From contig DATKAN010000043.1 in the NCBI GenBank assembly GCA_035498035.1, positions 23,639 to 87,638 of the forward strand: a DNA stretch of 64,000 bases. Direction: 5' to 3'. Numbering within the stretch: position 1 is the stretch's first letter; each line of letters opens with the position of its first letter. The DNA comes from Nitrospiria bacterium. GTDB taxonomy: Bacteria > Nitrospirota > Nitrospiria > JACQBZ01. This document shows, piece by piece, positions 1 to 64,000 of this stretch. The notes under the pieces are model-generated. The model was given only the letters and a program-made list of their open reading frames with translations. It was not told where the DNA came from and did not search any database. The translations under genes were made by a program, and so were the position numbers.

Positions 1-184
1 CATAATAGAACATTAGAAAGATCCCCGTCGTCGCCTGCATGATAAAGATAAAAAGGAGGGCGGAGCCGAAGGCGTAGGCATAGCTTGAACCGCCCGGCAT
101 CGGCTCGTTGAGCATCTTGGCCTGGAGCAGCTTCAGATCGATCCGCTCATCGATCCAGTTGTAGATGGTTTGAAATAACGACAT
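1..184 (-). CDS. cytochrome b, N-terminal fragment (gene continues beyond window start)
   Basis: Minus-strand reading from the ATG near 184 gives MSLFQTIYNWIDERIDLKLLQAKMLNEPMPGGSSYAYAFGSALLFIFIMQATTGIFLMFYY, which matches the conserved cytochrome b/b6 N-terminus. It sits about 18 nt downstream of the Rieske gene stop. Absent from the ORF track because it is truncated. Confidence 0.6.
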   Translation of the reverse strand, partial: MSLFQTIYNWIDERIDLKLLQAKMLNEPMPGGSSYAYAFGSALLFIFIMQATTGIFLMFYY

Positions 185-201
185 CGGGATTCAAAATCCA
201 T

Positions 202-1164
202 TCAGATGATGCGAATCTGGTGATCCTTGCCGGCCTTGAACTCGGCGTCGATGACCTCGATATCCCCCGTTCCGGTGAGACGCATCGGGAGCACATCCAG
301 CCGCCGGGGGGCCGGTCCGTCCAGCACCTTTCCGCCCACGTCATAGATGCTCAGATGGCAGGGGCACCAAAACACTTTTCCGAAGCGCTTGTGGTTCTCC
401 TTCCATTTGTAGGCGCAGCCCAGATGGGGACACTTGCCGGAGTAGACGACGACCGGTTGGTCCGGGTTATCCACCCAGTAAACCTTTCCGCTCTCGTCTT
501 TGTACTCCATCGGCTTTCCGTGAAAAATCTCTTTCCTCACGTCGTCCGACATTCGAACCACCCAGTTCGCCTTCTCGAATGTCCGTTCAAGATACCCTTC
601 CTTGACCGTCTTCTTGAACCTGACCTGCTTGGGCTTGTCGATTTCCGTAACCTGACTAATATTGCCGATCTTGAGCCAGGCGTTATTGTAGCCCGGAAAC
701 ATCGGAAAGGTGAGATACCGGAGAACGGGATAAACCAGCGGCAGGGCCAGAACGACGCCGATGGCGTTCGTAAATTTCGTGAAAAAAGCCCGGCGGGTCA
801 AATCCCGTTCAAGCGTCGGTACCGGCACGAGCGCCTCTCCCGGAAACACCTCCAGGTGCCGCTCAAGCCCGGCGATCTCGACCTCCTTCACTTGTTGGTA
901 GAGTCCCCGCTCCAGCGCCGGGTACTGACCCATATTGGAGGATGGGAATTCTAACTGGACCAATCCGTCCGTGATCACCGCGTGGCCATCGACCGGGACG
1001 ACGCGTTCCATGCCGTCCGACTGCACGACGACGTGGCTGATCACCTTGGCGATGGGATCGATGATGACCCGCGACACCTCGCCGACTTCGCGATCGCTGC
1101 ACCGGACCTTGGATTTGATCTTAATCGTCATAGGAGATCGAACGGCCTCACGGTTGTTTGACAA
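202..1164 (-). CDS. Rieske [2Fe-2S] iron-sulfur protein with N-terminal PRC-barrel-like domain and one TM helix
   Basis: C-terminal half carries Rieske box I CPHLGC and box II CPCHLS about 18 residues apart. N-terminal ~100 aa (IKIKSKVRCSDREVGEVSRVIIDPIAKVISHVVVQSDG...) resemble a PRC-barrel, followed by a hydrophobic helix (AIGVVLALPLVYPVL). Start is ambiguous: TTG at 1164 overlaps the upstream cytochrome c gene; ATG near 1131 is an alternative. Confidence 0.75.
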   Translation of the reverse strand: MSNNREAVRSPMTIKIKSKVRCSDREVGEVSRVIIDPIAKVISHVVVQSDGMERVVPVDGHAVITDGLVQLEFPSSNMGQYPALERGLYQQVKEVEIAGLERHLEVFPGEALVPVPTLERDLTRRAFFTKFTNAIGVVLALPLVYPVLRYLTFPMFPGYNNAWLKIGNISQVTEIDKPKQVRFKKTVKEGYLERTFEKANWVVRMSDDVRKEIFHGKPMEYKDESGKVYWVDNPDQPVVVYSGKCPHLGCAYKWKENHKRFGKVFWCPCHLSIYDVGGKVLDGPAPRRLDVLPMRLTGTGDIEVIDAEFKAGKDHQIRII

Positions 1165-2032
1165 TCGGCTTCGGGGTGTTGACGCTCGTATTTTTCAGCG
1201 TGGACAGGTAGGTCGCCAGCGCGGTCAGTTCTTCTTCCGAAATAAGTTCCGTGTAATTTTTCGGCATGAGGCCCTTTTCGTACTCCTTCTCGAATCCGTC
1301 CGCCATCATGTATTTCGGATTGTAAACCTTCTTTTTGATCTGGTCGATCGTGGCCAGGTTCCCGATGTTGTCGAGCATCGGCCCGCGCTTTTTGACGCTG
1401 CCCCTACCGCCGATCTTGTGACAGTTATAACATTCATAGAGTTCGTAAACCTCTTTTCCATAGGCGACCGGATCCGACGGAGGAGCGCCCGAACTCGCCG
1501 CCCTCTTTTTGGCCAACTCTTCAGCCGTGGGCCCTTCGCCCGCAGTGCTCTGGCCGGTCATGGACTCCTCCAGCTTGGCCAAACGCTCCATGAGATCATT
1601 GGTTTTGGCCGACAGGGCTTCGGTCTGCTTGAGAACTTCCTGGGGTCTGATATCCGGATGGGACCGCTTTTTGGCCTCGATGATCATGGCGATCTTGCCC
1701 TTCTCCCACTCGGGATCGAACTGGGGCAGTTGTGTCCCGGCCCCGACATAGATCGCCGAACATATGACATAGAAGGCGAGGATCGCGATGAGGGCCTTGC
1801 CGCCCGAGAGGTCCGGCATCGGCGGGAGATCCAGAAGAAGGAAGACGACAAAACCCAGGACCGCATACATAACAAACATGATGCGGAAGACGGTGGGAAA
1901 GGCCAGCGCACCGCTCACAAACCAAAGTGCCAAGCCGATCACCGTGCAGACGATCAGCTTCCATTTAACGATGTCAAAGAAGCTCTTCTGGCCCTTCATA
2001 ACCTCTCCTTCATGCATCCGTTTCATTTCCAT
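1148..2032 (-). CDS. membrane-anchored monoheme c-type cytochrome
   Basis: About three N-terminal hydrophobic helices, a charged coiled-coil-like linker, and a single CYNCH heme-binding motif in the C-terminal domain. Confidence 0.7.
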   Translation of the reverse strand: MEMKRMHEGEVMKGQKSFFDIVKWKLIVCTVIGLALWFVSGALAFPTVFRIMFVMYAVLGFVVFLLLDLPPMPDLSGGKALIAILAFYVICSAIYVGAGTQLPQFDPEWEKGKIAMIIEAKKRSHPDIRPQEVLKQTEALSAKTNDLMERLAKLEESMTGQSTAGEGPTAEELAKKRAASSGAPPSDPVAYGKEVYELYECYNCHKIGGRGSVKKRGPMLDNIGNLATIDQIKKKVYNPKYMMADGFEKEYEKGLMPKNYTELISEEELTALATYLSTLKNTSVNTPKPIVKQP

Positions 2033-2044
2033 CGCCGGATCCGC

Positions 2045-3553
2045 TCACGATTCCTTGGTTTTTCCCATCCGAAGACTGAGCCAGATCGCGAGACTGACGA
2101 TCGCGAAGAAAGCGATGGTCATCGCCGTGATCATCACGCTGGCGTGAGCGAGCGTGGGCGTGTAGGACTCGGGGGAGTAATCCGGAAACAGAATGTAGAC
2201 ATGGAAATATTTTCGCACCAGGGAACGCACGGCGCCCATCAGGCCCATCGTCCAGATCGCCGAAAAGGCCAGGAAGATCAAAACGAACTGGGAGGCGAAG
2301 TCGATCTTGCCCCACTGAATCGTGCCGCGCTTGATGGCCCGGTTGTAGATGATGTAGTTGATGATCGTTATCGCCACGATCAGGGCCGCGGCCGTGCTCT
2401 TCGCGGGCATCAGCGCCAGGAATCCCCAATCCGAGGGCAGCTCCAGCGCGTCAGTCGCGGTCGCCTGGGTCGCGGAGAAGCCGTGCGGGGTCATCCAGAT
2501 GGCGTTCCCGAGCAGGATGATCGCAAAGCCGGATTTCACCATGACGGAGTTGGGGATTCCGAGGAACTTCATCGTTTCGATGCCCGAGATGCGCTTCATC
2601 GATTGCCAAATGTACAGATTGCTGGCCGTGAAGATCAGTCCGACCATGGCCCCCTGCATCTCGAAATACATCGAGAGCTGGTCGGCCATCATGTACGGCC
2701 CGATCGAGGCGTCGAACTCGAAGAATTCGGCCGCGAGAATATAACCTGCCAGCGGGAGAAGAAGAAGGGCCCCCACGCCGATCAAATTCCCCACAAAGCC
2801 CATCCAGTCATAATAAGCCTTCTCCTCCGGCGTCTTGGCAAACATGTACATGTAGGCCGCGATCAATCCGGTGATGAATCCGCCGAAGGTCACGTTCCCG
2901 ATCGTCCGGTGAAGATTTAACGGCATCCAGCTGTAGTTGTAGACCGAATCCCAGAGGGTGGCGGTCTCGATGGGATGGGGCGGTGTGTTCATGAACGAAG
3001 TCGGGGCGTTGATCACGACGAGGGTGGTCAGTCCGATGATGTTCAGCAGCACCCCGATCGCAACGTGACGGCCTTTTTTCGGCCCCATGAGTTTGTCCCA
3101 GGTATACCAGTAAAGGTAGAGCACCAAGGTCTCGGCGATGAACAGGAGCGGATAGATGATCGCAAAGATGGGGAAGAAATGGCTCACCAGAAAACTGGTC
3201 AGGTTGGGATAAAGACCGATCAGAAACAGAATGAACAGCCCCCCCGTCAACGCCGTCATGCTGTACAGGATCGTGGTGACCTTGGTCACTTCCTTGGCCA
3301 GCCGGTCGTATCGGGGATCGTTTTTACGCATCCCGATCCATTCCGAGATCACGACGAAGATCGGAGCCCCGAGAATAAAGGCCGCGAAAAGGATGTGCAT
3401 CTGCGCCGCAATCCAGACCAGCCCCCGGTTCTCGATCCCCGGGATCGAATAGCCCTCCGGTTCCGGCACCTGAGCATGGCCCGCTCCGGCCATCAGACCC
3501 AGGCCGATCAGACCGAGGAGAATCGCAAGGAGGGTCAAGCGCCGGCGTTTCAT
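2045..3553 (-). CDS. cytochrome bd oxidase subunit I-like polytopic membrane protein (bd-like oxidase)
   Basis: 502-aa multi-helix membrane protein whose N-terminal region resembles CydA. No cydB-like gene is adjacent. Its ATG overlaps the stop of the upstream cytochrome c gene (ATGA). Confidence 0.6.
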   Translation of the reverse strand: MKRRRLTLLAILLGLIGLGLMAGAGHAQVPEPEGYSIPGIENRGLVWIAAQMHILFAAFILGAPIFVVISEWIGMRKNDPRYDRLAKEVTKVTTILYSMTALTGGLFILFLIGLYPNLTSFLVSHFFPIFAIIYPLLFIAETLVLYLYWYTWDKLMGPKKGRHVAIGVLLNIIGLTTLVVINAPTSFMNTPPHPIETATLWDSVYNYSWMPLNLHRTIGNVTFGGFITGLIAAYMYMFAKTPEEKAYYDWMGFVGNLIGVGALLLLPLAGYILAAEFFEFDASIGPYMMADQLSMYFEMQGAMVGLIFTASNLYIWQSMKRISGIETMKFLGIPNSVMVKSGFAIILLGNAIWMTPHGFSATQATATDALELPSDWGFLALMPAKSTAAALIVAITIINYIIYNRAIKRGTIQWGKIDFASQFVLIFLAFSAIWTMGLMGAVRSLVRKYFHVYILFPDYSPESYTPTLAHASVMITAMTIAFFAIVSLAIWLSLRMGKTKES

Positions 3554-4020
3554 TTAGGTGCTCCGGCTGGCGGCGTGTATTCGTGAACGGCGGGTTGGCC
3601 TCCGTGTGAAAAGGTGTTTTCGAAGGCCATGACCTTCCAGCGGTCCTCTTCCGAAAGCTTTTCCTTCCAGGCCTTCATCTTGGTGTTCGGCACTCCTTCC
3701 GAAATTCTCCAGAACCAGAAACTATCCGAAAAATATTTCATATTCTCGGCCTGACGGAAGTCGCGGGCGCCTCGTTTAACCGGCTTCCCGTCTTTTCCGT
3801 GACAGCTGGAGCAGTTGACGTCGATATTCGCCTCGCCCATGAATATTTTTTTCCCTTCATCGACGATTTTCGGATCCACCCACCATCCCTCCGGCATATG
3901 CTTATTGGCGTATTCCGCCGGAACCGGAGGGAATTCGAGAGGATTCTCCCCGCCCCCGCTGCACGCCGTCATGAACGCTATGATACCGATTCCGCCCAAT
4001 ATCGATGACCATCTTTTCAT
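3550..4020 (-). CDS. c-type cytochrome, exported (probable lipoprotein)
   Basis: Signal peptide MKRWSSILGGIGIIAFMTAC and a CSSCH heme motif. AAGGAG-like SD upstream of the ATG near 4020; the ORF is open to 4083 but those extra codons are unlikely to be translated. Confidence 0.7.
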   Translation of the reverse strand: MKRWSSILGGIGIIAFMTACSGGGENPLEFPPVPAEYANKHMPEGWWVDPKIVDEGKKIFMGEANIDVNCSSCHGKDGKPVKRGARDFRQAENMKYFSDSFWFWRISEGVPNTKMKAWKEKLSEEDRWKVMAFENTFSHGGQPAVHEYTPPAGAPK

Positions 4021-4363
4021 ATTCAACTTTCGCTCCTTTCTTTTCGATTGCAAGGGCTCGCAGCGCCCCTCTCCGTAGCCCACCCTTCCGAGCGACTCGA
4101 CTGAACCCGCCGGGAAGATCTTCGTACAGCCTTGTTGTCACGACTCATAAAAAAACGCCTCCACCCGCATCACTCATGGGAGAAAGCGTCATGGTACGTA
4201 TCAAAATCAAATATCGCTCGTTCCTCCGCGCCCTCAACTTGAGACCCAACCGTCCTTTCAAATCGGAGGGCTTCGCCGTGAGGAAAAAATCTTCACGCGC
4301 CCACCCCCTCCGAGCGTGCGCAGGCAAAGCCCGATGCGCTTCTACTCCTTACTTTCGAAACTC

Positions 4364-4867
4364 CTACGGTGCGGGAGTCTTTCGCCGTCGGGACCGCCTC
4401 CAAAAAACAAAGACGATGGTCACGCCCGCGGCCAGGACCGCTCCGGCCAGCACCGACATCCCGTTTCCCGAAAATCCGGGAAGGCCGCCTCCCGGCGCCC
4501 CAAAATCGATACGGCCCTTCCGAACGGTGACTTTATCGTTCGGGTCGAACGCGGCCCGGATTGTTTTCCGCTGTTCCAGGGCGGTCACGATAATCTCATC
4601 GCCCAGGTCGGCATTGTGGAGATGCAACAGCGCTTCAAACCCGCCGTTCCGATCGGTGAAGACCGTCATTCCTTCATCCAAGCGGGGGTCGACCACGATG
4701 ACCTTGGTATCCGCTACGGGACGGCCCCGATCATCGTAAACCGCACCGTAAACCGTAAAACGGTGGTCGACCTCATGCGTGGCAAAGGCCGAGGAGGACG
4801 AGACGATGAACAAGATCGGCCATGCCCTCCATCCCCCATTCCATCGACGGAACAAACCTCCGAACAT
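4364..4867 (-). CDS. hypothetical exported protein with C-terminal membrane anchor
   Basis: ORF with signal-peptide-like N-terminus, a C-terminal hydrophobic helix and a basic tail (WRRSRRRK). Same strand as and 4 nt from the CBS gene. No recognisable catalytic motif. Confidence 0.35.
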   Translation of the reverse strand: MFGGLFRRWNGGWRAWPILFIVSSSSAFATHEVDHRFTVYGAVYDDRGRPVADTKVIVVDPRLDEGMTVFTDRNGGFEALLHLHNADLGDEIIVTALEQRKTIRAAFDPNDKVTVRKGRIDFGAPGGGLPGFSGNGMSVLAGAVLAAGVTIVFVFWRRSRRRKTPAP

Positions 4868-4870
4868 CCC

Positions 4871-5266
4871 TCAAGATCCCGGCGCTTCCTCGCGGCTGTA
4901 AAACGGCCTCAGCAGATCGCGCATCGAGATCATCCCGACCACCTTTCCGTCCTGAGTCACGGCCAGATGACGAATCCCGTTCTCGACCATCTGCCGCCCG
5001 GCTACCTCGAGTTCGGCGTCCGCCTCGATGCTCATGAGGGGAAAACTCATCACCGCGTCCACGGTGGTGATCTGCGGACTTAACCCCTGAGCCACAACCT
5101 TGTGAACGATGTCCGTTTCGGTAATGATCCCCAAGATCTCATCCGACTCCTTGACCAGAAGGCTGCCCACGCCGTTCTTTTTCATTAAATCCGCTGTCTC
5201 TTTGATCTTGGTTTTTTTTGAGATGGTGAACACACTCTTGGCCATCATGTCCTTAACCCTGACCAT
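4871..5266 (-). CDS. CBS domain-containing protein
   Basis: 131 aa with two CBS-like repeats (GVGSLLVKESDEILGIITETDIV and IRHLAVTQDGKVVGMISMRDLL). Confidence 0.7.
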   Translation of the reverse strand: MVRVKDMMAKSVFTISKKTKIKETADLMKKNGVGSLLVKESDEILGIITETDIVHKVVAQGLSPQITTVDAVMSFPLMSIEADAELEVAGRQMVENGIRHLAVTQDGKVVGMISMRDLLRPFYSREEAPGS

Positions 5267-5417
5267 AAATGCGATACGCCTCTTTTCGGAAGCGGTCCTT
5301 CTCGGAAGAAATACCGTGGAAGGCGTAATCTACAAACTTGAGGGTCGTATTGTTAACATAAAATATGGGACTTGTCAAATATTTTTTACGGTCATTTTTC
5401 GTGGTCCCGGGGCTTAC

Positions 5418-5446
5418 ATTGACAAAGCGGGGGAAGGTGTTTAAAA
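5418..5446 (+). promoter_or_regulatory. sigma-70-type promoter candidate (TTGACA-N17-TAAAAT) upstream of nadK
   Basis: Read directly: ttgaca, 17-nt spacer aagcgggggaaggtgtt, taaaat, about 40 nt upstream of the nadK start in an AT-rich divergent intergenic region. Confidence 0.4.
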
Positions 5447-5484
5447 TAATTTAAAATGCTTGTTGCACCGATGGTTACAGGACC

Positions 5485-6357
5485 TTGCGGGGAATCGATT
5501 TGAAAAAAATCGGGATCATTGCCAAACCCCAGAATACGCATGCCGTAAAGAAAATCCTGGATGACCTTCTCCCCTGGCTGACCCAGCAGGGAAAAGAGGT
5601 GATTTTGGACACCGACACCGGCTCGATCGCCGGCGTGGCCTCTCCTCACCAGAAATCGAAGGTTCCCTCCCTGGTCGAAATGGTGATCGTTCTGGGCGGC
5701 GATGGAACACTCTTAAGCGTCGCCCGTCTGGTCGAGGGGACCGATGTTCCAATCCTGGGGGTGAACCTCGGAGGATTGGGCTTTCTGACGGAGGTCACGG
5801 TTGAAGAATTGTTCAGCACGCTGGGCAAGATCTTCAAGAACGAATACGTCACGGACGATCGCCTGATGCTGAAGGCCGATGTTCACCGTCAAGGCGAACG
5901 GGTGGCCCAGTCCCTGGTTTTAAACGACGTCGTCATCAGCAAGGGGACCTTGGCCCGGATGATCAAACTGGAGATCTTCATCAACAGTCAGTTCGTCACC
6001 GCCTTGCGGGGAGACGGGCTGATCCTGGCCACGCCCACCGGATCAACGGCCTACTCGCTCTCGGCCGGAGGACCGATTATCTATCCCTCGGTCGAGGCCA
6101 TGGTGATCACCCCCATCAGCCCGCATACCCTGACCAACCGCCCGATCGTGATACCGAACGATATCCATGTGGAAGTGGTTCTGAAAACTCGGGAGGAAGG
6201 AACGGCGGTTACGTTTGACGGTCAGGTCGGATTCTCGCTGAGGCACGAAGATGTGGTCGAGATCGGAACGGCCGAGAGTAAAATCAAATTAATTCGATCG
6301 CCCCAACGGAACTATTACGAGGTCCTTCGTCGAAAGCTGAAATGGGGTGAAGGGTAA
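5485..6357 (+). CDS. nadK: NAD(+) kinase
   Basis: NadK family with GGDGTLL motif and conserved C-terminal region. Start is TTG at 5485 or the in-frame TTG at 5500 (MKKIGIIAK). Confidence 0.85.
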   Translation: MRGIDLKKIGIIAKPQNTHAVKKILDDLLPWLTQQGKEVILDTDTGSIAGVASPHQKSKVPSLVEMVIVLGGDGTLLSVARLVEGTDVPILGVNLGGLGFLTEVTVEELFSTLGKIFKNEYVTDDRLMLKADVHRQGERVAQSLVLNDVVISKGTLARMIKLEIFINSQFVTALRGDGLILATPTGSTAYSLSAGGPIIYPSVEAMVITPISPHTLTNRPIVIPNDIHVEVVLKTREEGTAVTFDGQVGFSLRHEDVVEIGTAESKIKLIRSPQRNYYEVLRRKLKWGEG

Positions 6358-6374
6358 AAGACAAGGGGGACGCC

Positions 6375-7742
6375 TTACGACATCCTCTTGCGATGGATGG
6401 CCGACAGCATCTGCTGGTTGGTCGGAAATTTAAACCCTTCGATGATTCCTCTCCGCTTTCCTTCCTCTTCCTCCATTTCCATGAGCAAGCAAAGATCTTC
6501 TTTACGAACCGCGTCCGGCTGTCGTTTTTCGATTAAGCGTGTCAACTTTTTGGTTCGTTCCTCGATCACCGCGGGCTCCAACGGGTCTCGGGAGGCGAGA
6601 TAACGGTCCAGAACCCCGCTGCACCAATCCCCGTCCCGTTTGGCCACCCCGACCAGACCTTCGCTGGCCTTCCGGGCCCATCCGGTCAGAAAAACGCCTT
6701 CGAGGACCCGGCCGGTCTGGTCGTCGTAAGCCTGAAACAGGGACTCGTCCGGCTCGTTCCGGGTTGGATTGGGGTTGGTCAGAAAGGTGCCGTTCTTAAA
6801 CGGAAGGCCGAGCGTTTCGTCCACACGGTCTCCCACCGCGAAGACGACGCTGTCGCAGGCAAATTCACGGGTGGTCTTCAACCCGACCGCGGAAAAATCC
6901 TCACCCTTCGGCTCCAGCTTCGTGTCTTCCAGTTCCAGTCCCCGAACCCGATTTTTGGAATCCGTCAAAACCCGGCGGGGAGAGGAGAGAAATCGGAAAC
7001 GAAGCTCCGTGTCGCTCCCGGCCGGCTCGCATTTCGTCATTTCTTCCAACATACCGGACAGCAATTGGTCGGGGTTCTGACCCACCGCCTCCAGTCGTTG
7101 ACGGATGCGGGAGAACTCCCGGCTTAGATCCTCTTGATCGATATTATCGCAGACCGCGCGAATCTCTTTCGGATTGTATTTGCGTTCCGCGGGGCCCCGC
7201 CGCGCAATGGCCGTGACCTCTTTGACCTTTTTATAACGAATCAGCCAATGGGCGATGTCGACCATCACATCGCCGATCCCGATCACGGCCACCCGCTGGC
7301 CCATATCGAACGGCTTCTGGCTGAAACCCGGCAACAAATTATAATGGTAGACGACGTCCTTGGCGTGGTAGACACCGATCGCGTCATCCCCTTCCACGCC
7401 GATCGTTTTTGTCCCCTGTGCGCCGGTGGCAAAGACCAGGGCGCTGGCCCCGATTTCATGGAGATCCGAAACCATGATGTCCTTGTTCTTACCGACCGCC
7501 ACCTGGCCGAAATAATCCACATTTTCCCGATTCAGAATTTCCCAATATCCCTTTTTGAGCCCGCCGCGGAGCCGGTGTTTGGTCGGGAAAATGCCGTATT
7601 CGGCCAATCCGCCGAATTTGATGTCGCGGTTTAAAACCACAACCCGGTGGCCCGCCCTGGACATGTTATTGACGACCGCCAGCCCGGCCGGACCGGCCCC
7701 GATGACGATGATGAGGTGCGAGGAGTGATTTTTGGATGCCAT
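6375..7742 (-). CDS. FAD/NAD(P)-binding oxidoreductase, ferredoxin-NADP(+) reductase (FprA) / glutamate synthase small-subunit-like
   Basis: N-terminal IGAGPAGL dinucleotide-binding motif and a second Rossmann motif VAVIGIGDVMVD; 455 aa. Confidence 0.6.
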   Translation of the reverse strand: MASKNHSSHLIIVIGAGPAGLAVVNNMSRAGHRVVVLNRDIKFGGLAEYGIFPTKHRLRGGLKKGYWEILNRENVDYFGQVAVGKNKDIMVSDLHEIGASALVFATGAQGTKTIGVEGDDAIGVYHAKDVVYHYNLLPGFSQKPFDMGQRVAVIGIGDVMVDIAHWLIRYKKVKEVTAIARRGPAERKYNPKEIRAVCDNIDQEDLSREFSRIRQRLEAVGQNPDQLLSGMLEEMTKCEPAGSDTELRFRFLSSPRRVLTDSKNRVRGLELEDTKLEPKGEDFSAVGLKTTREFACDSVVFAVGDRVDETLGLPFKNGTFLTNPNPTRNEPDESLFQAYDDQTGRVLEGVFLTGWARKASEGLVGVAKRDGDWCSGVLDRYLASRDPLEPAVIEERTKKLTRLIEKRQPDAVRKEDLCLLMEMEEEEGKRRGIIEGFKFPTNQQMLSAIHRKRMS

Positions 7743-8004
7743 TTTATCGCCGTATTATTGTTCGCTTGATCGCTTTGTATTCGCTTTTACGGAGCTTATC
7801 CCGAACCCGCTTCCGGAACTGTATGGTTTATGGCACGACAAAATCGAAGCCATTTTAGCATACCAATTCAGGGTTTGTCAAAAACTATGTTTTGCCTTTT
7901 GGGCGATCATAACTCTGGAATAAATCAGGGGGAGTTGATGAGGAGGGATAATTTTATGGTCGTCAAATACGGCGGGTGAAATGACACGGGCATTAGGTAA
8001 TTCA

Positions 8005-8080
8005 TGGTGGAGCTGGCCGGGATTGAACCGGCGACCTTCTGATTGCGAACCAGACGCTCTCCCAACTGAGCTACAGCCCC
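8005..8080 (-). tRNA. tRNA-Ala (anticodon CGC)
   Basis: Minus-strand sequence GGGGCTGTAGCTCAGTTGGGAGAGCGTCTGGTTCGCAATCAGAAGGTCGCCGGTTCAATCCCGGCCAGCTCCACCA folds as a cloverleaf with G3:U70 in the acceptor stem (the Ala identity element), anticodon loop TTCGCAA, and an encoded CCA. Confidence 0.9.
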
Positions 8081-8104
8081 ACGCAGGTTTCAAGCCATGT
8101 GCGA

Positions 8105-8356
8105 TTACGGACCAACGACCGGTACGGTCCGATCTTTAAAAATTCGTTCAAAGCGGGGCCGATAAATCCGATCGAACAGCTCTCCGCCCTCTGGAAACAA
8201 TAATAACACATCGCGCCGGGCTTCGACAATACGATGGTGGGCCTCCGCGCGCGTCGTTGTTCTCCATCGCAGGTCCGCGGCCGTCCGATCGACGATGCGT
8301 CGCAGCCGCTTGAGCTTGAACTCTTCCTCGAGCAGGTCGTCCAAATATTCGGTCAC
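8105..8356 (-). CDS. hypothetical small protein
   Basis: 83-codon ORF whose GTG start overlaps the stop of the upstream TPR gene (GTGA); charged helical composition. No recognisable domain. Confidence 0.25.
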   Translation of the reverse strand: MTEYLDDLLEEEFKLKRLRRIVDRTAADLRWRTTTRAEAHHRIVEARRDVLLLFPEGGELFDRIYRPRFERIFKDRTVPVVGP

Positions 8357-8841
8357 GACAGTACGGGATTCCGGATCTCTTTATCCTTGGGGCGGAGGCG
8401 CGAGGTGATCATACCCAGGTACTTATTGAGCACATGGCTTCGCGTCAGGAAACCCAGAACCGGCTTTCGGCGGATGCCCAGCCTTCGAAGCTCCGCCAGA
8501 ATTCCGGGATCCTGGTTGTCGATCTTCAGGCCCTTGTACAACACATCGACCGCGCTGGAGCGGCGATTCGCCGACAAATAAACCCGTGAAAGGTTGATAT
8601 AAAACTCCGAACGGTAGAATTCTTTTTTGATCGCCGTGGTGCAGTAGGTTACGGCTTCCTTGATCCGGTTTTCTCCCAGGGCCAAGGCAAGACCAAAATA
8701 GGAGAGCAATTCCGGCGGCACCGCGGAAGACGAATCCTCTTCATAGGCCGCCAACAATCGGCGAAAGTAGGACAGCGCTTCCGGATAATTCGCTTCTTTG
8801 AGATAAGCGCAACCCAGTAAAAAAGTGTCATTAAGCAACAT
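8353..8841 (-). CDS. TPR repeat-containing protein
   Basis: TPR-like helical repeats (AYLKEANYPEALSYFRRLL..., EAVTYCTTAIK...); 45 nt downstream of purN. Confidence 0.5.
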   Translation of the reverse strand: MLLNDTFLLGCAYLKEANYPEALSYFRRLLAAYEEDSSSAVPPELLSYFGLALALGENRIKEAVTYCTTAIKKEFYRSEFYINLSRVYLSANRRSSAVDVLYKGLKIDNQDPGILAELRRLGIRRKPVLGFLTRSHVLNKYLGMITSRLRPKDKEIRNPVLS

Positions 8842-8886
8842 GGCCGATAATCCTCCCGTATCAGCGAATACGCTTTATACCGACTT

Positions 8887-9558
8887 TTAGAGACCGATCT
8901 CGATCATGGGCGATAGGATCTTCGCCCCGGTCATTTTCGGGGCCGACTTTACGATCACCCGCCGACCCGAGACCTCCAACCTCTGTTCCGCAATATACTG
9001 TATGGCCTGCGGAAGAATCCGATGCTCTTCCTCCAGGATTCGTGCCGCCAGGGTTTCTTCGGTGTCTCCATCGTAGACCGGCACCGCCGCTTGAATGATG
9101 ATCGGACCCTGATCCATCGATTCATCCACGAAATGAACGGTGCATCCCGAAACCCGGGCACCCCATTCCAACGCTTGTCGGTGGGCGTGAAGCCCGGAAA
9201 AAGCCGGCAAAAGGCTGGGATGAATGTTGATAATCCGATTCTTAAAGGGTTCGATCAATTGAGATGTAATCAAACGCATGTAACCGGCCAGGATTACCAA
9301 ATCAACCTGGTGCTTGCGCAGTAGATCAACGAGGGCTTCATCATACTTTTCACGGCTCGAATAATCTTTGGGATTCAGAAAAAAGGCCGGAACCCGGCTC
9401 CGGCGGGCGTGGTCGAGGGCCGGTGCCTGCGATTTATCGCTGATGACCACCTCCACGCCAGCATCGATCTTGACGGACGAGGCGGCGTCAATGATCGCCT
9501 GAAGGTTTGAGCCGCGGCCAGAAACGAGAATCCCCAACCGAAGCTTGGATTTATTCAT
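8887..9558 (-). CDS. purN: phosphoribosylglycinamide formyltransferase
   Basis: PurN family: GSGSNLQAII-like N-terminus, NIHPSLLP motif and the formyltransferase core. Confidence 0.85.
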   Translation of the reverse strand: MNKSKLRLGILVSGRGSNLQAIIDAASSVKIDAGVEVVISDKSQAPALDHARRSRVPAFFLNPKDYSSREKYDEALVDLLRKHQVDLVILAGYMRLITSQLIEPFKNRIINIHPSLLPAFSGLHAHRQALEWGARVSGCTVHFVDESMDQGPIIIQAAVPVYDGDTEETLAARILEEEHRILPQAIQYIAEQRLEVSGRRVIVKSAPKMTGAKILSPMIEIGL

Positions 9559-10582
9559 AGGAGACTTTTTTCTCCCCGTGGATGACCTTTCCGATTAAAA
9601 ATGCCGGCTCACCCAAACTCTTGAGCCTCTCCATGGCCTGATCGGCCTGCTCGGGTCCGATGACGGCCACCATTCCGATCCCCATGTTGAAGACCCGATA
9701 CATTTCATCGGTGACGATCCCGCCCTGCTTTTCGAGCCATCCAAATACGGCCGGGACGGGCCAGCTCCCCCGTTTGATCCGGGCCTGACACCCTTCTGGA
9801 AGAATGCGCGGAATATTTCCGGTGAGTCCCCCTCCGGTGATGTGGGCCAATCCCTTGACATCCACATCGCGAACCAATTGCAGGACAGATTTGACATAAA
9901 TTTTGGTTGGGGTGAGAAGCTCGTCGCCCAGACGCTGGGTCCATCCGGGGATCCGATCCGTGAGCTTATGACCCGCCACCTCAAACGAAATCTTACGCGC
10001 CAGAGAAAACCCGTTGCTATGCAGACCGCTCGAGGCGAGGCCGATCAAGACATCCCCCGCTTTAATGCGGCTGCCATCAATCACCTGGCCTTTTTCGATC
10101 ACGCCCACCGCAAACCCGGCAAGGTCATAGACTCCCTCCGGATAAAATGAAGGCATCTCGGCCGTCTCTCCGCCCAGCAAGGCGCATCCGGCCTGTCGAC
10201 AGCCATTGACGATTCCGCGGATGATCTCCACTCCGGTCTGGGGCTGCAGTTTGCCGGTCGCGAGGTAGTCCAGAAAGAAAAGCGGCTCGGCGCCCGTTAC
10301 GACCACATCGTTGACGGACATGGCCACCAGATCGATTCCGACCGTATTGTGCCGGTTCATTTCAATGGCGATCCTGAGTTTCGTTCCGACCCCGTCGGTC
10401 CCGGAAACCAGCACGGGGTCTTTATACTTTTTAGCCTCCAGTCCGAACAATCCGCCGAATCCGCCAATATCGGTCAGAACTTCCGGACGGAACGTGGAAC
10501 GAACCAACGGCTTAATCGACCGGACAAACTCGTCACCGGCCTCGATGTCAACCCCGGCCCTCTTATAGGTAAGACGCGGCAT
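9551..10582 (-). CDS. purM: phosphoribosylformylglycinamidine cyclo-ligase (AIR synthetase)
   Basis: PurM family: N-terminal YKRAGVDIEAGDE... and AIR synthase-related domains; overlaps the purN start. Confidence 0.9.
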   Translation of the reverse strand: MPRLTYKRAGVDIEAGDEFVRSIKPLVRSTFRPEVLTDIGGFGGLFGLEAKKYKDPVLVSGTDGVGTKLRIAIEMNRHNTVGIDLVAMSVNDVVVTGAEPLFFLDYLATGKLQPQTGVEIIRGIVNGCRQAGCALLGGETAEMPSFYPEGVYDLAGFAVGVIEKGQVIDGSRIKAGDVLIGLASSGLHSNGFSLARKISFEVAGHKLTDRIPGWTQRLGDELLTPTKIYVKSVLQLVRDVDVKGLAHITGGGLTGNIPRILPEGCQARIKRGSWPVPAVFGWLEKQGGIVTDEMYRVFNMGIGMVAVIGPEQADQAMERLKSLGEPAFLIGKVIHGEKKVSYE

Positions 10583-10823
10583 GGATATGGCTGGGCCCCT
10601 AAAAATAGATTCTAATAATAATACAAGAAAAGCCGAAAAAGATCAACCTCCCCGGGGCACTAAAAACGAGCCAATCTAAAAAATTACCCCCCTCCTGTCC
10701 ATGTCCGGAAATGTCGCCTCCCGGCGGGGGCATGACCCTCCGGTTGTCATTTTTAGGGAATAAACTAAAGCACGGCGAGACTTTTTTTGTTCAAAAATCC
10801 ACAAACAGGTCCTTATAAAGAAA

Positions 10824-10853
10824 GAGGCACGGTCCCTTTCGGTACCGTGCCTC
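10824..10853 (-). terminator. intrinsic terminator candidate downstream of the Met-rich protein gene
   Basis: About 9-bp GC-rich inverted repeat gaggcacgg / ccgtgcctc with ~12-nt loop, followed on the minus strand by TTTCTTTAT; begins about 18 nt after the stop at 10871. Confidence 0.5.
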
Positions 10854-10870
10854 ATTTTAGAAAGTATAGA

Positions 10871-11167
10871 CTACTTCTTCTCCATCTTCATGTCCATCTT
10901 CATGTCCATCTTCATTTCCATGGCCTTGATGGATTTTGCATGTCCATTGGCATCGTCCACTTCGACATTAGCCCCGGCCTTGATATCTCCGGTCTTCTGA
11001 GTCGAATTATCAAAATGGATTCGGTGCTCCTTCCCCTCCTTGTCCTTGACGACATAAAAAGAGCCGTCGATTTTCGTCAGCTCGCCCGTAACCATTCCGG
11101 CCCAACTCATGCTGACAAAAGACAGGACCACAACCCCTACAACCAAACCCAGTAACATTCGCTTCAT
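10871..11167 (-). CDS. small secreted protein with C-terminal Met-rich repeat (MEMKMDMKMDMKMEKK)
   Basis: Signal peptide MKRMLLGLVVGVVVLSFVSMSWA, ~55-aa mature domain, and a C-terminal MxM tandem repeat encoded by a 12-nt tandem DNA repeat. Intrinsic terminator follows. Confidence 0.5.
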   Translation of the reverse strand: MKRMLLGLVVGVVVLSFVSMSWAGMVTGELTKIDGSFYVVKDKEGKEHRIHFDNSTQKTGDIKAGANVEVDDANGHAKSIKAMEMKMDMKMDMKMEKK

Positions 11168-11296
11168 AATGTTTCACCCCCTCTCCGCACTACAATTAAG
11201 TCCGAACTCTGAACAACCCATATCATCATTCAACCATGCGGCAACTTTCGTCAAGTAGATTTAGCCGAAAGTCTCGCTTGCGTCACCGAGCCTGAC

Positions 11297-11608
11297 CTAT
11301 TTCTTTTTCTTAGGAGCCGTTTTGGCGGAGGATTTCGGCGACTTCTTCTGAAGTTCCGCTACCTTGGCCTTAAGGTCTCCATTCTCCTTCTCAAGGTCGG
11401 CATTCTTTTTCTTCATCTCGTCCATTTGAGCCATCGTTTGACCCATCTGGGCCTGCATCCCCGCCTTGTCTTTCGTCATCGTGTCCACCTGCTGCTTCAG
11501 CTTGGCATTTTCATCTTTCAACTGCTTTGATTCACAGCCGGACAAAACAGGCAGAAACAAGAAAGAAAAAATTACCGCTGACAGGATCATTTTCCGCATG
11601 TCATTCAC
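11297..11608 (-). CDS. small lipoprotein with coiled-coil and Met-rich segment
   Basis: Lipobox LSGC after the signal peptide, heptad-like K/E/Q-rich region, and MQAQMGQTMAQMDEM. Confidence 0.45.
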   Translation of the reverse strand: MNDMRKMILSAVIFSFLFLPVLSGCESKQLKDENAKLKQQVDTMTKDKAGMQAQMGQTMAQMDEMKKKNADLEKENGDLKAKVAELQKKSPKSSAKTAPKKKK

Positions 11609-11814
11609 CTCCTCTCTGTTTACTAATTTTCTCGTTCGTATGGTTCTCCGGGCATGCGCCGTCGCTTGATTCAGAGAGCAAAACGGTCATGAGCCATCGG
11701 ACATAATAAAGCATTTTTTATGCCATTTATTAAAAATTCCCATATTGAATATTTCTTTTAATTTTAGGATATTGTGTCAAAGCTGCGAAACATTAATTAA
11801 AATACTCCATACCG

Positions 11815-13227
11815 CTACACCTTTTCTGAGGTCTTGTCTGCCTCATTTGCGGCAAGGATTCCGGGTTTTTTAATTCCGTGCTTTTCCAAACGGTATTGCA
11901 AGGTTTTATAGGTCAGCCCCAGTAGTTTAGCCGCTTTCATGATAATCCAGTCGGATTGCTCCATGGCCTTAAAAATCAATTCACGCTCAAGCTCATCCAG
12001 GGAGATACCTTCAGCGGGCAACTGCAGTCCGAGTCCCGTCATCGGGGACGGCAGCCGGCAGATTTCCGGAGGAAGATCGGCGACGTCGATCACCTCCTGG
12101 CCGCAAAAAAGAACCGCCCGTTCAATGGAGGACTCCAATTGACGAACATTTCCAGGCCACGAATACTCGAGCAGCTTTCGCATGGCCTCACGACTTACGC
12201 CTTGGACCGGCCTTTCCGTTTTTTGGCTGTAGATCCGGATGAAATGCTGTACCAACTCCGGGATATCCGTGCTGCGCTCACGCAACGGAGGAATTTGAAT
12301 CGAAATGACATTCAACCGGTAATAGAGGTCTTCACGGAACAGATCCTTCTTGATCTCCTGATCCAGGCGCTTGTTGGTGGCCGCAATGACACGGACGTCG
12401 ATGGCCGTCTCTTCGGATCCTCCGATCCGCCGGATCTGTCGTTCCTGAAGCGTGCGAAGCAACTTGCCCTGAAGATGAAGACTGAGATCGCCTACCTCGT
12501 CCAGAAAAAGGGTTCCGCCATCGGCCGCCTCGAATAGCCCGATTCGTCGGCCCGCCGCCCCCGTAAATGCACCCTTTTCGTAACCGAACAATTCGCTTTC
12601 GATCAGCGTATCGGGAATGGCGGCGCAATTAATCGCCTGAAAGGGTTTATTCTTCCTCGCGCTATTGAAATGAATGGCACGGGCCAAGAGTTCCTTTCCC
12701 GTACCGGACTCCCCGTTGATCAGGACGGTCGCGGTGCTGTTCGATATTTTCTTAACCACATCAAAAACTTCCTGCATCCGGGGATGATTTCCTATTATGT
12801 TATTTATATGAAATTTTTCTTGAAGTTGTTGTCGGAGCCGGCTGTTTTCTTTTATGAGAGAGATCTTTTCAAAGGCCCGTTTTACCGCGATCAGCAGTTC
12901 TTCCCGCTCCAGCGGTTTGGTGATGTAATCCAATGCCCCCAGCTTCATCGCCTCGACCGCCGAATCAATCGAACCGTGGGCCGTCATGATGATTACGGAC
13001 GCGGACGGGTTCAACTGAAAAATCTTTTGAACGATCCCTAAGCCCTCCGTATCCGGCAGCTTCAGATCCGTCAGGACCACATCATATTCCCCGTTTTGGA
13101 ATTTACCCACCGCCTCCTTTGCGGTCGAGGCAAGATCCACTTCATATTTTTCAGACCGGAGAATGAGCCCCATAATTTCACGCTGGGACCGCTCATCATC
13201 AATCACAAGGATATTGCCCGGCTTCAC
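11815..13227 (-). CDS. sigma-54-dependent response regulator (NtrC family)
   Basis: Receiver domain (ILVIDDE...DVVLTDLKLPD), AAA+ sigma-54 activator domain (GESGTGKE, GAFTGA, ESELFGYEKGAFTGA) and C-terminal HTH. Probable GTG start at ~13227 overlaps the kinase stop (GTGA); the ORF is open to 13296. Confidence 0.85.
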   Translation of the reverse strand: MKPGNILVIDDERSQREIMGLILRSEKYEVDLASTAKEAVGKFQNGEYDVVLTDLKLPDTEGLGIVQKIFQLNPSASVIIMTAHGSIDSAVEAMKLGALDYITKPLEREELLIAVKRAFEKISLIKENSRLRQQLQEKFHINNIIGNHPRMQEVFDVVKKISNSTATVLINGESGTGKELLARAIHFNSARKNKPFQAINCAAIPDTLIESELFGYEKGAFTGAAGRRIGLFEAADGGTLFLDEVGDLSLHLQGKLLRTLQERQIRRIGGSEETAIDVRVIAATNKRLDQEIKKDLFREDLYYRLNVISIQIPPLRERSTDIPELVQHFIRIYSQKTERPVQGVSREAMRKLLEYSWPGNVRQLESSIERAVLFCGQEVIDVADLPPEICRLPSPMTGLGLQLPAEGISLDELERELIFKAMEQSDWIIMKAAKLLGLTYKTLQYRLEKHGIKKPGILAANEADKTSEKV

Positions 13228-14696
13228 GCATGTACTCCTTCCATGGGAAGGGATATGGTGACGGTCGTTCCCATCCCCTTCACGCTGGCGACCCAAATGG
13301 TTCCGCCATGCTCTTCCAAAACCCGTTTTGTCAACGCCAGTCCCAGTCCGATGCCGAGTTTCTTGGTCGTAAAATAGGGTTCGAAGATCTTTTGAAGGTG
13401 GTCCGCTTCGATGCCGCAGCCGGTATCTTCAAAATGCACCAGGACTCGGCTGTTCTCGTCGTCCATTTGTGCATGAATCCGCAACACCCCCCCCTGGCTC
13501 ATGGCCTGAAGCGCATTGACCGTGATGTTCACAAAACAGTTTTTGATCTGTTCCACATCGACCAACACCCGCGGAAGATCGCGAATGCCCCGAGTCTCAA
13601 ATTGAACCCCTTGATCCGCTCCCTTGGGGAGGGCCAATTGGAGGACATCGGACAAAATGGCGGCCAAATCGGCCGATTGCATCTGCAGGCGAATCGGTTT
13701 CCCAAAATCAAGAAAATTTTCGATCATTCGGTTCAGCCGATGAATTTCGGTCTTGATGTTGACGACCAGTTTGTCGATTTCTTCCTTATCAATAAAACGA
13801 GCCCGATCCAACTGGACGCGCAAATGATCGATGGAGAGGTTGATCAGATTCAAGGGATTGCGGATTTCATGGGCGATCCCGGAAGCCAATTGGCCGACGG
13901 CCGAGAGATGTTCCGCATGGCGCAGGCGGCCTTCGAGGGATTTCTGCAGCCGGAGCTTTTCCACCATTTCATTGAAGCTTCGGGTCAGCTCGCCGATCTC
14001 CTCTCCGCCCCCCTGTACGACCAACGGAGTGCTCAAATCGCCGGCCGCAACGTTTTTGGCCGCTTCCACAACCTGTTTGATGGGACGGGTGTATCGCCAC
14101 GCCAGATAGAACGAGAGGAAGATCCCCATCGAGAATATCGCGATATGCACGGCCAGACGTGTATAGAAGCTTCGCCGGATCAGGCGGTTAAAATCATCCA
14201 TGATCATGATGATATGGACATAACCCAACTGCTCCCCACCGACAACGATCGGGACCAAAATGTTATAGGGCTTCTGGTCTTTTTTCGTTCCGGCGTCCTC
14301 TCCGATCCGTTCTGTAATGATCAGATCGCGATGCTTGGGATCCGGAGATCGCTCTTTCCGATGAGGATTTGAACTGGCGATGACTTGATTTTCGTTGCTC
14401 AGAATGGAAATTTCCTTTACCCCTTTCTTATTGAGCCGCTTGACGTAATCTCTCAAACGGGCCTCGTCCGTGGCCCCGTGCGTCGTCAGCTGTTCGACGC
14501 TGATCTGGATCGCCGTCGTCAGGTCCTCCGTGTCGGCCATGATTTCTCTGACGACCGCTTGCTCGGTCAGCCAGTAGAAGGCCAAGGAGGCCATCAAGGA
14601 TAACAACAAAAGCGAGAGCATCATGAGGAGAAGCTTGGTATTGAGCCGGAGATGCTCCAAGCGATTGGAGATAGTTCTCAATGCGGATCTTACCAT
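13224..14696 (-). CDS. sensor histidine kinase (periplasmic sensor, HAMP, HisKA, HATPase)
   Basis: Two TM helices flanking a ~130-aa periplasmic region, HAMP, H-box (SGIAHEIRNPLN), and N/G boxes (DTGCGIE, GLGLAL). Confidence 0.85.
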   Translation of the reverse strand: MVRSALRTISNRLEHLRLNTKLLLMMLSLLLLSLMASLAFYWLTEQAVVREIMADTEDLTTAIQISVEQLTTHGATDEARLRDYVKRLNKKGVKEISILSNENQVIASSNPHRKERSPDPKHRDLIITERIGEDAGTKKDQKPYNILVPIVVGGEQLGYVHIIMIMDDFNRLIRRSFYTRLAVHIAIFSMGIFLSFYLAWRYTRPIKQVVEAAKNVAAGDLSTPLVVQGGGEEIGELTRSFNEMVEKLRLQKSLEGRLRHAEHLSAVGQLASGIAHEIRNPLNLINLSIDHLRVQLDRARFIDKEEIDKLVVNIKTEIHRLNRMIENFLDFGKPIRLQMQSADLAAILSDVLQLALPKGADQGVQFETRGIRDLPRVLVDVEQIKNCFVNITVNALQAMSQGGVLRIHAQMDDENSRVLVHFEDTGCGIEADHLQKIFEPYFTTKKLGIGLGLALTKRVLEEHGGTIWVASVKGMGTTVTISLPMEGVHA

Positions 14697-15397
14697 TCAT
14701 GATCCTCCGTGAGACTTAATCCGAGACACCCGAGGACCTCCCGGAAGGGAATCCTCCCTTCGCGGATTAGGCGGGGGGGGTGAAACGTGGCATCGACAAT
14801 CGTGGAACTGTTTCCGCCACTTGTCTCCCCCCCATCGACAATGAGATCGAGATGCGTGCCCAGCGTTTCATGGACCTTCGAAGCCGTAGTGGCCTCGGGG
14901 TGGCCCGAAGGGTTGGCGCTTGTGGCCGTGATGGGTTGAGCGGCGGCCCGCAGAAGCTGCAAGGCCACCGGATGGGACGGAATCCGGATGCCGATTTTTC
15001 CGGTCCCCCCCGTCAGCGCGGAGGGCAGTCGCGGGGAAGCGGCCAATAAGAGCGTCAAAGGCCCCGGCCAGAACTTTCGGATGAGATTCCAGGCCTCCGG
15101 GGAAACGGCCACGATGATCCCTTCAGCCTTTTTGATGTCGTCGACGACGATTAGGATCGGCTTTCCTGCCTCCCGCCCTTTGACGACAAAAAGCCGCTCA
15201 ACCGCGGCTGAATTGAACGGGTCCACCCCCAAACCGTAGTAGGTCTCGGTCGGAAAAGCGATCATTCCACCCGAACGGATCCAATGGACGGCCTGTCCGA
15301 CCGCGTCCAGAGAGGGGTCGGAATCAGGGTGCACTGGATCAATTTTGACGACCCGCCCTTTGAATCCGTCTTGCTTTGGCTTCAACTTCTTCCTCAA
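14690..15397 (-). CDS. tsaC: L-threonylcarbamoyladenylate synthase (TsaC/YrdC/Sua5 family)
   Basis: YrdC-domain motifs (IAFPTETYYGLGVDP, SANPSG). True start is probably internal (GTG near 15334), since the ORF 5' end overlaps the purE 3' end. Confidence 0.7.
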   Translation of the reverse strand: MRKKLKPKQDGFKGRVVKIDPVHPDSDPSLDAVGQAVHWIRSGGMIAFPTETYYGLGVDPFNSAAVERLFVVKGREAGKPILIVVDDIKKAEGIIVAVSPEAWNLIRKFWPGPLTLLLAASPRLPSALTGGTGKIGIRIPSHPVALQLLRAAAQPITATSANPSGHPEATTASKVHETLGTHLDLIVDGGETSGGNSSTIVDATFHPPRLIREGRIPFREVLGCLGLSLTEDHEW

Positions 15398-15848
15398 GTT
15401 TATCTTTATAGTTTTTAATTTTTCGTGCTAATTCCTTATCGCCCACCCCCAATATTTGAACGGCCAGGATGCCCGCATTCTTCGCCCCGGCCTTCCCGAT
15501 AGCCATTGTTGCGACCGGAACCCCTCCCGGCATTTGCGCTGTCGAGAGAAGAGCGTCCAGACCGTTCAAGGAGGACGAATCGATCGGAACACCGATAACG
15601 GGCCGTGTCGTATGGGCCGCCACGGTACCGGCTAAATGGGCCGCCCCGCCTGCGCCCGCGATAAAGATCTCCACGCCCTTTTTCTCCGCCTCGGAAATAT
15701 ATCTCCGGGTCCAATCCGGAGAGCGGTGGGCCGAAGTAATGGCCAGTTCATGGGCCACACCGAAATTACCCAGCACCTCCGCCGCCTGTTCCATCACGGT
15801 CAAATCCGATTCACTGCCCATGACGATGCTGACCAATGGTTTTCGCAA
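15339..15848 (-). CDS. purE: N5-carboxyaminoimidazole ribonucleotide mutase
   Basis: PurE family (VSIVMGSESDL, GAGGAAHL). Confidence 0.9.
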   Translation of the reverse strand: MRKPLVSIVMGSESDLTVMEQAAEVLGNFGVAHELAITSAHRSPDWTRRYISEAEKKGVEIFIAGAGGAAHLAGTVAAHTTRPVIGVPIDSSSLNGLDALLSTAQMPGGVPVATMAIGKAGAKNAGILAVQILGVGDKELARKIKNYKDKLEEEVEAKARRIQRAGRQN

Positions 15849-15929
15849 TCGATTGCCTCCTTGAACTCCCGTTTGAACAGGGGACCCCCTGCCTTGATTT
15901 ACGTAATATAACCTTCCATGGTCTGTGGG

Positions 15930-16883
15930 TCAAGTCTTGACCGCATGGACAGGATGGGAGATAAACACCCACCCGAGGCCGCCAAGGACATTAAGCGAGG
16001 TATTCAGGATCAACCAGAGAACGGCAAAAGCCAAGGCCTGAGGGTTCGCAACCCCCGCCTGGGTCAAAAAATATACGTATGCGCCCTCTCGAACACCCAA
16101 GCCGTTCAAGCTGATCGGAACCATACCGGCCACGGTTACCAGGGGGATGAAAACAAAATAATATTCCCATGGGACGGAGACGTTCACCGCCAGACCGATG
16201 ATCATGCTGATGATAACGACGGACAGTTGGATAAAAAATGAGGCCGCAAGCGATGCCGCCATGAACCGAGGATTTTCCCAGTAGCGATAGGGCAATTCAT
16301 ACCTCCTCAAAAAACCTGGAAATGCAAATGGGATAAAAAGACCCAGTATCAGCAAGGCCGTCGCACCCAGTATGAAGGCGGTCATCCAGACCGGGACCGT
16401 CACCGAGCCGGCCAGCGATAGGGCAAAGGAGGTGATGCACAGAAGGGCGGTCATCCCGCTGATCCGATCGGCCAGGATAGTCGTCATCGCGCGCAGGATG
16501 TCGCTGCGACCCCCGGCTAAATAGTAGCATTTTCCGAGGTCACCCCCGATCGAAGTTGGAAGAAAGAGGTTGAAAAATAAGCCGACAAAGTAAAAAGCGG
16601 CCAGGCGACCGAAGGATTGCCGATAACCCTGAACCCGCGCCATAACCTGCCAACGAAGGATTCCGACAAACTGCAGCCCGAAAAAGCTGACCCAGGCCAG
16701 CACAAAATAGCCGACATGAAGATTCTGCAGCACGTGCCCCACCGAAGGGAGATCGATTTTTGAAAACAGAAAGCCGAGTAAGCCCAGACTGACGATCGCT
16801 TTCAGAGAGGTCGTCAGCCATCGGCGAGGCCCGGGCGATGGCGGAATGGAAATCGCGATTTTAGAAATTGGTGGCCAGGACAT
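15930..16883 (-). CDS. flippase-like integral membrane protein (lysylphosphatidylglycerol synthase TM-region / UPF0104 family)
   Basis: Polytopic membrane protein with composition typical of this family; overlaps the ArnT-like gene upstream. Confidence 0.6.
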   Translation of the reverse strand: MSWPPISKIAISIPPSPGPRRWLTTSLKAIVSLGLLGFLFSKIDLPSVGHVLQNLHVGYFVLAWVSFFGLQFVGILRWQVMARVQGYRQSFGRLAAFYFVGLFFNLFLPTSIGGDLGKCYYLAGGRSDILRAMTTILADRISGMTALLCITSFALSLAGSVTVPVWMTAFILGATALLILGLFIPFAFPGFLRRYELPYRYWENPRFMAASLAASFFIQLSVVIISMIIGLAVNVSVPWEYYFVFIPLVTVAGMVPISLNGLGVREGAYVYFLTQAGVANPQALAFAVLWLILNTSLNVLGGLGWVFISHPVHAVKT

Positions 16884-18522
16884 AGCCTCCCTGCTCCGAG
16901 CGGATGATCAGCTGAGGCATGGTATCCAAGACCGGGACCAAATGGATTTGGCTCAACACCACCGCACGGCCATGAGCCGATAAAAATCGGCGCAGGTCTT
17001 CCTCCTGCTTTGACTTAAAGATGACCGCCCCTCTGCGGGCATAAAACAATATGCTGGGTTTTTTCAGCCCGAAGACCACCAGAGGTTCCTCGGGACGAAT
17101 CCACCCGCGCGTTTCTTGAGTCAGGTTTCGCAACGGCACTTGAATATAGGAACTGACGGATGGAATGAAGTCGAACAGCAAGACAAATACAAAGACTCCC
17201 ATCATGAGAACCAACACCATAAAACCCGCCCACTGCCTCCCGAGGCGCAGCAGCGCATAGTAGGTCATCACCCCGATCAAGGGAACCCCGGCCATGACCA
17301 TCAACACCCCGTTCAACTCAATCGGCTGGGCCAGGAAGGGCGCCAAGGCTCCGAATTTTACCCGTGCCCATTCGATCCCTTGGGGAATAGACAAAATCAG
17401 GACGGCCGTAATCAGAGTCAGGCCGACCGTAAAGCCCATCGTAAGTCGGTCTTCCACCCGGACCGTTGACGGTGCCGCATCCATTCTCCGGTCCATATAA
17501 CGGGCCACCCAAATGGCCAAAGCCGGAACGGCGGGTGCGATATAGCTGGGAAGTTTGGTGCCGGCCAAGGTAAAGAAAAGGAAGACGACCGCGACCCATA
17601 GCAGAAGAAACCACTCCAACGGATGGTTCGCCGGAAAGAGCCGGAGATTTTTCCATCGCTCCGATAAGTCCTTGCCGGGGAACATGGAAACAACGGAAGC
17701 GGGAAGGAACGCCACCCATGGGAAAAAACCAATCGCCAGGATTCCCAGATAATAGAACGGGGCCCCGGCATGGCCTCCGAGAACGGACGTGAACCGCTCG
17801 ATATTATGGTGCAGGAAAAAAGATTTCCAAAAAGCCTCGCCGTGAAGGCGAAACATCGCCGCATACCACGGCAGGGCGATGGCGCCGAAGATCAAAATAC
17901 CCCATCCCGGTCGAAGATCAAGAATCAGTTTCCATCGGGGGCCAACGGTGAGGATGAAAAGAAAAATCGTCATTCCCGGCAGAACAAGGCCGACCGGACC
18001 TTTGGTCAAAACCGCCAGGGCGGCGCCCAGATAAATCCCGACGGCCCAGAGGGCGCGCTCTGTTTTGTAGAGCAGGTAGTAACTGGCCAGCGAGACCGTG
18101 ATAAAAAAAACCAAAAGCATATCGGTCAAGGCGGCATGGGATAGCGCTACCATCTCAAGATTACTGGCCAGGATGAGCATCGCCAACAATCCGGCTCTGG
18201 GGCTCGCGACCCGCCGGGTCAAACCATAGGTCACGACCAGCAGCGCGAGACCGAAGACCGCGGATGTCAATCGAGCCGCAAATTCGGACGGCCCGAAAAT
18301 CTTGAAGGCCGCTCCCATGAACCAGTACAGCAGAATGGGCTTTTCGTAAAAGGGCGAGTAATTAACCTGCGGAGTGATCCAATTACCGGTCTCAACCATT
18401 TCCCGGGTGGTTTCGGCGTAAATCGCCTCGTCCAAATCAAACAGCGGCACGGCCCCGAGCTGATAGAAGAAAAGAAACCCTCCCAGCATCAGCGCCGGCC
18501 AGAAACCGGTGTTTCGGGTCAT
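16861..18522 (-). CDS. ArnT/PMT-family glycosyltransferase (GT39/GT83, polyprenyl-phosphate-sugar dependent)
   Basis: N-terminal FFYQLGAVPLFDLDEAIYAETTREM...YSPFYEKPILLYW pattern characteristic of ArnT/PMT transferases; 553-aa multi-TM protein. Confidence 0.7.
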   Translation of the reverse strand: MTRNTGFWPALMLGGFLFFYQLGAVPLFDLDEAIYAETTREMVETGNWITPQVNYSPFYEKPILLYWFMGAAFKIFGPSEFAARLTSAVFGLALLVVTYGLTRRVASPRAGLLAMLILASNLEMVALSHAALTDMLLVFFITVSLASYYLLYKTERALWAVGIYLGAALAVLTKGPVGLVLPGMTIFLFILTVGPRWKLILDLRPGWGILIFGAIALPWYAAMFRLHGEAFWKSFFLHHNIERFTSVLGGHAGAPFYYLGILAIGFFPWVAFLPASVVSMFPGKDLSERWKNLRLFPANHPLEWFLLLWVAVVFLFFTLAGTKLPSYIAPAVPALAIWVARYMDRRMDAAPSTVRVEDRLTMGFTVGLTLITAVLILSIPQGIEWARVKFGALAPFLAQPIELNGVLMVMAGVPLIGVMTYYALLRLGRQWAGFMVLVLMMGVFVFVLLFDFIPSVSSYIQVPLRNLTQETRGWIRPEEPLVVFGLKKPSILFYARRGAVIFKSKQEEDLRRFLSAHGRAVVLSQIHLVPVLDTMPQLIIRSEQGGYVLATNF

Positions 18523-19151
18523 GATTTAAAGTACTCCAACTTAAGCCGCGAAGCCCACATCCCGATCAACACGCCCAAAACGGCCCCGACGAAGACGTCC
18601 GAGGCGAAATGGGCGCCGATATAAATCCGTGTAAAGGCCACGAGGACAGCGAGAGAATACCAGGCCCATTGGCCGGCCGGGTAGAAGGCGGACAGAACCG
18701 CCGCCATGGCAAAGGATGACAGGGCGTGTCCGGATGGAAGAGAGTCATGGCCGCTTTGAAAAGAAGGACCCCAATCGACGATCCCCTGATCCGCCAGTCT
18801 GGGCCGTGGCCGTCCGATCAGGTGCTTGATCGTCTGAACCGCAAGACCGGAAACCGCCAGGGCAATCAGGCTCGACACGGCGGCCTTCTTCAATTTAAGG
18901 TTTTCTCGCAGGGAGCCGATTCCGAGGAGAACGGCCGCAATAAGCGCCTGGACCCACCCGACTCCCAGCCCGGTCAGGAAATGCATGAACCTGAGCAAGA
19001 CGGGATCCCGCAGACCTTTAAAGACACGGTAGATCAGGCCGTCTTCAAGAATGATTAACGGAAAAAGCCCTATAAGGATGAGCGTCCAGGTCAAACCCTT
19101 TCGGGTCATCTGCAAACGATCGGCACAATCCGAGATCGGATTAATCATCAA
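18519..19151 (-). CDS. PAP2-family phosphatase (phosphatidic acid phosphatase type 2 / lipid phosphate phosphatase)
   Basis: PAP2 signature motifs KHLIGRPRP, PSGH, and SRIYIGAHFASD. Confidence 0.7.
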   Translation of the reverse strand: MMINPISDCADRLQMTRKGLTWTLILIGLFPLIILEDGLIYRVFKGLRDPVLLRFMHFLTGLGVGWVQALIAAVLLGIGSLRENLKLKKAAVSSLIALAVSGLAVQTIKHLIGRPRPRLADQGIVDWGPSFQSGHDSLPSGHALSSFAMAAVLSAFYPAGQWAWYSLAVLVAFTRIYIGAHFASDVFVGAVLGVLIGMWASRLKLEYFKS

Positions 19152-20112
19152 ACCCCATCTTCTCTCGCAGAATATAAAGCGGACGGCGTTTGACTTCTTC
19201 GTAAGTTCGTCCCAGATACTCCCCCATCATTCCCAGAACAATCAGCTGGACACCGGCCAAGAAAAGGACCGCCACCATGAGTGAGCCCCACCCGTGAATG
19301 GGAAATCCCAGGAGCTCGGTCTGATTGAAGAAAAGACGCCCGAAAATCACAAACAGCCCGAAAAGAAAACTCACGACCGACACGATCAGCCCGAGATAGA
19401 TCGCCACGCGCAATGGAGCAAACGAAAAAGAGGTCACCCCATCCCAGGCCAGCTTGAGCATCTTGCCGAAGGGGTATTTTGTGCTTCCGGCAAACCGTTT
19501 ACTTCGTGGAAAAAGAACCCCCGTCTGGCGAAAGCCTACCCAGAGCGTCAGCCCGCGGACAAAGCGGTGACGTTCCCCAAGCGACCGAAACACGTCCACG
19601 ACTTTTCGGTCCAGCAGACGGAAGTCGCCGGCATCGACCGGAAGATCAAGATTCCCGATCTTTTGCATGAGGGCGTAAAACAGACGGGCCGTGGTCCGCT
19701 TAAACCAGGTGTCCGTTTCTCGACTTTCGCGAACGCCATAAACCACCTCATATCCGTCGCGCCATTTGTCCAGCAACCGAGGGATCGTCTCGGGCGGATC
19801 CTGAAGATCCGCGTCGATCACCACAACCGCATCCCCCTTCGCGTGATCCAATCCCGCCGTCAAGGCGATCTCGTGACCGAAATTTCTGGAGAACTGCAGC
19901 ACCTTGACGGATTTATCCCCCTGCATCAGTTCCGACAGAATCTTTGCGGTGCCGTCTTGGCTTCCATCATCCACAAAAATGATCTCCGTGCCCGATAAAC
20001 CGCGCAGTTCTGTAAGGACCGCGTGAAGCCGCTTGTAGAATTCCTGAAGAACCGCCTCTTCATTGTAAACCGGAACCACCACGCTCAGGAGGGGTCTATC
20101 CGGAATGGTCAT
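19141..20112 (-). CDS. family-2 glycosyltransferase (ArnC / dolichyl-phosphate mannose synthase-like)
   Basis: GT2 DXD region (VVVPVYNEE, IFVDDGSQDGT, VVIDADLQDPP) plus two C-terminal TM helices. ATG near 20112 with AGGAGG SD; the ORF is open to 20193. Confidence 0.8.
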   Translation of the reverse strand: MTIPDRPLLSVVVPVYNEEAVLQEFYKRLHAVLTELRGLSGTEIIFVDDGSQDGTAKILSELMQGDKSVKVLQFSRNFGHEIALTAGLDHAKGDAVVVIDADLQDPPETIPRLLDKWRDGYEVVYGVRESRETDTWFKRTTARLFYALMQKIGNLDLPVDAGDFRLLDRKVVDVFRSLGERHRFVRGLTLWVGFRQTGVLFPRSKRFAGSTKYPFGKMLKLAWDGVTSFSFAPLRVAIYLGLIVSVVSFLFGLFVIFGRLFFNQTELLGFPIHGWGSLMVAVLFLAGVQLIVLGMMGEYLGRTYEEVKRRPLYILREKMGFDD

Positions 20113-21412
20113 GTCGGCCTCCTGTCGCCTTGAGCCCTTCGAGATCCCGGGTAGCCTTGAGACCGATGTCCATCCGGCAATGCATGCCTTCAAACCGGAT
20201 CCGGCTGATCGCCTCGTAGGCGAGCTCCCGGGCTTGATGAAAATCGCGCCCGCTGGCCGTTACACCCAAGACGCGTCCTCCGGCCGTCACCAAGTTTCCA
20301 TCACGAAGTACCGTGCCGGCATGGAATACCACCACACCGTTCTTGGCCTCGGCCTGTTCGATCCCCCGGATCGGTCGACCGGATTCATAGGTCGCCGGAT
20401 ATCCTTTTGCAGTGAGAACGACGCAGACCGAAACCTTCGGACTCCAACGGGCGCGGATGCGATCCAAGGCTCCGACCGTCAAGGCCTCAAAAATTTCCAC
20501 CAGATCGCTTTCAAGTCGGGTTAAGATCACTTGGGTCTCGGGATCTCCGAAACGAGCGTTGTACTCCAAAACCTTCGGGCCGTTTTGGGTCAGCATCAGA
20601 CCCGCATACAGTATCCCTTGAAACGGCCGTCCCTCTTTGGCCAACCCGTCGATAGTGGGTCGGACGATTTCCCGAAGGACTTGTTCCTGCAGAGCTTCCG
20701 AAAGAACGGGCGCGGGTGAATAGGCGCCCATGCCGCCCGTGTTGGGACCCTGATCGTGATCAAAAATGCGTTTATGATCCTGCGACGTTACCATCGGGAC
20801 GATCGACTTTCCATCGGTGAAGACCAGGAAAGAGGCCTCTTCGCCTTCCAAGCGCTCCTCCAACAAAATCTGATTTCCGGCTTCACCGAATGTTTTCCGC
20901 CGCATGATCAGGTCGATCGCCTGAATCGCCTCGGTCTCATCCTGCGCCATGATGACCCCTTTGCCGGACGCCAGCCCGTCCACCTTAACCACGATAGGAC
21001 CCCTGTGATCTTTGGCATACTGCATCGCCGGTTCCGGTTCGCGAAAAACCCGGGCATGAGCGGTGGGAATCCGATGGCGTTCCATGAACGATTTAGAGAA
21101 GGCCTTGCTGGATTCGATCTCCGCCGCGGACTTGGACGGCCCGACGATCCGGAGTCCGGCTTGGCGAAAACAGTCCGCGATCCCCATCGTCAAGGGTCCC
21201 TCCGGACCCACGACGGTTAAATCAATCGCCTGGCTTATTGCAAAATCCAGGAGGCCGTTCAAGTCTTCTGCGGGGAGGGGGACACAACGGGCGTGACGGC
21301 CAATCCCGGGATTGCCGGGTGCGCAATAGAGCATTTCCACCCTGGGGCTCTGGGCCAACTTCCAGACCAGGGCATGCTCCCGACCGCCGCTTCCAATGAC
21401 GAGGATTTTCAT
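20096..21412 (-). CDS. purD: phosphoribosylamine--glycine ligase
   Basis: PurD family ([22 protein letters not shown]-grasp domain). Start taken at the internal ATG (~21412); the ORF is open to 21475. Confidence 0.9.
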
Positions 21413-21530
21413 GGATGAAATTTTGGGCGTACCGTTGTAGGGGCAGGCCCCCGTGCTGGCCCTCTGGACGGGCAACCCCAGGGGGTCGTCCCCACGAAAT
21501 CACGCGAGGGTCTCTCAGAAAACCAAAAAA

Positions 21531-23099
21531 TTAATGTCTAAAATGACGCATGCCGGTCATCACCATGGCCATGTCGTGTTCATCGGCGGCCCGGATGACC
21601 TCTTCATCCTTGATCGACCCCCCGGGCTGGATGACCGCCCTGACGCCCGCTTTCGCGGCCTCGTCCAAACCATCGCGAAAAGGGAAGAAGGCGTCCGAGG
21701 CCATCACGGTTCCGGCCAGCGGGGATTGCGCTTTCATCATGGCAATTTTCACCGAATCGACCCGGCTCATCTGTCCGGCACCGATTCCGATCGTCTGGCC
21801 CGGTCGCGCATAAACGATGGCGTTTGACTTGACATGCTTGCAGACAATCCAGGCAAAGGCCATGGCTTCGTACTCTTCATCCGTGGGTTTGCGCTTCGTG
21901 ACGACCTTCAGTTTTCTCAGATCCTCGATCCGGCCCAGGTCGCGGTCCTGTAAAATCAACCCCCCGACGACCCGCTTGATGTCCATCTCGCCTCGTCGTT
22001 CCCAAGTCACTTTCAAATCAGGGCCGACATCCAGCAGACGAAGATCCTTCTTCTTTTTAAACACGTCCAGGGCGCCGCGTTCAAAGCCGGGGGCGATCAC
22101 GATCTCGACAAACATCCTGGCGATCTCTTCCGCCGTCTCGACATCCACAGGGCGGTTGAAAGCGATGACCCCGCCGAAGGCCGACACCGGATCCGTGGCC
22201 CGGGCCTTCGTGTAGGCTTCGAGGATTGTTTCTCCGGTGGCCACCCCGCACGGGTTGTTGTGCTTGATGATCACGGCCGCCGTCTCGTTAAATTCCTTCA
22301 CGAGCTCCAGGCCGGCGTTGGCGTCCAGAAAATTATTGAAGGACATCGCCTTGCCGTGCAGTTGTTTGGCCGTCGACACCGAAGGCTCGGAGAGCTGGAA
22401 CTCGCGATAGAAAGCGGCCTGCTGGTGCGGATTCTCCCCGTAACGGAGATCCTCGACCTTCTCAAACTGCAGCGTGAAGATGCCGGGAAATCGTACGCGA
22501 TCCGGTTCTTTCCCTTGGTTCTCAAGATAGGAGGAGATCACGCTGTCATAACGGGCGGTGTGGTTGAAGACTTTTTTCGCAAGTCCCAGACGCGTTTCCC
22601 GGGAAATCGTCCCGTTGTGGCTTCGAAGCTCTTCCAACACTTTCGGATAATCACGGGGGTCGACGATGACCGTCACGTGCTCGAAGTTTTTGGCCGAGGA
22701 CCGCAGCATGGCCGGTCCGCCGATGTCGATGTTCTCGATCGCCTCTTCGAAACGGACGTTCGGCTTGGCCACGGTCGCTTCGAAGGGATAGAGATTCACC
22801 GCGACGAGATCGATCGGCTCCAGGCCCTGCTGCTTCATTTGGGCCACATGCGTCGGATCGTCCCGTTTCGCCAAGAGTCCGCCGTGAATCTTGGGATGAA
22901 GCGTCTTGACGCGGCCGTCCAGCATCTCCGGAAAGCCGGTGAATTCAGCCACATCCTTGACCGGAATGCCCGCCTCTTTTAATGTCTTGGCCGTTCCCCC
23001 GGTGGAGAGGATCTCGACCCCCAGCGCGGCCAGCCCCTTGGCCAACTCGACCACGCCTTCTTTATTCGACACGCTGATTAATGCCCGTTGAATCTTCAT
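21531..23099 (-). CDS. purH: bifunctional AICAR transformylase / IMP cyclohydrolase
   Basis: PurH family (MGS-like domain [10 protein letters not shown]...STGGTAK and AICARFT domain). ATG at ~23099 is preceded by a GAGGA SD; the ORF is open further upstream. Confidence 0.9.
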
Positions 23100-23121
23100 T
23101 TTTTTCCTCGATGATATTGAT

Positions 23122-23685
23122 CTACCCCGCGCTGAACCAATACCGCAAACCGATTGCGAAGATGCCCAGGGCGACCGCCAGGGCCGTTCCGTCTTCGCTG
23201 TTTTCATAAAACCATTTCCGTTCCCACCGACCGGTTCCCCGTCCCGGATAGGGGTGAAGGCTTGGCAGATAATCCGGAACGGCCCGATCATAATCGTCCC
23301 AGGCCTGACCGAAATGCTCGCGCAACCTTTTCCCTTCGCGTTTCTTTTTGAACGGAGCATAGTAAACAAAAAAAATCGCCAGACCCATGACGAGAAGATA
23401 AAGGTTCCGGGCCATGAGGCAGAATCCGATCAGGATCAAAAGCGTCCCAAGATAGAGCGGATTCTTCACATAAGCGTAGGGCCCGGTAGTCGTGACCTCT
23501 TTGGTTTTTTTTAAATGGCCCGCGGCCCAGACCCGTAACGCTTCTCCAGCGAGAACGATCAGGAGACCCGGAATAAACCCGCCGAGGGTCGGACGGGCGA
23601 AGATGATCAGAAGGATCAGGGCGAGATAGACCGGGACTGTTTTTATCGTTACGCGCTTGTATCGCTCGGCCAAGGGTGTCGCCAC
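23122..23685 (-). CDS. isoprenylcysteine carboxyl methyltransferase (ICMT) / phospholipid methyltransferase-family membrane protein
   Basis: Multi-TM protein with [15 protein letters not shown] and a downstream [17 protein letters not shown] region resembling the ICMT/PEMT signature; the usual RHP is replaced by KNP. Confidence 0.5.
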
Positions 23686-23981
23686 GTTCTCTCCGTATAC
23701 TAGGGGCTCGCGACGTCCCCTCCACCCGCGAAGAGGGGGGAGCCCCCCCTCGCCCGCTTGGCTCGCTGGATTCGGACAAGGGAAACCTGAACCTCACTTG
23801 AATCCGCATAGCGAGCGCGATTTCCGCCTGTGAAGGCGGATCGGCGAGCGAATAAAAAAATATAGACTTTTTCCCCACGGATCGAAGAACCCTCGGCTGG
23901 GTAGCCGGGGTTCTTCAAAAGTGTCGGTAGAATACCAGATACCCGGCGGAAATTCAAGGAGGAATTGATTCCCCCGTCCAT

Positions 23982-24866
23982 TTATGCGGCTCTCGGACGC
24001 CGCTCGGGATCAAGGGCATCACGCAGGGCGTCGCCCAGGACGTTGAAGGCGACCATCGTCAGAAACAAAACAAGGCTCGGGAACAAAATCAGATGGGGAT
24101 AGTACTTCATCGCGCTCCAGCCCTCGTTCGCCATGCTGCCCCAGCTGGCAAACGGGGGCGCGATTCCGAGGCCGATAAAACTCAAGGTGGATTCGGCCAG
24201 GATCGCGGCCGGTATGCGGAATGTCAGGGTCACGATCAGCACGCCCAGCGTATTGGGAAGAATATGGACGAGCAGGATCCGGTGATGCGGCGCGCCGACG
24301 GCGCGGGCGGCCTCCACATAGCTGAACTCCCGCAGCCTCAAGACCTCTCCTCGAATGATCCGCGCCACCGTCACCCAGCTCACGAGGCTTAAGGCCAGAA
24401 ATATCCCCAGTACCCCCCGTCCGATCGTCACCGTGATCAGAATAATCAACAGGAGGTCCGGCAGCGCATAGACCAGATCCACGAACCGCATGAGGAGGTT
24501 GTCCGTTCTTCCTCCCACGTATCCGGACGCGGCGCCGTAAACCGTGCCGAACATCACAGCAAACAGCGCCGTAAAGACCCCGACCGCCATGGACATCCGC
24601 GCGCCGAAAAGCAATCGGGAAAAAAGGTCCCGTCCGAGACGGTCCGTACCCATCCAGTGTTGCGGACTCGGGCCCTGAAGGATGGAATGGGTATCCTGCT
24701 GATCGTATGGATAGGGCGCCAGCCATGGAGCGGCCAGCGCCGCCACCCCGATCAACAGGATAAATCCCCCGCTGATGAGGATTCTGGAATGGGATCGAAT
24801 GAATCGCTGAACCGTCATGAGATTCCGCACGCGGGACCCGGAATTCCGCCGGCCCGTCTCCGCCAC
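23982..24866 (-). CDS. oppC: oligopeptide/dipeptide ABC transporter permease (OppC/DppC-like)
   Basis: BPD_transp_1 permease with EAA-like loop (EAARAVGAPHHRILLVHILPN). Confidence 0.8.
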   Translation of the reverse strand: MAETGRRNSGSRVRNLMTVQRFIRSHSRILISGGFILLIGVAALAAPWLAPYPYDQQDTHSILQGPSPQHWMGTDRLGRDLFSRLLFGARMSMAVGVFTALFAVMFGTVYGAASGYVGGRTDNLLMRFVDLVYALPDLLLIILITVTIGRGVLGIFLALSLVSWVTVARIIRGEVLRLREFSYVEAARAVGAPHHRILLVHILPNTLGVLIVTLTFRIPAAILAESTLSFIGLGIAPPFASWGSMANEGWSAMKYYPHLILFPSLVLFLTMVAFNVLGDALRDALDPERRPRAA

Positions 24867-24869
24867 CCT

Positions 24870-25793
24870 CTAATGATCCCTAATCCGCATCCTCGGATCC
24901 AACCATATATAAACCAGGTCCACCACGATGTTCGCCGCCACAATCAGCACGGCGTAGATCAGCGTCACCCCCATGATCAGCGGGTAATCACGATTGGTTA
25001 CGGCCGTGATAAAATATCGACCCATTCCCGGAACCGAAAAGATAAATTCAACCACAAAGGACCCGGTGACCAGCGTCGCCGTCAACGGACCGAGGAAGGA
25101 TACCACCGGAGTGATCGAATTTTTCAGGGCATGCTTGAAGAGTACCCGCCGCTCGCCGAAACCCTTGGCCCGGACGGTCCGTATGAAATCCTTATTTAGA
25201 ACTTCCAGCATGCTCGACCGGGTCAACCTCGCGATATAGGCCGCGGGCAACAGGGCCAGGGTGACGGCGGGAAGGACACTGTAACGCCATCCCTCCCAAA
25301 GCGCCGCCGGAAACAGGTGAAGACGGTAACTGAAAATCAAGATGAGGAACGTGCCGATGACAAAACTCGGCACCGAAATCCCGGCCGTGGCCAGAAACAT
25401 GGCGGCGTGGTCCATCCAGGAAAGCGGCCGTGCGGCCGCAAGGATCCCGGCGCCGACACCCAGGAGGATCGAAATCAAAACGGCCCAAAGGCCGAGTTGC
25501 ATCGAAACCGGAAAGGTCTCCCGGATCATGTCGTTCACATTCCGTCCGAGATATTTATACGAGGGCCCGAAGTCCCCCCGCAGGAGGTCTCCAAGATAAA
25601 AAACATACTGGGTTAAAACGGGCCGATCCAAATGGTATTTGGAATCGACATTCGCCCGGATTTCGGGCGGCAGTGATTTTTCCTGGTCAAAGGGTCCTCC
25701 GGGGATCACATGCATCAGAACGAAGGTCGCCGTGGCCACCAGCCATAGCACGGGGATTCCCCAGGCCAATCTCTTCAGAGTATATCCTATCAA
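24870..25793 (-). CDS. oppB: oligopeptide/dipeptide ABC transporter permease (OppB/DppB-like)
   Basis: Permease with N-terminal MIGYTLKRL...HVIPGGPFD and conserved loop RTVRAKGFGERRVLFKHALKN. Confidence 0.8.
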   Translation of the reverse strand: MIGYTLKRLAWGIPVLWLVATATFVLMHVIPGGPFDQEKSLPPEIRANVDSKYHLDRPVLTQYVFYLGDLLRGDFGPSYKYLGRNVNDMIRETFPVSMQLGLWAVLISILLGVGAGILAAARPLSWMDHAAMFLATAGISVPSFVIGTFLILIFSYRLHLFPAALWEGWRYSVLPAVTLALLPAAYIARLTRSSMLEVLNKDFIRTVRAKGFGERRVLFKHALKNSITPVVSFLGPLTATLVTGSFVVEFIFSVPGMGRYFITAVTNRDYPLIMGVTLIYAVLIVAANIVVDLVYIWLDPRMRIRDH

Positions 25794-27379
25794 GGTTTCT
25801 CCAGGCGGACGTCCTTCAACTCGAGCAGCTCGAGGGGATTGATTCGAAGTCCGCGGACGTAAGGTTTGATCACCCAGTTCTGGGTCGCCACGAAGAGCGG
25901 CATGATCGCCGCATCCGTTTCAAGAAGTATTCGCTGGGCTTCATCGTAGGCCTTCTGCCTGTGGACAGGGTCGGAATCGGCCGAGGCGGATCGGATCAGC
26001 TCATCGTACCGATCGTTTCTCCACCGGGTCCGATTGTTCCCGCTGGTCGAGGTGAACAAATTCATGAAATTATCCGGATCGGGATAATCGGCTCCCCACC
26101 CCAGGCGGAACAAGGGCGGCGGGTCCGTCTGAAGCTGCTTGAGATAGACCTTCCATTCCTGGTTGTCCAGCCGGACTTCCACGCCCAGGTTCCGTTTCCA
26201 TTGCGCCTGGAGATTCTCGGCGATCAGGCTGTTTTCCGGGCTGGTATTGAAAACCGCCGTGACGGTCGGGAAACCCCGCCCGTCCGGAAAACCCGCCCCG
26301 GCCAGCAGCCTTCGCGCGGCTTCGGGATCGAAGGGCAGACCGATCGCGGGGTTATGGTAGGGCATTCCCGGAGGAACCCAGAAGGTCGCCGGGATCTCGC
26401 CCCGTTTCAGGATGGCGGGAAATTCCGTACGGTCGATCGCCATTGAAAAGGCGCGACGGATTCGGGGATCCGTGAATGGCGCCTTCTGCACATTAAAGCC
26501 GTAATAATATCCGCGGAGGATAGGGGCCGTTACATATTCGGACCTCCCGCGGTAGGTGGCCATCGCCTCGGGCGGAACCGTGGCCATTTCCAGATCACCG
26601 GTCTCGTAAAGGGTCAACGCGGTCGTGGTTTCATTGACGACGAACAGGGTCACCTTCCTCAGTGCGGGTTCGGGTCCGTAGTAATAGGGGTTTGGAGACA
26701 AGGTGAGCTTATATTCGTGCCGCCATTCGCCCAGCATGAAAGGGCCGTCGGTCACGATCCGGCCCGGCTCGGTCCATCTCTCACCGAATTTCTCGACGAT
26801 ATCGCGGCGCATGGGGAAGGTGACCATGAACGTGGTGATGCTCGGGAAAAAAACGATCGGTTTTCTCAGACGGACCTCAAGCGTCCGCTTGTCCAGCGCG
26901 CGGACCCCGACCGAGTCCGGTCGATCCGCCTTTCCGGTGTTATAATCCTCGGCGCCCTCGATGTCGTACAGAAAGTAGGCGTACTCCGCAGCGGTTTTCG
27001 GATTCAAGAGGCGCTTCCAGGAATACTCGAAATCTCCGGCCGTGACCGGTTCTCCGTCGCTCCAGCGGGCGTCTTCACGAAGGTGAAAAAGATAGGTGCG
27101 GCCATCGGGTGAGACGTCCCAGGAACGGGCCACGGCCGGGCGCGGACGGAGATGTTCGTCATATTCCGTGAGACCTTCCATCAGGTTGATCAAAACGTCG
27201 AACGAAACGCTGTCGGTGGCCAGATTCCAATCGAGCGTGGGCGGTTCGTTCGAAAGCGTCATCCGAAAGGTCGATCCATCCAAGGCCCGGGGGGCGCGCG
27301 CCCCGGCGCGGACAAACACGACAGCCAACACCAGTCCAACGATCACGGTCCCTGTGATGATTCTTCGCTCCATCGGCAA
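25790..27379 (-). CDS. oppA: ABC transporter substrate-binding protein, peptide/nickel family 5 (OppA/DppA-like)
   Basis: Signal peptide and family-5 solute-binding fold motifs; 529 aa. Confidence 0.8.
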   Translation of the reverse strand: MPMERRIITGTVIVGLVLAVVFVRAGARAPRALDGSTFRMTLSNEPPTLDWNLATDSVSFDVLINLMEGLTEYDEHLRPRPAVARSWDVSPDGRTYLFHLREDARWSDGEPVTAGDFEYSWKRLLNPKTAAEYAYFLYDIEGAEDYNTGKADRPDSVGVRALDKRTLEVRLRKPIVFFPSITTFMVTFPMRRDIVEKFGERWTEPGRIVTDGPFMLGEWRHEYKLTLSPNPYYYGPEPALRKVTLFVVNETTTALTLYETGDLEMATVPPEAMATYRGRSEYVTAPILRGYYYGFNVQKAPFTDPRIRRAFSMAIDRTEFPAILKRGEIPATFWVPPGMPYHNPAIGLPFDPEAARRLLAGAGFPDGRGFPTVTAVFNTSPENSLIAENLQAQWKRNLGVEVRLDNQEWKVYLKQLQTDPPPLFRLGWGADYPDPDNFMNLFTSTSGNNRTRWRNDRYDELIRSASADSDPVHRQKAYDEAQRILLETDAAIMPLFVATQNWVIKPYVRGLRINPLELLELKDVRLEKP

Positions 27380-27623
27380 CCGATTATTTGGAAGGATTGA
27401 AATCCTCCGCCTGATTATATATGATGCCGTTTCAAAATACTATTTATTAGGGGCTCAAGTCGCGGCCAATCGTGTCTGGGGCCCGTGCGGCGCTGTCTAT
27501 CCTCCGTCGCCCCCGGACCCCGCGCTCAGACCGGCGAAGCCGGAGAAAGCCTCCCCTCCCCGCTCGCCTGGACTGCCGGGAAGGTCCAAGGACAGGGCGG
27601 GGAGGAATTGACCCAAGAGGAAA

Positions 27624-28586
27624 ATGATGAAACCCGGAGTCTTTCTCACACGCGTTTTGCCGCCGCCCGTGATGCAGCGGCTGAAAACCCAGTTCGATCT
27701 GAAATATAACCTCCATGACCGTCCGCTGACCAAACCGGAACTGATAAGAGGGATGCAGGGAAGACCGGCGTTGATTTCAATGCTATCGGACCCGATCGAC
27801 GCCGAGGTGATCGCGAGCCATTCCGGATTGAGGGTCATCGCTAATTATGCCGTAGGTTACAACAACATCGACATGAAAGCGGCCGCGGCCCGGCGAATCA
27901 CCGTCACGAACACGCCGGGCGTGCTCACGGAGGCCACCGCCGATCTGACCTGGTCTTTGATCTTGAGTCTCGCAAGGCGCGTCGTGGAAGGCGACCGTCT
28001 CGTCCGCACCGGCCGATGGACGGGATGGAATCCCACTCAGCTTCTGGGAACGCAGGTCTCCGGAAAGATCTTGGGGCTTATCGGAATGGGACGGATCGGC
28101 CGGGCCGTCGCCGAGAGAGCCGCCGGCTTCGGCATGCGCCTGCTCTATCACAACCGCCGGCGCTTACCCAAGCCCATCGAGAAAAATCTTCACGTTACCT
28201 ACCGGTCGCTCCCGCGACTGCTCGCAGCCGCCGATTTCGTCAGCTTGCACGTCCCGCTCACGTCCGGAACCCGTCACCTGATCAATCGCCGGGCATTCGA
28301 CCGCATGAAGAAAACGGCCCTTCTCATTAACACGGCCAGGGGTCCCGTGGTGGACGAAAAGGCCCTTGTAACGGCATTAAAGAACGGGAAAATAGCCGGG
28401 GCCGGACTGGATGTTTTCGAAGAAGAACCCGCGGTTCAAAGAGCCCTTCTGTCTCTGCAGAATGTCGTATTGCTGCCCCATCTCGGCAGCGCCACGGTCG
28501 AGACCCGAGTTCGAATGGGTTGGGTGGTGATCGAAAATATTCATGCGGTTTTGAAAGGAAAACCGGCGCCCAACGCGGTCCGCTAG
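27624..28586 (+). CDS. D-2-hydroxyacid dehydrogenase (glyoxylate/hydroxypyruvate reductase family)
   Basis: NAD-binding GLIGMGRIGRAVA motif and catalytic region (INTARGPVVDE...LLPHLGSAT). Confidence 0.8.
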   Translation: MMKPGVFLTRVLPPPVMQRLKTQFDLKYNLHDRPLTKPELIRGMQGRPALISMLSDPIDAEVIASHSGLRVIANYAVGYNNIDMKAAAARRITVTNTPGVLTEATADLTWSLILSLARRVVEGDRLVRTGRWTGWNPTQLLGTQVSGKILGLIGMGRIGRAVAERAAGFGMRLLYHNRRRLPKPIEKNLHVTYRSLPRLLAAADFVSLHVPLTSGTRHLINRRAFDRMKKTALLINTARGPVVDEKALVTALKNGKIAGAGLDVFEEEPAVQRALLSLQNVVLLPHLGSATVETRVRMGWVVIENIHAVLKGKPAPNAVR

Positions 28587-28607
28587 CGAGCAGGAAACGG
28601 ACCTTTT

Positions 28608-29426
28608 TTATGTGTCCGCCAGTTTCAGATCGACAGAAATCTCACGGATCATGTCATGATCGATCCGATCTTTTTTCCGAAGGTAGCCTTCCAACAGGGC
28701 ATTGTCGCATACGGTGTTGATGAGTCGGGGAATCCCCTTGGCATACTGATGAACCGCCGAGTACGCCGTTTTGGTAAAGATTTCCTTTTTGCAGCCGGCG
28801 ATTTGGAGGCGGTACCTCACATAATCCTCGGATGACTCTTCGGTGAAGGCCTGAAGGTGATAACGGATCGCCACCCGCTGTCTCAACGGTTCATCCAGGG
28901 CGAGATGTTGATCCACTTCCGGGAGGCCGAAAAGGATGAAGGTGATCAATTTGTGGCCGTCCAATTCGATATTCAGTATGCCGCGAAACTCTTCCATGAC
29001 CTCCCGAGTTTGAAGCATCTGGGCTTCGTCGATCAGGACAACGGCCTTTTTCTTTTTATCATGAATCTCGGCCAGGCGGTTATATAACTGCCCGAGGAGA
29101 TCGGTCTTCGCCTCGGCCGGCTTCTGAACGCCCAACTGAACCGAAATTTTACGGAGAAGCCATTCGGAGGTTACCGAGCTGTGGATGACAATCAAGAGGG
29201 CCGATTCGTAATTGTTTTCATCCAGTTCATCCAGAAGCCTACGGGCCAGCGTGGTCTTCCCGGCGCCGACATCCCCGACCAGCAAGGCCAGGCCTTTCCG
29301 CTGCTCGGCCGCGTATTTGAGTCGGATCAACGCTTCGGCATGCGGCTTGCTGTTGTAATAGAACCGATTGTCTACCGAATTCGAGAAGGGTTCTTCCTTC
29401 AGGTTATAATGTTCAAGGTAGCTCAC
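28608..29426 (-). CDS. ExeA/GspA-like AAA ATPase (MshM-like)
   Basis: Walker A GDVGAGKTTL, Walker B VVLIDEAQ, and the EPF motif (EEPFSNS) typical of ExeA-like ATPases; no peptidoglycan-binding extension. Confidence 0.7.
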   Translation of the reverse strand: MSYLEHYNLKEEPFSNSVDNRFYYNSKPHAEALIRLKYAAEQRKGLALLVGDVGAGKTTLARRLLDELDENNYESALLIVIHSSVTSEWLLRKISVQLGVQKPAEAKTDLLGQLYNRLAEIHDKKKKAVVLIDEAQMLQTREVMEEFRGILNIELDGHKLITFILFGLPEVDQHLALDEPLRQRVAIRYHLQAFTEESSEDYVRYRLQIAGCKKEIFTKTAYSAVHQYAKGIPRLINTVCDNALLEGYLRKKDRIDHDMIREISVDLKLADT

Positions 29427-29524
29427 GGACCGTGGTTTCCTTTAAAATAATTCCCCAGTGAACATAGCCACCGAGAGTGGGGGGCCCGGTCAGCCTCAAC
29501 CGGCGGGGAGGGTGACACGAGCCC

Positions 29525-32497
29525 CTATAAATAGGATATCCGATCTTTCTTCCTGGCATCCTCTTTTGAACTGTCCTGGTCAACCGCCTTGCCGCGTTGG
29601 GTCTTGGCGGCTGGGGTGGACTCGCCGAAGATCCGATCCATCATCACATCCAGATCTTCATCTTCCTCCGCGCGGGTCACCGATGCCGCCGGTGTCTTTC
29701 GGCGGTTTTTTCCGAGCTGGCCTTCGAGATTTTCAATCCGCTTAATCACGTCTTTAAAGTTTCGGTCGGCCCCTGCGATCTTGCCGAACATGTTCAGGGC
29801 CTCTTCCGGCCGCCCTTCCTTTTCATATAGAGAGGCCAGGTCATAACGAAGCCAATGGCCTTGAGTTTCTTCGCACCGGGGGTCAGAAAGGGCACGTTCC
29901 AAAAGCTTGATCGCTTCCAGACGGTCTCCGCCTTCCTGATGGCATGCCGCCAGCATGTTGCATGAATCAATAAAGCGGTCCGGCCCATCCATGGCCTGCT
30001 TAAATTCGATCATCGCTTCATTTATAAGCCCCATTTCCTTGTAAGCGATTCCAAGGTTATAATGGGTTTCGTAATCGATATCATCCACCTGCACCGCGTC
30101 TTTTTGAAACTCTTCAAAGATGCTGTCCAGCTGTTCGCTAACCGTCTTCTCATCGTGAAGTTCGGACTTGGAATGGATCTTTGGATCCCCTTTAATTTTT
30201 TCATTTAATATCCCGGATAAATCAACAAATTCTTCTTTATTCTCTTTGGGCCCATTGGACCGTCCGCTTTTTTTGTCGGTTTTTCTTTCCGGTTCCTTCT
30301 TTTCTTTTAGGACCGATTGATGGGTTACCGATTCCTCCGCTTCTGTGGGGTAATGGCCCGCGGTTTCCGGGGGCTCCCCGACCGCTTTCTTGGTATCAGT
30401 GCCCATGAACGGAGCAAAGGATTTTTCAAGTTCATCATCTAAGCGACGTTCATCGGCCGATTTCGCATTGTCCTGTTTTTGAACCTGGGCCTCTTGAATC
30501 GGCCGGGTGGTCTTGGTCTCAGGTTTCGGCGGTGATTCGGCCACTGGCTGTGTCCCCTCAAACGTCTTAGCCTTTTGAGACTTCATCTCCAACTCGATGG
30601 TCTCTTCCGCCGCGATGGCTTCGAGCTTCTCCTTGGCGGGGGGAAGATCAGGCTGAAGGGCCAGAATGGACTCATACATTTTTTTTGCTTCATCCCGAAG
30701 ACCCTGCTGCTGGTAGAAATCCGCTTCGGCCATCTGTTCGGCGACTTTTTCCTGCTCATGACCTGTGGCGGCCGAGACTTCGGAAGAAATCCGTTCCTTG
30801 GACCCAACTTCCGGTGCCGGGGTGTCTAATTCCGTACTGGGCCCAGCGGCCTCGACCTCTGCCGGCTTATCGGCCAATATCGCCTTCATACGTCCGCTGT
30901 CCATAATCGGAGAGAGGTCCGTTGCTTCACGAATTTTCGGATTCTCCGGATCAATGGTCTTCGCCTCTTCCAGGATGGCTGTCCCCCGCTCTGAATCCCC
31001 CGCTTTTTTATAGATCTCCATTAAATGGAAGCATTCTTCAATCGCCTTCTCGTTCTGTCCTTCATTCTTATAGATTTCCTTGAGCTGCTGGTGGGCCGCC
31101 TCATTTTCCGGGTCCACCGCGAGAATTTGCTGGAGCTGTTCAATCGCCTTCGTCGACAAACCGTACTTCAAATAAACCTCAGCCTCCGTGAAAAGGCTTT
31201 GAAGAGCGGCCTGATCAACAATGGGCACCGGTTCCGCTGAAGGAACATCGCTCTCGGAGGGCAAAAGCACCTGAGCGAGGTCCGCCGGTTCTTCCGGGAG
31301 CGGTGCCACAGAAGTCTCGGGTTGGTTGAATGATTCGGAAGGAACGGTCTGGGGTTGAGAATCCTCCGTGGTCTCAAAGGATTGACGTAAGCGTCGGACA
31401 TCGTGGTGCTGGGGGTCAAGCCCTTTGATCTTGGCGTACAATTCTTTGGCGCGGGCCGTCTCCCCTGAAGCCAGTGCGCCATCAATGACGTGAGCATATG
31501 TTGAAACGGCGAGTTGTGCACTCCCTCCGCGATCATAGGCCTCCGCAAGCAAAATATGGGCATCCCCTCGGTCCGGATCGGCTTCAATGTATTCCTTCAT
31601 CAATTTTCCGGCCTGACCGTATTCGCTGCGGTCCATGTATTGGTGAACGGCCTTCTTAAACCAGGTGAAGGCCTCATCCTTGTTGCCTGTTTTCATGACG
31701 ACCGTCCCAAGTTTATGAAACCCGATGGGGTCGTCAGGATTCTGCTCAATATATTGATCCATGAGCTTCCGAGCCTCATCAAGCTGCATGCCCTCTAAAC
31801 CGCCGATCTTTGTAAGCAGTTGCTCTTTAGATTCCGAACTCGATTGTGAAGGAGTCTCTTTAGTTGCTGCGCCCCCCCCCATCTGTTTTCGTGCCGCTTC
31901 GTTCTTGGGATCCAACTTTAATATGCGATGACAAAGATCGTCCGCTTCTCTCAACTGCTTGTTATTGCGGTACGACTCGGCAACTTTCAGGTACTCGTCG
32001 ATGGCATCCTGTTGCATTCCTTCCTTCAGACAGAGGTCCGCTAACTTCAAGCGAATTCCCGTATTGCTCGGGTCCAAGTTGGCTATTTTTCTATATATTT
32101 CAAGACACTCCTTGACGTCCCCTTCCTGAATAAAATGTTTGGCGGCCAACAAATAATCTTCTACGGCGTTTCCGACAAGGCCTCGCTCCGCATTGAGATC
32201 TCCCAACTTGACAATAATATCCAGGCGTTGAGGAACGAGTTTGATCAGTTTTTTGTAGATTGCAATGGTTTTTAGCGCAAAACCGGCGGAACGGAATACT
32301 TCCGCCCCTCTGAGGTAGGCTTCAACCGCTTTGGAAACGTCGTTTTTTTTAAGTAACAGATCCCCAATCGTGTTGAAAATATTGCCATCATTAGGCGACT
32401 CGGAGATGAGTTTCTGCCATTCATCGATGGCTTTATCAATCTGGCCCTTCGCCATGTAGCGTTGGGCATTCTGCACGATCGTCGCTTTATCGGCCAA
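29525..32497 (-). CDS. large TPR-repeat protein (990 aa) with central acidic low-complexity linker
   Basis: Multiple TPR-like repeats at both ends, central E/K/P/S-rich region, no signal peptide. Sits immediately upstream of, and co-oriented with, the ExeA-like ATPase. Confidence 0.7.
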   Translation of the reverse strand: MADKATIVQNAQRYMAKGQIDKAIDEWQKLISESPNDGNIFNTIGDLLLKKNDVSKAVEAYLRGAEVFRSAGFALKTIAIYKKLIKLVPQRLDIIVKLGDLNAERGLVGNAVEDYLLAAKHFIQEGDVKECLEIYRKIANLDPSNTGIRLKLADLCLKEGMQQDAIDEYLKVAESYRNNKQLREADDLCHRILKLDPKNEAARKQMGGGAATKETPSQSSSESKEQLLTKIGGLEGMQLDEARKLMDQYIEQNPDDPIGFHKLGTVVMKTGNKDEAFTWFKKAVHQYMDRSEYGQAGKLMKEYIEADPDRGDAHILLAEAYDRGGSAQLAVSTYAHVIDGALASGETARAKELYAKIKGLDPQHHDVRRLRQSFETTEDSQPQTVPSESFNQPETSVAPLPEEPADLAQVLLPSESDVPSAEPVPIVDQAALQSLFTEAEVYLKYGLSTKAIEQLQQILAVDPENEAAHQQLKEIYKNEGQNEKAIEECFHLMEIYKKAGDSERGTAILEEAKTIDPENPKIREATDLSPIMDSGRMKAILADKPAEVEAAGPSTELDTPAPEVGSKERISSEVSAATGHEQEKVAEQMAEADFYQQQGLRDEAKKMYESILALQPDLPPAKEKLEAIAAEETIELEMKSQKAKTFEGTQPVAESPPKPETKTTRPIQEAQVQKQDNAKSADERRLDDELEKSFAPFMGTDTKKAVGEPPETAGHYPTEAEESVTHQSVLKEKKEPERKTDKKSGRSNGPKENKEEFVDLSGILNEKIKGDPKIHSKSELHDEKTVSEQLDSIFEEFQKDAVQVDDIDYETHYNLGIAYKEMGLINEAMIEFKQAMDGPDRFIDSCNMLAACHQEGGDRLEAIKLLERALSDPRCEETQGHWLRYDLASLYEKEGRPEEALNMFGKIAGADRNFKDVIKRIENLEGQLGKNRRKTPAASVTRAEEDEDLDVMMDRIFGESTPAAKTQRGKAVDQDSSKEDARKKDRISYL

Positions 32498-32722
32498 TGG
32501 ACACCCCTAAAGTCACTTTATTTAAAAAATACCAGAAGTTAGTGGGGATGTCAAACGACGCAGAGGCCTATCCGACTAATGAAAATGGGGCTTTTTAAAG
32601 GATGGGTAATTTATTTTTATACGAGGGTGGATTTGTAAGGGTCCAGAAGACTTGGATCTCCTGGGTCGTCATAATCATCAATTAAATTAAATCTTCGGTA
32701 CTTATGAAAAAGGGGAAACCCG

Positions 32723-32932
32723 TTAAACGGAAAGACGGACGACGTTGGCGGCCTGGGGTCCTTTCGCGCCGTCCACAACGTCAAACTCAACCGGCTCCCC
32801 TTCCTTCAAAGTTTTAAATCCGTCGCCCTGCAAGGCGGAATAATGTACAAAAACATCTTTGCCGTCTTCCAATTTGATGAACCCAAATCCTTTGCGATCG
32901 TTAAACCATTTCACTGTGCCCTTGCTTCTCAC
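32723..32932 (-). CDS. cold-shock protein (CspA family)
   Basis: [15 protein letters not shown] with RNP1/RNP2 motifs; GTG start preceded by AAGGGGGG. Confidence 0.85.
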
Positions 32933-32983
32933 AACACCCCCCTTTCTTTACACAGTCCCCCGAAATTTTACACGCGTGACCGC

Positions 32984-33018
32984 AAAACAAAAAACCGCGG
33001 GCCATGTTTCCCCGCGGT
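32984..33018 (-). terminator. intrinsic terminator-like hairpin upstream of csp (orphan)
   Basis: Minus strand reads ACCGCGGG-GAAACATGG-CCCGCGGT followed by TTTTTTGTTTTG: an 8-bp GC stem, 9-nt loop and U-tract. No annotated minus-strand gene ends upstream of it. Confidence 0.4.
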
Positions 33019-33178
33019 CTTGATGAAGCTTCGCGTCATTTTCCTTCCACAAAAGAGACCAGTGTTCACTTTATGGACACTCAATAATCGGGTCATAAGT
33101 AACACAGTCATTCAGGCTTGTCAAGAATTTTTTTAAAGAAGTCAGGCCCCCTCCCTATTTTGTCGATTTTATATCACC

Positions 33179-33207
33179 TTTACAATTCCATAGAATTCCA
33201 TTATAAA
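33179..33207 (+). promoter_or_regulatory. sigma-70-type promoter candidate (TTTACA-N17-TATAAA) abutting the lptF start codon
   Basis: Read directly; the -10 hexamer ends about 6 nt before the ATG at 33214 and no SD lies between, suggesting a leaderless or very short-leader transcript. Confidence 0.3.
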
Positions 33208-33213
33208 AGACCT

Positions 33214-34341
33214 ATGTGGAAAATCATCGATCGATACATTTTTATCGAGCTCCTGGTACCTTTCGTGCTGACTCTGTCCGCCTTAATGATGATCCTCCTG
33301 ATCGAACAAACGGTGCAATTGACCGAACTGTTGATCAACAAGGGGGTCTCATTCTTAACCGTCGGCCGAATTTTTATTTTTCTCTTGCCGACCTTTCTGA
33401 TTATCGCCATTCCGATGGGGGTCCTGATTGCAACGATTATTAGTTTTTCGCGATTGATGGCCGATCATGAGATAACAGGTTTGATGGCCAGCGGTATCAG
33501 CCTGTCGCGATTAGCGGTTCCGGTTCTCGTTTTCGCGGTCCTGTCGTTCGGAATGACGTTCAGTCTATCGGCCTGGGGTCAGCCCTGGGTCGGTCTCAAC
33601 ATGAAGAAAGCGGCCATGGACCTGCTCAAACAGGAGTTTTCCTTGGGGCTGGAGCCCGGCATATTCAATGAGCCTTTGGAAAATATGATGATCTATGTCG
33701 ACGAAATGCCCACCCCCACTCAGCTTAACGGCATCCTAATTTACGATCTCAGGGACCCCAACCAGCCGGTGTTGATTTTGGCGCAGGAGGGAATGATATT
33801 AGGCGACCCGACATCGGATCTGGTCGGCCTTCGCTTACTGAACGGCAGCCAGCACCGAGAAAGCGGAGATCCGCCCCGCTATCAATGGATAACGTTTAGG
33901 AAGTATGAGTTCAAACTAGATTTGGCCGCGGCCGTCAACCATGCGTCCGGGGATACCGACCCCGCGCTCAGGATCCAGCAGATCAAAATGAGAATGGCCG
34001 CTTCTCAGCCGTTGGCACGCAACGAGCGGAGGACCCTTGAGGAATATTATAAAACTTATTCCTTCCCGTTCTCCTGCCTCATTTTTGGAATTGTCGGAAT
34101 TCCCCTTGGATTGGTCATTAAACAAGGCGGTCGTCTCGGCGGTTTTGCGCTCGGTATCGCGATGGCCCTGCTCTATTACCTGTTCATGATCATCTCGGAT
34201 TTTCTGGTCACATCATTCCTGCTGGCTCCCTTGTTTGCGGCCTGGTTGCCGAACCTGCTGATGACTGTACTTGCGGCCTTTTTTATCATGGGATCCAACC
34301 GCGGGTTTTGGATTCAATCGCTTCGTCCTGGCGGGCGATGA
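33214..34341 (+). CDS. lptF: LPS export ABC transporter permease (LptF/LptG, YjgP/YjgQ family)
   Basis: YjgP/YjgQ topology: N-terminal TM helices, large periplasmic domain, C-terminal TM helices; MWKIIDRYIF start typical of the family. Confidence 0.75.
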   Translation: MWKIIDRYIFIELLVPFVLTLSALMMILLIEQTVQLTELLINKGVSFLTVGRIFIFLLPTFLIIAIPMGVLIATIISFSRLMADHEITGLMASGISLSRLAVPVLVFAVLSFGMTFSLSAWGQPWVGLNMKKAAMDLLKQEFSLGLEPGIFNEPLENMMIYVDEMPTPTQLNGILIYDLRDPNQPVLILAQEGMILGDPTSDLVGLRLLNGSQHRESGDPPRYQWITFRKYEFKLDLAAAVNHASGDTDPALRIQQIKMRMAASQPLARNERRTLEEYYKTYSFPFSCLIFGIVGIPLGLVIKQGGRLGGFALGIAMALLYYLFMIISDFLVTSFLLAPLFAAWLPNLLMTVLAAFFIMGSNRGFWIQSLRPGGR

Positions 34342-34345
34342 GGAG

Positions 34346-35434
34346 ATGAATTTGCCGATACTGCTCAAATACATTTTTCGCGAGTATATAAAGATTCTCC
34401 TCCTCTGTCTCGCGACGCTTGTCCTGGTCTATATCACCATCGATTTTTTCAGCAAGATCGGGCGCCTTATCCAGGAAAACGCTTCATTCCGGTTGATATT
34501 TCTTTATTTCGGTCTTAAAATCCCGAAGACCGTTTTTGATATTGCGCCGATCGCCATGCTGGTCTCCACGCTGATCCTCCTGGGACTTCAGTCCAGGAAC
34601 AATGAGATCGTGGCGCTGAAAAGCAATGGCGTCAGTCTGAATTACGCAACCTCTCCGATACTGATCCTCGCATTTGCCGCAAGTCTCCTTCTGGGTCTTG
34701 GCAACCTTTCATTCATTCCCCTCACCAAGCAAAAGACCGACTTCGTTCAGTTTGTTAAAATCAAAAAGTACCAGGAACAGGCTTACTACGGCCAAAGCCA
34801 TCTCTGGATACGGGACGGACGCCACACATTCCTCAACATCGGCCTGGTCGATCCGATCAACCGGGTGCTGCATGATGTTACGCTTTACAAGCTTCGGGAC
34901 GACTCCACATTGCAGGAACGCATCCAAGCCAAGCGGGTCCAATACGAAAACGGGGCATGGATCATGTATCAAGGCCGGGTCATGGATTTTTCCGAAGACG
35001 GAAAAGTCACCGAAGACCTTTTCGACAAACAGACGGCCACTTTTCAAAGAAAACCACAGGAGTTCAAAGGACTGGACATCGACACGGATAAAATGAAATT
35101 CGGCGAGCTCAAAAAATATATCAACCGCCTGGACAAGGATGGTTACGACGTCAGGCGATACCGTGTCGATCTTTATAACAAGCTTTCGCTTCCCTTTGTC
35201 AGCTTCGTGATGAGCTTGATTGCCATCCCCTTCGGACTGGTGGAGACCAGGTCACGCGGGGTCGCGCGGGGCATCGGCATCAGTTTATTGATTGCCAGCG
35301 GCTACTGGATCGTTCATTCCATCGCACTTTCCTTTGGCCATGCTGGATTGATCCCGCCCCTTCTGGCCAGCAGCCTGGCCAATCTGCTCTTTCTGTCCAT
35401 CGGAGTCTACCTTTACCTCGGAATCCGGCAATAA
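34346..35434 (+). CDS. lptG: LPS export ABC transporter permease (LptG/LptF, YjgP/YjgQ family)
   Basis: Paralogous YjgP/YjgQ protein starting MNLPILLKYIFREY, 4 nt after the lptF stop, with an AGGAG SD. Confidence 0.75.
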   Translation: MNLPILLKYIFREYIKILLLCLATLVLVYITIDFFSKIGRLIQENASFRLIFLYFGLKIPKTVFDIAPIAMLVSTLILLGLQSRNNEIVALKSNGVSLNYATSPILILAFAASLLLGLGNLSFIPLTKQKTDFVQFVKIKKYQEQAYYGQSHLWIRDGRHTFLNIGLVDPINRVLHDVTLYKLRDDSTLQERIQAKRVQYENGAWIMYQGRVMDFSEDGKVTEDLFDKQTATFQRKPQEFKGLDIDTDKMKFGELKKYINRLDKDGYDVRRYRVDLYNKLSLPFVSFVMSLIAIPFGLVETRSRGVARGIGISLLIASGYWIVHSIALSFGHAGLIPPLLASSLANLLFLSIGVYLYLGIRQ

Positions 35435-35499
35435 AGAGGCACCGGCATCTGCCAAGGCTTGGTTCCGCCCGAGCAGTCGGATGACGGATCCCGAAAATT

Positions 35500-37545
35500 T
35501 CAGGCCGATGAGGCCGGGCTTCCCTCGCCGGGTCCCGACGGGGTCAAATGGCCGTGGTCTCCTTCATCGAGATAGATGATCGCCTGGCGAATCACCTCCT
35601 CCACTCCCGCCAGCACGAGCATGTCTTCCGGTTCCAGGACAAAGGCGCCGCCGGGATTGGCCCGGGTCTCCTCCCCCCGAATGACGGCGACAATGATCGC
35701 GCCGGTTCGAAACGGAAGCTCCAACTGGGCCAAACTTTTTCCGACGGCAAGCGAATCGGGCATAAGACGATGCCGGAACACCTCCACCTCGGGCGGTAGA
35801 ATTTCTCTCGTGAGGATCGGCTGAATCGCGGCGCGGCTCAGGCTCGAATATCCCTCCCGCCGGATTTCCTCCAGTTTCCGGGTAATCCGTCCGGGGGGAA
35901 CCCGGTACCGTTTGAGGACGATTCCGGCGATCTCCACCGAGCTTTCCAGCTCCTCCGGCACCACGTCGTTCGCACCCAACTGAAAAAGTTCATCCAGGTC
36001 ACGGACGTACCGCGACCGGGCCACGATCTGAATCGACGGATTCGCCTGCCGGGCGACGCGCAGCGCCCGGCGCAACGCGAAGGGATCCGAAACGGCCAAG
36101 ATCAACATCTTGGCCGCATCGATTCGCAATTGCCGGAGTACTTCGGGGCGCGTAACGTCCCCGAAGTATATCGGAATATTTTGGGTTCGACCCAAGCGAA
36201 CCAAATCTCCGTGAATGTCGACCACGACGTGCTTAAGGCCGGCCTCCTTCAAGGTCCTCGCGAGATTTTGTCCGTTGAATCCGTATCCGGCAATGATCAC
36301 ATGGTCCTTTAGCTCCAGATCTTTGGGTTGAAGATCGGTCAGTTGTCGGGTCCCGAACAATCTTCTGAGGGGTTGGAAGGATTCGGCACGGTCGGACAGG
36401 GGCGGCCCCAGTTGGATGAGAAAGGGCGTGGCGATCATGCTCAGGATCGAGATGGCGAGAAAATGCTGATAGGGCTGTCCGACCAATACGCCCTGATCCT
36501 GACCGAATTGGGCCAAAACGAATGAGAACTCCCCGACCTGAAGAAGCGCAAGGCCGACCAAGGCCGCAACACGGACGGGGTAACCCATGGCCAGGGTCAC
36601 CCCCCCCGCGATCAGTCCTTTGAGAACCATGACGCCCGCAGCCGCCCCGAGAATCAGAAGCGGCTGGTTCACCAGAAGCCTGAGATCGAGCAACATCCCG
36701 ATCGAGACAAAAAACAGACCGTTGAAGCTATCCCGAAAAGGGACTACTTCGGCCAGCGCTTGATGGCCGTACTCCGACTCCGAAATGACCAGTCCGGCAA
36801 TGAACGCCCCGATCGCCAGCGAAAGGCCGATCCGGGAGGTGAGCCAGGCGATTCCCATGCAGATCAGGATCACGGCAATGACAAAGATTTCACGGCTTCG
36901 GGTTCGGACCACCCACATAAGCAACTTCGGGGCGACCCATCGGGCCGCCAACAAAAGACCGCCCAGCAGGAGCACCAGCTTGACCACCGTGAACAGGATC
37001 AGTGCGGTCGATTCCGGCCTTCCGTTCCCGTTCCCAAGGAACGGCGTCACCAACATCATCGGAACCACGACCAGGTCCTGAAAAATCAGGATTCCCACCG
37101 AAAGACGCCCGTGCGGCGCGTCCAGTTCATTTCGATCCATTAAAATCTTCAGGACAATCGCGGTGCTGCTCAACGCCAGCAGGAATCCCCAAAAGATCCC
37201 GGTCTTCCACGATACCTGGAGGCTCAGAAAGACCACGGTCGTGATGAGGATCGTGAGCCCCACCTGAAGCGCTCCCCCCGTCAGGATAAAAGCCCGCACG
37301 TTCGAGAGTCGCGCGAGCGAGAATTCCAGGCCGATCGTGAACAGGAGCATGACAACGCCGATCTCGGCCAAGACACTGACCTGATCCGCATCGTCGATCA
37401 GGTTCAGACCGTAGGGTCCCACGAGGGTGCCGGCGATCAGAAATCCGATGATGGAGGGAAGGTGAATCCGCTGGAATATCAGGACGACGATGATCGAAAA
37501 GCCGAAAATAACGACCAGGTCCTGGAGAAATTGGAGGTGGGGCAT
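35500..37545 (-). CDS. monovalent cation:proton antiporter-2 (CPA2, Kef-type) with C-terminal RCK/TrkA domains
   Basis: Na_H exchanger-type TM domain followed by TrkA-N Rossmann (VIIAGYGFNGQ) and TrkA-C. ATG near 37545 with GGAG SD; the ORF is open to 37605. Confidence 0.8.
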   Translation of the reverse strand: MPHLQFLQDLVVIFGFSIIVVLIFQRIHLPSIIGFLIAGTLVGPYGLNLIDDADQVSVLAEIGVVMLLFTIGLEFSLARLSNVRAFILTGGALQVGLTILITTVVFLSLQVSWKTGIFWGFLLALSSTAIVLKILMDRNELDAPHGRLSVGILIFQDLVVVPMMLVTPFLGNGNGRPESTALILFTVVKLVLLLGGLLLAARWVAPKLLMWVVRTRSREIFVIAVILICMGIAWLTSRIGLSLAIGAFIAGLVISESEYGHQALAEVVPFRDSFNGLFFVSIGMLLDLRLLVNQPLLILGAAAGVMVLKGLIAGGVTLAMGYPVRVAALVGLALLQVGEFSFVLAQFGQDQGVLVGQPYQHFLAISILSMIATPFLIQLGPPLSDRAESFQPLRRLFGTRQLTDLQPKDLELKDHVIIAGYGFNGQNLARTLKEAGLKHVVVDIHGDLVRLGRTQNIPIYFGDVTRPEVLRQLRIDAAKMLILAVSDPFALRRALRVARQANPSIQIVARSRYVRDLDELFQLGANDVVPEELESSVEIAGIVLKRYRVPPGRITRKLEEIRREGYSSLSRAAIQPILTREILPPEVEVFRHRLMPDSLAVGKSLAQLELPFRTGAIIVAVIRGEETRANPGGAFVLEPEDMLVLAGVEEVIRQAIIYLDEGDHGHLTPSGPGEGSPASSA

Positions 37546-37617
37546 AACATTTAACTCCGGAAACCAAGGCTCATAGACCCGGCCTGGATCAGCACAAACG
37601 GACAAGGTTCGGCGAGA

Positions 37618-38133
37618 CTATTTTTTAACAAAACGCTTTAAATAAAAAAACCTCGCGTTGAAAAAACCCGCCAGCGGGAGAAAGACAACCGAGACGACAT
37701 TTAATTTTGAGAGATAGAGGGCGATCAGCGCCAGAAACCCGGCCCATGCGGCGAGATACAGGTAAGGCACGGCCCAGCGCCCGGGATGTTCCACCCGCAC
37801 CGGATCTCCGAGCTTCTTAAGCTGGCGGGTCAGTCTCAGCTCGGCCCGGCGCATGCGGTCCGCAAAATAGGCCGGATGGGTTTTATAAAGATAATGTTGA
37901 TAGCCGGCCTGCAAAAGTCCGGCAATCAGGCCGACCGACAACAGAATCAGACTGTCGGTCAGAAGTGGCGCCATGGGCCCACTCTTGAAAATGAGATAGA
38001 TCACCCCGCCGTATCCCAGGATCAGGGAAATCAATCCGATCAGGGCCGAAGAATAGACGAGCGAGTTCTTCAGATACCGCGCGGCCTGCTGTTGCTCCTG
38101 TTCAGTTTTCTTGACCGTGATGAATTTCGGCAT
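37618..38133 (-). CDS. hypothetical integral membrane protein
   Basis: 171-aa ORF with 3-4 hydrophobic helices; start uncertain because its 5' end overlaps the yacG 3' end. Confidence 0.4.
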
Positions 38134-38305
38134 CGGCGGGATTCTGGGATTCCGGTTGTTCGGTTTTTTGGTCCGCTTTGATCCGGTATTTCTCGGCGGC
38201 CCAGTTTCCCAGATCGGTCAGCCGGCAGCGCTCGGAGCAAAACGGGCGGAATGGATTGTTCGTCCACTCCAGTGATTTATGACAGATCGGGCAAGGAAGG
38301 TCCAT
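38102..38305 (-). CDS. yacG: DNA gyrase inhibitor YacG (zinc-binding)
   Basis: [40 protein letters not shown]: four-Cys zinc ribbon and conserved YacG motifs; internal ATG taken as start. Confidence 0.7.
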
Positions 38306-38351
38306 GAAATAATCATACCGCAGTGGAAGGAACGACGCAAGCCCCCCGGAC

Positions 38352-38933
38352 TCACCGATCCCAAAGCGTCTCCGGCTCCCGGTGCGCACGGCCCATCCAC
38401 CGGGCCAGAACAAATAAGGCGTCGCTCAGGCGGTTGAGGTATTTGAGGATCTCCGGGTCAACCCCTTCCACGCGATCCAAACGAACACAAAGCCGCTCGG
38501 CCCGCCGGCAGATCGTCCGGGACAGATGAAGAAAGGCCGTGAGCGGACCCCCGGTTGGCAGGACGAATTCTTTCAGCGGCCTCAAATCCTTCTGACACCT
38601 ATCCATAAGCTTTTCGAGGTGCAGAACTTCCTCGGAACCGATCCGGGGTAAATTTTTGAACCGCTTCTGATCCTTGGGCAACGTTGCCAGCAGCCCGCCG
38701 ATATCGAACAGACGATTCTGAATACGGTGGAGTTCGGTCTCAAGCCTCCGGGCTTGGACGAGACGCTTCGCATCCGGCCGGTTAAAAGCCCGCACCACGC
38801 CGACCGCGGAGTTCAACTCATCCACCGTCCCATAGGCCTCGATTCGAAGTTGATCCTTTGATATCATTTGCCCGCCGGCCAGTCGGGTTTTGCCCTTATC
38901 GCCGGTCCGTGTATAGACCCGTGTGATTCTCAT
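38352..38933 (-). CDS. pduO: ATP:cob(I)alamin adenosyltransferase, PduO-type
   Basis: [22 protein letters not shown]-terminus and conserved PduO core ([37 protein letters not shown]). Internal ATG with SD; upstream part of the ORF overlaps btuB. Confidence 0.85.
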
Positions 38934-38967
38934 CTTTCCCCCGAATGAAATCGGCCCGTGGCCCGCC

Positions 38968-41025
38968 TCAGAATCGAACGGTGAATCCGCCCATGAAATT
39001 CCGTTCCGGTGAGGGGTTGAATCCGATTCGGCTCCCGAACGGAAAGCCTCCAACTCCTCCGAAATCATCATACTTCCGGTTAAGGATATTGTTAACCCCG
39101 AAAAATGCCTCGGCGGATTTAAATCGATAGCTAAGTTTAGCATCAACGACGATGTATTCGGGAAGTTTTTCCTGCTGATTCGCCAGGTCATTGGCCAAAT
39201 ACCGTGATCCGACGAATCGACCCGTCGCGGAAAGAAGCGGCCCCTTATCTTTCCCCCAATCCGCCGAAACACTTCCGGCATGTTTCGGGGTGATGGGAAG
39301 GTGACTCCCTTCGAACGGACCCTGCTGTATCCTGGTTCGGGTGATCGTGTAGCTCCCCTTGATGCGAAGGGTCGAAGATGGCCGGACCGACGCCGAGGCC
39401 TCGATCCCCTCGTGTCGAACTTCGGGAACATTCTCGTTTTCGCCGAACGCCGCTGCGCCGAGCGCCGGAGGCACAAAGAGGATTTCATTTTTAACATCGG
39501 TCCGAAAAATGGAAAGCGTTCCTTCGAAGACCGATCCGGCCTGGAACTTTTCCCCCGCCTCATAGGTGGTCGCCTGCTCCGGATCGAGTGCCGGTGTCAG
39601 GCCGAAAATGCCGGTCAGTTCGTCCCGATTGGGAAAGCGGAAATTCCGGGACCATGTTGCGAACAGACTCGTGGAGGGTGTTGTCAGATACATCAGCCCG
39701 ATCATGGGGCTGAAGACACGAAACGACCGATTCCCGGAAGAGTCGGTCGTTGAATTCGTCGTCAAGTCCGTCGTCGCCTGTGAATACGTAAACCGGGACC
39801 AATCCATGCGGCCGGTCATGTTAAGGGTCAGCGCGGATAATATCGGGAGTTCCTCGCTCGCATAGGCCCCGATCAACCGGCGCGTGTAATCCGTTTTTTC
39901 GAGATTGACGAACGGGAATGCGGGATCGGGATAATTGTTCGCGCTCTGGGCATGGATCTCCTCCTTGAGGAGATCGGTTCCCGCCAGGAAACGATTTTCC
40001 CGTCCGGCGAGCCGTCCGGTGATACGGTATTTTCCGGCCAAGGACACGGATCGGCTGTCGTCGCTCAGATCGGTCGAACCCGAATTCGGAACGGTCGTCA
40101 GCGATCCGTCTCCGCGAAGGGTCTGGCCGGTCGAAAATTCGATCCAGTGATTGGGATCCAGGTACGAATCAAACGAGAGGTCGAGCCGACCTTGATGGAC
40201 ACCCGCGTTATCCAGGGGGGTCACCGATCCTCGCCGGCCGACCGCGTCGATTTCGTCCTGGGTGAGGCTGCCCGGAAGCAAATAATCGTTGCTGAGGTAC
40301 CCGGACTGCAGATGGAGCGTCGAAAAATCACTGACTTTGTAATTGAAATTTCCGATGTAATTGGAGGCCCGGTAGTCGCTGTGCTCCCGGTAACCGTCGC
40401 TTGTATCAAAGCCCCCGTACAGGTAATATCCCAAGGCTCCCGACGTTTGAGAAATGGCCGCCTTGCGTTTCCAATAATCATAACTGCCTCGCTCGAGGGA
40501 AAGATCCGTATAGGGCTCACGGGCCCCGGACTTGGTGATGATGTTGATGACGCCTGCGATGGCGTTATCCCCATAGAGCGACGTGGCCGGGCCGCGGGCG
40601 ATCTCGATCCGATCAATCGCCTCGACCGGGATCGCGGCCCAGTCCGGATTGCTCGTGTCGACCGCATTGGCCCGACGGCCGTCGATCAGAACCAGCACCC
40701 GGCTGCCGTTGCCGCCCCCGTCGTTGAATCCACGGCCGTCGATCATGATTCCGGATGGCGTGGAGCCGCTGGTGTTGGTGACCCAGAGACCGGCCTCCGT
40801 TCGGAGCAGGTCCCCGGCATTCGTCGCGTTCGTCCGTCGGATGTCCTCCGATGTGATCACCGTAACATGGGACGGAACATCAAGGACGTGCTCTTCCTGC
40901 CGTGTGGCCGTGACCACGACCGGCCCCAATTCCATGGGTCCTCCTTCATTCTGAGCCAAAACGATTGAACCGGTTCCAAATAATAATACCGCCAATATTC
41001 CTGCGAAAACAAACTTCATCCGCAC
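38968..41025 (-). CDS. btuB: TonB-dependent outer-membrane receptor (BtuB-like cobalamin receptor)
   Basis: Signal peptide, TonB-box/plug domain (VVTATR, DGRR), beta-barrel, C-terminal aromatic residue (RF); sits in a riboswitch-led B12 operon. Confidence 0.85.
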   Translation of the reverse strand: MRMKFVFAGILAVLLFGTGSIVLAQNEGGPMELGPVVVTATRQEEHVLDVPSHVTVITSEDIRRTNATNAGDLLRTEAGLWVTNTSGSTPSGIMIDGRGFNDGGGNGSRVLVLIDGRRANAVDTSNPDWAAIPVEAIDRIEIARGPATSLYGDNAIAGVINIITKSGAREPYTDLSLERGSYDYWKRKAAISQTSGALGYYLYGGFDTSDGYREHSDYRASNYIGNFNYKVSDFSTLHLQSGYLSNDYLLPGSLTQDEIDAVGRRGSVTPLDNAGVHQGRLDLSFDSYLDPNHWIEFSTGQTLRGDGSLTTVPNSGSTDLSDDSRSVSLAGKYRITGRLAGRENRFLAGTDLLKEEIHAQSANNYPDPAFPFVNLEKTDYTRRLIGAYASEELPILSALTLNMTGRMDWSRFTYSQATTDLTTNSTTDSSGNRSFRVFSPMIGLMYLTTPSTSLFATWSRNFRFPNRDELTGIFGLTPALDPEQATTYEAGEKFQAGSVFEGTLSIFRTDVKNEILFVPPALGAAAFGENENVPEVRHEGIEASASVRPSSTLRIKGSYTITRTRIQQGPFEGSHLPITPKHAGSVSADWGKDKGPLLSATGRFVGSRYLANDLANQQEKLPEYIVVDAKLSYRFKSAEAFFGVNNILNRKYDDFGGVGGFPFGSRIGFNPSPERNFMGGFTVRF

Positions 41026-41041
41026 CTCCTTTCGGCTCCGG

Positions 41042-41764
41042 TCACGGCGGATTCAGTTGAAACACCAACGGCACCTGGACCTGGATCGTTTTATTCCATG
41101 AAACGGGAAAGTGAGCGAAGCGCCCCACCCGCCTAACGGTCTCGACCGCTTCCTGATCGAGAATCTTCGATCGGGAGGATTCGAGGAGACGGATCTCCCG
41201 CGCCTCGCCCGTCGCATCGATCACAAATTGAACCCGAACCGTTCCTTCTTGCCCTTGAATTCTGGCCAACCATGGATAATGTTTGGCCTGCTCCAGACGA
41301 TCCCGAACATCCGAGAGAAAATGGGATAGCGCATCCGACCGCGTTTCGTCTTCCGCGATAGAATCATATTGGGCCCGCGTGCTATCAACCGCGGGTGAAT
41401 CGGTCGATAACGGTTGAACCTCTTCCTCCTGCGATTGGACAGATGATTCATTGGACATTTCAAGGCTCGCGGATTCACGATTCTCTTTAGCGGAATCCGG
41501 AGGTACGGGCACGAATGATTTGACGGGGTCCGGCTGACCCCGTGAAGGCGCCGATGAAATCGGCCGATTCTTAAAGGGCCCCGACGACCTAACCGATGCC
41601 GGCCGAGTATCCATCGGATCGACCAGGCTGACCTGCACCACCGAGACGGGCTGATGCGATGACCATGGCTTCCATAGAATACAAAGAGACAGCCCTCCGA
41701 TCAGGAAATGAAACCCGACCGAAGCCGCGACAAATTTCCAAGCTGCCGGTTTATTCCCGTCCAT
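41042..41764 (-). CDS. tonB: TonB-family energy transducer
   Basis: N-terminal TM anchor, Pro/Ser-rich periplasmic linker, C-terminal TonB domain (GTVRVQFVIDATGEAREIRLLESS). Confidence 0.65.
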   Translation of the reverse strand: MDGNKPAAWKFVAASVGFHFLIGGLSLCILWKPWSSHQPVSVVQVSLVDPMDTRPASVRSSGPFKNRPISSAPSRGQPDPVKSFVPVPPDSAKENRESASLEMSNESSVQSQEEEVQPLSTDSPAVDSTRAQYDSIAEDETRSDALSHFLSDVRDRLEQAKHYPWLARIQGQEGTVRVQFVIDATGEAREIRLLESSRSKILDQEAVETVRRVGRFAHFPVSWNKTIQVQVPLVFQLNPP

Positions 41765-41766
41765 TT

Positions 41767-42549
41767 CTACTCCGGAATCACGGTAACTCTTGGATGGCCG
41801 GTTGTCGGATGCGCATCGACCGCGGCCCGGCAGCGGTAGACTTCTTCGATCACTTTTTCCGTCAACACTTCGGAGGGTGTTCCCACCCGGACCACCCGTC
41901 CTTCATTCAATAAGAGCAGTCTCCGGCAGAGCTGGGAGGCCATGGTCAGGTCGTGTAAAACGACCACCACCGTCATACCGTCCTGCCGATTCAGTTCTCC
42001 AAGCAGTTTGTAAATCCCGGCTTGGTGGTGAAGATCCAGAAACGTCGCCGGCTCATCCAGCAGAAGGACCTCCGCCTGCTGCGCCAGCGCGCGGGCGATG
42101 ATCACGCGTTGTTTTTCCCCGCCCGACAGCTCGGTGAAAAATCGGCGGGCGAACGAATCCACGCCCATGCGCTCCATCGCGGACCGGGCGATGCCATAAT
42201 CCTCCGCGCTCTCAAACGCCCATCCTTTCATATGCGGGTAGCGTCCCATCAGAACCATTTCAAGAACGGTATAATGAAACGGGGCCGGAAACTCCTGAGG
42301 GACCATGCTCACACGCCGGGCCAGCGTGCCCAGCGGAACGGTCGAGAGGTTTTCCGATCCCAACCATATTCCCCCCTCACCGGGTTTCCGATGCCGGCCC
42401 AATATTTTCATAAGGGTGGTCTTTCCGGAACCGTTGGGGCCGATCAGACCCAGGACCTCTCCCTGTTCGATCGCCAGATTGATCCCTTTTAGAACCCAAG
42501 CCGATTCGTAGCGAAAACTCACGTCTTGCAATGTATAAATCGTAGCCAT
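41767..42549 (-). CDS. btuD: iron-siderophore/cobalamin ABC transporter ATP-binding protein (FepC/BtuD-like)
   Basis: Walker A GPNGSGKTTL, ABC signature LSGGEKQR, Walker B LLLDEP. Confidence 0.85.
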   Translation of the reverse strand: MATIYTLQDVSFRYESAWVLKGINLAIEQGEVLGLIGPNGSGKTTLMKILGRHRKPGEGGIWLGSENLSTVPLGTLARRVSMVPQEFPAPFHYTVLEMVLMGRYPHMKGWAFESAEDYGIARSAMERMGVDSFARRFFTELSGGEKQRVIIARALAQQAEVLLLDEPATFLDLHHQAGIYKLLGELNRQDGMTVVVVLHDLTMASQLCRRLLLLNEGRVVRVGTPSEVLTEKVIEEVYRCRAAVDAHPTTGHPRVTVIPE

Positions 42550-42627
42550 CTCCGTTTCGTGACCGCCTCCTATAGTGATTCGCGTCGCCCCTCCCGCTCG
42601 CTATTCTCGCCGGGTCGCCTCTTCGAT

Positions 42628-43668
42628 TTACGGATTCAAATAACGGGTTCTTCCCCTCCAGAGGAGAAAAAGAAAGAAGGGTCCGCCACACAGCGCCGTG
42701 ATCACCCCGACCGGGATCTCGGTCGGCGAGATCAGTGATCGGGCGATCGTATCGGCCGCCATCAAGAAAATCCCCCCGCCCAAAACCGAGGCCGGGAGCA
42801 GCAGCCGATGATCCGGACCGATCAGCATCCGCAGAACGTGCGGAATCATGATCCCGACGAAACTGATTAGCCCGCTGACCGACACCACCGCCCCGATCAG
42901 CAAGGCGGAGGCGAAAAAGGCGATCCGCTTGGTCCGCTCTGCATCCAGACCGAGCGTGACGGCCGTCTCATCCCCAAGGGCGAGCAGGTTTAACCCTCTC
43001 GCCGATTTGAAGAGCACGGCCGTCCCGACCGCCGCATACAAAGCCACCCCCGACAAGGCCCTATAATCAAGAGAGCCCAGATTTCCCATCAACCAGTAAA
43101 CGATGCCCATCACCTTGTTGGCATCCACCATATAGGTGATGAACATGATCACGGCCGAGAGCATCGAGTTGAGGATAACCCCTCCAAGCAAAAGCGTCTG
43201 GACAAAAATCCGGCCGTGGACCCGAGACAGACTATAGAGAAAAAACAACGTGAACAAACCGCCCATAAAGCCAAGCAGCGGCGAAGCGGTCATTCCCCAG
43301 AAGGAAACATCGACATCCAACAAAAGAAAACAAACGACGCCCAGGGCGGTCCCGCTCGATATACCGATCACAAACGGATCGGCCAGCGGGTTTCGAAGCA
43401 GCGCCTGAAGGGCGACCCCCACCATCGACAGCATCCCGCCCACCAGTCCGGCGAGCAAAACGCGAGGCAGGCGCACATCCAGAAGAATGATTTCCTTGCC
43501 GGGGTCCGCGGCATACCCGGACCCGTCCGAGAATCGCGAACCGAAAATCCGGACGGCCTCCGACAGCGTGATCGGCTCCGTGCCGTGAAGAAGACAGATT
43601 ATGACCGTGATGATCCACATCAGCGACAGAAGCGATAACACGGTTATCCATCGTTTGAAAGTGAGCAC
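42628..43668 (-). CDS. btuC: FecCD-family ABC transporter permease (BtuC-like)
   Basis: FecCD/BtuC polytopic permease, 346 aa. Confidence 0.85.
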   Translation of the reverse strand: MLTFKRWITVLSLLSLMWIITVIICLLHGTEPITLSEAVRIFGSRFSDGSGYAADPGKEIILLDVRLPRVLLAGLVGGMLSMVGVALQALLRNPLADPFVIGISSGTALGVVCFLLLDVDVSFWGMTASPLLGFMGGLFTLFFLYSLSRVHGRIFVQTLLLGGVILNSMLSAVIMFITYMVDANKVMGIVYWLMGNLGSLDYRALSGVALYAAVGTAVLFKSARGLNLLALGDETAVTLGLDAERTKRIAFFASALLIGAVVSVSGLISFVGIMIPHVLRMLIGPDHRLLLPASVLGGGIFLMAADTIARSLISPTEIPVGVITALCGGPFFLFLLWRGRTRYLNP

Positions 43669-43669
43669 G

Positions 43670-44590
43670 TCATCTCCCCGGCGTAAAATCGACGGGAGGG
43701 TGGAGCAAACGAACCAGTTCTTCCAGACCGTCCATGACCCTCGGCCCCGGTCGGTTCAAAAGGTCCCGATCGACCTTGTAGATTTTCCCGTCCCGCACGG
43801 CGGACAGAGAAGACCAACGGCTCCAGTCCCGCTTCTCCTGATCGGAAAGGGAGCGATCCGCGTCCATGGCCAGAACAATCACCTGCGGGTCCTGTTGAAT
43901 GACGTATTCCATCGACAGCATGGGATAGGCCTTGTCTAACCCCCCGGCGATGTTGATTCCACCCGCTTCATGAATCAGGTCCGCGAGGTAACTCCTCTTT
44001 CCGACCGAGATCAGGGGTTCCTTATCCACCACATAAAGAAGACGGACCGGCGGAAACGGTTCCACGGCCTGTCGAATCCGATTCAGCCGTTCACGAAGTT
44101 GTCGCACTTTTTCAACGGCGGTCTCCTTGGCCCCGGCGATCCTTCCGAAAACAAGAATGGTCCCGAAGATCTTTTCCAACGAAGAGGGGTCGACGGCGAA
44201 GTACGGGATCTGAAAACGCTCAAACCGGGTCAAGTTATCTTCCTGATACAATCCCGCGACGCCGACCACCAGATCCGCACGTAAGGCCAGGATGCTTTCG
44301 ATATTGGCATTCAATCCGCCCACCCGCGTTTTAGACAAGGCTTCCGGCGGATAGTTGCAGTAATCGGTGACGCCGACGACCCGGTCGCCGAGACCGAGCG
44401 CGAAGAGGATCTCGGTCAGCCCGGGCGCCAGAGAAACGATCCTCTCCGGAGGTTTCAGGAACCGAACCGAGCGACCGAGATCATCCGTCAAGGTGAGCGG
44501 CTCGGCGTTTGCGGACATGGGGGTGAGGAGTACGGCGTGAGAAGTGACGAGAAAAAGAGGAGCAATAAATAGAATGGGCGAACGGCTCAA
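43670..44590 (-). CDS. btuF: periplasmic cobalamin/siderophore-binding protein (BtuF-like, class III SBP)
   Basis: Mature domain motifs (IVSLAPGLTEILFALGL, VVGVTDYCNYPPEA). Likely TTG start near 44590 giving signal peptide SRSPILFIAPLFLVTSHAVLLTPMSANA; the ORF is open to 44815 but that region looks non-coding. Confidence 0.7.
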   Translation of the reverse strand: MSRSPILFIAPLFLVTSHAVLLTPMSANAEPLTLTDDLGRSVRFLKPPERIVSLAPGLTEILFALGLGDRVVGVTDYCNYPPEALSKTRVGGLNANIESILALRADLVVGVAGLYQEDNLTRFERFQIPYFAVDPSSLEKIFGTILVFGRIAGAKETAVEKVRQLRERLNRIRQAVEPFPPVRLLYVVDKEPLISVGKRSYLADLIHEAGGINIAGGLDKAYPMLSMEYVIQQDPQVIVLAMDADRSLSDQEKRDWSRWSSLSAVRDGKIYKVDRDLLNRPGPRVMDGLEELVRLLHPPVDFTPGR

Positions 44591-44864
44591 AAAGCTCCAG
44601 ATGCCCCCTCCGGGGACTTCCACATTTCGTATTACTGGAAGGGGGCCGCGAGGCCGCAGGGACCGAGGAGCCCGGAGCGTAAGGCAATAGGTACGTGAGG
44701 ACACCGAGGGACGGAGAACAAAGCAGATGGACTTTTTCAGCAGTTTGCAAGAGGGCATAAAAAATCCCCAAAGGCAAAACACCCAGCCCTTGAGGATTGC
44801 ACCCTGCTTCTTCACCCTAAGGTGAGCCGATCCGCCTTCTTCAATCGAAACGGAATAGGCCGCG

Positions 44865-45005
44865 CATTCAGGCAGGTCTTCTGGCTTGTGGATCGTCCTC
44901 CACCCGCGTCTTCCCGTCGTCCGACAGTGACTTTATTGCGGGCTTCGTCCCCACTCACAGCGGCGGGACCGCCCCCGATTCTAACGGGGTTCCCTTGGCC
45001 TGAAT
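44865..45005 (-). promoter_or_regulatory. cobalamin (adenosylcobalamin) riboswitch
   Basis: Minus strand reads ...AAGGGAACCCCGTTAGAATCGGGGGCGGTCCCGCCGCTGTGAGTGGGGACGAAGCCCGC...GTCACTGTCGGACGACGGGAAGACG...AAGCCAGAAGACCTGCC: conserved GGGAA / GGTxAGAATCC / GCGGTCCCGCC core plus a 3' B12-box-like element, upstream of the btuF operon. Confidence 0.8.
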
Positions 45006-45053
45006 GTGTTATGTGGGCTTATCTATACCAGACCATGAAACGGTTTGTCAACT

Positions 45054-45704
45054 CTATAGTAATCCCCGCCGCCGCAGATATTCCCGGTCGATTTTTTGGG
45101 GGGCGCCTTCCGGTCCGGGTTCCAGAAGAAGGCGCTCCAAATATTTCCCGATCAAATCGCACTCCAGATTGACCCCGCTCCCGACCCCTTTCAGGCCGAG
45201 AGATGTCGCCTTTGCGGTGTGGGGGATGATCGCCACCTGAATATCCTTGTCGGTCACATGATTGATGGTCAGGCTGACTCCGTCCACGGCGATCGATCCC
45301 TTCTTCACGCAGTACCGCGACAGCTCTTTTGGGATTTCGATCGTGAGGAAAAGCGCCTCGTCCTCCTGGCGGCGGTCCCTGATCCGGCCTATGCCGTCGA
45401 TATGTCCGCTGACCAGGTGGCCGCCCAATCGGCTGTTCACCCGCACGGCCCGCTCGAGATTTACGGCATCGCCCACTTTCAAGGAACCCAGATTCGTGAC
45501 GGTCAGGGTCTCGGACGACACGTCCGCGGTGAAATCTCCGCCCGTTCTCCCTATCACGGTAAGACAGACCCCGTTCACCGTGATGCTGTCCCCCAAGGCC
45601 AATTCCTCCAAGACGGTCTTGGCCAGAACGGTCAAGCGTCCGGATTTCTTATCGCGGTGAAATCCTTGGACGACACCCATCTCTTCGATGATTCCCGTGA
45701 ACAT
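45054..45704 (-). CDS. ribE: riboflavin synthase (alpha subunit)
   Basis: MFTGIIEEMG N-terminus and duplicated lumazine-binding repeats (SITVNGVCLTV and SIAVDGVSLTI). Confidence 0.85.
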   Translation of the reverse strand: MFTGIIEEMGVVQGFHRDKKSGRLTVLAKTVLEELALGDSITVNGVCLTVIGRTGGDFTADVSSETLTVTNLGSLKVGDAVNLERAVRVNSRLGGHLVSGHIDGIGRIRDRRQEDEALFLTIEIPKELSRYCVKKGSIAVDGVSLTINHVTDKDIQVAIIPHTAKATSLGLKGVGSGVNLECDLIGKYLERLLLEPGPEGAPQKIDREYLRRRGLL

Positions 45705-45805
45705 AAAAACATCATACCAGAGGCCGTTTCAGACTGTCAAAACCGGATGAACCCGAAATGGGCATTCGATTGGAGGAGAGCGGGGATGAGACGGGGCGGA
45801 ACGTC

Positions 45806-47104
45806 CTACTTGATGATTCCAATTTTATTTTTACCCGTACGCTTCGCATGATAAAGGGCGTCGTCCACCGCTTTGAGAATTTTGAGAATGTCTTTTTCTC
45901 CTTTCGTACTGCTGGCCACACCGAGACTGATCGTCAACTTCCCTCCGGGCTGCTTCTCCCGATCCGCAAACGGGTAGTATTCCACCGCGGTTCTTAATCC
46001 CTCGGCAATTTTGACGGCCGCGTCAAAGTTGGTTTCGGGAAGAATCACCATAAATTCCTCTCCGCCGATCCGGCAGACGAAGTCCACGCTCCGGACGTGC
46101 TTTTTGAAAATGACCGCCAAACTTCTCAACAGATCGTCGCCTTTCAAGTGACCCTGGGTGTCATTGTAGGTCTTAAAATCATCAACATCGATAAGAATGA
46201 GGGAGAGCGGATGGCCGAACCTTTCGTTACGTTTGATCTCTTCCCTCAACTTCTCCATAAAGAAGCGGCGGTTGTACAGGCCGGTCAACGAATCCGTAAT
46301 CGCCAGTTGATGGGTCAACTCGATCTTATTATCGAGCTCCTTCTTCATGCCGGAGATGGCCTCCACCATCTGGTTGAATTCACCGGCCAGACTCTCTATT
46401 TCGTCGTTGGTCTTTATCGTCAATCGATAATCCAGATTGCCCTGACCGACGGTCTTCGCGCCCCGATGGAGATCCAGGATCGGCCAAATCACAAACCGGG
46501 TGAGGTAAAAAGAGAGCAGGGCGAAGAAAATAACAGTCGCTCCCACGATTCCGGAAAAGACCCACGTGACATTCTGGCTTTTGGATTGCGCCTCATGGAC
46601 CATCCGGATCATTTCTTTTTCGGAAAGGACTCGAAATTCGTCGGCCTTCTTGATCATGTCTCCGGAGAAAATAGTGGCCTCGTGGAGCAGCTTGGCTCCC
46701 TTGGGATTCCCGACGGGCCGATCGATAAACAGAATCGTGACCAGCATTTCACTCAAGCGGAGGACGTCATGGTTGAGGTCTGTGGCCAACGCTTCCCACC
46801 GCTGATCCCCATGGTAGCCCTGGAGGTCTTTGGTGATCTGGAAGATCTCGTTGCTCAGCTGGTCGAACCGGTCCCGTTCATCGACATTCCCCGTGATCAG
46901 GTAGTTGTTGGCCGGATCCAGGAACATATGAAGACGAAGTTGCAGACGATCCGACAACTCGAACTTATGGGCCTCCTCCTGAACCGCACCGGTCGTTATG
47001 TTAATTTCCCGCACCTCCAGCAATACGATCCCCAGGGCCATGAAAAAAATAAGGCTGAGGCCGAGAAAGGAGCCGAGGACCTTTGTTCGAATGCCGAATT
47101 TCAT
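45806..47104 (-). CDS. diguanylate cyclase (sensor domain, HAMP, GGDEF)
   Basis: TM-flanked periplasmic sensor region, HAMP, and GGDEF domain with active-site RIGGEEF. ATG near 47104 overlaps the stop of the upstream PstS-like gene (ATGA). Confidence 0.8.
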   Translation of the reverse strand: MKFGIRTKVLGSFLGLSLIFFMALGIVLLEVREINITTGAVQEEAHKFELSDRLQLRLHMFLDPANNYLITGNVDERDRFDQLSNEIFQITKDLQGYHGDQRWEALATDLNHDVLRLSEMLVTILFIDRPVGNPKGAKLLHEATIFSGDMIKKADEFRVLSEKEMIRMVHEAQSKSQNVTWVFSGIVGATVIFFALLSFYLTRFVIWPILDLHRGAKTVGQGNLDYRLTIKTNDEIESLAGEFNQMVEAISGMKKELDNKIELTHQLAITDSLTGLYNRRFFMEKLREEIKRNERFGHPLSLILIDVDDFKTYNDTQGHLKGDDLLRSLAVIFKKHVRSVDFVCRIGGEEFMVILPETNFDAAVKIAEGLRTAVEYYPFADREKQPGGKLTISLGVASSTKGEKDILKILKAVDDALYHAKRTGKNKIGIIK

Positions 47105-47598
47105 TCTTGATCGTCCTGCATGATATATATAATCTGAAATTCTTCGTTGTCTCGGAGATATTTTTTCGGCAGATACCCGATTCCCCACGGGTCTTCTTGA
47201 ACGGCGTTCAGAATTTGCGCGGGATCTCCCTTGACCAAGGGGGGCTTTAATCCATCCTGGAATAATTTCTTGACCCAATACAATTTATAGTCCTTGGAGG
47301 ACATTCCGATGACATTGGACAGAAAGACATCTTTCACCGGTCCCTCCGGATATTGGATCGGGCGGACGGGCATTCCGCCCACAAAACGAATTTCCCCAAG
47401 ATAAATCCCACGGATTTCGGTTTTGGAAAGACGGCTCAAGGGACTGTCCTTGTTTACGACCACCGCAATCTGTTCCGCATAGGCGGTCAAAGCACTGCAC
47501 AGCAGGCCACCGAGGATCAACAGGCTCAATATTAGGCCCCGGATTTTCACAACGATGGGATCGTTTTTTAAAAACTGAATGCCCACTGCGCCTCCCAC
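47101..47598 (-). CDS. small periplasmic phosphate/phosphonate-binding-like (PstS-like PBP) domain protein
   Basis: Signal peptide plus ~120-aa domain (IAVVVNKDSPLSRLSKTEIRGIYLGEI...WGIGYL) resembling the N-lobe of phosphate-binding proteins. Start uncertain (GTG at 47598 or ~47550). Confidence 0.5.
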   Translation of the reverse strand: MGGAVGIQFLKNDPIVVKIRGLILSLLILGGLLCSALTAYAEQIAVVVNKDSPLSRLSKTEIRGIYLGEIRFVGGMPVRPIQYPEGPVKDVFLSNVIGMSSKDYKLYWVKKLFQDGLKPPLVKGDPAQILNAVQEDPWGIGYLPKKYLRDNEEFQIIYIMQDDQE

Positions 47599-48782
47599 AC
47601 ATGAAAAGTCTCGCTCCCGACTTTTCGATCCAGCCGATATTGAAGCTTCAGGGCGCTCCTTAATTCGTCTATATCGTATCGCACACCCCCGATCATTTGA
47701 TGACGAGAGGTATTATTCACAAGCTCCATAAAATAGGGATCGGTCGGATCGACTTTCAAATTTTCGAAACGCGCGTACGGCGTGATGTCGCGGGCGACTT
47801 TATATCCCACCTGAATGTAGTAGGCATCGGCTTGATGGCCCGGGTTCAACATCCGATAATACTCTGAAATAAATTCCACCTTGTCATAAATATAGGAAAG
47901 ATCGCCCCCGAAGATTTTCTCATTAATGTCTCCATTAAAATCGGTACCGACCTTGTCCGAAGTTCCAAATACTCCGAGAGTCAACCCCGGCAGTCGGAAG
48001 GGCTCAATTGACAGGCGCAATGCGACCTGTTTCGAATTATTGTTATCTGCGGTCACATTCGGCACCAGCGTATGGGTGGTTGAATCGATCCGATGACCGT
48101 TTCCGATATCCAACATATACATCCATCGATATTCCGGACGGTGTTGAGATCCGGAAAATTCAACTCCAACGGTATGAACGGGGAGGACCCCTCCGTCGTC
48201 TTCAAATGCCAAGAAAAACGGACGGTCAACCGTAAGAAATAGCAGCTTTCCATGGTGATAGGTGTTATTCCAGTAACCCAAGGCCGTATGCTCCCGACCA
48301 GCCCTAATGGTCAGAAGATCGTTAATCGTATACCCGACCCATAGTCTTTCCATTTCAACATCGCCCTCGCCGGCCTCCTGATCGAAGTCAATGTCAAATT
48401 CGGCCAGAAAGGTCAGGCGCGGCCCGATATTGACCGTGCTGTACAAATCCAACGGACCCAGGGAAAAGGACGGGTGGTTGGCCGTCCGGTCTTTTGTAAA
48501 AAAATTAACGTCGCCATACGCCCCGAGATTGATCCCGAATTTCGGGCGTGTGTTCTCCATGGAAGCCTTGTCTTCTAGAGCCTGTATTCGTTGGCGTAGT
48601 TGGTTTATTTCCTCCTGTTTCCGATCGCCGTTGGAGGATTGCCTTTGGGTGTTGATTTGGGGCTGGCTTTGGTCTTCAGCCTTGGAGGGGGTTCCATGGA
48701 AAATCCCAAGAATGACCAAACCAATCAGAAATGATTTATTTCTAATGAGATTGAGTATCTTATCCAAACGGTTATTATTCAC
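47568..48782 (-). CDS. outer-membrane beta-barrel porin with N-terminal coiled-coil
   Basis: Signal peptide, coiled-coil segment (EEINQLRQRIQALEDK), alternating amphipathic beta-strand pattern, C-terminal ...WAFSF with terminal Phe. Confidence 0.5.
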   Translation of the reverse strand: MNNNRLDKILNLIRNKSFLIGLVILGIFHGTPSKAEDQSQPQINTQRQSSNGDRKQEEINQLRQRIQALEDKASMENTRPKFGINLGAYGDVNFFTKDRTANHPSFSLGPLDLYSTVNIGPRLTFLAEFDIDFDQEAGEGDVEMERLWVGYTINDLLTIRAGREHTALGYWNNTYHHGKLLFLTVDRPFFLAFEDDGGVLPVHTVGVEFSGSQHRPEYRWMYMLDIGNGHRIDSTTHTLVPNVTADNNNSKQVALRLSIEPFRLPGLTLGVFGTSDKVGTDFNGDINEKIFGGDLSYIYDKVEFISEYYRMLNPGHQADAYYIQVGYKVARDITPYARFENLKVDPTDPYFMELVNNTSRHQMIGGVRYDIDELRSALKLQYRLDRKVGSETFHVWEAQWAFSF

Positions 48783-48980
48783 CCCGGTTCCTCCGTCATG
48801 ATACTGTTGATGAAAAACCAGTTTAACCCATTGATCCCATTAAAATAAGTATAGCAGATGAACAAAAATGGCCTGGGTGGAAGGAAATGACTTCCTGAGT
48901 GCCTTCAAGAACCGTAACCTATGGTAAGTATTGAATGCGGGACCTGGACCCTGTTAAAATCCAGGCGTGGAGGGGGTCCC

Positions 48981-50111
48981 ATGATCTATGATACGATCAT
49001 CATAGGTACCGGTCCGGCCGGCTCCGCAGCAGCGTTTGAATTGGCCCGCAGGGGCTGCCGCGTGCTCGCCCTGGAGAAGAAGCGCCATCCCCGCTACAAG
49101 GTCTGCGGCGGGGGACTTTCTGTACGGCTCGATAATCTGCTCGGCCGACATTACCATACCGTCATAGAGAAGACCGTCACGCGGATGACAATCACCTGCG
49201 GCGGCGCAGCGTCCTTTGAAGTTTCATTTGATGCGCCGCTGGCGTATATGAGCATGCGGAGCCGACTCGACGCCCATTTAATCCGACAGGCACAGACAGC
49301 GGGATGCGACCTTCGCGAGGACGAAGCGGCCACCGGATTCGAGACCTTGAGAAATTCGGTGGTGGTTAGAACCCCGCTCGGAGAATACGAAGCCCTTACC
49401 GTCATCGGAGCGGATGGAGCGCCCAGCCGGGTGGCGAAGACGCTTTTCCCGATGAATGCCCTTCCTTTCGGCATCGCGCTGGAAGGCGAAGCGGCCGCGT
49501 CGGCCGGTGGGTCCTGGTCCGATGACGGATTGCTCATCGATGTCGGCATCATCCGGGGAGGGTATGCCTGGATCTTTCCCAAGTCGGAGCATCTTTCAAG
49601 CGGCGTGGCCACTTTCCGTCGGGAACGGCAGGATCTCCGTCTTCTTTACGGTCAATGGGTGCAGGGCCAACCCAGGCTTCCATCTCCGGACCGGCAGCAG
49701 ATCGTCGGCCACCTCATCCCGCGCTTCTCTCCCAAAGCCGGATCCTTGGCGGGAAACCGCGCCCTCCTGATCGGCGACGCGGCCGGTCTGGTGGACCCGT
49801 TGCTGGGAGAGGGAATCTATTATGGGGTCTGGAGCGGCCGCTTGGCGGCCGATGCGGTCGCAGGCTTCTTGAAGGGAAAGACGCCGCTGGCCCGCTATGA
49901 AGAGAGGGTCCGAAACGAAATCCATCCCGAACTCCGGGTCGCTTCCAGAATTGCCGGGGTCGTTTATCGTTTGCCCCGTTTCTTTTTCAATTTAACGGCC
50001 CGGCATCCCGAATGGCTGAAAGGGTACGGAAAGGTTCTCCAGGGCCGATTGACCTATCAAGATCTTTGGAGACGAGGGCTGGATCCAAGACGCTGGTTCC
50101 CCGTCGCATAA
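48981..50111 (+). CDS. FAD-dependent oxidoreductase, geranylgeranyl reductase family
   Basis: N-terminal DTIIIGTGPAGSAAAFELARRG FAD-binding motif and GG-reductase-like core; ATG at 48981 with GGAGGGGG SD. Confidence 0.7.
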   Translation: MIYDTIIIGTGPAGSAAAFELARRGCRVLALEKKRHPRYKVCGGGLSVRLDNLLGRHYHTVIEKTVTRMTITCGGAASFEVSFDAPLAYMSMRSRLDAHLIRQAQTAGCDLREDEAATGFETLRNSVVVRTPLGEYEALTVIGADGAPSRVAKTLFPMNALPFGIALEGEAAASAGGSWSDDGLLIDVGIIRGGYAWIFPKSEHLSSGVATFRRERQDLRLLYGQWVQGQPRLPSPDRQQIVGHLIPRFSPKAGSLAGNRALLIGDAAGLVDPLLGEGIYYGVWSGRLAADAVAGFLKGKTPLARYEERVRNEIHPELRVASRIAGVVYRLPRFFFNLTARHPEWLKGYGKVLQGRLTYQDLWRRGLDPRRWFPVA

Positions 50112-50152
50112 TCCGGCCGGGTCGTTTTTTTACCTTTCGGAGGGGAGGAGTC

Positions 50153-50359
50153 GTGAAGAGAAACGTCGGGGGTCTTGATCGTCTTTTCCGGCTGGCCGTC
50201 GGTTTCGCATCGGCCGCGTTTTCCTTCGCGACCGAAGACACGGCGCTCCGCCTGCTCTTGGGACTCGTCGCCGTTCTCGGAATCGGGACAAGCCTGCTTG
50301 GCTACTGCCCGGTCAACCATTTGTTTGGGATGAACACGGCCGCCAACAAGAGGAAGTAG
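50153..50359 (+). CDS. DUF2892-family small inner-membrane protein (YgaP-like)
   Basis: VKRNVGGLDRLFRLAVG...GYCPVNHLFGM matches the DUF2892 pattern; GTG start with GGAGGGGAGGAG SD. Confidence 0.5.
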   Translation: MKRNVGGLDRLFRLAVGFASAAFSFATEDTALRLLLGLVAVLGIGTSLLGYCPVNHLFGMNTAANKRK

Positions 50360-50430
50360 TTGCTCGCGGGTTTGGCGTGTCAGAGCGGGGATAGACATTT
50401 TGGCCCGGCGCGCAACCACAGGTCCATTAA

Positions 50431-51603
50431 TTAATCCTCCCGGACCGTCGCGGCAAACAACGCGGTCACCGACAAGAGAATAACACCGATCCCCCCGAAT
50501 GCGCCGGTATAACCGGAGAGTCCGATCAAGAAGCCGGTTAGAATTGGTCCGCCGGCATGGCCGATGTCCATGATCGTTCCAAAAACGCCCATCGCGGAGC
50601 CCAGAGACTTCTCCTTGCAAAGATCGGCCACCAGCGCCGAAGTGGACGATCCGATTACGGCTTCTCCAAGACCGAAAATCAACGACAGAAAGAGAAGGCC
50701 GACGAGACCCGCGGTCCAGGGAAGGGAGATCATGACCGCCGCACAGAGGATCTGGCCCGTCAGGATGAGCGGCCGCCGGCCGATGCGATCCGACAGGCGA
50801 CCCATCATCGGCCTGGCCAGGATGGAAGCAATTCCCATTGTGCCGAACAACAGTCCAACCTCTCCTGCGTTAAGTCCGACTTTGATCCCATATAATGGGA
50901 GAAAGGCCATCAGGGCCCCGGAGGCCGTCATCAGAATCCCCTCCATCGCACTGGTCACCAACACCCGACGCTCCCGCCCCACCTCCCGGAGTCCTTGGAG
51001 GAGAGCGGCAAAGGATTCATGCCCCCCCGACGTTTTGGAACGATCCTCCGGCAACTTGAGCATTAAAAACAGGACAATTAGAATCAGGCCGATCACGGCG
51101 CAAACCGCGAAAACTTGCTGGAATCCAAACCAGACCACGAGATATCCCCCCATCATTCGGCCCGACAGCCTTCCGGCTTGGGTGAAGGAGGAATACCAGC
51201 TCAATGCCTCGCCCCTCGCCTCCCGAAACAAATCCACGACGACGGCCATCGCCACCGGTGCGAAGAGCGCCGTGGCCAGGCCATGAAAGGCCCGCAGCAG
51301 AATGAGCGGCCAGACCTGCATAACGCCAAAATAGAAATACGGGGCCAGCACAAAAACCGATAACCCGATGAAGAGCAGCCGACGGCGGCCGATGAGATCC
51401 GACAAGGTCCCGGCCGGCAGCTTCAGCAGGATGCCGGTTAAGGTCGAGGCGCCCACGATCAACCCGATCCCTTCCGGACGAGCCCCGAGCCCCTCCGCAA
51501 AGAGCGGAAGCAGAGGCGATCGGATCAGATCGTAACTCACAAAGGCGAGGAAACCGATGAGGCAGAGCAGTCGAAAAGAAGGGAAGGCGGCATTCGGTAT
51601 CAT
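50431..51603 (-). CDS. MFS transporter
   Basis: 12-TM major facilitator fold with the loop 2-3 motif (GTLSDLIGRRRLL). Confidence 0.8.
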   Translation of the reverse strand: MIPNAAFPSFRLLCLIGFLAFVSYDLIRSPLLPLFAEGLGARPEGIGLIVGASTLTGILLKLPAGTLSDLIGRRRLLFIGLSVFVLAPYFYFGVMQVWPLILLRAFHGLATALFAPVAMAVVVDLFREARGEALSWYSSFTQAGRLSGRMMGGYLVVWFGFQQVFAVCAVIGLILIVLFLMLKLPEDRSKTSGGHESFAALLQGLREVGRERRVLVTSAMEGILMTASGALMAFLPLYGIKVGLNAGEVGLLFGTMGIASILARPMMGRLSDRIGRRPLILTGQILCAAVMISLPWTAGLVGLLFLSLIFGLGEAVIGSSTSALVADLCKEKSLGSAMGVFGTIMDIGHAGGPILTGFLIGLSGYTGAFGGIGVILLSVTALFAATVRED

Positions 51604-51616
51604 GGCGGGTCGGTCT

Positions 51617-52003
51617 TCAGAATCGGATATCGAGTAAGCCGACGGAGGCGATCACCTCGTGGGATGTCGGGCCCCGTGGCGTCGATGTCACCATCGGCGT
51701 CGGAAGTCGGAAGACCAGCCGATGATCGTCGAGCTCAACCAGCGAGCGGTTGATCGTCACGAGTCCGTAGGCGACGCCGATGAATACGCCGATGGCGGCG
51801 CCGTAACTGAGATAGTTGAGATGATCGCCGGGATCGTCTTTGAAAGCCAGGGCCGCACCGCCCACCAGGGCACCGGCCAGTCCGCCGTACAGCCCGTTTT
51901 TGAAGACCGTCTCAAAACTGTTATCCTCCGCAACAGCCCGACCGGGACCCATCCAGCCCGCCAGACACACGAAAAGCAAAGTCGGGATTAACTTTCGCAT
52001 CAC
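51617..52003 (-). CDS. hypothetical small exported protein (Gly-rich, C-terminal Phe)
   Basis: Signal peptide MMRKLIPTLLFVCLAGWMGPGRAVA, glycine-zipper-like segments, terminal ...DIRF. Confidence 0.35.
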   Translation of the reverse strand: MMRKLIPTLLFVCLAGWMGPGRAVAEDNSFETVFKNGLYGGLAGALVGGAALAFKDDPGDHLNYLSYGAAIGVFIGVAYGLVTINRSLVELDDHRLVFRLPTPMVTSTPRGPTSHEVIASVGLLDIRF

Positions 52004-52059
52004 ACCCTCCTTGTTGAATTTGACGCGGCGATCCGCGACCGCCTTATGGATATTGAATG

Positions 52060-52950
52060 CTACGGTTTGAGAAATTCGCGAATCCCCTCTTCAAAATCCT
52101 GCAGTTCCAGGCCGAAATCATGAACGGCATCGGACGGATCACAAACGTTATCCTCCTGAATCATGATCAACTGCTCTCTCGTAATGGGCGGATTGGGCAA
52201 CAGCCATTCCGAGATCAGCGCGCCGGGCTTGACCAAGGGCACGGGAATATGAACGGAGGCCTTTTTTTTATCGAGAACTCGGGCGATGATTTGATAGATC
52301 TGATTATAGGTCAGGCGGCGAGGACCCCCGAGCTCGTAGATCTTTCGATAGCTCAGCGGATTCCCGACGGCCAGCGCAAAACAGGAGGCCACATTTCGGA
52401 CGCTGACCGGCTGAATCCGGGACTCTCCCCGACCGATGACCGGGACGACGGGAGCGGACAGGATGACGCGGGCGAGGAGGTTGATAAATTGATCTCCGGG
52501 TCCGAAAATCGCCGACGGTCGAAAAATCGTCCAGTCGAGGCCGCTCTGGGTCACCGCTTGCTCGGCCCGATACTTGGTTTGATGGTAACGGGCCGGGGCG
52601 TTCGGACGGCTGCCCAACGCGCTCATATGAATGTACCGACGGATCCCGGCCTCCGCCGTCGCCGCGAGAAGATCCTCCGTCCCTTGAACATGAATCCGTT
52701 CGAAGGTCGATCGCCCCTTCTCGAGGATGATCCCCACGAGATGGACCACGGCCTGGCATTCTTTCAGACCGGCCTTCACGGTGCTCGGATCGGTGAGATC
52801 CCCCGGATGGAGTTCGATCGCCGGCGGAAGACATCGCTTCGCCCGCTCGGCATCCCGGACGAGACAGCGGACCTTGTGTCCGACCCCGTGAAGCTGGCGG
52901 ACGACCTCCCGCCCGACGAAGCCCGTGCCGCCGGTCACGAAGATCCTCAT
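52060..52950 (-). CDS. NAD(P)-dependent epimerase/dehydratase-family protein (NmrA/NDUFA9-like)
   Basis: N-terminal Rossmann motif IFVTGGTGFVGREVV and SDR-extended fold; overlaps the ribD stop. Confidence 0.7.
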   Translation of the reverse strand: MRIFVTGGTGFVGREVVRQLHGVGHKVRCLVRDAERAKRCLPPAIELHPGDLTDPSTVKAGLKECQAVVHLVGIILEKGRSTFERIHVQGTEDLLAATAEAGIRRYIHMSALGSRPNAPARYHQTKYRAEQAVTQSGLDWTIFRPSAIFGPGDQFINLLARVILSAPVVPVIGRGESRIQPVSVRNVASCFALAVGNPLSYRKIYELGGPRRLTYNQIYQIIARVLDKKKASVHIPVPLVKPGALISEWLLPNPPITREQLIMIQEDNVCDPSDAVHDFGLELQDFEEGIREFLKP

Positions 52951-54059
52951 AGATACCCCTCCAGCATGAAATCATCGCCGACCCGTTTCAACGCAAGATC
53001 ACGGATCGGAATGCCTTCGCCCGGTTCACCGCCCACCGTTCCGTCAATAACGGGCACGGCATCCGCCCGACCGATGATCTTGGGAGCGACGAACCATACA
53101 AGCTTGTCCACGATGCCGGACCGAAAGACCGAAGCGTTCAACTCGCCGCCTCCTTCGACCAAAACGCTGGCGACCCCCATGTCGCCGAGCCGGCTCATCA
53201 GGTCCGGGAGGCTGACCCGGCCGGCATGATCCTTGATGACCCAGACCGTCGCCCCGGCTTGCTCGAGGGCCCGTATCTTGCCGGGATGCGCGCGACGCGT
53301 CGTCGCGATGATCGTCTTGGCCCTGGATTTCTGCGTCAATAGACGAGCCGTGTGAGGAATCTTCAATGTGCTGTCGACAACGACCCGATGCGCGTCCCGG
53401 CCTTTCATGGTTGAAAGTCGTGTGGTCAGCCGGGGATCATCCGTCAACACGGTCTGGATCCCAAGCAGGATGGCGTCCGAGCGGTCCCGGAGGCGATGGG
53501 CCTCCAGTCTAGCCTGCTCACCCGTAATCCAAGTTGTCGAGCCTCTTGAGGTTGATATTTTCCCATCAAGACTCATCGCGGTCTTTGAGATCACGAACGG
53601 CCTGCCGGTCGTCACGTACTTGACATAGACCTCGTTGAGCCGGAGCGCTTCCCGCTTAAAAACCTCTTGGGAAACTTCGACACCGGAACGACGAAGAAGT
53701 GCGATTCCCTTCCCGTTCACGCGCGGATTGGGATCCCGCATCGCCACCACGATGCGTCGGATCCGGCTCTTGATAATGAGGGGGGCGCACGGCGGGGTGC
53801 GTTTGTCGAGATGACAACAGGGCTCGAGGTTAAGGTAAAGCGTGGCGCCTTTGGCCCGGCGGCCGGCCCTTTTCAAGGCCACGGCCTCGGCGTGGGGTCC
53901 GCCCGCCCGACGGTGATACCCTTCGGCGATGATCCGGCCGGATTTGACCACGACGGCACCGACCATCGGATTCGGGCTCGTCCGGCCCCGTCCCCTTTCG
54001 GCCAGCTCCAACGCCCGCCGGATGTAGACTTCGTCCGTAGTATCGGAATTTTTTGACAT
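52947..54059 (-). CDS. ribD: bifunctional diaminohydroxyphosphoribosylaminopyrimidine deaminase / 5-amino-6-(5-phosphoribosylamino)uracil reductase
   Basis: CMP/dCMP deaminase zinc motifs (HAE...PCCH...C) and C-terminal RibD reductase domain. Confidence 0.85.
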   Translation of the reverse strand: MSKNSDTTDEVYIRRALELAERGRGRTSPNPMVGAVVVKSGRIIAEGYHRRAGGPHAEAVALKRAGRRAKGATLYLNLEPCCHLDKRTPPCAPLIIKSRIRRIVVAMRDPNPRVNGKGIALLRRSGVEVSQEVFKREALRLNEVYVKYVTTGRPFVISKTAMSLDGKISTSRGSTTWITGEQARLEAHRLRDRSDAILLGIQTVLTDDPRLTTRLSTMKGRDAHRVVVDSTLKIPHTARLLTQKSRAKTIIATTRRAHPGKIRALEQAGATVWVIKDHAGRVSLPDLMSRLGDMGVASVLVEGGGELNASVFRSGIVDKLVWFVAPKIIGRADAVPVIDGTVGGEPGEGIPIRDLALKRVGDDFMLEGYL

Positions 54060-54211
54060 GGCCTGACCATGTTATAAGGGAAGGGACTTAAAGAGTCAAG
54101 AAACTTAAATCCTGGCCCGTTGAATGCTCACCCGGGGAACATGAACGATATCCACCATGGGGTGGAAGAAACGAAACGTCGGTCATTTGGCGGGATTGAG
54201 TCGTGTTAATT

Positions 54212-57055
54212 TCAGATGTCCTTCTCACCCTTCCGTTTCTTATTGTTCAAGACCGCATGCGCGGCCGCGAGGCGCGCGATCGGGACGCGGTAGGGCGAGC
54301 AGCTCACGTAGTCCAGGCCGATCCGATGGCAGAACTCGATCGAGGCCGGATCTCCCCCGTGCTCGCCGCAGATCCCGAGCTTGATGTCCTTCCGTGTGTT
54401 TCTTCCGTCCCAGGTCGCCCGCCGCATCAAATAGCCGACGCCCTCTTGGTCCAGAGTGGCGAAGGGATCGAACTCGATGATGTTGGCGGGCGACTCCGTA
54501 ATGACAAATCCGCAGGTACGACAGGTGTTCGTTTTTTTGTCCACGTCGGAGCCGTGGCAGTTCGGGCAGAGATCGGCCGTCGTCATATAAAACTGGATGA
54601 ACTTGGCCGCGTCGTCCCGGGAAAAACCATAGGTCGTCTGGGTCATGTCGTTCGTCCCGAACGAGAAGAACTCGGCCTCCTTCGCAATCTCACCGGCCGT
54701 CACGGCCGCGCGGGGAAGCTCGATCATCGTGCCGACGAGGTATTTGAGCCGTACGCCGTATTGCTTGATGACCTCCTCCGCGGTTTTCCGAACCAGGTCC
54801 TTTTGCGCCTTCATTTCGGTCAGCATCCCGACCAGCGGGACCATAATCTCCGGCACGATCTTTTTCCCCTCGCGCGCGATCTCGCAGGCCGCCTCCATGA
54901 TCGCGCGGACCTGCATCCGGGTGATCTCGGGCATCGTAATTCCCAACCGGCATCCCCGCAGGCCCAGCATGGGATTAAACTCGTGCAGCTCCTCGACCCG
55001 CGCGAGGAGTCTCCGCTTCTCCTCCAGCAACCCGGCTTGAGGTTCCGGCATAACCTGATCCCCGTTCGATGTCTCCAGCCGGGCGATCTCGACCATCAAT
55101 TCCTCGCGCTTGGGGAGAAATTCATGCAGCGGAGGATCCAGCAGCCGGATGGTAACGGGATAACCCTGCATCTCGCGATACAGGCCGAGAAAGTCTGTTT
55201 TTTGAAGCGGAAGGAGCTTGTTCAGATATTGTTCCCGTTCCTCGCGGGTCCGGGAAAGGATCATTTTCTGCATGATCGGGATGCGGTCCTCGGCAAAAAA
55301 CATGTGCTCCGTACGGCACAGTCCGATACCCTCCGCGCCGAAACCTCTTGCGATAGCGGCCTGGTCCGGGATATCGGCATTGGCCCGAATGCGGAGCCGC
55401 CGGACCCTGTCGGCCCAGCTCAGAATCGTGGCGAAGTACCGGAACTTCTGTGACTGTTGCGACTTCATCTTCCCCTGAATGACCTGGATCACTTCGGAGG
55501 ACACGACGGGCAAATCCTGCGCATAGACCTGGCCGGTGAAACCGTTGATCGAGAGATAGTCCCCTTCTTTCAGTGCGACCGGGCCGATCTTGACCATTCG
55601 CTGTGGCTCTTTGACCTCGACCGCTTCACAACCCGCCACGCAGACTTTTCCCATCTGCCGCGCCACGACGGCCGCATGGGAAGTCATGCCGCCTTTGGCC
55701 GTGAGAAATCCCATCGCCGCATCCATCCCTTGAATGTCGTCGGGGCTGGTCTCGCGCCGGACCAGGATCACGCGCTCCCCGTTCGCGCGCATTTCCACCG
55801 CCTTGTCCGGGGTCAGGGCAATCTTCCCGGCCGCCGCACCGGGTCCTGCCGGCAATCCCTTGCCGACCGAACGGGCGGCCGATTCGGCTTTGGAATCAAA
55901 GATCGGATAAAGATACTGGGCGATCTGGTCCGGCGAGACGCGAAGAATGGCCTCTTCCTTCGTGATTCGCTTCTCCTTGACCATATCCACCGCGATCTTG
56001 ACGGCCGCCAACCCGGTGCGTTTACCGACGCGGGTCTGGAGCATATAGAGCTTTCCTTCCTGGATGGTGAACTCCAGGTCCAGCATGTCCCGGTAATGGC
56101 GCTCCAATTTCTTGAAAACGTCCAACAGCTCGCGATAGGCGGTTGGAACCGTTTGGGCCAGGCCTTCGATGGGCAACGGCGTCCGGATCCCGGCCACGAC
56201 ATCCTCCCCCTGTGCGTTCATCAGGCATTCCCCGAAAAACCGCCGTTCACCGTTTGAAGGATCTCGCGTAAACGCTACGCCCGTTCCGCTGGTGTCCCCC
56301 ATGTTCCCAAAGACCATCGCGACGATATTGACCGCAGTGCCCCAGCTGTCCGGGATCCCCTGAAGTCGGCGGTAGGTCACCGCGCGGGCCCCGAACCATG
56401 AATTAAAAACGGCATTGATCGCCATCTTGAGTTGCTCGAAAGGGTCTTCCGGAAATTCGCGGCCGGTCTCCTGCTTCACCAGTTTCTTGTACTGGGCCAC
56501 AAGGAATTTCATTTCCTCCTCGCCCAGGTCGGTGTCCAGCTTGGCCCCCCTGCGCTTCTTGACCTCGTCTAAAAGGTGCTCGAACCGATCGCGCTTCAGT
56601 TCCATGACAATGCTTCCGAACATCGTTATAAAACGGCGATAGGCATCGTAGGCAAAGCGTTCGTTCCCGGTTTTCCGGATAATTCCCTTGAGGGTCTGCT
56701 CGTTTATTCCCAGGTTGAGCACCGTGTCCATCATCCCCGGCATCGATGCCTTGGCCCCCGACCGGACCGAAACCAGCAACGGCCGCTCGGAATCGCCCAA
56801 GGTCATGCCCATCGCCCGTTCGACACTTTTTAAATGGTGCAGGGCCTCCTCCCACATTCCTCTGGGGAAGCGCTTTCCATTGTTAAAATACTCAACGCAG
56901 GCCTCGGTGGTGATCGTGAAACCGGCCGGCACCGGGATTTTCAATCGGGTCATCTCGGCCAGGCCGGCGCCTTTTCCTCCGAGAAGGTCTTTCATATCGC
57001 CGCGCCCCTCGGCCTTGCCGCCCCCGAAATAATAGACATATTTTTTCTGTTTCAC
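54212..57055 (-). CDS. ppdK: pyruvate, phosphate dikinase
   Basis: 947 aa; PPDK N-terminus (KYVYYFGGGKAEGRGDMKDLLGGKGAGLAEM), phospho-histidine domain (GGMTSHAAVVAR), PEP-utilizing C-terminal domain. Confidence 0.9.
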   Translation of the reverse strand: MKQKKYVYYFGGGKAEGRGDMKDLLGGKGAGLAEMTRLKIPVPAGFTITTEACVEYFNNGKRFPRGMWEEALHHLKSVERAMGMTLGDSERPLLVSVRSGAKASMPGMMDTVLNLGINEQTLKGIIRKTGNERFAYDAYRRFITMFGSIVMELKRDRFEHLLDEVKKRRGAKLDTDLGEEEMKFLVAQYKKLVKQETGREFPEDPFEQLKMAINAVFNSWFGARAVTYRRLQGIPDSWGTAVNIVAMVFGNMGDTSGTGVAFTRDPSNGERRFFGECLMNAQGEDVVAGIRTPLPIEGLAQTVPTAYRELLDVFKKLERHYRDMLDLEFTIQEGKLYMLQTRVGKRTGLAAVKIAVDMVKEKRITKEEAILRVSPDQIAQYLYPIFDSKAESAARSVGKGLPAGPGAAAGKIALTPDKAVEMRANGERVILVRRETSPDDIQGMDAAMGFLTAKGGMTSHAAVVARQMGKVCVAGCEAVEVKEPQRMVKIGPVALKEGDYLSINGFTGQVYAQDLPVVSSEVIQVIQGKMKSQQSQKFRYFATILSWADRVRRLRIRANADIPDQAAIARGFGAEGIGLCRTEHMFFAEDRIPIMQKMILSRTREEREQYLNKLLPLQKTDFLGLYREMQGYPVTIRLLDPPLHEFLPKREELMVEIARLETSNGDQVMPEPQAGLLEEKRRLLARVEELHEFNPMLGLRGCRLGITMPEITRMQVRAIMEAACEIAREGKKIVPEIMVPLVGMLTEMKAQKDLVRKTAEEVIKQYGVRLKYLVGTMIELPRAAVTAGEIAKEAEFFSFGTNDMTQTTYGFSRDDAAKFIQFYMTTADLCPNCHGSDVDKKTNTCRTCGFVITESPANIIEFDPFATLDQEGVGYLMRRATWDGRNTRKDIKLGICGEHGGDPASIEFCHRIGLDYVSCSPYRVPIARLAAAHAVLNNKKRKGEKDI

Positions 57056-57094
57056 AGACGCCTCCGATTGTAGGGGCTTGCGTCGCCCCTCGGA

Positions 57095-57580
57095 CTATTC
57101 CCTTATCGATTCCGCAAGGCCAAGCCGGACCCGCCGTGTCTCAATCAAATTTTTCTGTACCCGTTTTCCAATGACGATCAGAGACGCCAGAAATAGGATC
57201 GTTCCGATCAATGCAAAATTCATCCTCCATTTATGTTGCGAATGAATCTTGCCGTCTTTATCTTTCACAATCTCCACGTCGGTCAGAACCAATTTGTGGG
57301 TGTTTCCGCTCGTGTCGCTCGGATCAAGCCATTCCACACAGAATTGGGCGCGATCTTTTTCTCCAACGGTTGTCTCCAACCAGGCTGTATTTACGCATAT
57401 AGACCTTCCGGGCATAAAATATTTTCCTCGCCCCTCCAAATCATCGAGATCCACCCCGGCGAATCGAAGCCCGCCCATGAAGAGCAGGCCCCCGATGAAC
57501 ACGAGCCCCCACGTCACACGGCGGGCATAAATCATCAACTCCAGCCGTCGTCGCTCGTCGTCTGCCGGGGGAGCCGACAT
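57095..57580 (-). CDS. hypothetical membrane protein
   Basis: 161-aa ORF with N- and C-terminal hydrophobic helices, adjacent to glyS on the same strand. Confidence 0.4.
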   Translation of the reverse strand: MSAPPADDERRRLELMIYARRVTWGLVFIGGLLFMGGLRFAGVDLDDLEGRGKYFMPGRSICVNTAWLETTVGEKDRAQFCVEWLDPSDTSGNTHKLVLTDVEIVKDKDGKIHSQHKWRMNFALIGTILFLASLIVIGKRVQKNLIETRRVRLGLAESIRE

Positions 57581-57581
57581 C

Positions 57582-59759
57582 TTAGTCCTGCTTTTGAGGT
57601 TTTATCTCTTTTTTGTTTTGTTCTTCCACCGTGACCCGAGTGAAATCGCCGAATCGGGAAAAAAGCTCTGTGATCCCTTGCAAAAGAGCCAGCCGGTTCT
57701 TCTGGACTTCGGGATCCTTATCCATCACCATGACCGCGTTGAAAAAATTATCGATCGGCCGACGGAGCAACGAGAGCACTTGCAGAACCTGCAGGTAATC
57801 TCGTTTCATCATTAATCCGCCCACCTGCTTTTCTGCCCCGAGAAAGCTTTGGTACAGATCCTTCTCCACCGGCTCTTTAAACGTCTCCGGATGCACCGTC
57901 CCCTTGAATCCGGCGGGTTGAATTCGTGAGGCCCTTTTGAAGGCCACGATCAGCGGATCAAAGTCCGGCTGATTGTGAATCGCCCTCAACGCAGCAAAAC
58001 GCTTATACAAATCAAGCGGCTCATCAAAAGGACGACAGAGCACCGCATCGGCCAAGTCTGCGCGATATCCTCCCGTCAGGTTTCGAGACTGGCGATTTAA
58101 AAAGGTCTCCATCCGCTGGACCATGAAGGGCTGAAGCGCCGCAACGATCGCGCGGGCGTCCCTCGTCAATCGGATACTGTGAGATTGATACAGTCCGACT
58201 GCCTTCTCAACCGCCTTGGCGAAAGAAAATCCCTTGAAGGTTTCATCCAGCAGGACATGGACCAGCCCGAGCCCTTGCCGGCGGAGGGCATAGGGATCCA
58301 TGGAACCGCTGGGCGGCAAATCCACGCCGAAAAAGCCGACGAGTGTGTCCAGCCTGTCGGCCACCGTCAAATACTTTCCAGTCAGAGTCTTCGGCGGGTT
58401 CTGATCCTCTGCGTTCCGCGGAAAATAATGCTCCGCGATCGCCTCCGCCACCTCGGGATCCTCCCCCTGGATCCGAGCGTACTCTCGGCCCACGATACCC
58501 TGCAAGCTGGGAAACTCCCGCACCATTCCGGTTAAAAGATCCGCCTTGCAAAGAAGGGCCGCTTTTTCAACACGGCTCATCTCCTGCTCGCCTCTTCCAG
58601 ACTCGCGCAGCAAGGCCCCAGCCAGCTCTTTAATCCGCTCCGCTTTCTTTTGAACGCTGCCGAGCTTCTGATGAAAGACTATCCCGCCGAGTTGTCCAGC
58701 CCGTTCATTCAGCGTTTGCTTTTTGTCCTGCTCGAAATAAAACCGGGCATCCTCCAACCGGGCCCGGATTACGCGCTCGTTTCCGGCTCGAACGAGGCCG
58801 GAATCCTTGGATCTCACATTGCTGACGAAGAGGAAATATGGAAGGAGCGTTCCATTCATTTTTGTTATGGGGAAGTAACCCTGGTGTTCTTTCATAACCG
58901 TTATAGGAACTTCAGGTGGGAGATCGAGATACTTTTTGTCAAAGCCCCCGAGCATCACGACCGGCTCCTCAGTGAGAAAGACCGCCTGTGAGAGCAGGTC
59001 GGGATCTTCCGCAAGGCAGCCTCTTTTATGCTGTGTAAACTTCACGAGGCCCTGCCGAATCATCTGCTCGCGTTCGGCCGGGTCCAGGATCACGTGATGT
59101 CGTTTTAGATCTCGACAATAGCCGTCCCAACTTTTCACTGGGAAGGATCGATTCGCCATAAAGCGATGGCCCCAGGATCGGTTGCCGCTGGGGAGCCCCG
59201 CCAGATGAAAGGGAACCACTCGACCGTCGAGCAGGGCCAGGATCCGTCGTATGGGACGGGCGAAGCGTACACCCTGTCCGTTCCATCGCATCATTTTCGG
59301 AAATCCCAAGGACAGAATCAATTCGGGCAGGAGACCTTTCAATATTCGACTCGAGGGCAGACTCGGCTGCTTTTGAACAACGCTTACGTAGTCCCCTTTT
59401 TCGGTTTTTTTGATCCTCAGGGTTTCAACCGAAACACCTTGAGCCTTTGCAAAACCGATCGCGGCCGCAGTGGGGCGCCCCTCCGCATCGTAAGCCGCCG
59501 ACCGGGGCGGGCCGGTCACCTCCGTGACTTGGGTCGTCTGATGCGTCGGGACCCCCGTCGCGCGGACGACAAGGCGTCGCGGGGTGGCAAATGTCTCAAC
59601 ACGCTCGGCAGGGATTCTTGCATCGGAAAGCATCCGGGCGGCCTTCTCCTTCAACTCGATTAGCGCCGGAGGGAGAACTCTTGAGGGGATCTCCTCCGTT
59701 CCAATCTCAAGCAGCAACTCGCCGCCGCGGCTATCGGTCTGAGTGGCGGTCCGCTTCAT
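57582..59759 (-). CDS. glyS: glycine--tRNA ligase beta subunit
   Basis: 725 aa with GlyS family motifs ([15 protein letters not shown]...); overlaps the glyQ stop. Confidence 0.9.
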
Positions 59760-60646
59760 GATCGTACCCGGGTGCCCGAACGGGGCAGCAAGGGATGACC
59801 CAGTTTCTCACGGCTCTCGCGGTAGGCCCCGGCGCACTGTTTGGCCAAGTCCCGTACCCGTGCGATCAGTCCGGCGCGTTCCGTCACGCTGACCGCGCCT
59901 CTGGCATCGAGGAGGTTAAAGAGGTGCGAAGTCTTGACGCAGTAATCATACGCCGGAAGCGGCAGGCCCGCCGACAACAATGTCTTGCATTGGGACTCCC
60001 ACCGGCCGAAGACTTCACGGATGTCCTTCGGATCCGTCAACTCAAAATTGTGTTTGGAAAACTGGATTTCCGTCTGGTGATGCACGTCACCGTAGGTCAC
60101 CGTGGCGTTCCATCGCAGGTCAAATACGCTGTCGACACCTTGCAAATACATCGCGAGCCGCTCCAGGCCATAGGTCAGTTCAACCGAGACGGGCGAAAGC
60201 TCAACGCCCCCCACCTCTTGAAAATAGGTAAACTGGGTGATCTCCATCCCGTTGAGGCGAACCTCCCAACCCAGACCCCAGGCCCCGAGAGTGGGCGATT
60301 CCCAGTCGTCCTCGACAAACCGGATGTCGTGAACCCGGCCATCGAACCCGAGTTTTTTCAGGCTGTCCAGGTAGAGGTCTTGGATATTCTCAGGCGACGG
60401 TTTGAGGATGACCTGATACTGGTAGTAATGCTGCAAGCGGTTGGGGTTTTCACCGTATCGTCCATCCGTCGGTCGGCGGGTGGGTTGGACATAGGCCGTC
60501 TTCCAAGGTTCCGGGCCGAGCACCCGGAGGAAGGTGGCCGGATGAAAAGTACCCGCCCCTACTTCCAGGTCGTAGGGCTGATGCAGAACACAGCCCTGAC
60601 GTGCCCAGAACTCCTGAAGAGCTGAAATAATCTCCTGAAAAGTCAA
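59756..60646 (-). CDS. glyQ: glycine--tRNA ligase alpha subunit
   Basis: [19 protein letters not shown]... and conserved GlyQ core ([17 protein letters not shown]). Confidence 0.9.
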
Positions 60647-60763
60647 TCGACTATCTCTCCAAACTCGGATAAAAACGCAAAGGCGGACAGCTTACGCAGG
60701 AGCATGTAAAGTTAACAAAAATGGGTCCGTATTGTCAAGCCGAATTGCCGCCGAACCGATGGC

Positions 60764-60792
60764 TTTACTGGCCGCGGGTCCTACAGTATAAT
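60764..60792 (+). promoter_or_regulatory. sigma-70-type promoter candidate (TTTACT-N17-TATAAT) immediately upstream of bioA
   Basis: Read directly; the -10 TATAAT ends about 9 nt before the bioA ATG at 60802, leaving at most a very short leader with a weak GAAGG. Confidence 0.3.
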
Positions 60793-60801
60793 GAAGGCCT
60801 T

Positions 60802-62178
60802 ATGAAAAAAGAAAGCGCCCGGAATCAAGACCGAATAGAACGCATGGAAGAGGACGCGACGCGTTACATCTGGCACCCCTTTACCCAGATGGCCGAGTGG
60901 GAAAAGGAAACGCCCATCATTATTGAACAAGGAAAGGGGGTATATCTATATGACGTACATGGCCGACGGTATCTGGACGGCGTTTCATCCATCTGGGTTA
61001 ACCTCCACGGACACCGCAAGTCCGCGCTCGACCGCGCGCTGATAAACCAGATCGATAAAATCGCACACTCCACGCTCCTCGGACTGACCCATCGGCCCGC
61101 GATCCGGCTCGCGAAAAAACTGGTCGCTCTCGCGCCCCCGGGATTGACGAAGGTCTTTTTCTCGGACAACGGCTCGACGGCCATGGAGGTGGCCCTGAAG
61201 ATCGCGTTTCAGTACTGGCGCCATCGTGGAAAGAACGGAAGGACAAAATACTTATCGCTGACCAATGCCTACCATGGAGACACCATCGGCTCGGTCAGTC
61301 TGGGCGGCATCGAGTTGTTTCACGGGCTCTACTCCCCTCTTCTCTTTCCGACCGCCAAGGTCGGCGCCCCGTATTGCTATCGCTGTTTTCTAAAAAAGAC
61401 CTATCCGGAATGCAGCCTCGCCTGCGCGGATGAAGTCGAAAGGGTTCTGACACGGCATTCCGACGAGATCGCGGCCGTGGTCGTGGAACCGATGATCCAG
61501 GGCGCGGCCGGGATGGTCACCTGGCCCCCCGGCTACCTCGGAAAAATCCGGGAGCTTTGCACGCGATACCGCGTTCTCTTGATCGCGGACGAGGTGTTTA
61601 CCGGATTCGGGCGTACCGGAAGGATGTTTGCGTGCGAGCACGAAGGGGTGACGCCGGACCTGATGGCAATCGCGAAAGGTCTGACCGGGGGGTATCTGCC
61701 GTTGGCCGCCACGCTGGCGACCCAGGAAATCTACGAGGCTTTTCTGGGCGAGTATGGGGAATTCAAGACTTTTTTCCACGGCCACAGCTATACCGGAAAT
61801 CAACTGGGCTGTGCGGTGGCCCTGGCCAACCTTGAGGTCTTTGGGAAGGAACGGGTCCTGTCGCGACTCAGACCGAAGATCGGGGCGCTGGCCGAAGGAC
61901 TGAAACCGCTGCGGCGTCATCCACATGTGGGGGAGATTCGACAAATCGGCCTGATCGCCGCCGTCGAGCTCGTGAAGAACCGATCGAATAAAGAATCCTA
62001 CCCCTTGGAAGAGCGACGGGGCCATCGGGTGGCGAAGGAGGCCTTGAAGCGCGGGATGGTCCTCCGACCCATCGGAAACGTCGTTCCGCTCATCCCCCCC
62101 TTGTCCGTGACAATCCCGCAACTCCGAAAGATGATTTCGATTCTGAATGAATCCGTTCGGGCGGCTACCAAAAATTAA
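60802..62178 (+). CDS. bioA: adenosylmethionine-8-amino-7-oxononanoate aminotransferase (class III aminotransferase)
   Basis: YIWHPFTQM N-terminal motif, FFSDNGSTAMEVALKIA, PLP-lysine region (AIAKGLTGGYLPLAA); the ORF is open upstream to 60721. Confidence 0.8.
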   Translation: MKKESARNQDRIERMEEDATRYIWHPFTQMAEWEKETPIIIEQGKGVYLYDVHGRRYLDGVSSIWVNLHGHRKSALDRALINQIDKIAHSTLLGLTHRPAIRLAKKLVALAPPGLTKVFFSDNGSTAMEVALKIAFQYWRHRGKNGRTKYLSLTNAYHGDTIGSVSLGGIELFHGLYSPLLFPTAKVGAPYCYRCFLKKTYPECSLACADEVERVLTRHSDEIAAVVVEPMIQGAAGMVTWPPGYLGKIRELCTRYRVLLIADEVFTGFGRTGRMFACEHEGVTPDLMAIAKGLTGGYLPLAATLATQEIYEAFLGEYGEFKTFFHGHSYTGNQLGCAVALANLEVFGKERVLSRLRPKIGALAEGLKPLRRHPHVGEIRQIGLIAAVELVKNRSNKESYPLEERRGHRVAKEALKRGMVLRPIGNVVPLIPPLSVTIPQLRKMISILNESVRAATKN

Positions 62179-62363
62179 GGGCGCGGCAGGCCGCTCCCCG
62201 CCGACTTTTTTTTCCCGAACAATTTACACCGCCAGCAGACCACCTTGATGGCCATGGATTGAACCTCATCCGGAACAAGCAAGAAGTAGCCCTTCCAGAG
62301 TTTTCGGCCGCACAAATCGCACCGGGACACTTTGAAATAGAGATCTTCAGAGCCTTCCGCCAT
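62175..62363 (-). CDS. small zinc-ribbon protein (CxxC...CxxC)
   Basis: MAEGSEDLYFKVSRCDLCGRKLWKGYFLLVPDEVQSMAIKVVCWRCKLFGKKK; two CxxC pairs; 31 nt downstream of the J-like/HTH gene on the same strand. Confidence 0.35.
   Translation of the reverse strand: MAEGSEDLYFKVSRCDLCGRKLWKGYFLLVPDEVQSMAIKVVCWRCKLFGKKKSAGSGLPRP
62179..62214 (+). terminator. possible intrinsic terminator after bioA (GC-rich stem plus T8 run)
   Basis: gcggcaggccgctccccgccgac followed by tttttttt directly after the bioA stop; the stem is imperfect and the region overlaps the 3' end of the convergent zinc-ribbon ORF. Confidence 0.3.
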
Positions 62364-62394
62364 ACGGTTCCCTCTCATGGCAACGTCGCCGGAT

Positions 62395-63009
62395 TTAAGC
62401 CGACTCGGAGCGCTTGGCCTGATCCACCAAAGACAAAATGCGGTCCGCCACCCGGCCGGCGTCGAGATCCAACAGGCGTGCATACTGGATCACATAACTT
62501 CGAAGATAGACGGCCGGCGGCAAGGACCGGAACTGGTTTTTTTCCAAGAACTCCAGATAGGTGATATTGATCCGGGTCTTGCTCGCGATTTCCTGAAGCG
62601 GGATGCCCCGCCGCTCCCGGATTTGACGGAGTTCGAGGCCCGTCATGGAATCGATATCGACAGGCTCGAAGGTCCTGGCGGCCGCCTTTTCCGGCTCGGA
62701 TCCGAGGATCGGCTCCGCGGCTACCGACGGCTCGGAGACGGGCAAAGAGGGAATTGGGGGACCGACCCGGCCCAACAGCTCCTGATCATAGGCCCTTCGC
62801 CGTTTTTCATCCGAAAGCGTTTCATACGCCAGATGGATCTTCCGGATGATCTCTTTGCGTTCCTCGGTATCAAACAGGGAGTAGGTCGCCAACGATTGGT
62901 CGCCGTACGTCTTCTTGGCCAACGCATAGGCCTGCTCGATCTGCTCTCGCGTTGCGGTCGTCGGGATCTCAAAAATCTCGTAAAAGGTCTGTTCCCCGAT
63001 GGGCTTCAT
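62395..63009 (-). CDS. J-domain-like (no HPD) plus RodZ-type HTH (HTH_25-like) protein
   Basis: N-terminal TFYEIFEIPTTATREQIEQAYALAKKTYGD...EKRRRAYDQ resembles a DnaJ J-domain but lacks the HPD tripeptide. C-terminal LRQIRERRGIPLQEIASKTRINITYLEFLEKNQFRSLPPAVYLRSYVIQYARLLDLD resembles the RodZ/XRE HTH. ATG overlaps the MinD-like gene stop (ATGA). Confidence 0.55.
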   Translation of the reverse strand: MKPIGEQTFYEIFEIPTTATREQIEQAYALAKKTYGDQSLATYSLFDTEERKEIIRKIHLAYETLSDEKRRRAYDQELLGRVGPPIPSLPVSEPSVAAEPILGSEPEKAAARTFEPVDIDSMTGLELRQIRERRGIPLQEIASKTRINITYLEFLEKNQFRSLPPAVYLRSYVIQYARLLDLDAGRVADRILSLVDQAKRSESA

Positions 63010-63971
63010 CGCCGCGGAACGGTGTCCACCAGGTAATCGATCGTCAACTGTTCGCGTTTGACCAGGTTGGTCGCCACTTTTTGGATGCCTCGGGCCGAGT
63101 TGGACATCGGATATTCGGACAACATCGGGCGGCGACGTTTCGTGGCCTGCCACACATGGTCGTCGTATTCCACATAACCGACATATTCCACGGTGATGCC
63201 GAAATACTTGGTGCAGGAGCTCCGCATTGAAAACCCCAGCGTGATGTCGTCCTTCGACCGGACCTGATTCACCACCAACTTCGGCCGGAGGCCGTACATC
63301 TCTTTCTTCAGCTGTTCCCCGACCGCTTGATCCATCCGGGCCACCTGCTCGATCAGATCGTAAGGCGTCCTGATTCCGTATTCATTCTTTTGGTCCATCG
63401 CTTTTGCAATGATCTCCTTTACGAAATCAACCCGGGCGATTTTCCGGAATCGCCGATAGAAAACGCTCTTAATGAAGCGGTAGACGTTTTCGATCGAAGT
63501 CGGCTCCGGCAAGACGGCCAGTATCCCTTGGTCGGCGATCAGGAAGAAATCGAGGATATTGAACGACGTGCCGGCCCCCAGGTCCAGGATGATATACTCC
63601 ATGTCCAGCTCCTGGATCTGACGGAGAAGACGCATTTTCTGGGCGTGTTTGGGATTGGCCATCTCCAGGATATCCTGCGCCCCGCTGATGAGGCTCAGGT
63701 GACGAATGCCCGTGGGAACGATGGCTTGCTCGATCCGTTTGATGCGTCCGGTGAGAAGATCCGACAGCGTGGCTTCCGGATAATCAATACCGAGGCAGGT
63801 GTGGAGATTGGCGCAACCGAGATCGGCGTCGATCAACAGGACGCGTTTTCCCTGGTTGGAAAGCGCGATCCCCACGTTCGCGGCGAGAAAACTTTTTCCC
63901 GTGCCGCCTTTACCGCCGCCGACCGCCCAGATTTCGCCCCTGGTCAAATTTGAAGGATCCCGAAGCTGCAT
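63006..63971 (-). CDS. MinD/ParA-family P-loop ATPase (FlhG/MinD-like)
   Basis: Deviant Walker A GGGKGGTGKS, Walker B-like ILDLGAG, and a C-terminal extension; 321 aa. Confidence 0.75.
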   Translation of the reverse strand: MQLRDPSNLTRGEIWAVGGGKGGTGKSFLAANVGIALSNQGKRVLLIDADLGCANLHTCLGIDYPEATLSDLLTGRIKRIEQAIVPTGIRHLSLISGAQDILEMANPKHAQKMRLLRQIQELDMEYIILDLGAGTSFNILDFFLIADQGILAVLPEPTSIENVYRFIKSVFYRRFRKIARVDFVKEIIAKAMDQKNEYGIRTPYDLIEQVARMDQAVGEQLKKEMYGLRPKLVVNQVRSKDDITLGFSMRSSCTKYFGITVEYVGYVEYDDHVWQATKRRRPMLSEYPMSNSARGIQKVATNLVKREQLTIDYLVDTVPRR

Positions 63972-64000
63972 CCCCTGTCTTTGAAGAATCCCGACATTTC

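Follow-up and report, generated by a model that had tools for sequence, protein, structure and literature searches.

The most likely explanation for the minus-strand genes at 1-4083 is that they are the promoter-proximal half of an 11-gene respiratory cluster, conserved across the Nitrospirales, in which complex III is encoded together with two bd-like proteins of the OR-N1 and OR-N2 types. We consider this explanation probable as a whole when O2 reduction by OR-N1 itself is left aside. In the window, that is, the whole 64,000-nucleotide stretch of Nitrospiria DNA that was analysed, the genes run on the minus strand from a lipoprotein cytochrome c through a CydA homologue, a cytochrome c with three transmembrane (TM) helices and a PRC-barrel::Rieske fusion to the start of cytochrome b (Table 1). 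These ORFs sit where a sequence-only reading of the window had placed them, and the core of that reading, a non-canonical complex III/terminal oxidase module, agrees with the evidence below and with the literature. It missed the extent of the cluster and the candidate paralogous partner, and its "five-gene operon" owes its size to where the window ends, as the continuing contig shows 11 genes.

Table 1. Features at the start of the window
Feature	Position	Strand	Basis
Lipoprotein monohaem cytochrome c gene	3550..4020	-	ORF, gene call, Pfam, motifs
OR-N1-type bd-like oxidase subunit gene	2045..3553	-	Pfam, PDB alignment, AF2, Foldseek, residue mapping
3-TM monohaem cytochrome c gene	1148..1999	-	Pfam, TM peaks, motif, RBS, gene call
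Rieske iron-sulfur subunit gene	202..1131	-	Pfam Rieske, motifs
PRC-barrel domain of Rieske protein	817..1131	-	residues 1-105
Cytochrome b gene, first 61 codons	1..184	-	translation, Pfam; gene cut by window edge
Non-coding stretch, 343 nt, upstream of first gene	4021..4363	-	presumed promoter region

The continuation was read from a metagenome contig (L001) that is 99.96 % identical to the window sequence. After the cytochrome b gene this contig carries a gene for a 122-aa small membrane protein and then the gene for a 584-aa second bd-like paralogue, OR-N2, five genes downstream of OR-N1; further downstream are the genes for three c-type cytochromes, two of them dihaem, and for an NxrC/EbdC-like periplasmic haem-b subunit. 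The bd-like subunit in the window, which had been described as an orphan, is not one because this second paralogue lies in the same continuing cluster. The claim that cydB is absent held up: when the downstream proteins were scanned one by one, no cydB (PF02322) was found in 21.5 kb around the OR-N1 gene on the near-identical contig, and where a normal cydAB pair was looked for beyond the window there were the remainder of cytochrome b, the small membrane protein and OR-N2 instead.

The five genes are in the same order in 57/57 species-level Nitrospirales loci with enough flank, including that of N. moscoviensis; OR-N2 follows cytochrome b in 55/55 loci and all ten larger genes are in order in 43 of 49. 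The equivalent region of N. moscoviensis (NZ_CP011801.1 689881-711485) has been published as CIII_1, bd-like_1 and bd-like_2 (putative complex IV) and alt_NxrC_1, with the proposal of a III–IV supercomplex (Mundinger et al. 2019, PMC6606698). In this region and in the N. defluvii equivalent with NIDE0901 (L074, L061), the ten larger genes are in the same order as here, protein identities to the present cluster are 45-75 %, and the PRC-barrel Rieske fusion, the fused cytochrome b and both bd-like paralogues are present. The present cluster differs from them in that OR-N1 has 502 aa rather than about 570, lacking a ~52-residue segment with two further TM helices as well as a periplasmic insert of 9-12 residues, and in that cytochrome b and OR-N2 are separated by about 0.4 kb with a single 122-aa gene, against about 1.1 kb there. 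OR-N1 proteins of the present lineage have 502-507 aa and all are without the two-helix segment of the 572-aa Nitrospira orthologues; the lack of two helices is a small addition of the present work. The arrangement is less novel than the sequence-only reading implied: it is found in every Nitrospirales genome examined and has already been described (PMC6606698; bioRxiv 10.1101/2021.01.16.426971; PMC12342949). The present cluster adds one more case to a known, genome-described kind, and its host is an uncultured Nitrospiria lineage. That bd-like oxidases of this sort have been proposed from genomes and are biochemically uncharacterised agrees with the literature (Mundinger et al.; Murali et al.; PMC12342949), in which our search found no biochemical or structural study of any OR-N protein.

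Of the three junctions for which translational coupling had been claimed, the ATGA at 3550-3553, where the stop of the lipoprotein cytochrome c overlaps the start of OR-N1, is present in the sequence and is the only true overlap. In Nitrospira it appears to be a gap, as read from the ends of partial tblastn alignments and not from called starts. The other two junctions are doubtful because the start codons assumed for them are improbable. The "12-nt gap at 2032-2045" is a longest-ORF artefact; a start at 2032 is unlikely, since the gene callers agree on the ATG at 1999, which has an AGGAG ribosome-binding site ahead of it, and with this start the spacing from OR-N1 is 45 nt. Likewise, the "overlap at 1148-1164" becomes a 16-nt gap with the Rieske start at 1131, which is given by the gene callers and by a conserved MxxKIK N-terminus. 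The promoter scan gave no convincing sigma-70 match at 4021..4363 and nothing promoter-like on the minus strand from 1348 to 5326, and the terminator scan gave no minus-strand site within 1-4083, the nearest being at 4427-4411 within the upstream ORF. From the spacing alone, we infer a single transcript for all 11 genes in the Nitrospiria host. That co-transcription in this organism is argued from spacing, with no promoter found in the scan, is what could be said for a juxtaposition without functional meaning, the genes being chance neighbours or OR-N1 a degenerate CydA remnant. We regard this as extremely improbable, and chance neighbourhood is effectively refuted because the gene order is conserved: it is identical in all 57 loci at only about 60 % protein identity. 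In addition, none of the other membrane proteins among the five is as conserved as OR-N1 (74-75 % mean column identity, >150 invariant columns), and transcription of the whole region is uniformly high in N. moscoviensis (PMC6606698).

The Rieske fusion and cytochrome b were identified as had been claimed. The 309-aa Rieske protein has an N-terminal PRC barrel (PF05239 profile match and fold for residues 1-105), a Tat motif RRAFF (residues 113-117) with a TM anchor at about 111-141, and a Rieske domain (Pfam Rieske, 202-1164) with the boxes CPHLGC and CPCH, which conform to CxHxGC and CxCH. Because the PRC barrel is placed ahead of the Tat/TM anchor, it is predicted to stay cytoplasmic while the Rieske domain is periplasmic; this predicted location of a conserved PRC barrel is another small addition of the present work. 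The 61-codon fragment of cytochrome b in the window (2-184) matches Cytochrome_B at 4.6e-5, and the full-length protein on the L001 contig (358 aa, of the fused b6 plus subunit-IV type) matches Cytochrome_B at 4.1e-53 and Cytochrom_B_C at 3.8e-10, with the His pairs H89/H103 and H190/H205 (14-residue spacing, b6-like) and PEWY at 277. Judged from these matches and motifs, the genes would specify a quinol-cytochrome c oxidoreductase of the b6f-like Rieske/cytochrome b type, with putative assembly and activity. Its cytochrome c subunit is likely to be the product of 1148..1999, a 283-aa protein in which the three TM peaks and the CYNCH motif claimed for it are both present; the helices are N-terminal, a charged linker joins them to a C-terminal cytochrome c domain (Cytochrom_C, 2.7e-10), and no paralogy was found between this protein and the OR-N2 module's cytochromes. 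The first cytochrome c is a monohaem CSSCH protein as stated earlier, not the 177-aa exported protein, for the gene call on identical contigs gives a 156-aa lipoprotein having a signal peptide with the lipobox FMTAC (Cytochrome_CBB3 6.4e-8, Cytochrom_C 2.5e-6). It has a paralogue after OR-N2, in the haem domain of the 3-TM cytochrome c encoded there (32 % identity, E = 3e-10).

The CydA homology claimed for the 502-aa OR-N1 protein is significant by profile search and alignment. It matches PF01654 (Cyt_bd_oxida_I) at 5e-20 (71.9 bits, cut-off 26.2) over profile positions 8-238 of 418 only, and PDB 5doq_A aligns with it at 1.6e-14 over TM1-4 only. Its AF2 model is of moderate confidence (pLDDT 67), and the top 10 structures found with it by Foldseek were all CydA chains (probability 1.00, TM-score 0.4-0.57). 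His53 aligns with G. thermodenitrificans CydA His21, the equivalent of E. coli His19, and is conserved without exception in 54 orthologues as well as in OR-N2. In CydA, His19 (E. coli numbering) is a ligand of the active-site haem. Glu141, the equivalent of Glu107, is invariant in every aligned OR-N1 orthologue, as are His163 (His126) and His215 in an NLHR motif, the latter being the equivalent of the haem b558 ligand His186 as mapped via Table S6 of Murali et al. The published position of the other haem b558 ligand, Met393, falls near residue 340, where there is no conserved Met; several other Met residues are invariant. The Q-loop/quinol site between TM6 and TM7 is absent in OR-N1: the Pfam alignment ends at 238/418, the PDB alignment ends after TM4, and in the model residues 266-290, which lie in this region, form short helices only. 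OR-N1 therefore shares with canonical CydAB(X) (E. coli 6RKO, G. thermodenitrificans 5DOQ) the subunit I fold, the TM1-4 homology and equivalents of the haem-ligand His residues, but it does not have the features of a quinol-oxidising CydAB, namely, a Q-loop, an adjacent CydB and the Glu99/Glu107/Glu445 set. CydX is also lacking in the cluster, and OR-N1 has extra C-terminal helices, a cleavable signal peptide, and c-type cytochromes and Rieske/cytochrome b as genomic partners.

Assignment to OR-N1 follows several lines. The signature residues H52/Y133/H162/H222/Y147/Y149/T176/T184/G104 of the reference are H53, Y134, H163, H215, Y148, Y150, T177, T185 and G105 here, and all are invariant or nearly so in aligned orthologues. 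The protein is orthologous to Nitrospira OR-N1 (59-62 % identity for syntenic orthologues) and not to OR-N2 (39 %). OR-N1 is "typically found with petA/petB/petD" (Murali et al. 2021, bioRxiv 10.1101/2021.01.16.426971), and homologues of these, the Rieske gene and the fused cytochrome b6/subunit IV gene, begin two genes downstream in 57/57 loci. As in the OR-N1 and OR-N2 subfamilies of Murali et al., there is no Q-loop, His19, His186 and His126 are kept and Glu99 is Tyr; also as in their description, OR-N2 adjoins several cytochromes c and an ebdC homologue, and the paralogues are about 40 % identical. In their Table S6, OR-N1 has 14 TM helices and the residue at the Glu107 position is Gly, whereas here there are 12 (the signal peptide and about 11 TM helices) and Glu141 is invariant.

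Glu99 of CydA corresponds to the invariant Tyr134, and the Glu445 position is Ser, Ala or Glu in OR-N1 according to Table S6 (bioRxiv 10.1101/2021.01.16.426971). Because of the Tyr replacement and, by Table S6, the absence of a Glu445 equivalent, the canonical haem d/b595 O2-reducing site is not intact in OR-N1. These changes raise the question whether OR-N1 is an oxygen reductase at all, or instead a haem membrane electron conduit, an enzyme for another acceptor or donor (e.g. reactive nitrogen or oxygen species) or a support for reverse flow from cytochrome c to the bc/quinone pool. It has been argued that, in reverse electron transport, bd-like proteins without a Q-loop may play a part like that of alternative complex III (Lücker et al. 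2013, PMC3578206), the role of bd-like_1 was given as "yet unknown" (Mundinger et al., PMC6606698), and the OR-N2-specific histidines discussed below are absent from OR-N1. However, the equivalent of His19 and the proton-channel residues Glu141 and His163 are invariant, and the first four helices, which hold the O2-reduction site, are common to all OR-N families (Murali et al., preprint) and are the only part of OR-N1 that aligns with canonical CydA sequence. The adjacent cytochrome b already supplies quinone chemistry. We consider a role of this kind unlikely.

The two paralogues have five invariant His and five invariant Met residues in common, and each has its own set of invariant histidines, which is a further small addition of the present work: His125 is specific to OR-N1, and H258, H378 and H379, which we take as the copper-binding ligands proposed for the NIDE0901-like paralogue, are invariant in OR-N2 only. 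Canonical bd oxidases are pseudo-symmetric heterodimers of homologous subunits and there is no cydB here; thus OR-N1 could be the CydB-equivalent (CydA') partner of OR-N2 in one heterodimeric oxidase ("OR-N-type CydAA'"), with the Rieske/cytochrome b genes merely lying between them. A pairing of this type has been stated (PMC12342949), the 39 % identical paralogues are in the same cluster in all 55 loci, and CydA paralogues that stem from duplication are noted to assemble with each other as a rule and to retain His19 in every case (Murali et al. 2021, bioRxiv 10.1101/2021.01.16.426971). The same authors singled out OR-N1/OR-N2 as a possible exception, though, OR-N2 often occurring without another CydA-like gene, and the Manganitrophus TO_1 complex has one bd-like subunit only. 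Here the two lie five genes apart, OR-N1 overlaps its own cytochrome c gene and abuts the bc genes, there is a related cytochrome c for each, and OR-N1 is not degenerate, for it keeps the five shared histidines, its own His125 and its high column identity. On balance we consider the heterodimer possible, if on the improbable side.

If the complex III-OR-N1-OR-N2 cluster is what we propose, the products of the 11 genes would form a supercomplex of complex III and a terminal oxidase. Quinol would be oxidised by cytochrome b at its Qo site, the electrons would travel by way of the Rieske cluster to the membrane-anchored cytochrome c, and the lipoprotein cytochrome c would then deliver them to the OR-N1 haems, so that OR-N1 would serve the bc module as its acceptor arm. 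Periplasmic donors would supply OR-N2, which would work with cytochromes of its own and the NxrC-like subunit, and the bc part may run in reverse in organisms living on high-potential donors. In actinobacterial and other obligate III2-IV2 supercomplexes (bcc-aa3) the oxidase is a haem-copper enzyme. The concept is the same in that Rieske/cytochrome b is hard-wired via a membrane-anchored cytochrome c to the oxidase and the genes are clustered, but here the oxidase would be a bd-superfamily protein in a putative physical association. Candidatus Manganitrophus TO_1 (bioRxiv 10.1101/2021.11.15.468770) comprises one bd-like protein, a periplasmic cytochrome b and two cytochromes c and so resembles the cluster's downstream half, but as described it is without attached complex III genes; TO_4 (Yu et al.) has bd-like proteins with canonical complex III as here, but these are two clade-V bd-like proteins and not an OR-N1/OR-N2 pair. 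On a narrower and doubtful reading, the five genes by themselves would give a self-contained quinol:O2 oxidoreductase: a b6f-like complex would be hard-wired through two cytochromes c to a haem-only OR-N1, O2 would be reduced there at a non-canonical site (Tyr for Glu99, no copper), and the PRC barrel would be an assembly or regulatory handle. The idea of such a "bc-bd" hybrid was hinted at by Murali et al. (bioRxiv 10.1101/2021.01.16.426971). If true, it would mean an enzyme distinct from both the haem-copper supercomplexes and CydAB.

The minus strand of the window between positions 1 and 4083 holds four complete ORFs and the beginning of a fifth, and Pfam and NCBIfam assignments bore out the identities that a sequence-only reading had given to their products, namely, a monohaem cytochrome c, a CydA-like protein, a three-TM cytochrome c, a Rieske protein, and cytochrome b (see table). 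The match of the 502-aa CydA-like protein to Cyt_bd_oxida_I scores 71.9 bits (cut-off 26.2) and covers only profile positions 8-238 of 418. The genes had also been described as translationally coupled. Of the junctions quoted, the ATGA overlap of stop and start (3550-3553) holds, but the 12-nt gap (start 2032) and the 17-nt overlap (start 1164) are artefacts of longest-ORF starts. These two starts were dropped for 1999 and 1131 because gene calls on identical contigs favour the latter; start 1999 is preceded by an AGGAG ribosome-binding site and the Rieske start at 1131 is backed by the conserved N-terminus MxxKIK. With these starts the junctions are gaps of 45 and 16 nt. A scan of the minus strand found no terminator-like site within the operon, and a sigma-70 scan upstream of the first cluster gene found no promoter. 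The cluster is preceded, at a distance of 343 nt and on the same strand, by an ORF of 149-167 aa that has no Pfam match on record and that has a signal-like stretch at the N-terminus, a C-terminal TM helix, and a tail rich in Arg; at its place in a 91 %-identical relative (loci L005/L006) a different ORF is called on the opposite strand. A sensor kinase and a response regulator are encoded upstream of the respiratory cluster, at a distance of about 8 kb.

Features of the respiratory cluster and of its surroundings (window positions unless the contig L001 is named)
Feature	Position	Strand	Remarks
Lipoprotein monohaem cytochrome c	3550-4020	-	CSSCH; lipoprotein signal FMTAC; ATG 4020
OR-N1, 502-aa bd-like protein	2045-3553	-	Pfam Cyt_bd_oxida_I 5e-20
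Place of two-helix segment missing from OR-N1	about 2530-2560	-	after residue 330
Second monohaem cytochrome c	1148-1999	-	283 aa; CYNCH; three N-terminal TM segments
Rieske protein	start 1131	-	Pfam/NCBIfam
PRC domain of Rieske protein	817-1131	-	105 residues
Cytochrome b	up to window edge	-	initial 61 codons; Pfam/NCBIfam
122-aa protein	L001 14463-14831		single TM; Lys/Glu-rich; directly after cytochrome b
OR-N2, 584-aa bd-like protein	L001 14839-16593		Cyt_bd_oxida_I
Dihaem cytochrome c	L001, after OR-N2		251 aa; N-terminal anchor
Three-TM monohaem cytochrome c	L001 17415-18140		241 aa; after dihaem anchored cytochrome c
EB_dh/DOMON protein	L001, after three-TM cytochrome c		273 aa; NxrC/EbdC-like
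Dihaem lipoprotein cytochrome c	L001, last of cluster		280 aa
ORF upstream of cluster	4364-4867	-	149-167 aa
tRNA gene	8008-8080	-	Rfam RF00005, 68 bits
HAMP/HisKA sensor kinase and sigma-54-dependent response regulator	11815-14696	-	
TonB-dependent receptor	38968-41025	-	Pfam; in ORF run downstream of riboswitch
Cobalamin riboswitch	44854-45018	-	Rfam RF00174, 102 bits; upstream of minus-strand ORF run

Ten metagenome contigs on record encode the identical 502-aa protein. The longest of them (L001; ENA ERZ27256607 k141_3059863, 151.6 kb) is 99.96 % identical to the window across 13.5 kb and extends past window position 1. On this contig cytochrome b is a 358-aa protein in which b6 and subunit IV are fused, with H89/H103, H190/H205, and PEWY. 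It is followed, on the same strand as the window genes and in the order of the table, by further genes that include a second bd-like one. Therefore, the supposed five-gene operon is a unit of 11 genes cut by the window edge, and the bd-like subunit, which had been called an orphan, has a paralogue in its own cluster. The absence of cydB holds past the window edge as well, since no cydB was found within 10 kb on the identical contig, and this rules out an ordinary cydAB pair just outside the window. The 122-aa protein has weak similarity (27 % identity, E = 9e-7) to a 323-aa ORF that occupies the corresponding position in N. moscoviensis, the match falling in the C-terminal part of that ORF, and the space between cytochrome b and OR-N2 is about 1.1 kb in Nitrospira as against 0.4 kb here.

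A scan of one genome per species gave 440 relatives, from which the best 80 loci were fetched. By tblastn with the cluster proteins, all loci with enough flank (57/57) keep the order of the five window genes, the second bd-like gene follows cytochrome b in 55/55, and all ten larger genes are ordered alike in 43/49. Nitrospira moscoviensis NSP M-1 (NZ_CP011801.1 689881-711485) is among these loci, together with an N. defluvii MAG and further Nitrospira genomes. Against the Nitrospira orthologues the 502-aa protein is 59-62 % identical, the Rieske protein ~50 %, cytochrome b ~66 %, and the 584-aa protein ~74 %. The nearest genomes among the matches listed are MAGs of uncultured 'Nitrospirae/Nitrospiria bacterium' (73-84 %). 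Thus the whole arrangement reaches an uncultured sister lineage at ~60 % protein identity. Elsewhere the window carries housekeeping functions, among them purine synthesis, PPDK, glyS, and a cobalamin riboswitch; neither NXR nor a haem-copper oxidase nor cydAB turned up there in Rfam and Pfam surveys, and these genes give no clue to the organism's energy source. The riboswitch and the ORF run with the TonB-dependent receptor are probably a B12 uptake locus, and a single tRNA gene was also found.

The OR-N family was defined by Murali, Gennis & Hemp (2021; bioRxiv 10.1101/2021.01.16.426971) as lacking the quinol site and keeping the first four helices. The 502-aa protein is the OR-N1 member of the pair; it adjoins the pet genes and fits the published OR-N1 residue signature, with H53, Y134, H163, H215, Y148, Y150, T177, T185, and G105 all present. 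Its alignment to solved CydA spans TM1-4 only. Within this region the counterpart of His53 in the Geobacillus enzyme is His21 (E. coli His19), Glu141 aligns with Glu108/107, and the invariant Tyr134 replaces Glu101/99; equivalents of Met393 and Glu445 could not be placed from sequence because the profile-to-PDB alignments reach TM1-4 only. An AF2 model of moderate quality (pLDDT 67) has a signal peptide and about 11 TM helices. CydA chains, at probability 1.00 and TM-score 0.4-0.57, make up all ten of its best PDB matches, and CydB chains rank far lower. Chance or degenerate similarity to CydA is ruled out by the Pfam, PDB, and fold matches together with the very high conservation, the mean column identity of OR-N1 being 74-75 %. 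In this lineage OR-N1 is 502-507 aa long as against 562-584 aa in the Nitrospira orthologues, all of which have a segment of ~52 residues and two helices that is missing here. A short periplasmic insert is lacking as well by comparison with the 572-aa Nitrospira orthologues. Since this lineage manages without it, the two-helix segment is dispensable for whatever OR-N1 does.

OR-N1 and OR-N2 are paralogues (39 % identical across 438 residues, E = 2e-98), OR-N2 having two additional helices close to its C-terminus. In a joint alignment of 15 OR-N1 and 14 OR-N2 sequences, five histidines (H53, H163, H215, H357, H451) and five methionines (M251, M289, M382, M436, M439) are invariant in both. H125 is an invariant histidine peculiar to OR-N1, and H258, H378, and H379 are peculiar to OR-N2; the latter three are presumably the copper-ligand candidates proposed for NIDE0901. 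OR-N1 is thus a strongly constrained protein that is predicted to bear cofactors, and it is, as far as the alignments reveal, one without the canonical haem d/b595 environment and without the extra OR-N2 histidines. The main rival explanation is that OR-N1 is simply a CydB-like partner of OR-N2. The paralogy of the two proteins and the missing cydB speak for this, but it is weakened by the gene arrangement, by the intact ligand set of OR-N1, and by other lineages in which OR-N2 occurs alone.

The lipoprotein cytochrome c that precedes OR-N1 and the haem domain of the three-TM cytochrome c that follows OR-N2 are paralogues (32 % identity, E = 3e-10). The 283-aa three-TM cytochrome c beside the Rieske gene was also considered as a paralogue of the three-TM cytochrome c after OR-N2, but no similarity was found. 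This suggests that each bd-like subunit has its own related cytochrome c donor, and it points to the 283-aa protein as the cytochrome c subunit that belongs to the bc complex. It also hints at an ancient duplication of a module made up of a cytochrome c and a bd-like protein.

That the Rieske protein carries a PRC barrel, as the sequence-only reading had it, was borne out by three lines of evidence. The Rieske sequence from the window, taken alone, matches Pfam PRC below threshold (E = 0.07) but 18/22 orthologous N-terminal domains match it, the best at 3e-5. In the AF2 model (pLDDT 85.8) residues 8-60 form a six-stranded beta domain, and a phmmer search started from the 105-residue domain finds, at 1e-8 to 1e-12, proteins above the Pfam PRC threshold. 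The domain precedes an RRAFF Tat motif and a TM anchor, and from this position it should stay cytoplasmic. No close homologue of the Rieske protein among the ~120 listed is truncated, their lengths spanning 288-323 aa with nearly all at 309-318. Of the 50 %-identity cluster representatives listed as matches to the domain, only two, 312 and 302 aa long, have the full length of a Rieske fusion, and Pfam confirms both Rieske and PRC in each; several shorter top matches may be fragments of the fusion. No mention of a PRC-barrel/Rieske fusion was found in a literature search.

The same region in N. moscoviensis was described by Mundinger et al. (2019; PMC6606698), who proposed a complex III-IV supercomplex. 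OR-N2 operons with several cytochromes c and an ebdC homologue have been reported, as have operons that hold both OR-N1 and OR-N2 at <=40 % similarity (bioRxiv 10.1101/2021.01.16.426971). A 2025 comparative study (PMC12342949) proposed for most Nitrospirales a CydAA'-type terminal oxidase composed of the NIDE0901-like OR-N2 together with an OR-N1 subunit, and Yu et al. (bioRxiv 10.1101/2021.11.15.468770) described the related clusters TO_1 to TO_4 in Manganitrophaceae. No study of the biochemistry or structure of any of these proteins, the Nitrospira bd-like complexes included, was found in the literature search. The sequence-only reading was largely right in its observation and sound in outline, but what it saw is half of a known, published, and conserved cluster.

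What we observe here is a parts list, topology signals, paralogy, and strict co-conservation. We infer that the cluster would be a single transcript whose products form a supercomplex. Cytochrome b would oxidise quinol at its Qo site, and the electrons would travel by way of the Rieske cluster, the anchored cytochrome c, and then the lipoprotein cytochrome c to OR-N1. Electrons from periplasmic donors would be accepted by OR-N2 along with its cytochromes and the NxrC-like haem-b subunit, and in lithotrophs on high-potential donors the bc module could run in the reverse direction. A second rival to this scheme is that OR-N1 is a redox conduit and no oxygen reductase.

Nitrospira is the most widespread nitrite oxidiser and its terminal oxidase has so far been inferred from genomes alone. 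This cluster is the leading candidate locus for that oxidase. The system in the window is of a known kind; what is new is one further member, which comes from an uncultured lineage and differs in small structural details. The role of the bd-like proteins is a real and important question, which the window makes no more testable than the cultured Nitrospira genomes already do. The comparison helps to delimit what is essential, with five invariant histidines and five invariant methionines common to both bd-like paralogues, a dispensable two-helix segment, a conserved, presumably cytoplasmic PRC barrel on the Rieske protein, and a related cytochrome c for each bd-like subunit. Such features are concrete targets in the Nitrospira respiratory chain.

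Follow-up and report, generated by a model that had tools for sequence, protein, structure and literature searches.

A window of 64,000 nucleotides from an uncultured Nitrospirota lineage was analysed, and "the window" denotes this whole stretch throughout. It encodes a CydA-like membrane protein which stands without a cydB gene, lies among c-type cytochrome genes and begins like a secreted protein. This arrangement raises the question of which kind of bd-type subunit the gene encodes, which partner it would have and from where it would receive electrons. An earlier note, made from the sequence alone, had proposed a divergent member of the bd superfamily which takes its electrons from cytochrome c rather than from quinol.

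Gene structure and flanking genes

The 502-aa polytopic reading frame claimed in the earlier note was recovered with the N-terminus quoted there, MKRRRLTLLAILLGLIGLGLMAGAGHAQ. It starts with ATG, and a GGAG motif is situated 7 nt 5' of this codon. The ATG overlaps the stop codon (TGA) of the upstream cytochrome c gene as ATGA, which indicates translational coupling of the two genes. The coordinates of all features are given in Table 1.

Table 1. Features of the CydA-like locus in the window, with strand and the evidence for each.
Feature	Coordinates	Strand	Evidence
OR-N1-type CydA-like ("cytochrome bd-like_1") membrane subunit, 502 aa	2045..3553	-	ORF, Pfam, homologs, AlphaFold2, residue mapping
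Predicted cleavable Sec-type signal peptide, residues 1-27, MKRRR-LTLLAILLGLIGLGLMAGAG-HA↓QVP (↓, predicted cleavage)	3473..3553	-	n/h/c architecture, ortholog conservation
Monohaem cytochrome c (CSSCH), upstream of OR-N1	3550..4083	-	Pfam Cytochrome_CBB3 and Cytochrom_C; position kept in related loci
Membrane-anchored monohaem cytochrome c, downstream of OR-N1	1148..2032	-	Pfam Cytochrom_C, residues 189-280; position kept in related loci
Rieske [2Fe-2S] subunit, bc1/b6f type, N-terminal extension of ~110 aa	202..1164	-	Pfam Rieske
Cytochrome b (petB-like), first 61 codons, cut by the window edge	1..184	-	98% identity to L001 cytochrome b

Pfam searches confirmed that c-type cytochrome genes flank the gene on both sides. 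The true start of the upstream cytochrome is likely an ATG near position 4020 (MKRW...MTAC), which would give it a lipoprotein-like signal with a putative lipobox. The downstream cytochrome has hydrophobic helices in its N-terminal part, and its CYNCH domain is at the C-terminus. NCBIfam models for bc1 and b6f Rieske proteins match the Rieske subunit, all under their cut-offs. The ortholog of this subunit in N. moscoviensis also matches a PRC-barrel domain.

The rest of the window was scanned for a cydB or a canonical cydA, and neither was found. A tblastn comparison of E. coli CydA and CydB with the 64 kb window gave nothing below E = 0.4, and Pfam scans of 30 other large ORFs of the window revealed no PF02322 and nothing respiratory, housekeeping families only. 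The housekeeping genes include those for purine synthesis, ABC transporters, LptFG, a TonB receptor, riboflavin genes, PPDK and GlyS.

Family identity

The Pfam model PF01654 (Cyt_bd_oxida_I) matched the 502-aa protein with E = 5e-20 and 71.9 bits (cut-off 26.2). The match runs from residue 48 to 278 and corresponds to profile positions 8-238 of 418, so only the N-terminal half of the CydA model is covered. No match was obtained in a search of the NCBIfam models with the protein. A database search found 1874 homologs, exclusively in Nitrospirota. The best of them are 84-91% identical and likewise 502 aa long. Orthologs from Nitrospira are 567-572 aa long and share 59-62% identity with the window protein, the same range being found for the genes in bd-like_1 position of N. 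moscoviensis (L070) and N. defluvii (L057). Identity to the OR-N2 paralog (585 aa, compared at the locus with the 91%-identical protein) is 40%.

Members of the OR-N family were described as bd-like proteins without a quinol site, in which His19 and the first four helices are retained and which are found alongside alternative electron donors (Murali, Gennis and Hemp 2021; 10.1101/2021.01.16.426971). The window protein likewise has no quinol site and possesses a His19 equivalent in the retained first four helices. The OR-N1 signature of Ca. N. inopinata (H52/Y133/H162/H222) corresponds to H53/Y134/H163/H215, which are invariant in 80 orthologs. The signature was taken from Supplementary Table 6 of Murali et al. 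(2021), which was relied on for the N-terminal signature residues only. For OR-N1 this table is not self-consistent, since the Trp441 equivalent is placed after the Glu445 equivalent. Its "G140" at the Glu107 position also conflicts with the invariant E141 seen in the orthologs. The gene context typical for OR-N1, homologs of petA and petB (/petD), is represented by the Rieske gene and by the start of the cytochrome b gene.

Because identity, operon position and OR-N1 signature residues agree, the gene is, as judged by sequence, an ortholog of Nitrospira "bd-like_1" and belongs to the OR-N1 subfamily of the OR-N family. Later papers trace the description of Nitrospira bd-like_1 back to 2010 (Lücker et al. 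2010). The window protein shares with it (2010; Mundinger et al. 2019) the operon position, the residues H53/Y134/H163/H215, the lack of a Q-loop and the signal-peptide-like N-terminus. It differs in having an Ile where Nitrospira bd-like_1 has M400, the Met393 equivalent of Murali et al., and in lacking a two-helix insert. The gene thus adds one more ortholog, from an uncultured Nitrospirota lineage, to an already described family.

Active-site residues and the missing Q-loop

Residues were mapped by phmmer, by profile hmmsearch against PDB sequences and by hhalign against E. coli CydA, and the three methods were concordant. H53 is the equivalent of E. coli His19 (His21 in Geobacillus) and H215 that of His186, the haem b558 histidine; both are invariant in the 80 orthologs. 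E141, also invariant, corresponds to Glu107, and T142 to Ser108 in all three alignments. H163, again invariant in the 80 orthologs, corresponds to His126 according to the table of Murali et al. Glu99 is replaced, by I133 in the E. coli register and by Y134 in the Geobacillus register, so the proton-channel pair Glu99/Glu107 is incomplete. The TM1-4 bundle as such is alignable to canonical CydA at E = 1.6e-14.

Alignable similarity to CydA stops by residue ~281, equivalent to E. coli 249 in hhalign and just before Lys252/Glu257. Helices 6 and 7 are joined by ~12 residues (281-292), in contrast to a Q-loop of 80-150 residues. Neither a Q-loop nor the quinol-binding Lys252/Glu257 was found in the alignments or in the helix map of the protein. 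As phmmer, hmmsearch and hhalign all end at or before residue ~281, no equivalent of Met393, Trp441 or Glu445 is aligned. The residue assigned as the Met393 equivalent by Murali et al. (M400) is I345 in the window protein; among the 80 orthologs the 73 long forms have Met at this position, whereas each of the 7 short forms has Ile or Val. The invariant M382, M436 and M439 are candidate haem ligands, and M382 is predicted to be situated where helix 9 begins on the periplasmic side. Helices 9-11 were also checked for an invariant Glu, and none was found.

Compared with canonical CydA (E. coli 6RKO/6RX4, G. thermodenitrificans 5DOQ), the window protein has in common the fold, the equivalents of His19, Glu107, Ser108, His126 and His186 and the periplasmic N-terminus. 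Unlike canonical CydA, it has neither a Q-loop nor Lys252/Glu257, its Glu99 is replaced, a signal peptide and two further helices are present, and its gene lies without adjacent cydB/cydX in an operon of cytochrome c and bc-complex genes. The suggestion of the earlier note that the protein is divergent within the bd superfamily is supported by the match to the N-terminal half of PF01654, the CydA fold and the retained His19 and His186 equivalents.

Predicted signal peptide

The signal-peptide-like N-terminus pointed out in the earlier note is real and conserved. A basic n-region, a variable hydrophobic h-region and then a [A/G/V/S]-x-A↓Q-x-P site were found in all but one of 51 orthologs. Column identity across the 51 orthologs is 0.43 for residues 1-24, 0.88 for the c-region, 0.94 for TM1 and 0.87 for residues 42-502. 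Of 50 more distant, full-length OR-N relatives, 37 have the same architecture, and so has the OR-N2 paralog. The combination of a conserved cleavage-type site with a poorly conserved hydrophobic core suggests that the N-terminal segment is apparently a Sec signal peptide which would be cleaved. A Tat-type signal peptide was rejected; the RR pair of MKRRR is not conserved among orthologs, which makes the Sec type likelier. A Sec signal peptide agrees with CydA, whose N-terminus is periplasmic. The 14 helices counted for OR-N1 in the literature may include the signal segment. The family-wide signal peptide with an A-x-A↓Q-x-P site appears to be a new detail.

Topology, fold and the short form

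Hydropathy and AlphaFold2 predicted 11 TM helices after a first helix at the N-terminus (residues 2-24). The AlphaFold2 model is of moderate confidence (mean pLDDT 73.7, pTM 0.71). According to the positive-inside rule, the mature N-terminus is placed outside and the C-terminus inside the cell. When the model was compared with the PDB by Foldseek, the ten best matches were all CydA chains with probability 1.00 and TM-scores of 0.41-0.59, and CydB chains formed a second tier.

The window protein is ~70 aa shorter than the Nitrospira orthologs. These carry an insert of ~60-70 aa after the position of window residue ~330, with two hydrophobic segments, which the clade of the window protein lacks. 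Short forms of 502-507 aa account for 7 of the 80 orthologs compared. Counted together, the window protein has 12 hydrophobic helices (signal peptide and 11) against the 14 reported for Nitrospira OR-N1. This difference is a lineage-specific indel within an orthologous group and no argument against OR-N1 membership. The lack of the two helices and of the b558 Met assigned by Murali et al. in this lineage appear to be new details.

The invariant residues M289, H357, M382, M436, M439 and H451 are common to OR-N2. Their predicted position is at the periplasmic side or facing it, partly in loops modelled with low confidence by AlphaFold2. A speculative and rather improbable extension would take the short OR-N1 form, with 11 helices and neither the hairpin nor the assigned b558 Met, as the minimal core of the family. 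The six residues could then form an undescribed cofactor or metal site or a docking site for cytochrome c, and OR-N1, secreted N-terminus-first by its cleaved signal peptide, would itself be active as a second subunit for electron entry or catalysis and no passive substitute for CydB.

Operon organization and the OR-N2 paralog

Contigs with a 91%-identical protein (L001-L003) are syntenic with the window over at least 10 kb upstream and make the full operon visible. It is composed of eleven genes in the order cytochrome c, OR-N1, membrane cytochrome c, Rieske, cytochrome b, 116-aa ORF, OR-N2 (585 aa), cytochrome c, cytochrome c, EB_dh and cytochrome c. The EB_dh product is an ethylbenzene dehydrogenase gamma-like periplasmic haem b protein. 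The same gene order was found in ~80 species-level genomes, N. moscoviensis and N. defluvii included. OR-N2 is encoded on the same strand downstream of OR-N1 in all 58 loci which reach at least 6 kb beyond OR-N1. It is the fifth gene downstream of OR-N1 and lies beyond the end of the window, which falls inside the cytochrome b gene. The absence of CydB stated in the earlier note thus holds for the 64 kb window, but it reflects the position of the window edge. The "missing CydB" is explained by this edge together with the architecture of the family, the OR-N2 paralog being located just outside, and the partner of OR-N1 is likely OR-N2, not CydB.

OR-N2 ("bd-like_2", NIDE0901-like), for which the role of a novel terminal oxidase of Nitrospira has been proposed, resembles OR-N1 in several features. 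Both are encoded in the same operon, both have a signal peptide, and the ten invariant residues H53, E141, H163, H215, M289, H357, M382, M436, M439 and H451 are present in both. OR-N2 is longer (at least 585 aa) and more conserved across the phylum, with 73-77% identity compared with 59-62% for OR-N1. It also has invariant His259, His379-His380, Cys80 and Cys240 (numbered after the OR-N2 of L003, which is identical to the L001 copy), where the window protein has Y247, E371-L372, S70 and A228. The His residues found only in OR-N2 (H259, H379-H380) fit the copper site proposed for NIDE0901. They also agree with the published view that such a putative site exists in the NIDE0901-type paralog only. 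Since these OR-N2-specific His are absent from OR-N1, OR-N1 may not be the catalytic subunit.

Possible role and electron donor

The best explanation of the locus is that OR-N1 belongs to a bd-like putative terminal oxidase co-encoded with a Rieske/cytochrome b complex in Nitrospirota. OR-N1 would be inserted via a cleaved Sec signal peptide, so that the mature protein would begin in the periplasm, as CydA does. The CydA active-site bundle would be retained in the first four helices (H53, E141, T142, H163) and the haem b558 histidine (H215) in helix 5. As the quinol-binding Q-loop is missing, electrons would reach the protein on its periplasmic side, delivered by the c-type cytochromes of the operon. 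The adjacent bc complex would in turn supply these cytochromes, and in nitrite oxidisers NXR would do so as well, via the EB_dh-type haem b protein. OR-N1 and OR-N2 would assemble to a heterodimer of the CydAA' type, with a CydA paralog instead of CydB, and this complex would reduce O2. We consider it fairly probable that OR-N1 is such a haem-binding subunit fed by co-encoded cytochromes c, which forms with OR-N2 a CydAA'-type O2 reductase linked physically or functionally to the adjacent bc complex; haem binding, donor, pairing and O2 reduction are what we infer here.

This reading has precedents. A CydA paralog replaces CydB in the CydAA' of Caldivirga maquilingensis (qOR4a/qOR4b), for which O2 reduction was shown (10.1101/2021.01.16.426971). 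The Caldivirga enzyme differs in that its subunit I has a quinol site and its A' has lost His186; OR-N1 and OR-N2 both lack the quinol site and both have the His186 equivalent. OR-N1 together with NIDE0901-like OR-N2 was proposed to be probably a CydAA'-type oxidase using cytochrome c (PMC12342949, PMC10839748). Transcription of the cluster CIII_1, bd-like_1, bd-like_2 and alt_nxrC_1 is strong in N. moscoviensis, and the cluster was proposed to encode a III-IV supercomplex (PMC6606698). A literature search for a structure or a purification of a bd-like complex returned nothing relevant.

With OR-N1 placed among c-type cytochrome genes, cytochrome c is a plausible donor as far as gene content can indicate. 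Quinol-derived electrons via the bc module are equally plausible, as OR-N1 is tied to the Rieske and cytochrome b genes. A cytochrome c donor was already hypothesised for the OR-N family (10.1101/2021.01.16.426971; PMC10839748), hence the donor hypothesis of the earlier note is no new idea.

The bc connection also allows a division into two enzymes. OR-N1 and its immediate neighbours (cytochrome c, membrane cytochrome c, Rieske and cytochrome b) would then form a self-contained quinol-oxidising, O2-reducing bc/bd-like supercomplex, and OR-N2 with two cytochromes c and EB_dh a separate oxidase linked to cytochrome c or NXR. OR-N1 is typically found beside petA/petB and OR-N2 beside cytochromes c and an EbdC homolog (Murali et al.; 10.1101/2021.01.16.426971), and the supplement of Murali et al. 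suggests that OR-N1 complexes use quinol through petA/petB/petD subunits. The translational coupling of the upstream cytochrome c gene to OR-N1 is in line with such a unit, as is the retention of both His ligands in OR-N1, unlike in haem-free CydB or the qOR4b CydA'. Other organisms have OR-N2-type proteins but no OR-N1 to pair with them (10.1101/2021.01.16.426971; TO_1, 10.1101/2021.11.15.468770), so pairing with OR-N1 is not obligatory for OR-N2. However, in this lineage all eleven genes are closely packed in a single operon with one orientation, and OR-N1 was never seen without OR-N2 in the 58 loci. Moreover, CydA-family subunits are paired with CydB or a CydA-like partner in every solved structure, and later comparative papers favour the CydAA' heterodimer (PMC12342949). 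Two separate enzymes are unlikely, though this division is the main alternative.

A doubtful reading, less probable than the division into two enzymes, is that OR-N1 is no oxygen reductase at all. It would serve instead as a haem-containing electron-transfer or scaffold module, for example on a path by which electrons run in reverse between the quinone pool and cytochromes c, or as a non-catalytic CydB-like partner. Lücker et al. 2013 considered that bd-like proteins could act like an alternative complex III in reverse electron transport (PMC3578206), and the role of bd-like_1 was described as unknown in PMC6606698. The missing Glu99 equivalent and the absence of the OR-N2-specific His from OR-N1 point in the same direction. 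But H53, E141, T142 and H163 are invariant in the 80 orthologs and common to OR-N2, which is unexpected for a purely structural subunit, and a quinone site is likewise not recognisable in OR-N1.

That the gene encodes a canonical quinol-oxidising CydA, with its cydB at another place in the genome, is scarcely conceivable and is ruled out by the missing Q-loop: public annotation pipelines name the homologs "cytochrome ubiquinol oxidase subunit I", but similarity ends at ~281 ahead of the short joint between helices 6 and 7, NCBIfam gives no match, there are 11 helices rather than 9, and canonical cydAB operons exist separately in Nitrospira genomes besides the bd-like gene (PMC6606698).

Significance for the OR-N family

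Nitrospira and related nitrifiers have an important part in the nitrogen cycle of the globe, and the foremost candidates for their terminal oxidase are the OR-N (bd-like) proteins. The window itself adds little to the question of the Nitrospira terminal oxidase. Useful details for the design of expression constructs and for the reading of structures are the apparently cleavable signal peptide of both OR-N paralogs and the natural short form which lacks two helices. For the reading of structures it is also of use that the assigned b558 Met is not conserved in the short form, while M382 is invariant.

Residues of the membrane subunit OR-N1

The published residue assignments of OR-N1, the CydA-like membrane subunit, were compared with an alignment of its orthologs (alignment A1). 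In Supplementary Table 6 of Murali et al., the Glu107 equivalent of OR-N1 is given as 'G140'; the position aligned to this residue (E141 in the window) is occupied by a glutamic acid which is invariant in 80 orthologs. The same table gives M400 as the equivalent of Met393, and this position is not conserved within the clade of short-form OR-N1 proteins, which do not have the two-helix insert of Nitrospira orthologs.

Organization of the oxidase operon and other gene clusters

The Rieske protein of the operon possesses an extension N-terminal to its membrane helix. A Pfam match to PRC-barrel (PF05239) was found in the N. moscoviensis ortholog (E = 2e-4), and the window copy showed no PRC-barrel match at the threshold of E = 0.01. 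A PRC-barrel is unusual in a bc-type Rieske subunit. The region ahead of the operon is ambiguous in coding. Its minus-strand ORF overlaps the stretch to which gene callers assigned an opposite-strand gene of 105-140 aa in the three syntenic loci (L001-L003). This region is likely to be the promoter region of the oxidase operon as well.

Two small secreted-looking proteins are encoded upstream of a two-component pair. One possesses a repetitive C-terminal tail (KMDMKMDMKMEKK). The other is rich in lysine, glutamine and methionine and apparently coiled-coil, and its N-terminus resembles a lipoprotein signal. At the matching positions, L001 carries genes of 99 aa and 94 aa. The genes adjoining those of riboflavin biosynthesis compose a cluster of the kind typical for siderophore or cobalamin uptake. 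Several 2-kb blocks showed strongly positive AT skew (0.18-0.30) and coincide with minus-strand genes of integral membrane proteins. This skew probably reflects the codon composition of genes for hydrophobic proteins.

Features of the window and the OR-N2 example, with positions
Feature	Position	Strand	Remarks
Rieske protein	202-1164	-	extension of ~110 aa
Ambiguous coding region	4229-4867
167-aa ORF	4364-4867	-	weak CarboxypepD_reg match (E = 2e-4, below cut-off)
Small secreted-looking protein	10871-11167	-
Small secreted-looking protein	11297-11608	-
Sigma-54 response regulator and histidine kinase	11815-14696
Uptake-type cluster	38968-44815	-	TonB-dependent receptor, TonB, ABC ATPase, FecCD permease, periplasmic binding protein
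Riboflavin biosynthesis genes	45054-45704, 52947-54059
Positive-AT-skew blocks	16001-20000, 24001-26000, 36001-38000, 42001-44000, 50001-52000		minus-strand genes: LPG_synthase_TM, PMT-type glycosyltransferase, ABC permeases, Na/H exchanger, FecCD, MFS
OR-N2 example	L003:9765-11522

Conserved residues of OR-N2

OR-N2, the second CydA-like paralog of the operon, is more conserved across the phylum (73-77% identity) than OR-N1 (59-62%). Among loci L001-L083, a His-His pair (H379-H380, L003 numbering) is invariant in OR-N2 and has no counterpart in OR-N1. H259 and two cysteine residues (C80 and C240) are also invariant, and all are absent from OR-N1. H379-H380, H259, C80 and C240 are candidate residues of the putative NIDE0901 copper site.

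Follow-up and report, generated by a model that had tools for sequence, protein, structure and literature searches.

What is the role of two small exported proteins whose genes lie behind a sensor kinase and its response regulator in a Nitrospiria bacterium? CpxP, ZraP, Spy, YgiW/SipA, CusF, and PcoE/SilE are working parts of envelope stress or metal responses, but to our knowledge almost everything known about small periplasmic proteins controlled by two-component systems comes from Proteobacteria. We analyzed the locus within a 64-kb stretch of DNA, hereafter the window. On its minus strand, genes for a histidine kinase, an NtrC-type regulator, a 100-aa lipoprotein, and a 98-aa exported protein are followed by a hairpin terminator, so the two small genes do lie directly downstream of the kinase/regulator pair, as a preliminary description of this DNA had stated. 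Both small proteins have many homologues at 62 to 100% identity (73 clusters for the 98-aa protein and 18 for the lipoprotein), and judged from these homologues the features are beyond chance. The locus is probably the output operon of the adjacent two-component system. The same description had proposed a compact module, and this part of it holds: the kinase and regulator genes, a predicted sigma-54 promoter, two exported small proteins, and a terminator appear to form one unit.

We then considered the genes around this unit. Its neighbors in the window are the two-component system, the lipoprotein gene, and pur genes, and the order Sua5, kinase, regulator, lipoprotein, OB-fold protein, PurM is kept in five related loci (L006 to L010). 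A cluster of GT2, PAP2, ArnT-like, and LPG_synthase_TM genes lies a few kilobases upstream on the same strand. Within 10 kb, we found no Cu/Ag efflux, P-type ATPase, multicopper oxidase, or CusCBA-type pump gene, and no msrP/msrQ-like gene was seen over the same distance. Porin, rhodanese, and cytochrome genes are absent from the locus itself. All of the orthologous and paralogous loci used for comparison come from metagenome-assembled genomes, and the search for related loci with the 98-aa family alignment (A1) returned loci of Nitrospirota only.

The sensor histidine kinase (490 aa; 13224 to 14696, minus strand) has an N-terminal transmembrane segment, a periplasmic sensor region, a second transmembrane segment, and HAMP (Pfam, 5e-15), HisKA (2.5e-11), and HATPase_c (7e-23) domains. 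Its best NCBIfam matches, AtoS and ZraS, align to just the C-terminal half, and all of them score under their cutoffs. Against the heavy-metal kinase model TIGR01386 it scores 122.5 bits with a cutoff of 292.55, which places it outside that subfamily. The regulator (470 aa; 11815 to 13227, minus strand) starts at an ATG that overlaps the kinase stop by 4 nt, although the open reading frame reaches a TTG at 13296. It matches Response_reg (4.5e-30), Sigma54_activat (8.7e-73), AAA_lid_14, and HTH_8 (6e-12), and its translation contains the GAFTGA motif. With a receiver domain, a sigma-54 AAA+ domain, and HTH_8, it is an NtrC-type sigma-54 enhancer-binding response regulator and not an OmpR-type regulator, unlike those of CusRS, CopRS, CzcRS, and SilRS.

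ZraPSR of E. coli and Salmonella and CorSR are sigma-54 two-component systems for metal or envelope stress responses, with the same kinase architecture and the same combination of regulator domains (PMC3707914). As in those systems, small exported proteins are in the output from sigma-54 promoters, here a predicted one. However, the regulator reaches 404.8 bits against a ZraR cutoff of 760 and is therefore not a ZraR orthologue, and the kinase reaches 191.1 bits against a ZraS cutoff of 479. CorSR of Myxococcus is a sigma-54 two-component system for copper (PMC3707914), but its targets are a multicopper oxidase and a P-type ATPase, both of which are absent within 10 kb here.

How might the regulator reach the small genes? 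We found a putative sigma-54 (-24/-12) promoter, TGGCATaaaaaATGCT, at 11710 to 11725 on the minus strand, 111 nt upstream of the lipoprotein ATG (counted from the promoter end to the ATG). The predicted element, TGGCAT-N5-ATGCT, has the GG at -24 and GC at -12 of the consensus TGGCAC-N5-TTGCW with the correct spacing, and the pattern TGGCAY-N6-TGCW has this single match in the 64-kb window against 0.24 expected. It is invariant in L006 to L010 amid otherwise diverged intergenic DNA and is kept in L024/25 too. Every fetched orthologous locus with the two-component system carries the site, and it is missing in L011, the sole one without the system. Looking for a sigma-54 promoter upstream of each small gene, as the preliminary description had advised, thus gave one for the lipoprotein gene but none for the 98-aa gene. 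We found no inverted repeat shared among five loci upstream of the promoter that would mark an enhancer. From this arrangement, the neighboring sensor and regulator appear to induce the pair. In L011 the pair occupies the same place in the chromosome although both the two-component system and the sigma-54 site are missing, and thus the pair is independent of this regulator; given L011, the kinase may also have targets other than the pair.

The lipoprotein and 98-aa genes are separated by a 129-nt spacer (11168 to 11296, minus strand) that has no match to TGG-N9-TGC. It contains a weak sigma-70-like match, TTGACG-18-AATGAT (9/12 positions), and its sequence is not kept in L006. There could be a second promoter or a processing site inside this spacer. 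Downstream of the 98-aa gene is an intrinsic terminator (10817 to 10853, minus strand), a 12-bp G+C-rich hairpin, GAGGCACGGU.CC-GAAA-GG.ACCGUGCCUC, followed by UUUCUUU. The 71-nt stretch folds at -24.8 kcal/mol (z = -3.86), and 0/200 shuffles were as good. The elements GAGGCACG...CGTGCCTC and the T-run are kept in five orthologous loci (L006 and L008 to L011), with covariation in the upper stem, which agrees with the clean terminator that had been described. The hairpin has one internal mismatch; it was missed by a simple terminator scan and recovered by folding.

We next turned to the first product of the predicted operon, a small lipoprotein (11297 to 11599, minus strand) identified from its open reading frame, Shine-Dalgarno sequence, alignment (A2), and AF2 model. 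The preliminary description had listed it as a 103-aa protein, a frame that begins at GTG 11608 and overlaps the GGAGG Shine-Dalgarno sequence. The start is more likely ATG 11599, giving 100 aa; gene callers use this ATG, and GAGAGGAGGTGAA plus the ATG is invariant in six loci. Apart from the length, the description of a Met-rich coiled-coil lipoprotein stands: the protein has the lipobox LSG|C and carries MQAQMGQTMAQMDEM. An amphipathic helix of about 60 residues, predicted to be a coiled coil, has a Met/Gln-rich middle and leads into a disordered Lys/Pro/Ala-rich C-terminal tail. In the AF2 model a single helix spans residues 2 to 85, and residues 87 to 100 have pLDDT values below 50. The last residue is Lys in nearly all homologues and Arg in two. 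The Met residues lie mostly at core positions a and d of the heptads and are exchanged with L/V/A/T/S in orthologues, which argues against the proposed analogy between the Met clusters of this protein and Cu(I)/Ag(I) binders. CusF_Ec, CopC, and PcoE/SilE are absent from the 25 best of 61 Pfam families that the lipoprotein matched below threshold, and CopC/PcoC and PcoE/SilE are absent among the NCBIfam matches listed (the 25 best of 35 sub-threshold families). The matches are otherwise to generic sub-threshold coiled-coil families. A single Pfam match exceeded its cutoff, bZIP_2 (23.8 against 22.3 bits), and we regard it as a coiled-coil artifact. We also rejected the CwlO/PcsB-type hydrolase names given by JGI, which reflect a match to the coiled-coil region only, with no catalytic domain.

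The lipoprotein can be compared with Braun's lipoprotein, Lpp, of Enterobacteria. The likeness is one of anatomy only: each has a lipobox and ends in Lys, and their single long heptad-repeat helices are about equally long. Unlike Lpp, the lipoprotein of the window has a 15-residue disordered Lys/Pro/Ala tail before the terminal Lys and is encoded together with an OB-fold partner.

That partner, the 98-aa protein (10871 to 11167, minus strand), consists of a Sec-type signal peptide, MKRMLLGLVVGVVVLSFVSMSWA|GM (residues 1 to 23), a predicted OB-fold core (24 to 83), and a Met-rich tail (82 to 98). We considered whether it is a spurious frame opposite a 122-aa plus-strand open reading frame and rejected this because of its 73 homologue clusters, conserved Shine-Dalgarno sequence, and conserved signal peptide. 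M25, D34, Y38, H48, and H51 are invariant in the core, and H76 is nearly so. In the wider family, H51 and H76 are both present in 101 domains, both missing in 70, and mixed in 50. The idea that M25, H48, and H76 come together at one barrel end derives from generic OB topology alone (strand order 1-2-3-5-4).

No curated family threshold in Pfam or NCBIfam is reached by the 98-aa protein. The best sequence-level named relative is ExtJ (NCBIfam NF040942), matched at 34.1 bits (E = 2.7e-8) by residues 1 to 82 over profile positions 1 to 70 of 77. The equivalog cutoff is 52.5 bits. By this match the 98-aa protein is homologous to ExtJ but lies outside the equivalog. The ExtJ model is matched by 56/85 family representatives, the best at 9.5e-12, and the family signature is H-x-D...T...GHA. 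ExtJ is a small periplasmic protein of the Geobacter extHIJKL cluster with no described function (PMC6148476, PMC5877670), and so the match names a family and not a mechanism. Both are small and periplasmic, and a Nitrospirota paralogue next to a pentaheme cytochrome recalls the ExtJ-ExtK arrangement, but the locus of the window is not an extHIJKL-type porin/cytochrome cluster.

More remotely, hhalign gave a probability of 85.8% (E = 5e-6) for an alignment of the family profile to YgiW that spans the entire OB core. The 98-aa protein itself has no match at E <= 1 to the BOF models (Pfam PF04076, NCBIfam NF033674), and weak matches to BOF/stress_OB_fold models occur in 5 to 7 of the 85 representatives (at E <= 0.01, Pfam 6/85 and NCBIfam 5/85). 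A search of the PDB with the family profile gave nothing below E = 0.5. The preliminary description had likened the protein to CusF, CopC/PcoC, and PcoE/SilE, and this analogy found no support. There is no Pfam match to any of them at E <= 1 and, for CopC/PcoC and PcoE/SilE, none in NCBIfam either. CusF_Ec (PF11604) has no match at E <= 0.01 in the 85-sequence set, and hhalign to E. coli CusF reached a probability of 9.3% over 24 columns, which leave out the metal site of CusF. By profile comparison, the 98-aa protein belongs to an unnamed OB-fold family, with Geobacter ExtJ among its members, that may be a remote relation of BOF/YgiW; it would be soluble and periplasmic.

BOF proteins (E. coli YgiW, Salmonella VisP, YdeI, SipA) are likewise small, Sec-exported, and built of a single OB fold, with genes beside or under the control of a two-component system. 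E. coli ygiW adjoins qseBC. In Vibrio cholerae, SipA is a BOF protein controlled by a two-component system (PMC5636140, PMC6370654), with sipA depending on VC1639 (PMC5636140). Tolerance of peroxide and of cadmium has been linked to BOF proteins (PMC6370654). The pair described here differs in its Met-rich repeat tail, its obligatory-looking coiled-coil lipoprotein partner, and its predicted sigma-54 control, and in the hhalign alignment YgiW lacks the conserved His pair of the ExtJ-like family. With CusF and the C-terminal domain of SilB, the 98-aa protein shares a small periplasmic OB fold and Met and His residues as candidate ligands. The E. coli cus genes adjoin cusRS, just as a paralogous pair adjoins a CusRS-like system. 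However, besides the missing PF11604 match, the CusF ligand positions do not align and there is no CusCBA-type pump nearby. ZraP, for its part, is an alpha-helical CpxP-family protein and not an OB fold, unlike the small proteins of the window, an OB-fold protein and a coiled-coil lipoprotein.

We examined the Met-rich tail separately. The C terminus, AMEMKMDMKMDMKMEKK, follows the pattern (M-[ED]-M-K)n. Behind it in the DNA is a 12-nt tandem repeat, ATGAAGATGGAC, that specifies M-K-M-D (10881 to 10921, minus strand). TRF reports 3.4 copies with 96% matches and a score of 75, and on inspection by eye the period is perfect over 35 nt (2.9 units of ATGAAGATGGAC). The repeat in the preliminary description is therefore real, but it is perfect for the central units only. 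Copy number, which that description had suggested comparing across relatives, varies. Tail length ranges from 4 to 22 aa in steps of roughly 4 aa and differs even between near-identical strains, with one protein (P0002) 98% identical and 4 aa shorter. In the orthologue group, at least 2 tail Met residues are present in 52/56 clusters. Along x-M-[ED]-M-K-M-[DE]-M-K-M, Met occupies the even positions in 40/58, 52/58, 42/56, 32/47, and 18/36 clusters, and the residues between alternate Met residues are variable. The segment contains no His, and residues 88 to 98 have pLDDT values below 50 in the structure model and are likely disordered. Most paralogues have no Met tail, and some distant family members have Met/His-rich tails. 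Two such distant Met-tailed members (P0144 and P0196) lie on contigs under 2 kb, where the gene context is uninformative.

PcoE/SilE and cyanobacterial CopM are Met/His-rich periplasmic metal sponges encoded beside PcoRS/SilRS/CopRS. The 98-aa protein is similar to them as a small, exported, Met-rich protein encoded next to a two-component system, and in its Met segment, which the model predicts to be disordered. Those proteins, however, have MxxH/HxxM motifs and are for the most part disordered or helical, and there is no sequence match; here, a folded OB domain would carry the Met segment as a short appendix in which Met alternates with K, D, or E.

Is the pair always tied to this kind of sensor? 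Across the related loci, the conserved unit is, as far as gene order can tell, the OB-fold protein plus the lipoprotein. In L004 the two genes occur in reverse order behind a sigma-70 promoter, and L004, L005, and L011 all have the pair with no adjacent two-component system. In L014, L015, and L019, a paralogous pair lies directly behind a CusRS/CopRS-like system. Loci with no such system exist for either pair. In L015 this system falls just under the heavy-metal models TIGR01386/TIGR01387 (kinase, 292.0 against 292.55 bits; regulator, 261.8 against 279.2 bits), and its regulator matches HprR at 202.8 bits, below the cutoff. The kinases of the window and of L015 can be aligned only from HAMP onward, with no detectable similarity between their sensor domains. 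Thus, paralogous pairs follow two-component systems of two unrelated types, NtrC/sigma-54 and CusRS/CopRS-like. A further paralogue group (L001, L012, L013, and L016) adjoins a pentaheme cytochrome. Met is co-enriched in both partner proteins of the sigma-54 group only: the lipoprotein has 4.8 to 7.6% Met and the tail 2 to 7 Met residues, compared with 0 to 1.2% and 0 to 2 in the paralogous group. The paralogues behind the heavy-metal-like system have neither the Met tail nor the Met-rich lipoprotein.

Together, the locus looks like an envelope stress module of small periplasmic stress proteins controlled by a two-component system. In such a module, the membrane kinase would sense a periplasmic or envelope signal and phosphorylate the NtrC-type regulator, which would activate sigma-54 RNA polymerase at the promoter motif; the motif and its co-occurrence with the system are observed, and its activity is presumed. 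A single transcript would carry the lipoprotein gene and the 98-aa gene up to the conserved terminator, as the layout suggests. Both products would be exported, one as a lipid-anchored long coiled coil with a basic tail and the other as a periplasmic ExtJ-like OB fold with conserved His residues and the (M-[ED]-M-K)n tail. They would form an inducible envelope protection pair: a ligand or partner in the periplasm would be bound by the OB-fold protein, which the lipoprotein would hold in place or assist at a membrane; their conserved adjacency is what suggests this partnership. The least secure step concerns the Met-rich surfaces specific to this orthologue group, which most plausibly would take up a soft metal, for example Cu(I), or serve as a sink for oxidants. 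A metal-handling role of the pair is possible, and the metal reading of the preliminary description is partly supported, by context only.

How far does the evidence carry beyond this outline? The pair could be a dedicated periplasmic Cu(I)/Ag(I) module, with the metal sensed by the kinase and bound by the tail, the Met-lined coiled coil, and possibly a His/Met site on the OB fold. We hold this as a tentative reading, short of probable. The alternate-Met pattern of the tail is kept across orthologue clusters, Met is enriched in both sigma-54-group partners and not in the paralogous group, M25, H48, H51, and H76 vary little or not at all, H51 and H76 co-occur in the wider family, and some distant members have Met/His-rich tails. 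The near-threshold heavy-metal system before a paralogous pair and the CorSR precedent (PMC3707914) point the same way. However, it is the Met-poor paralogues that sit by the heavy-metal-like system, and the kinase of the window falls far under the heavy-metal cutoff. The failed matches to known copper binders, the varying tail length, the exchangeable core Met residues of the lipoprotein, and the lack of metal efflux and oxidase genes within 10 kb also count against this reading. We are equally tentative about a BOF-like envelope stress pair with no metal function, in which the OB-fold protein would bind cationic peptides, peptidoglycan, or an outer membrane protein, ligands as reported for YgiW/VisP, YdeI, and SipA, and the lipoprotein would be an Lpp-like strut or tether, in contact with peptidoglycan or lipopolysaccharide (LPS) through its basic, Lys-ending tail. 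The YgiW alignment, the BOF matches within the family, and the fact that two-component systems of E. coli and V. cholerae control BOF genes (PMC5636140, PMC6370654) favor this, as do the lipoprotein anatomy and the upstream cluster with GT2 and ArnT-like genes. Yet the relationship to BOF is remote, the His pair is missing from YgiW, the Lpp resemblance is anatomical, and the Met co-enrichment in both partners would be left unexplained.

A more doubtful proposal is an undescribed two-protein periplasmic buffering device in which the His/Met site of the OB fold, a slippage-tunable tail, and a "Met-zipper" lipoprotein capture Cu(I)/Ag(I) or reactive oxidants at the membrane. It would add that Met enrichment coevolved in the partners and that the same core was plugged in behind NtrC/sigma-54 and CusRS-like systems in different paralogues, and, if true, it would provide the first function for the wider ExtJ family. 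ZraPSR is a sigma-54 system with a small periplasmic protein, and the present layout parallels it. The OB-fold protein might be mainly a periplasmic cosensor or feedback inhibitor of the kinase, as with CpxP-CpxA and ZraP-ZraS, and not an effector. The subfamily genes do repeatedly lie right after a kinase gene of either system type, but we consider this role unlikely: the pair persists with no adjacent two-component system in three loci, further paralogues adjoin the cytochrome gene instead, and the two kinases do not share a sensor domain. Least likely, in our judgment, is a sacrificial sink, in which exposed Met residues of the tail and of the lipoprotein would scavenge HOCl, peroxide, or reactive nitrogen species in the periplasm and be recycled by a periplasmic methionine sulfoxide reductase. 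A tail that stays Met-rich at no fixed length would suit it, as would the link of BOF proteins to peroxide and cadmium tolerance (PMC6370654) and the CusS/HprS kinase family beside the paralogues, which includes an oxidant-sensing member. However, those paralogues are Met-poor, and no msrP/msrQ-like gene was seen within 10 kb.

If the envelope stress pair does bind metal or oxidants, the family gains a role and a binding tail tunable by repeat length would have been demonstrated. If it does not, the loci provide a clean case of regulatory plug-in evolution, in which one effector pair is found with a sigma-54 system, an OmpR-type system, or a plain sigma-70 promoter. In either event this is a compact, well-delimited Nitrospirota case comprising a predicted sensor, sigma-54 activator, promoter, two effectors, and a terminator. 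The organisms are uncultured, and practical impact will be modest until heterologous work is done on the parts. The OB-fold family concerned lacks both a dedicated Pfam model and a known function, and it encompasses Geobacter ExtJ and hundreds of tandem-domain relatives. At 50% identity, the ExtJ family comprises 409 representatives, many with tandem domains; a four-domain protein (P0094) is the sole representative above the Pfam BOF gathering score, at 43.9 against 25.8 bits.

Read 5' to 3' on the minus strand of its contig, which belongs to a metagenome-assembled Nitrospiria genome, the locus consists of a sensor histidine kinase gene (13224-14696; HAMP, HisKA and HATPase_c), an NtrC-type regulator gene (11815-13227; REC, Sigma54_activat with GAFTGA, AAA lid and HTH_8), a 215-nt intergenic region, the lipoprotein gene (11297-11599), a 129-nt spacer, the gene for the 98-aa protein (10871-11167) and a hairpin terminator (10817-10853). 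The regulator ATG overlaps the stop codon of the kinase. Thus, the kinase/regulator pair does lie directly upstream of both small genes, as the preliminary description had stated. The terminator that it placed after the 98-aa gene is also there: the hairpin has a folding energy of -24.8 kcal/mol within a 71-nt stretch (z = -3.9), and its lower stem, GAGGCACG/CGTGCCTC, and T-run are kept in five other loci, with a co-varying upper stem. The lipoprotein gene had been read as 103 aa from GTG 11608. We found that it most likely starts at ATG 11599, giving 100 aa, because the GTG overlaps the GGAGG Shine-Dalgarno sequence, GAGAGGAGGTGAA followed by ATG is unchanged in an alignment of six loci, and gene callers also chose this ATG. 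The earlier observations are therefore confirmed with small corrections. The 98-aa protein has an identical GenBank entry, "hypothetical protein VMN77_08930 [Nitrospiria bacterium]."

A search for a sigma-54 promoter upstream of each small gene had been suggested, and we found one before the lipoprotein gene only. Our scan for GG-N10-GC-type sites gave a single match in the neighbourhood, TGGCATaaaaaATGCT (11710-11725, minus strand), which ends 111 nt upstream of the lipoprotein ATG; the stricter pattern TGGCAY-N6-TGCW matched just one site across the 64-kb window (0.24 expected). In the alignment, TGGCAT-N5-ATGCT is invariant in 5/5 loci with the two-component system, and the intergenic DNA flanking it is strongly diverged. 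Among the homologous loci fetched from metagenome assemblies, the exact motif occurs once, at the same position, in L006-L010 (the orthologous sigma-54 group) and L024/25; the remaining 20 loci lack it. L011 carries the lipoprotein and OB genes in the usual place on the chromosome (Sua5 ... PurM) without kinase or regulator; there the motif is absent and a TTGAAT-17-TATACT sigma-70-like promoter stands in its stead. That motif and two-component system come and go together argues, more strongly than anything else available, for control of the pair by the regulator through this promoter. The 129-nt spacer contains no sigma-54 motif, and the two genes therefore most likely form one operon ending at the terminator. 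A search upstream of the promoter in the five loci turned up no conserved enhancer site. The sequence evidence thus supports well a two-gene operon for two exported proteins that would be sigma-54 dependent and controlled by the adjacent two-component system: the regulator would activate the predicted promoter, and a single transcript would run through the lipoprotein and 98-aa genes to the terminator.

In the regulator-lipoprotein intergenic alignment (A4, columns 146-179), a sigma-70-like element, TTG(T/A)AT-17-TATACT, is present in L008 (~5470-5500), L009 (~5540-5570) and L011 (~5560-5595). It is the only promoter-like element in L011, which lacks the two-component system. In L008 and L009 it follows the sigma-54 site and precedes the lipoprotein gene, so some strains may have dual (basal and induced) expression. 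The TATACT box is absent from the window.

We compared the genomic contexts of the pair. The order Sua5-HK-RR-lipoprotein-OB-PurM is common to six or more syntenic loci. Paralogous pairs (L004, L005, L014, L015 and L019) have the OB gene first, then the lipoprotein gene, beside a divergent dapA gene. Those in L004 and L005 have a perfect TTGACA-17-TATAAT promoter, their own terminator and no two-component system; those in L014, L015 and L019 directly follow an OmpR-type regulator and kinase. In L017 and L018 only the OB gene follows such a system (the L017 contig ends after it, and L018 has no following lipoprotein gene). By sequence the two-component system appears to be CusRS/CopRS/CzcRS/HprRS-like, that of L015 scoring below the cutoffs of heavy-metal models (regulator, 261.8 versus 279.2 bits; kinase, 292.0 versus 292.55 bits). 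Two unrelated types of two-component system thus stand before paralogous copies, each of which also occurs without one, and the OB protein and lipoprotein are therefore the core. In L015, the pair is followed by cellulose-biosynthesis genes (6702-8234, minus strand, and 8376-10637, plus strand), which encode BcsG (438 bits, exceeding the cutoff) and a PilZ-containing, BcsA-like synthase.

The 98-aa protein has 73 homologue clusters (62-100% identity); those with a named source are all Nitrospirota, and most have no source name. In an alignment of 31 sequences, conservation of the core is high; the signal peptide ends at SWA|GM, M25, D34, Y38, H48 and H51 are invariant, and H76 is nearly so (at least 90%). 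AlphaFold2 predicts a six-stranded barrel (core pLDDT about 88) with a disordered tail; Foldseek matched it to OB folds at E values of about 4e-3 or weaker, with none of the solved structures compared standing out. A Pfam search gave nothing. The NCBIfam match was ExtJ, "selenite/tellurite reduction operon protein" (E = 2.7e-8, 34.1 bits, below the 52.5-bit cutoff), described only as a small periplasmic protein to which no function has been assigned (PMC6148476, PMC5877670). We searched 1.84 billion representatives with a profile and obtained a wider family of 409 members (E <= 1e-3), in many of which the domain is repeated in tandem, two to four times in all. Among 85 single-domain representatives, 56 matched the ExtJ model, 5-7 matched BOF, YgiW-YdeI or DUF5666 models, and none matched CusF models. 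Comparison of the family profile with those of two E. coli proteins gave a probability of 85.8% for YgiW (E = 5e-6, with 55 columns spanning the OB core) and of 9.3% for CusF (24 columns). The protein is therefore no relative of CusF, CopC or PcoE/SilE, with which an analogy had been drawn; the profiles place it in an unnamed ExtJ-like OB-fold family that would be remotely related to BOF stress proteins. Distant, multidomain members (P0094, P0100, P0101, P0105 and others) are exported, with Pro/Ala-rich linkers between their two to four OB domains; four-domain P0094 exceeds the Pfam BOF gathering score and the DUF5666 threshold.

A third type of OB paralogue occurs on its own, just downstream of the gene for a protein of ~421 aa that has five CxxCH haem-binding motifs (L001, 5275-6540; L012, 4556-5821; L013, 4519-5790; L016, 3041-4306), with a FIST gene between the two in L001. 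This recalls Geobacter ExtJ, which adjoins the pentahaem cytochrome ExtK, and by analogy the family may have had an older cytochrome-linked role.

The 98-aa protein owes its tail, AMEMKMDMKMDMKMEKK, to a 12-nt tandem repeat (TRF: 10881-10921, 3.4 copies, 96%), perfect only in two central units and part of a third rather than throughout. Within the window protein's subgroup, defined by no insertion after KID, 52/56 clusters have at least two tail Met, and the tail varies in length between 4 and 22 residues by increments of about four. The consensus is x-M-[ED]-M-K-M-[DE]-M-K-M, with an acidic residue and Lys alternating at odd positions and Met at successive even positions in 40/58, 52/58, 42/56, 32/47 and 18/36 clusters. 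Copy number varies among relatives: a strain 98% identical to the window has a tail shorter by exactly one unit (4 aa, 12 nt). The motif is thus maintained, but in an unstable number of copies, which is what replication slippage at a 12-nt repeat should produce. The tail lacks Met in 7/15 clusters of the paralogous subgroup, and Met-rich tails are confined to about a dozen of 150 representatives of the wider family, a few of which also have His there. The L019 paralogue behind the CusRS-like system (4077-4412) has another low-complexity tail, KKAEKKEKKAEKKEEKKEEKKEEKK; expandable charged tails thus recur in the family beyond Met repeats.

The lipoprotein has 18 homologue clusters, the source-named ones all Nitrospirota. 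Conserved are the lipobox, followed by C-E-S/T-K-Q, several heptad Leu/Val/Asn positions, and a Lys-rich C terminus whose last residue is Lys in nearly all homologues and Arg in two. AF2 predicts a single continuous helix to residue 85, then a disordered tail. Database matches were to sub-threshold coiled-coil families; the sole match above cutoff, bZIP_2, was rejected as a coiled-coil artefact. The preliminary description took MQAQMGQTMAQMDEM, which it placed within a coiled coil, for a metal-type MxM/MxxM cluster. However, the mature protein has six Met, and orthologues predominantly keep Met at just one of these positions, M48. The other five are exchanged for L, V, A, T, S or Q, and most occupy heptad a/d positions (27, 31, 34, 38, 41, 45, 48, 52, 55, 59, 62, 66, 69 and so on). 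MQAQMGQTMAQMDEM is therefore mostly a Met-rich coiled-coil core, not a fixed MxxM motif. In composition, the segment nevertheless remains Met rich throughout the sigma-54 group, whose mature lipoproteins have 4-6 Met (4.8-7.6%) versus 0-2 in paralogous pairs, and both partners are Met enriched in the same lineage (sample, 6 versus 4 loci).

What the pair does allows several readings, which are not mutually exclusive. That it is a metal-binding module, as originally proposed, is possible but rather doubtful. The tail Met are maintained, Met is co-enriched in both partners, the OB protein has conserved His residues and paralogues adjoin a heavy-metal-like two-component system; those same paralogues, however, are Met poor, tail length is variable, the lipoprotein Met occupy core positions and neither protein shows homology to a known metal-binding family. 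Nor did we find metal-handling genes nearby: purine-biosynthesis genes and a GT2/PAP2/ArnT-like/LPG_synthase_TM cluster lie within 10 kb of the locus, but metal pumps, P-type ATPases and multicopper oxidases are absent there. A non-metal, BOF-like envelope role is about equally tentative. The BOF group would be the best analogy in fold, size, location and regulation: ygiW adjoins qseBC in E. coli, and Vibrio cholerae SipA is induced via a two-component system, binds antimicrobial peptides, interacts with OmpA and is required for cadmium and peroxide tolerance (PMC5636140, PMC6370654). The sigma-54 layout resembles that of ZraPSR and of CorSR, a copper-responsive Myxococcus system (PMC3707914), although no orthology to either was found. 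Oxidant scavenging by the pair and kinase feedback by the OB protein are both less likely than either a metal or a BOF-like role.

Two-component systems controlling small periplasmic stress proteins are already well known. The parts not described before would be the ExtJ-like OB protein with a slippage-tunable (M-x)n tail, its conserved coiled-coil lipoprotein partner and their interchangeable regulatory front ends. The locus is well delimited and testable, although its hosts are uncultured.

One distant family member (L021, 2085-2375) is unusually His rich (GKGHGN..., DDHGKEHVLHVDAHA and GAHVEADAEANGHAKSIKAHEKEMKH), a hint that some branches, at least, may indeed bind metal; it adjoins IS21-like transposase genes. 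Genes for a GT2 glycosyltransferase, a PAP2 phosphatase, an ArnT-like PMT_2 protein and LPG_synthase_TM, with purD and purE interspersed, lie on the strand of the two-component system and a few kb upstream of it (15930-20112, minus strand). This looks like a lipid A or membrane-lipid modification cluster and would fit an envelope-stress theme. Elsewhere in the window, a cytochrome c, a Cyt_bd_oxida_I-like protein, a second cytochrome c and a Rieske protein are encoded in a row (871-4020, minus strand); bd-like oxidase clusters of this type figure in discussion of Nitrospira respiration. The window also contains its sole tRNA, tRNA-Ala (CGC) (8005-8080, minus strand), and a full-length cobalamin riboswitch (44854-45018, minus strand; 102.4 bits versus a gathering score of 31.5).
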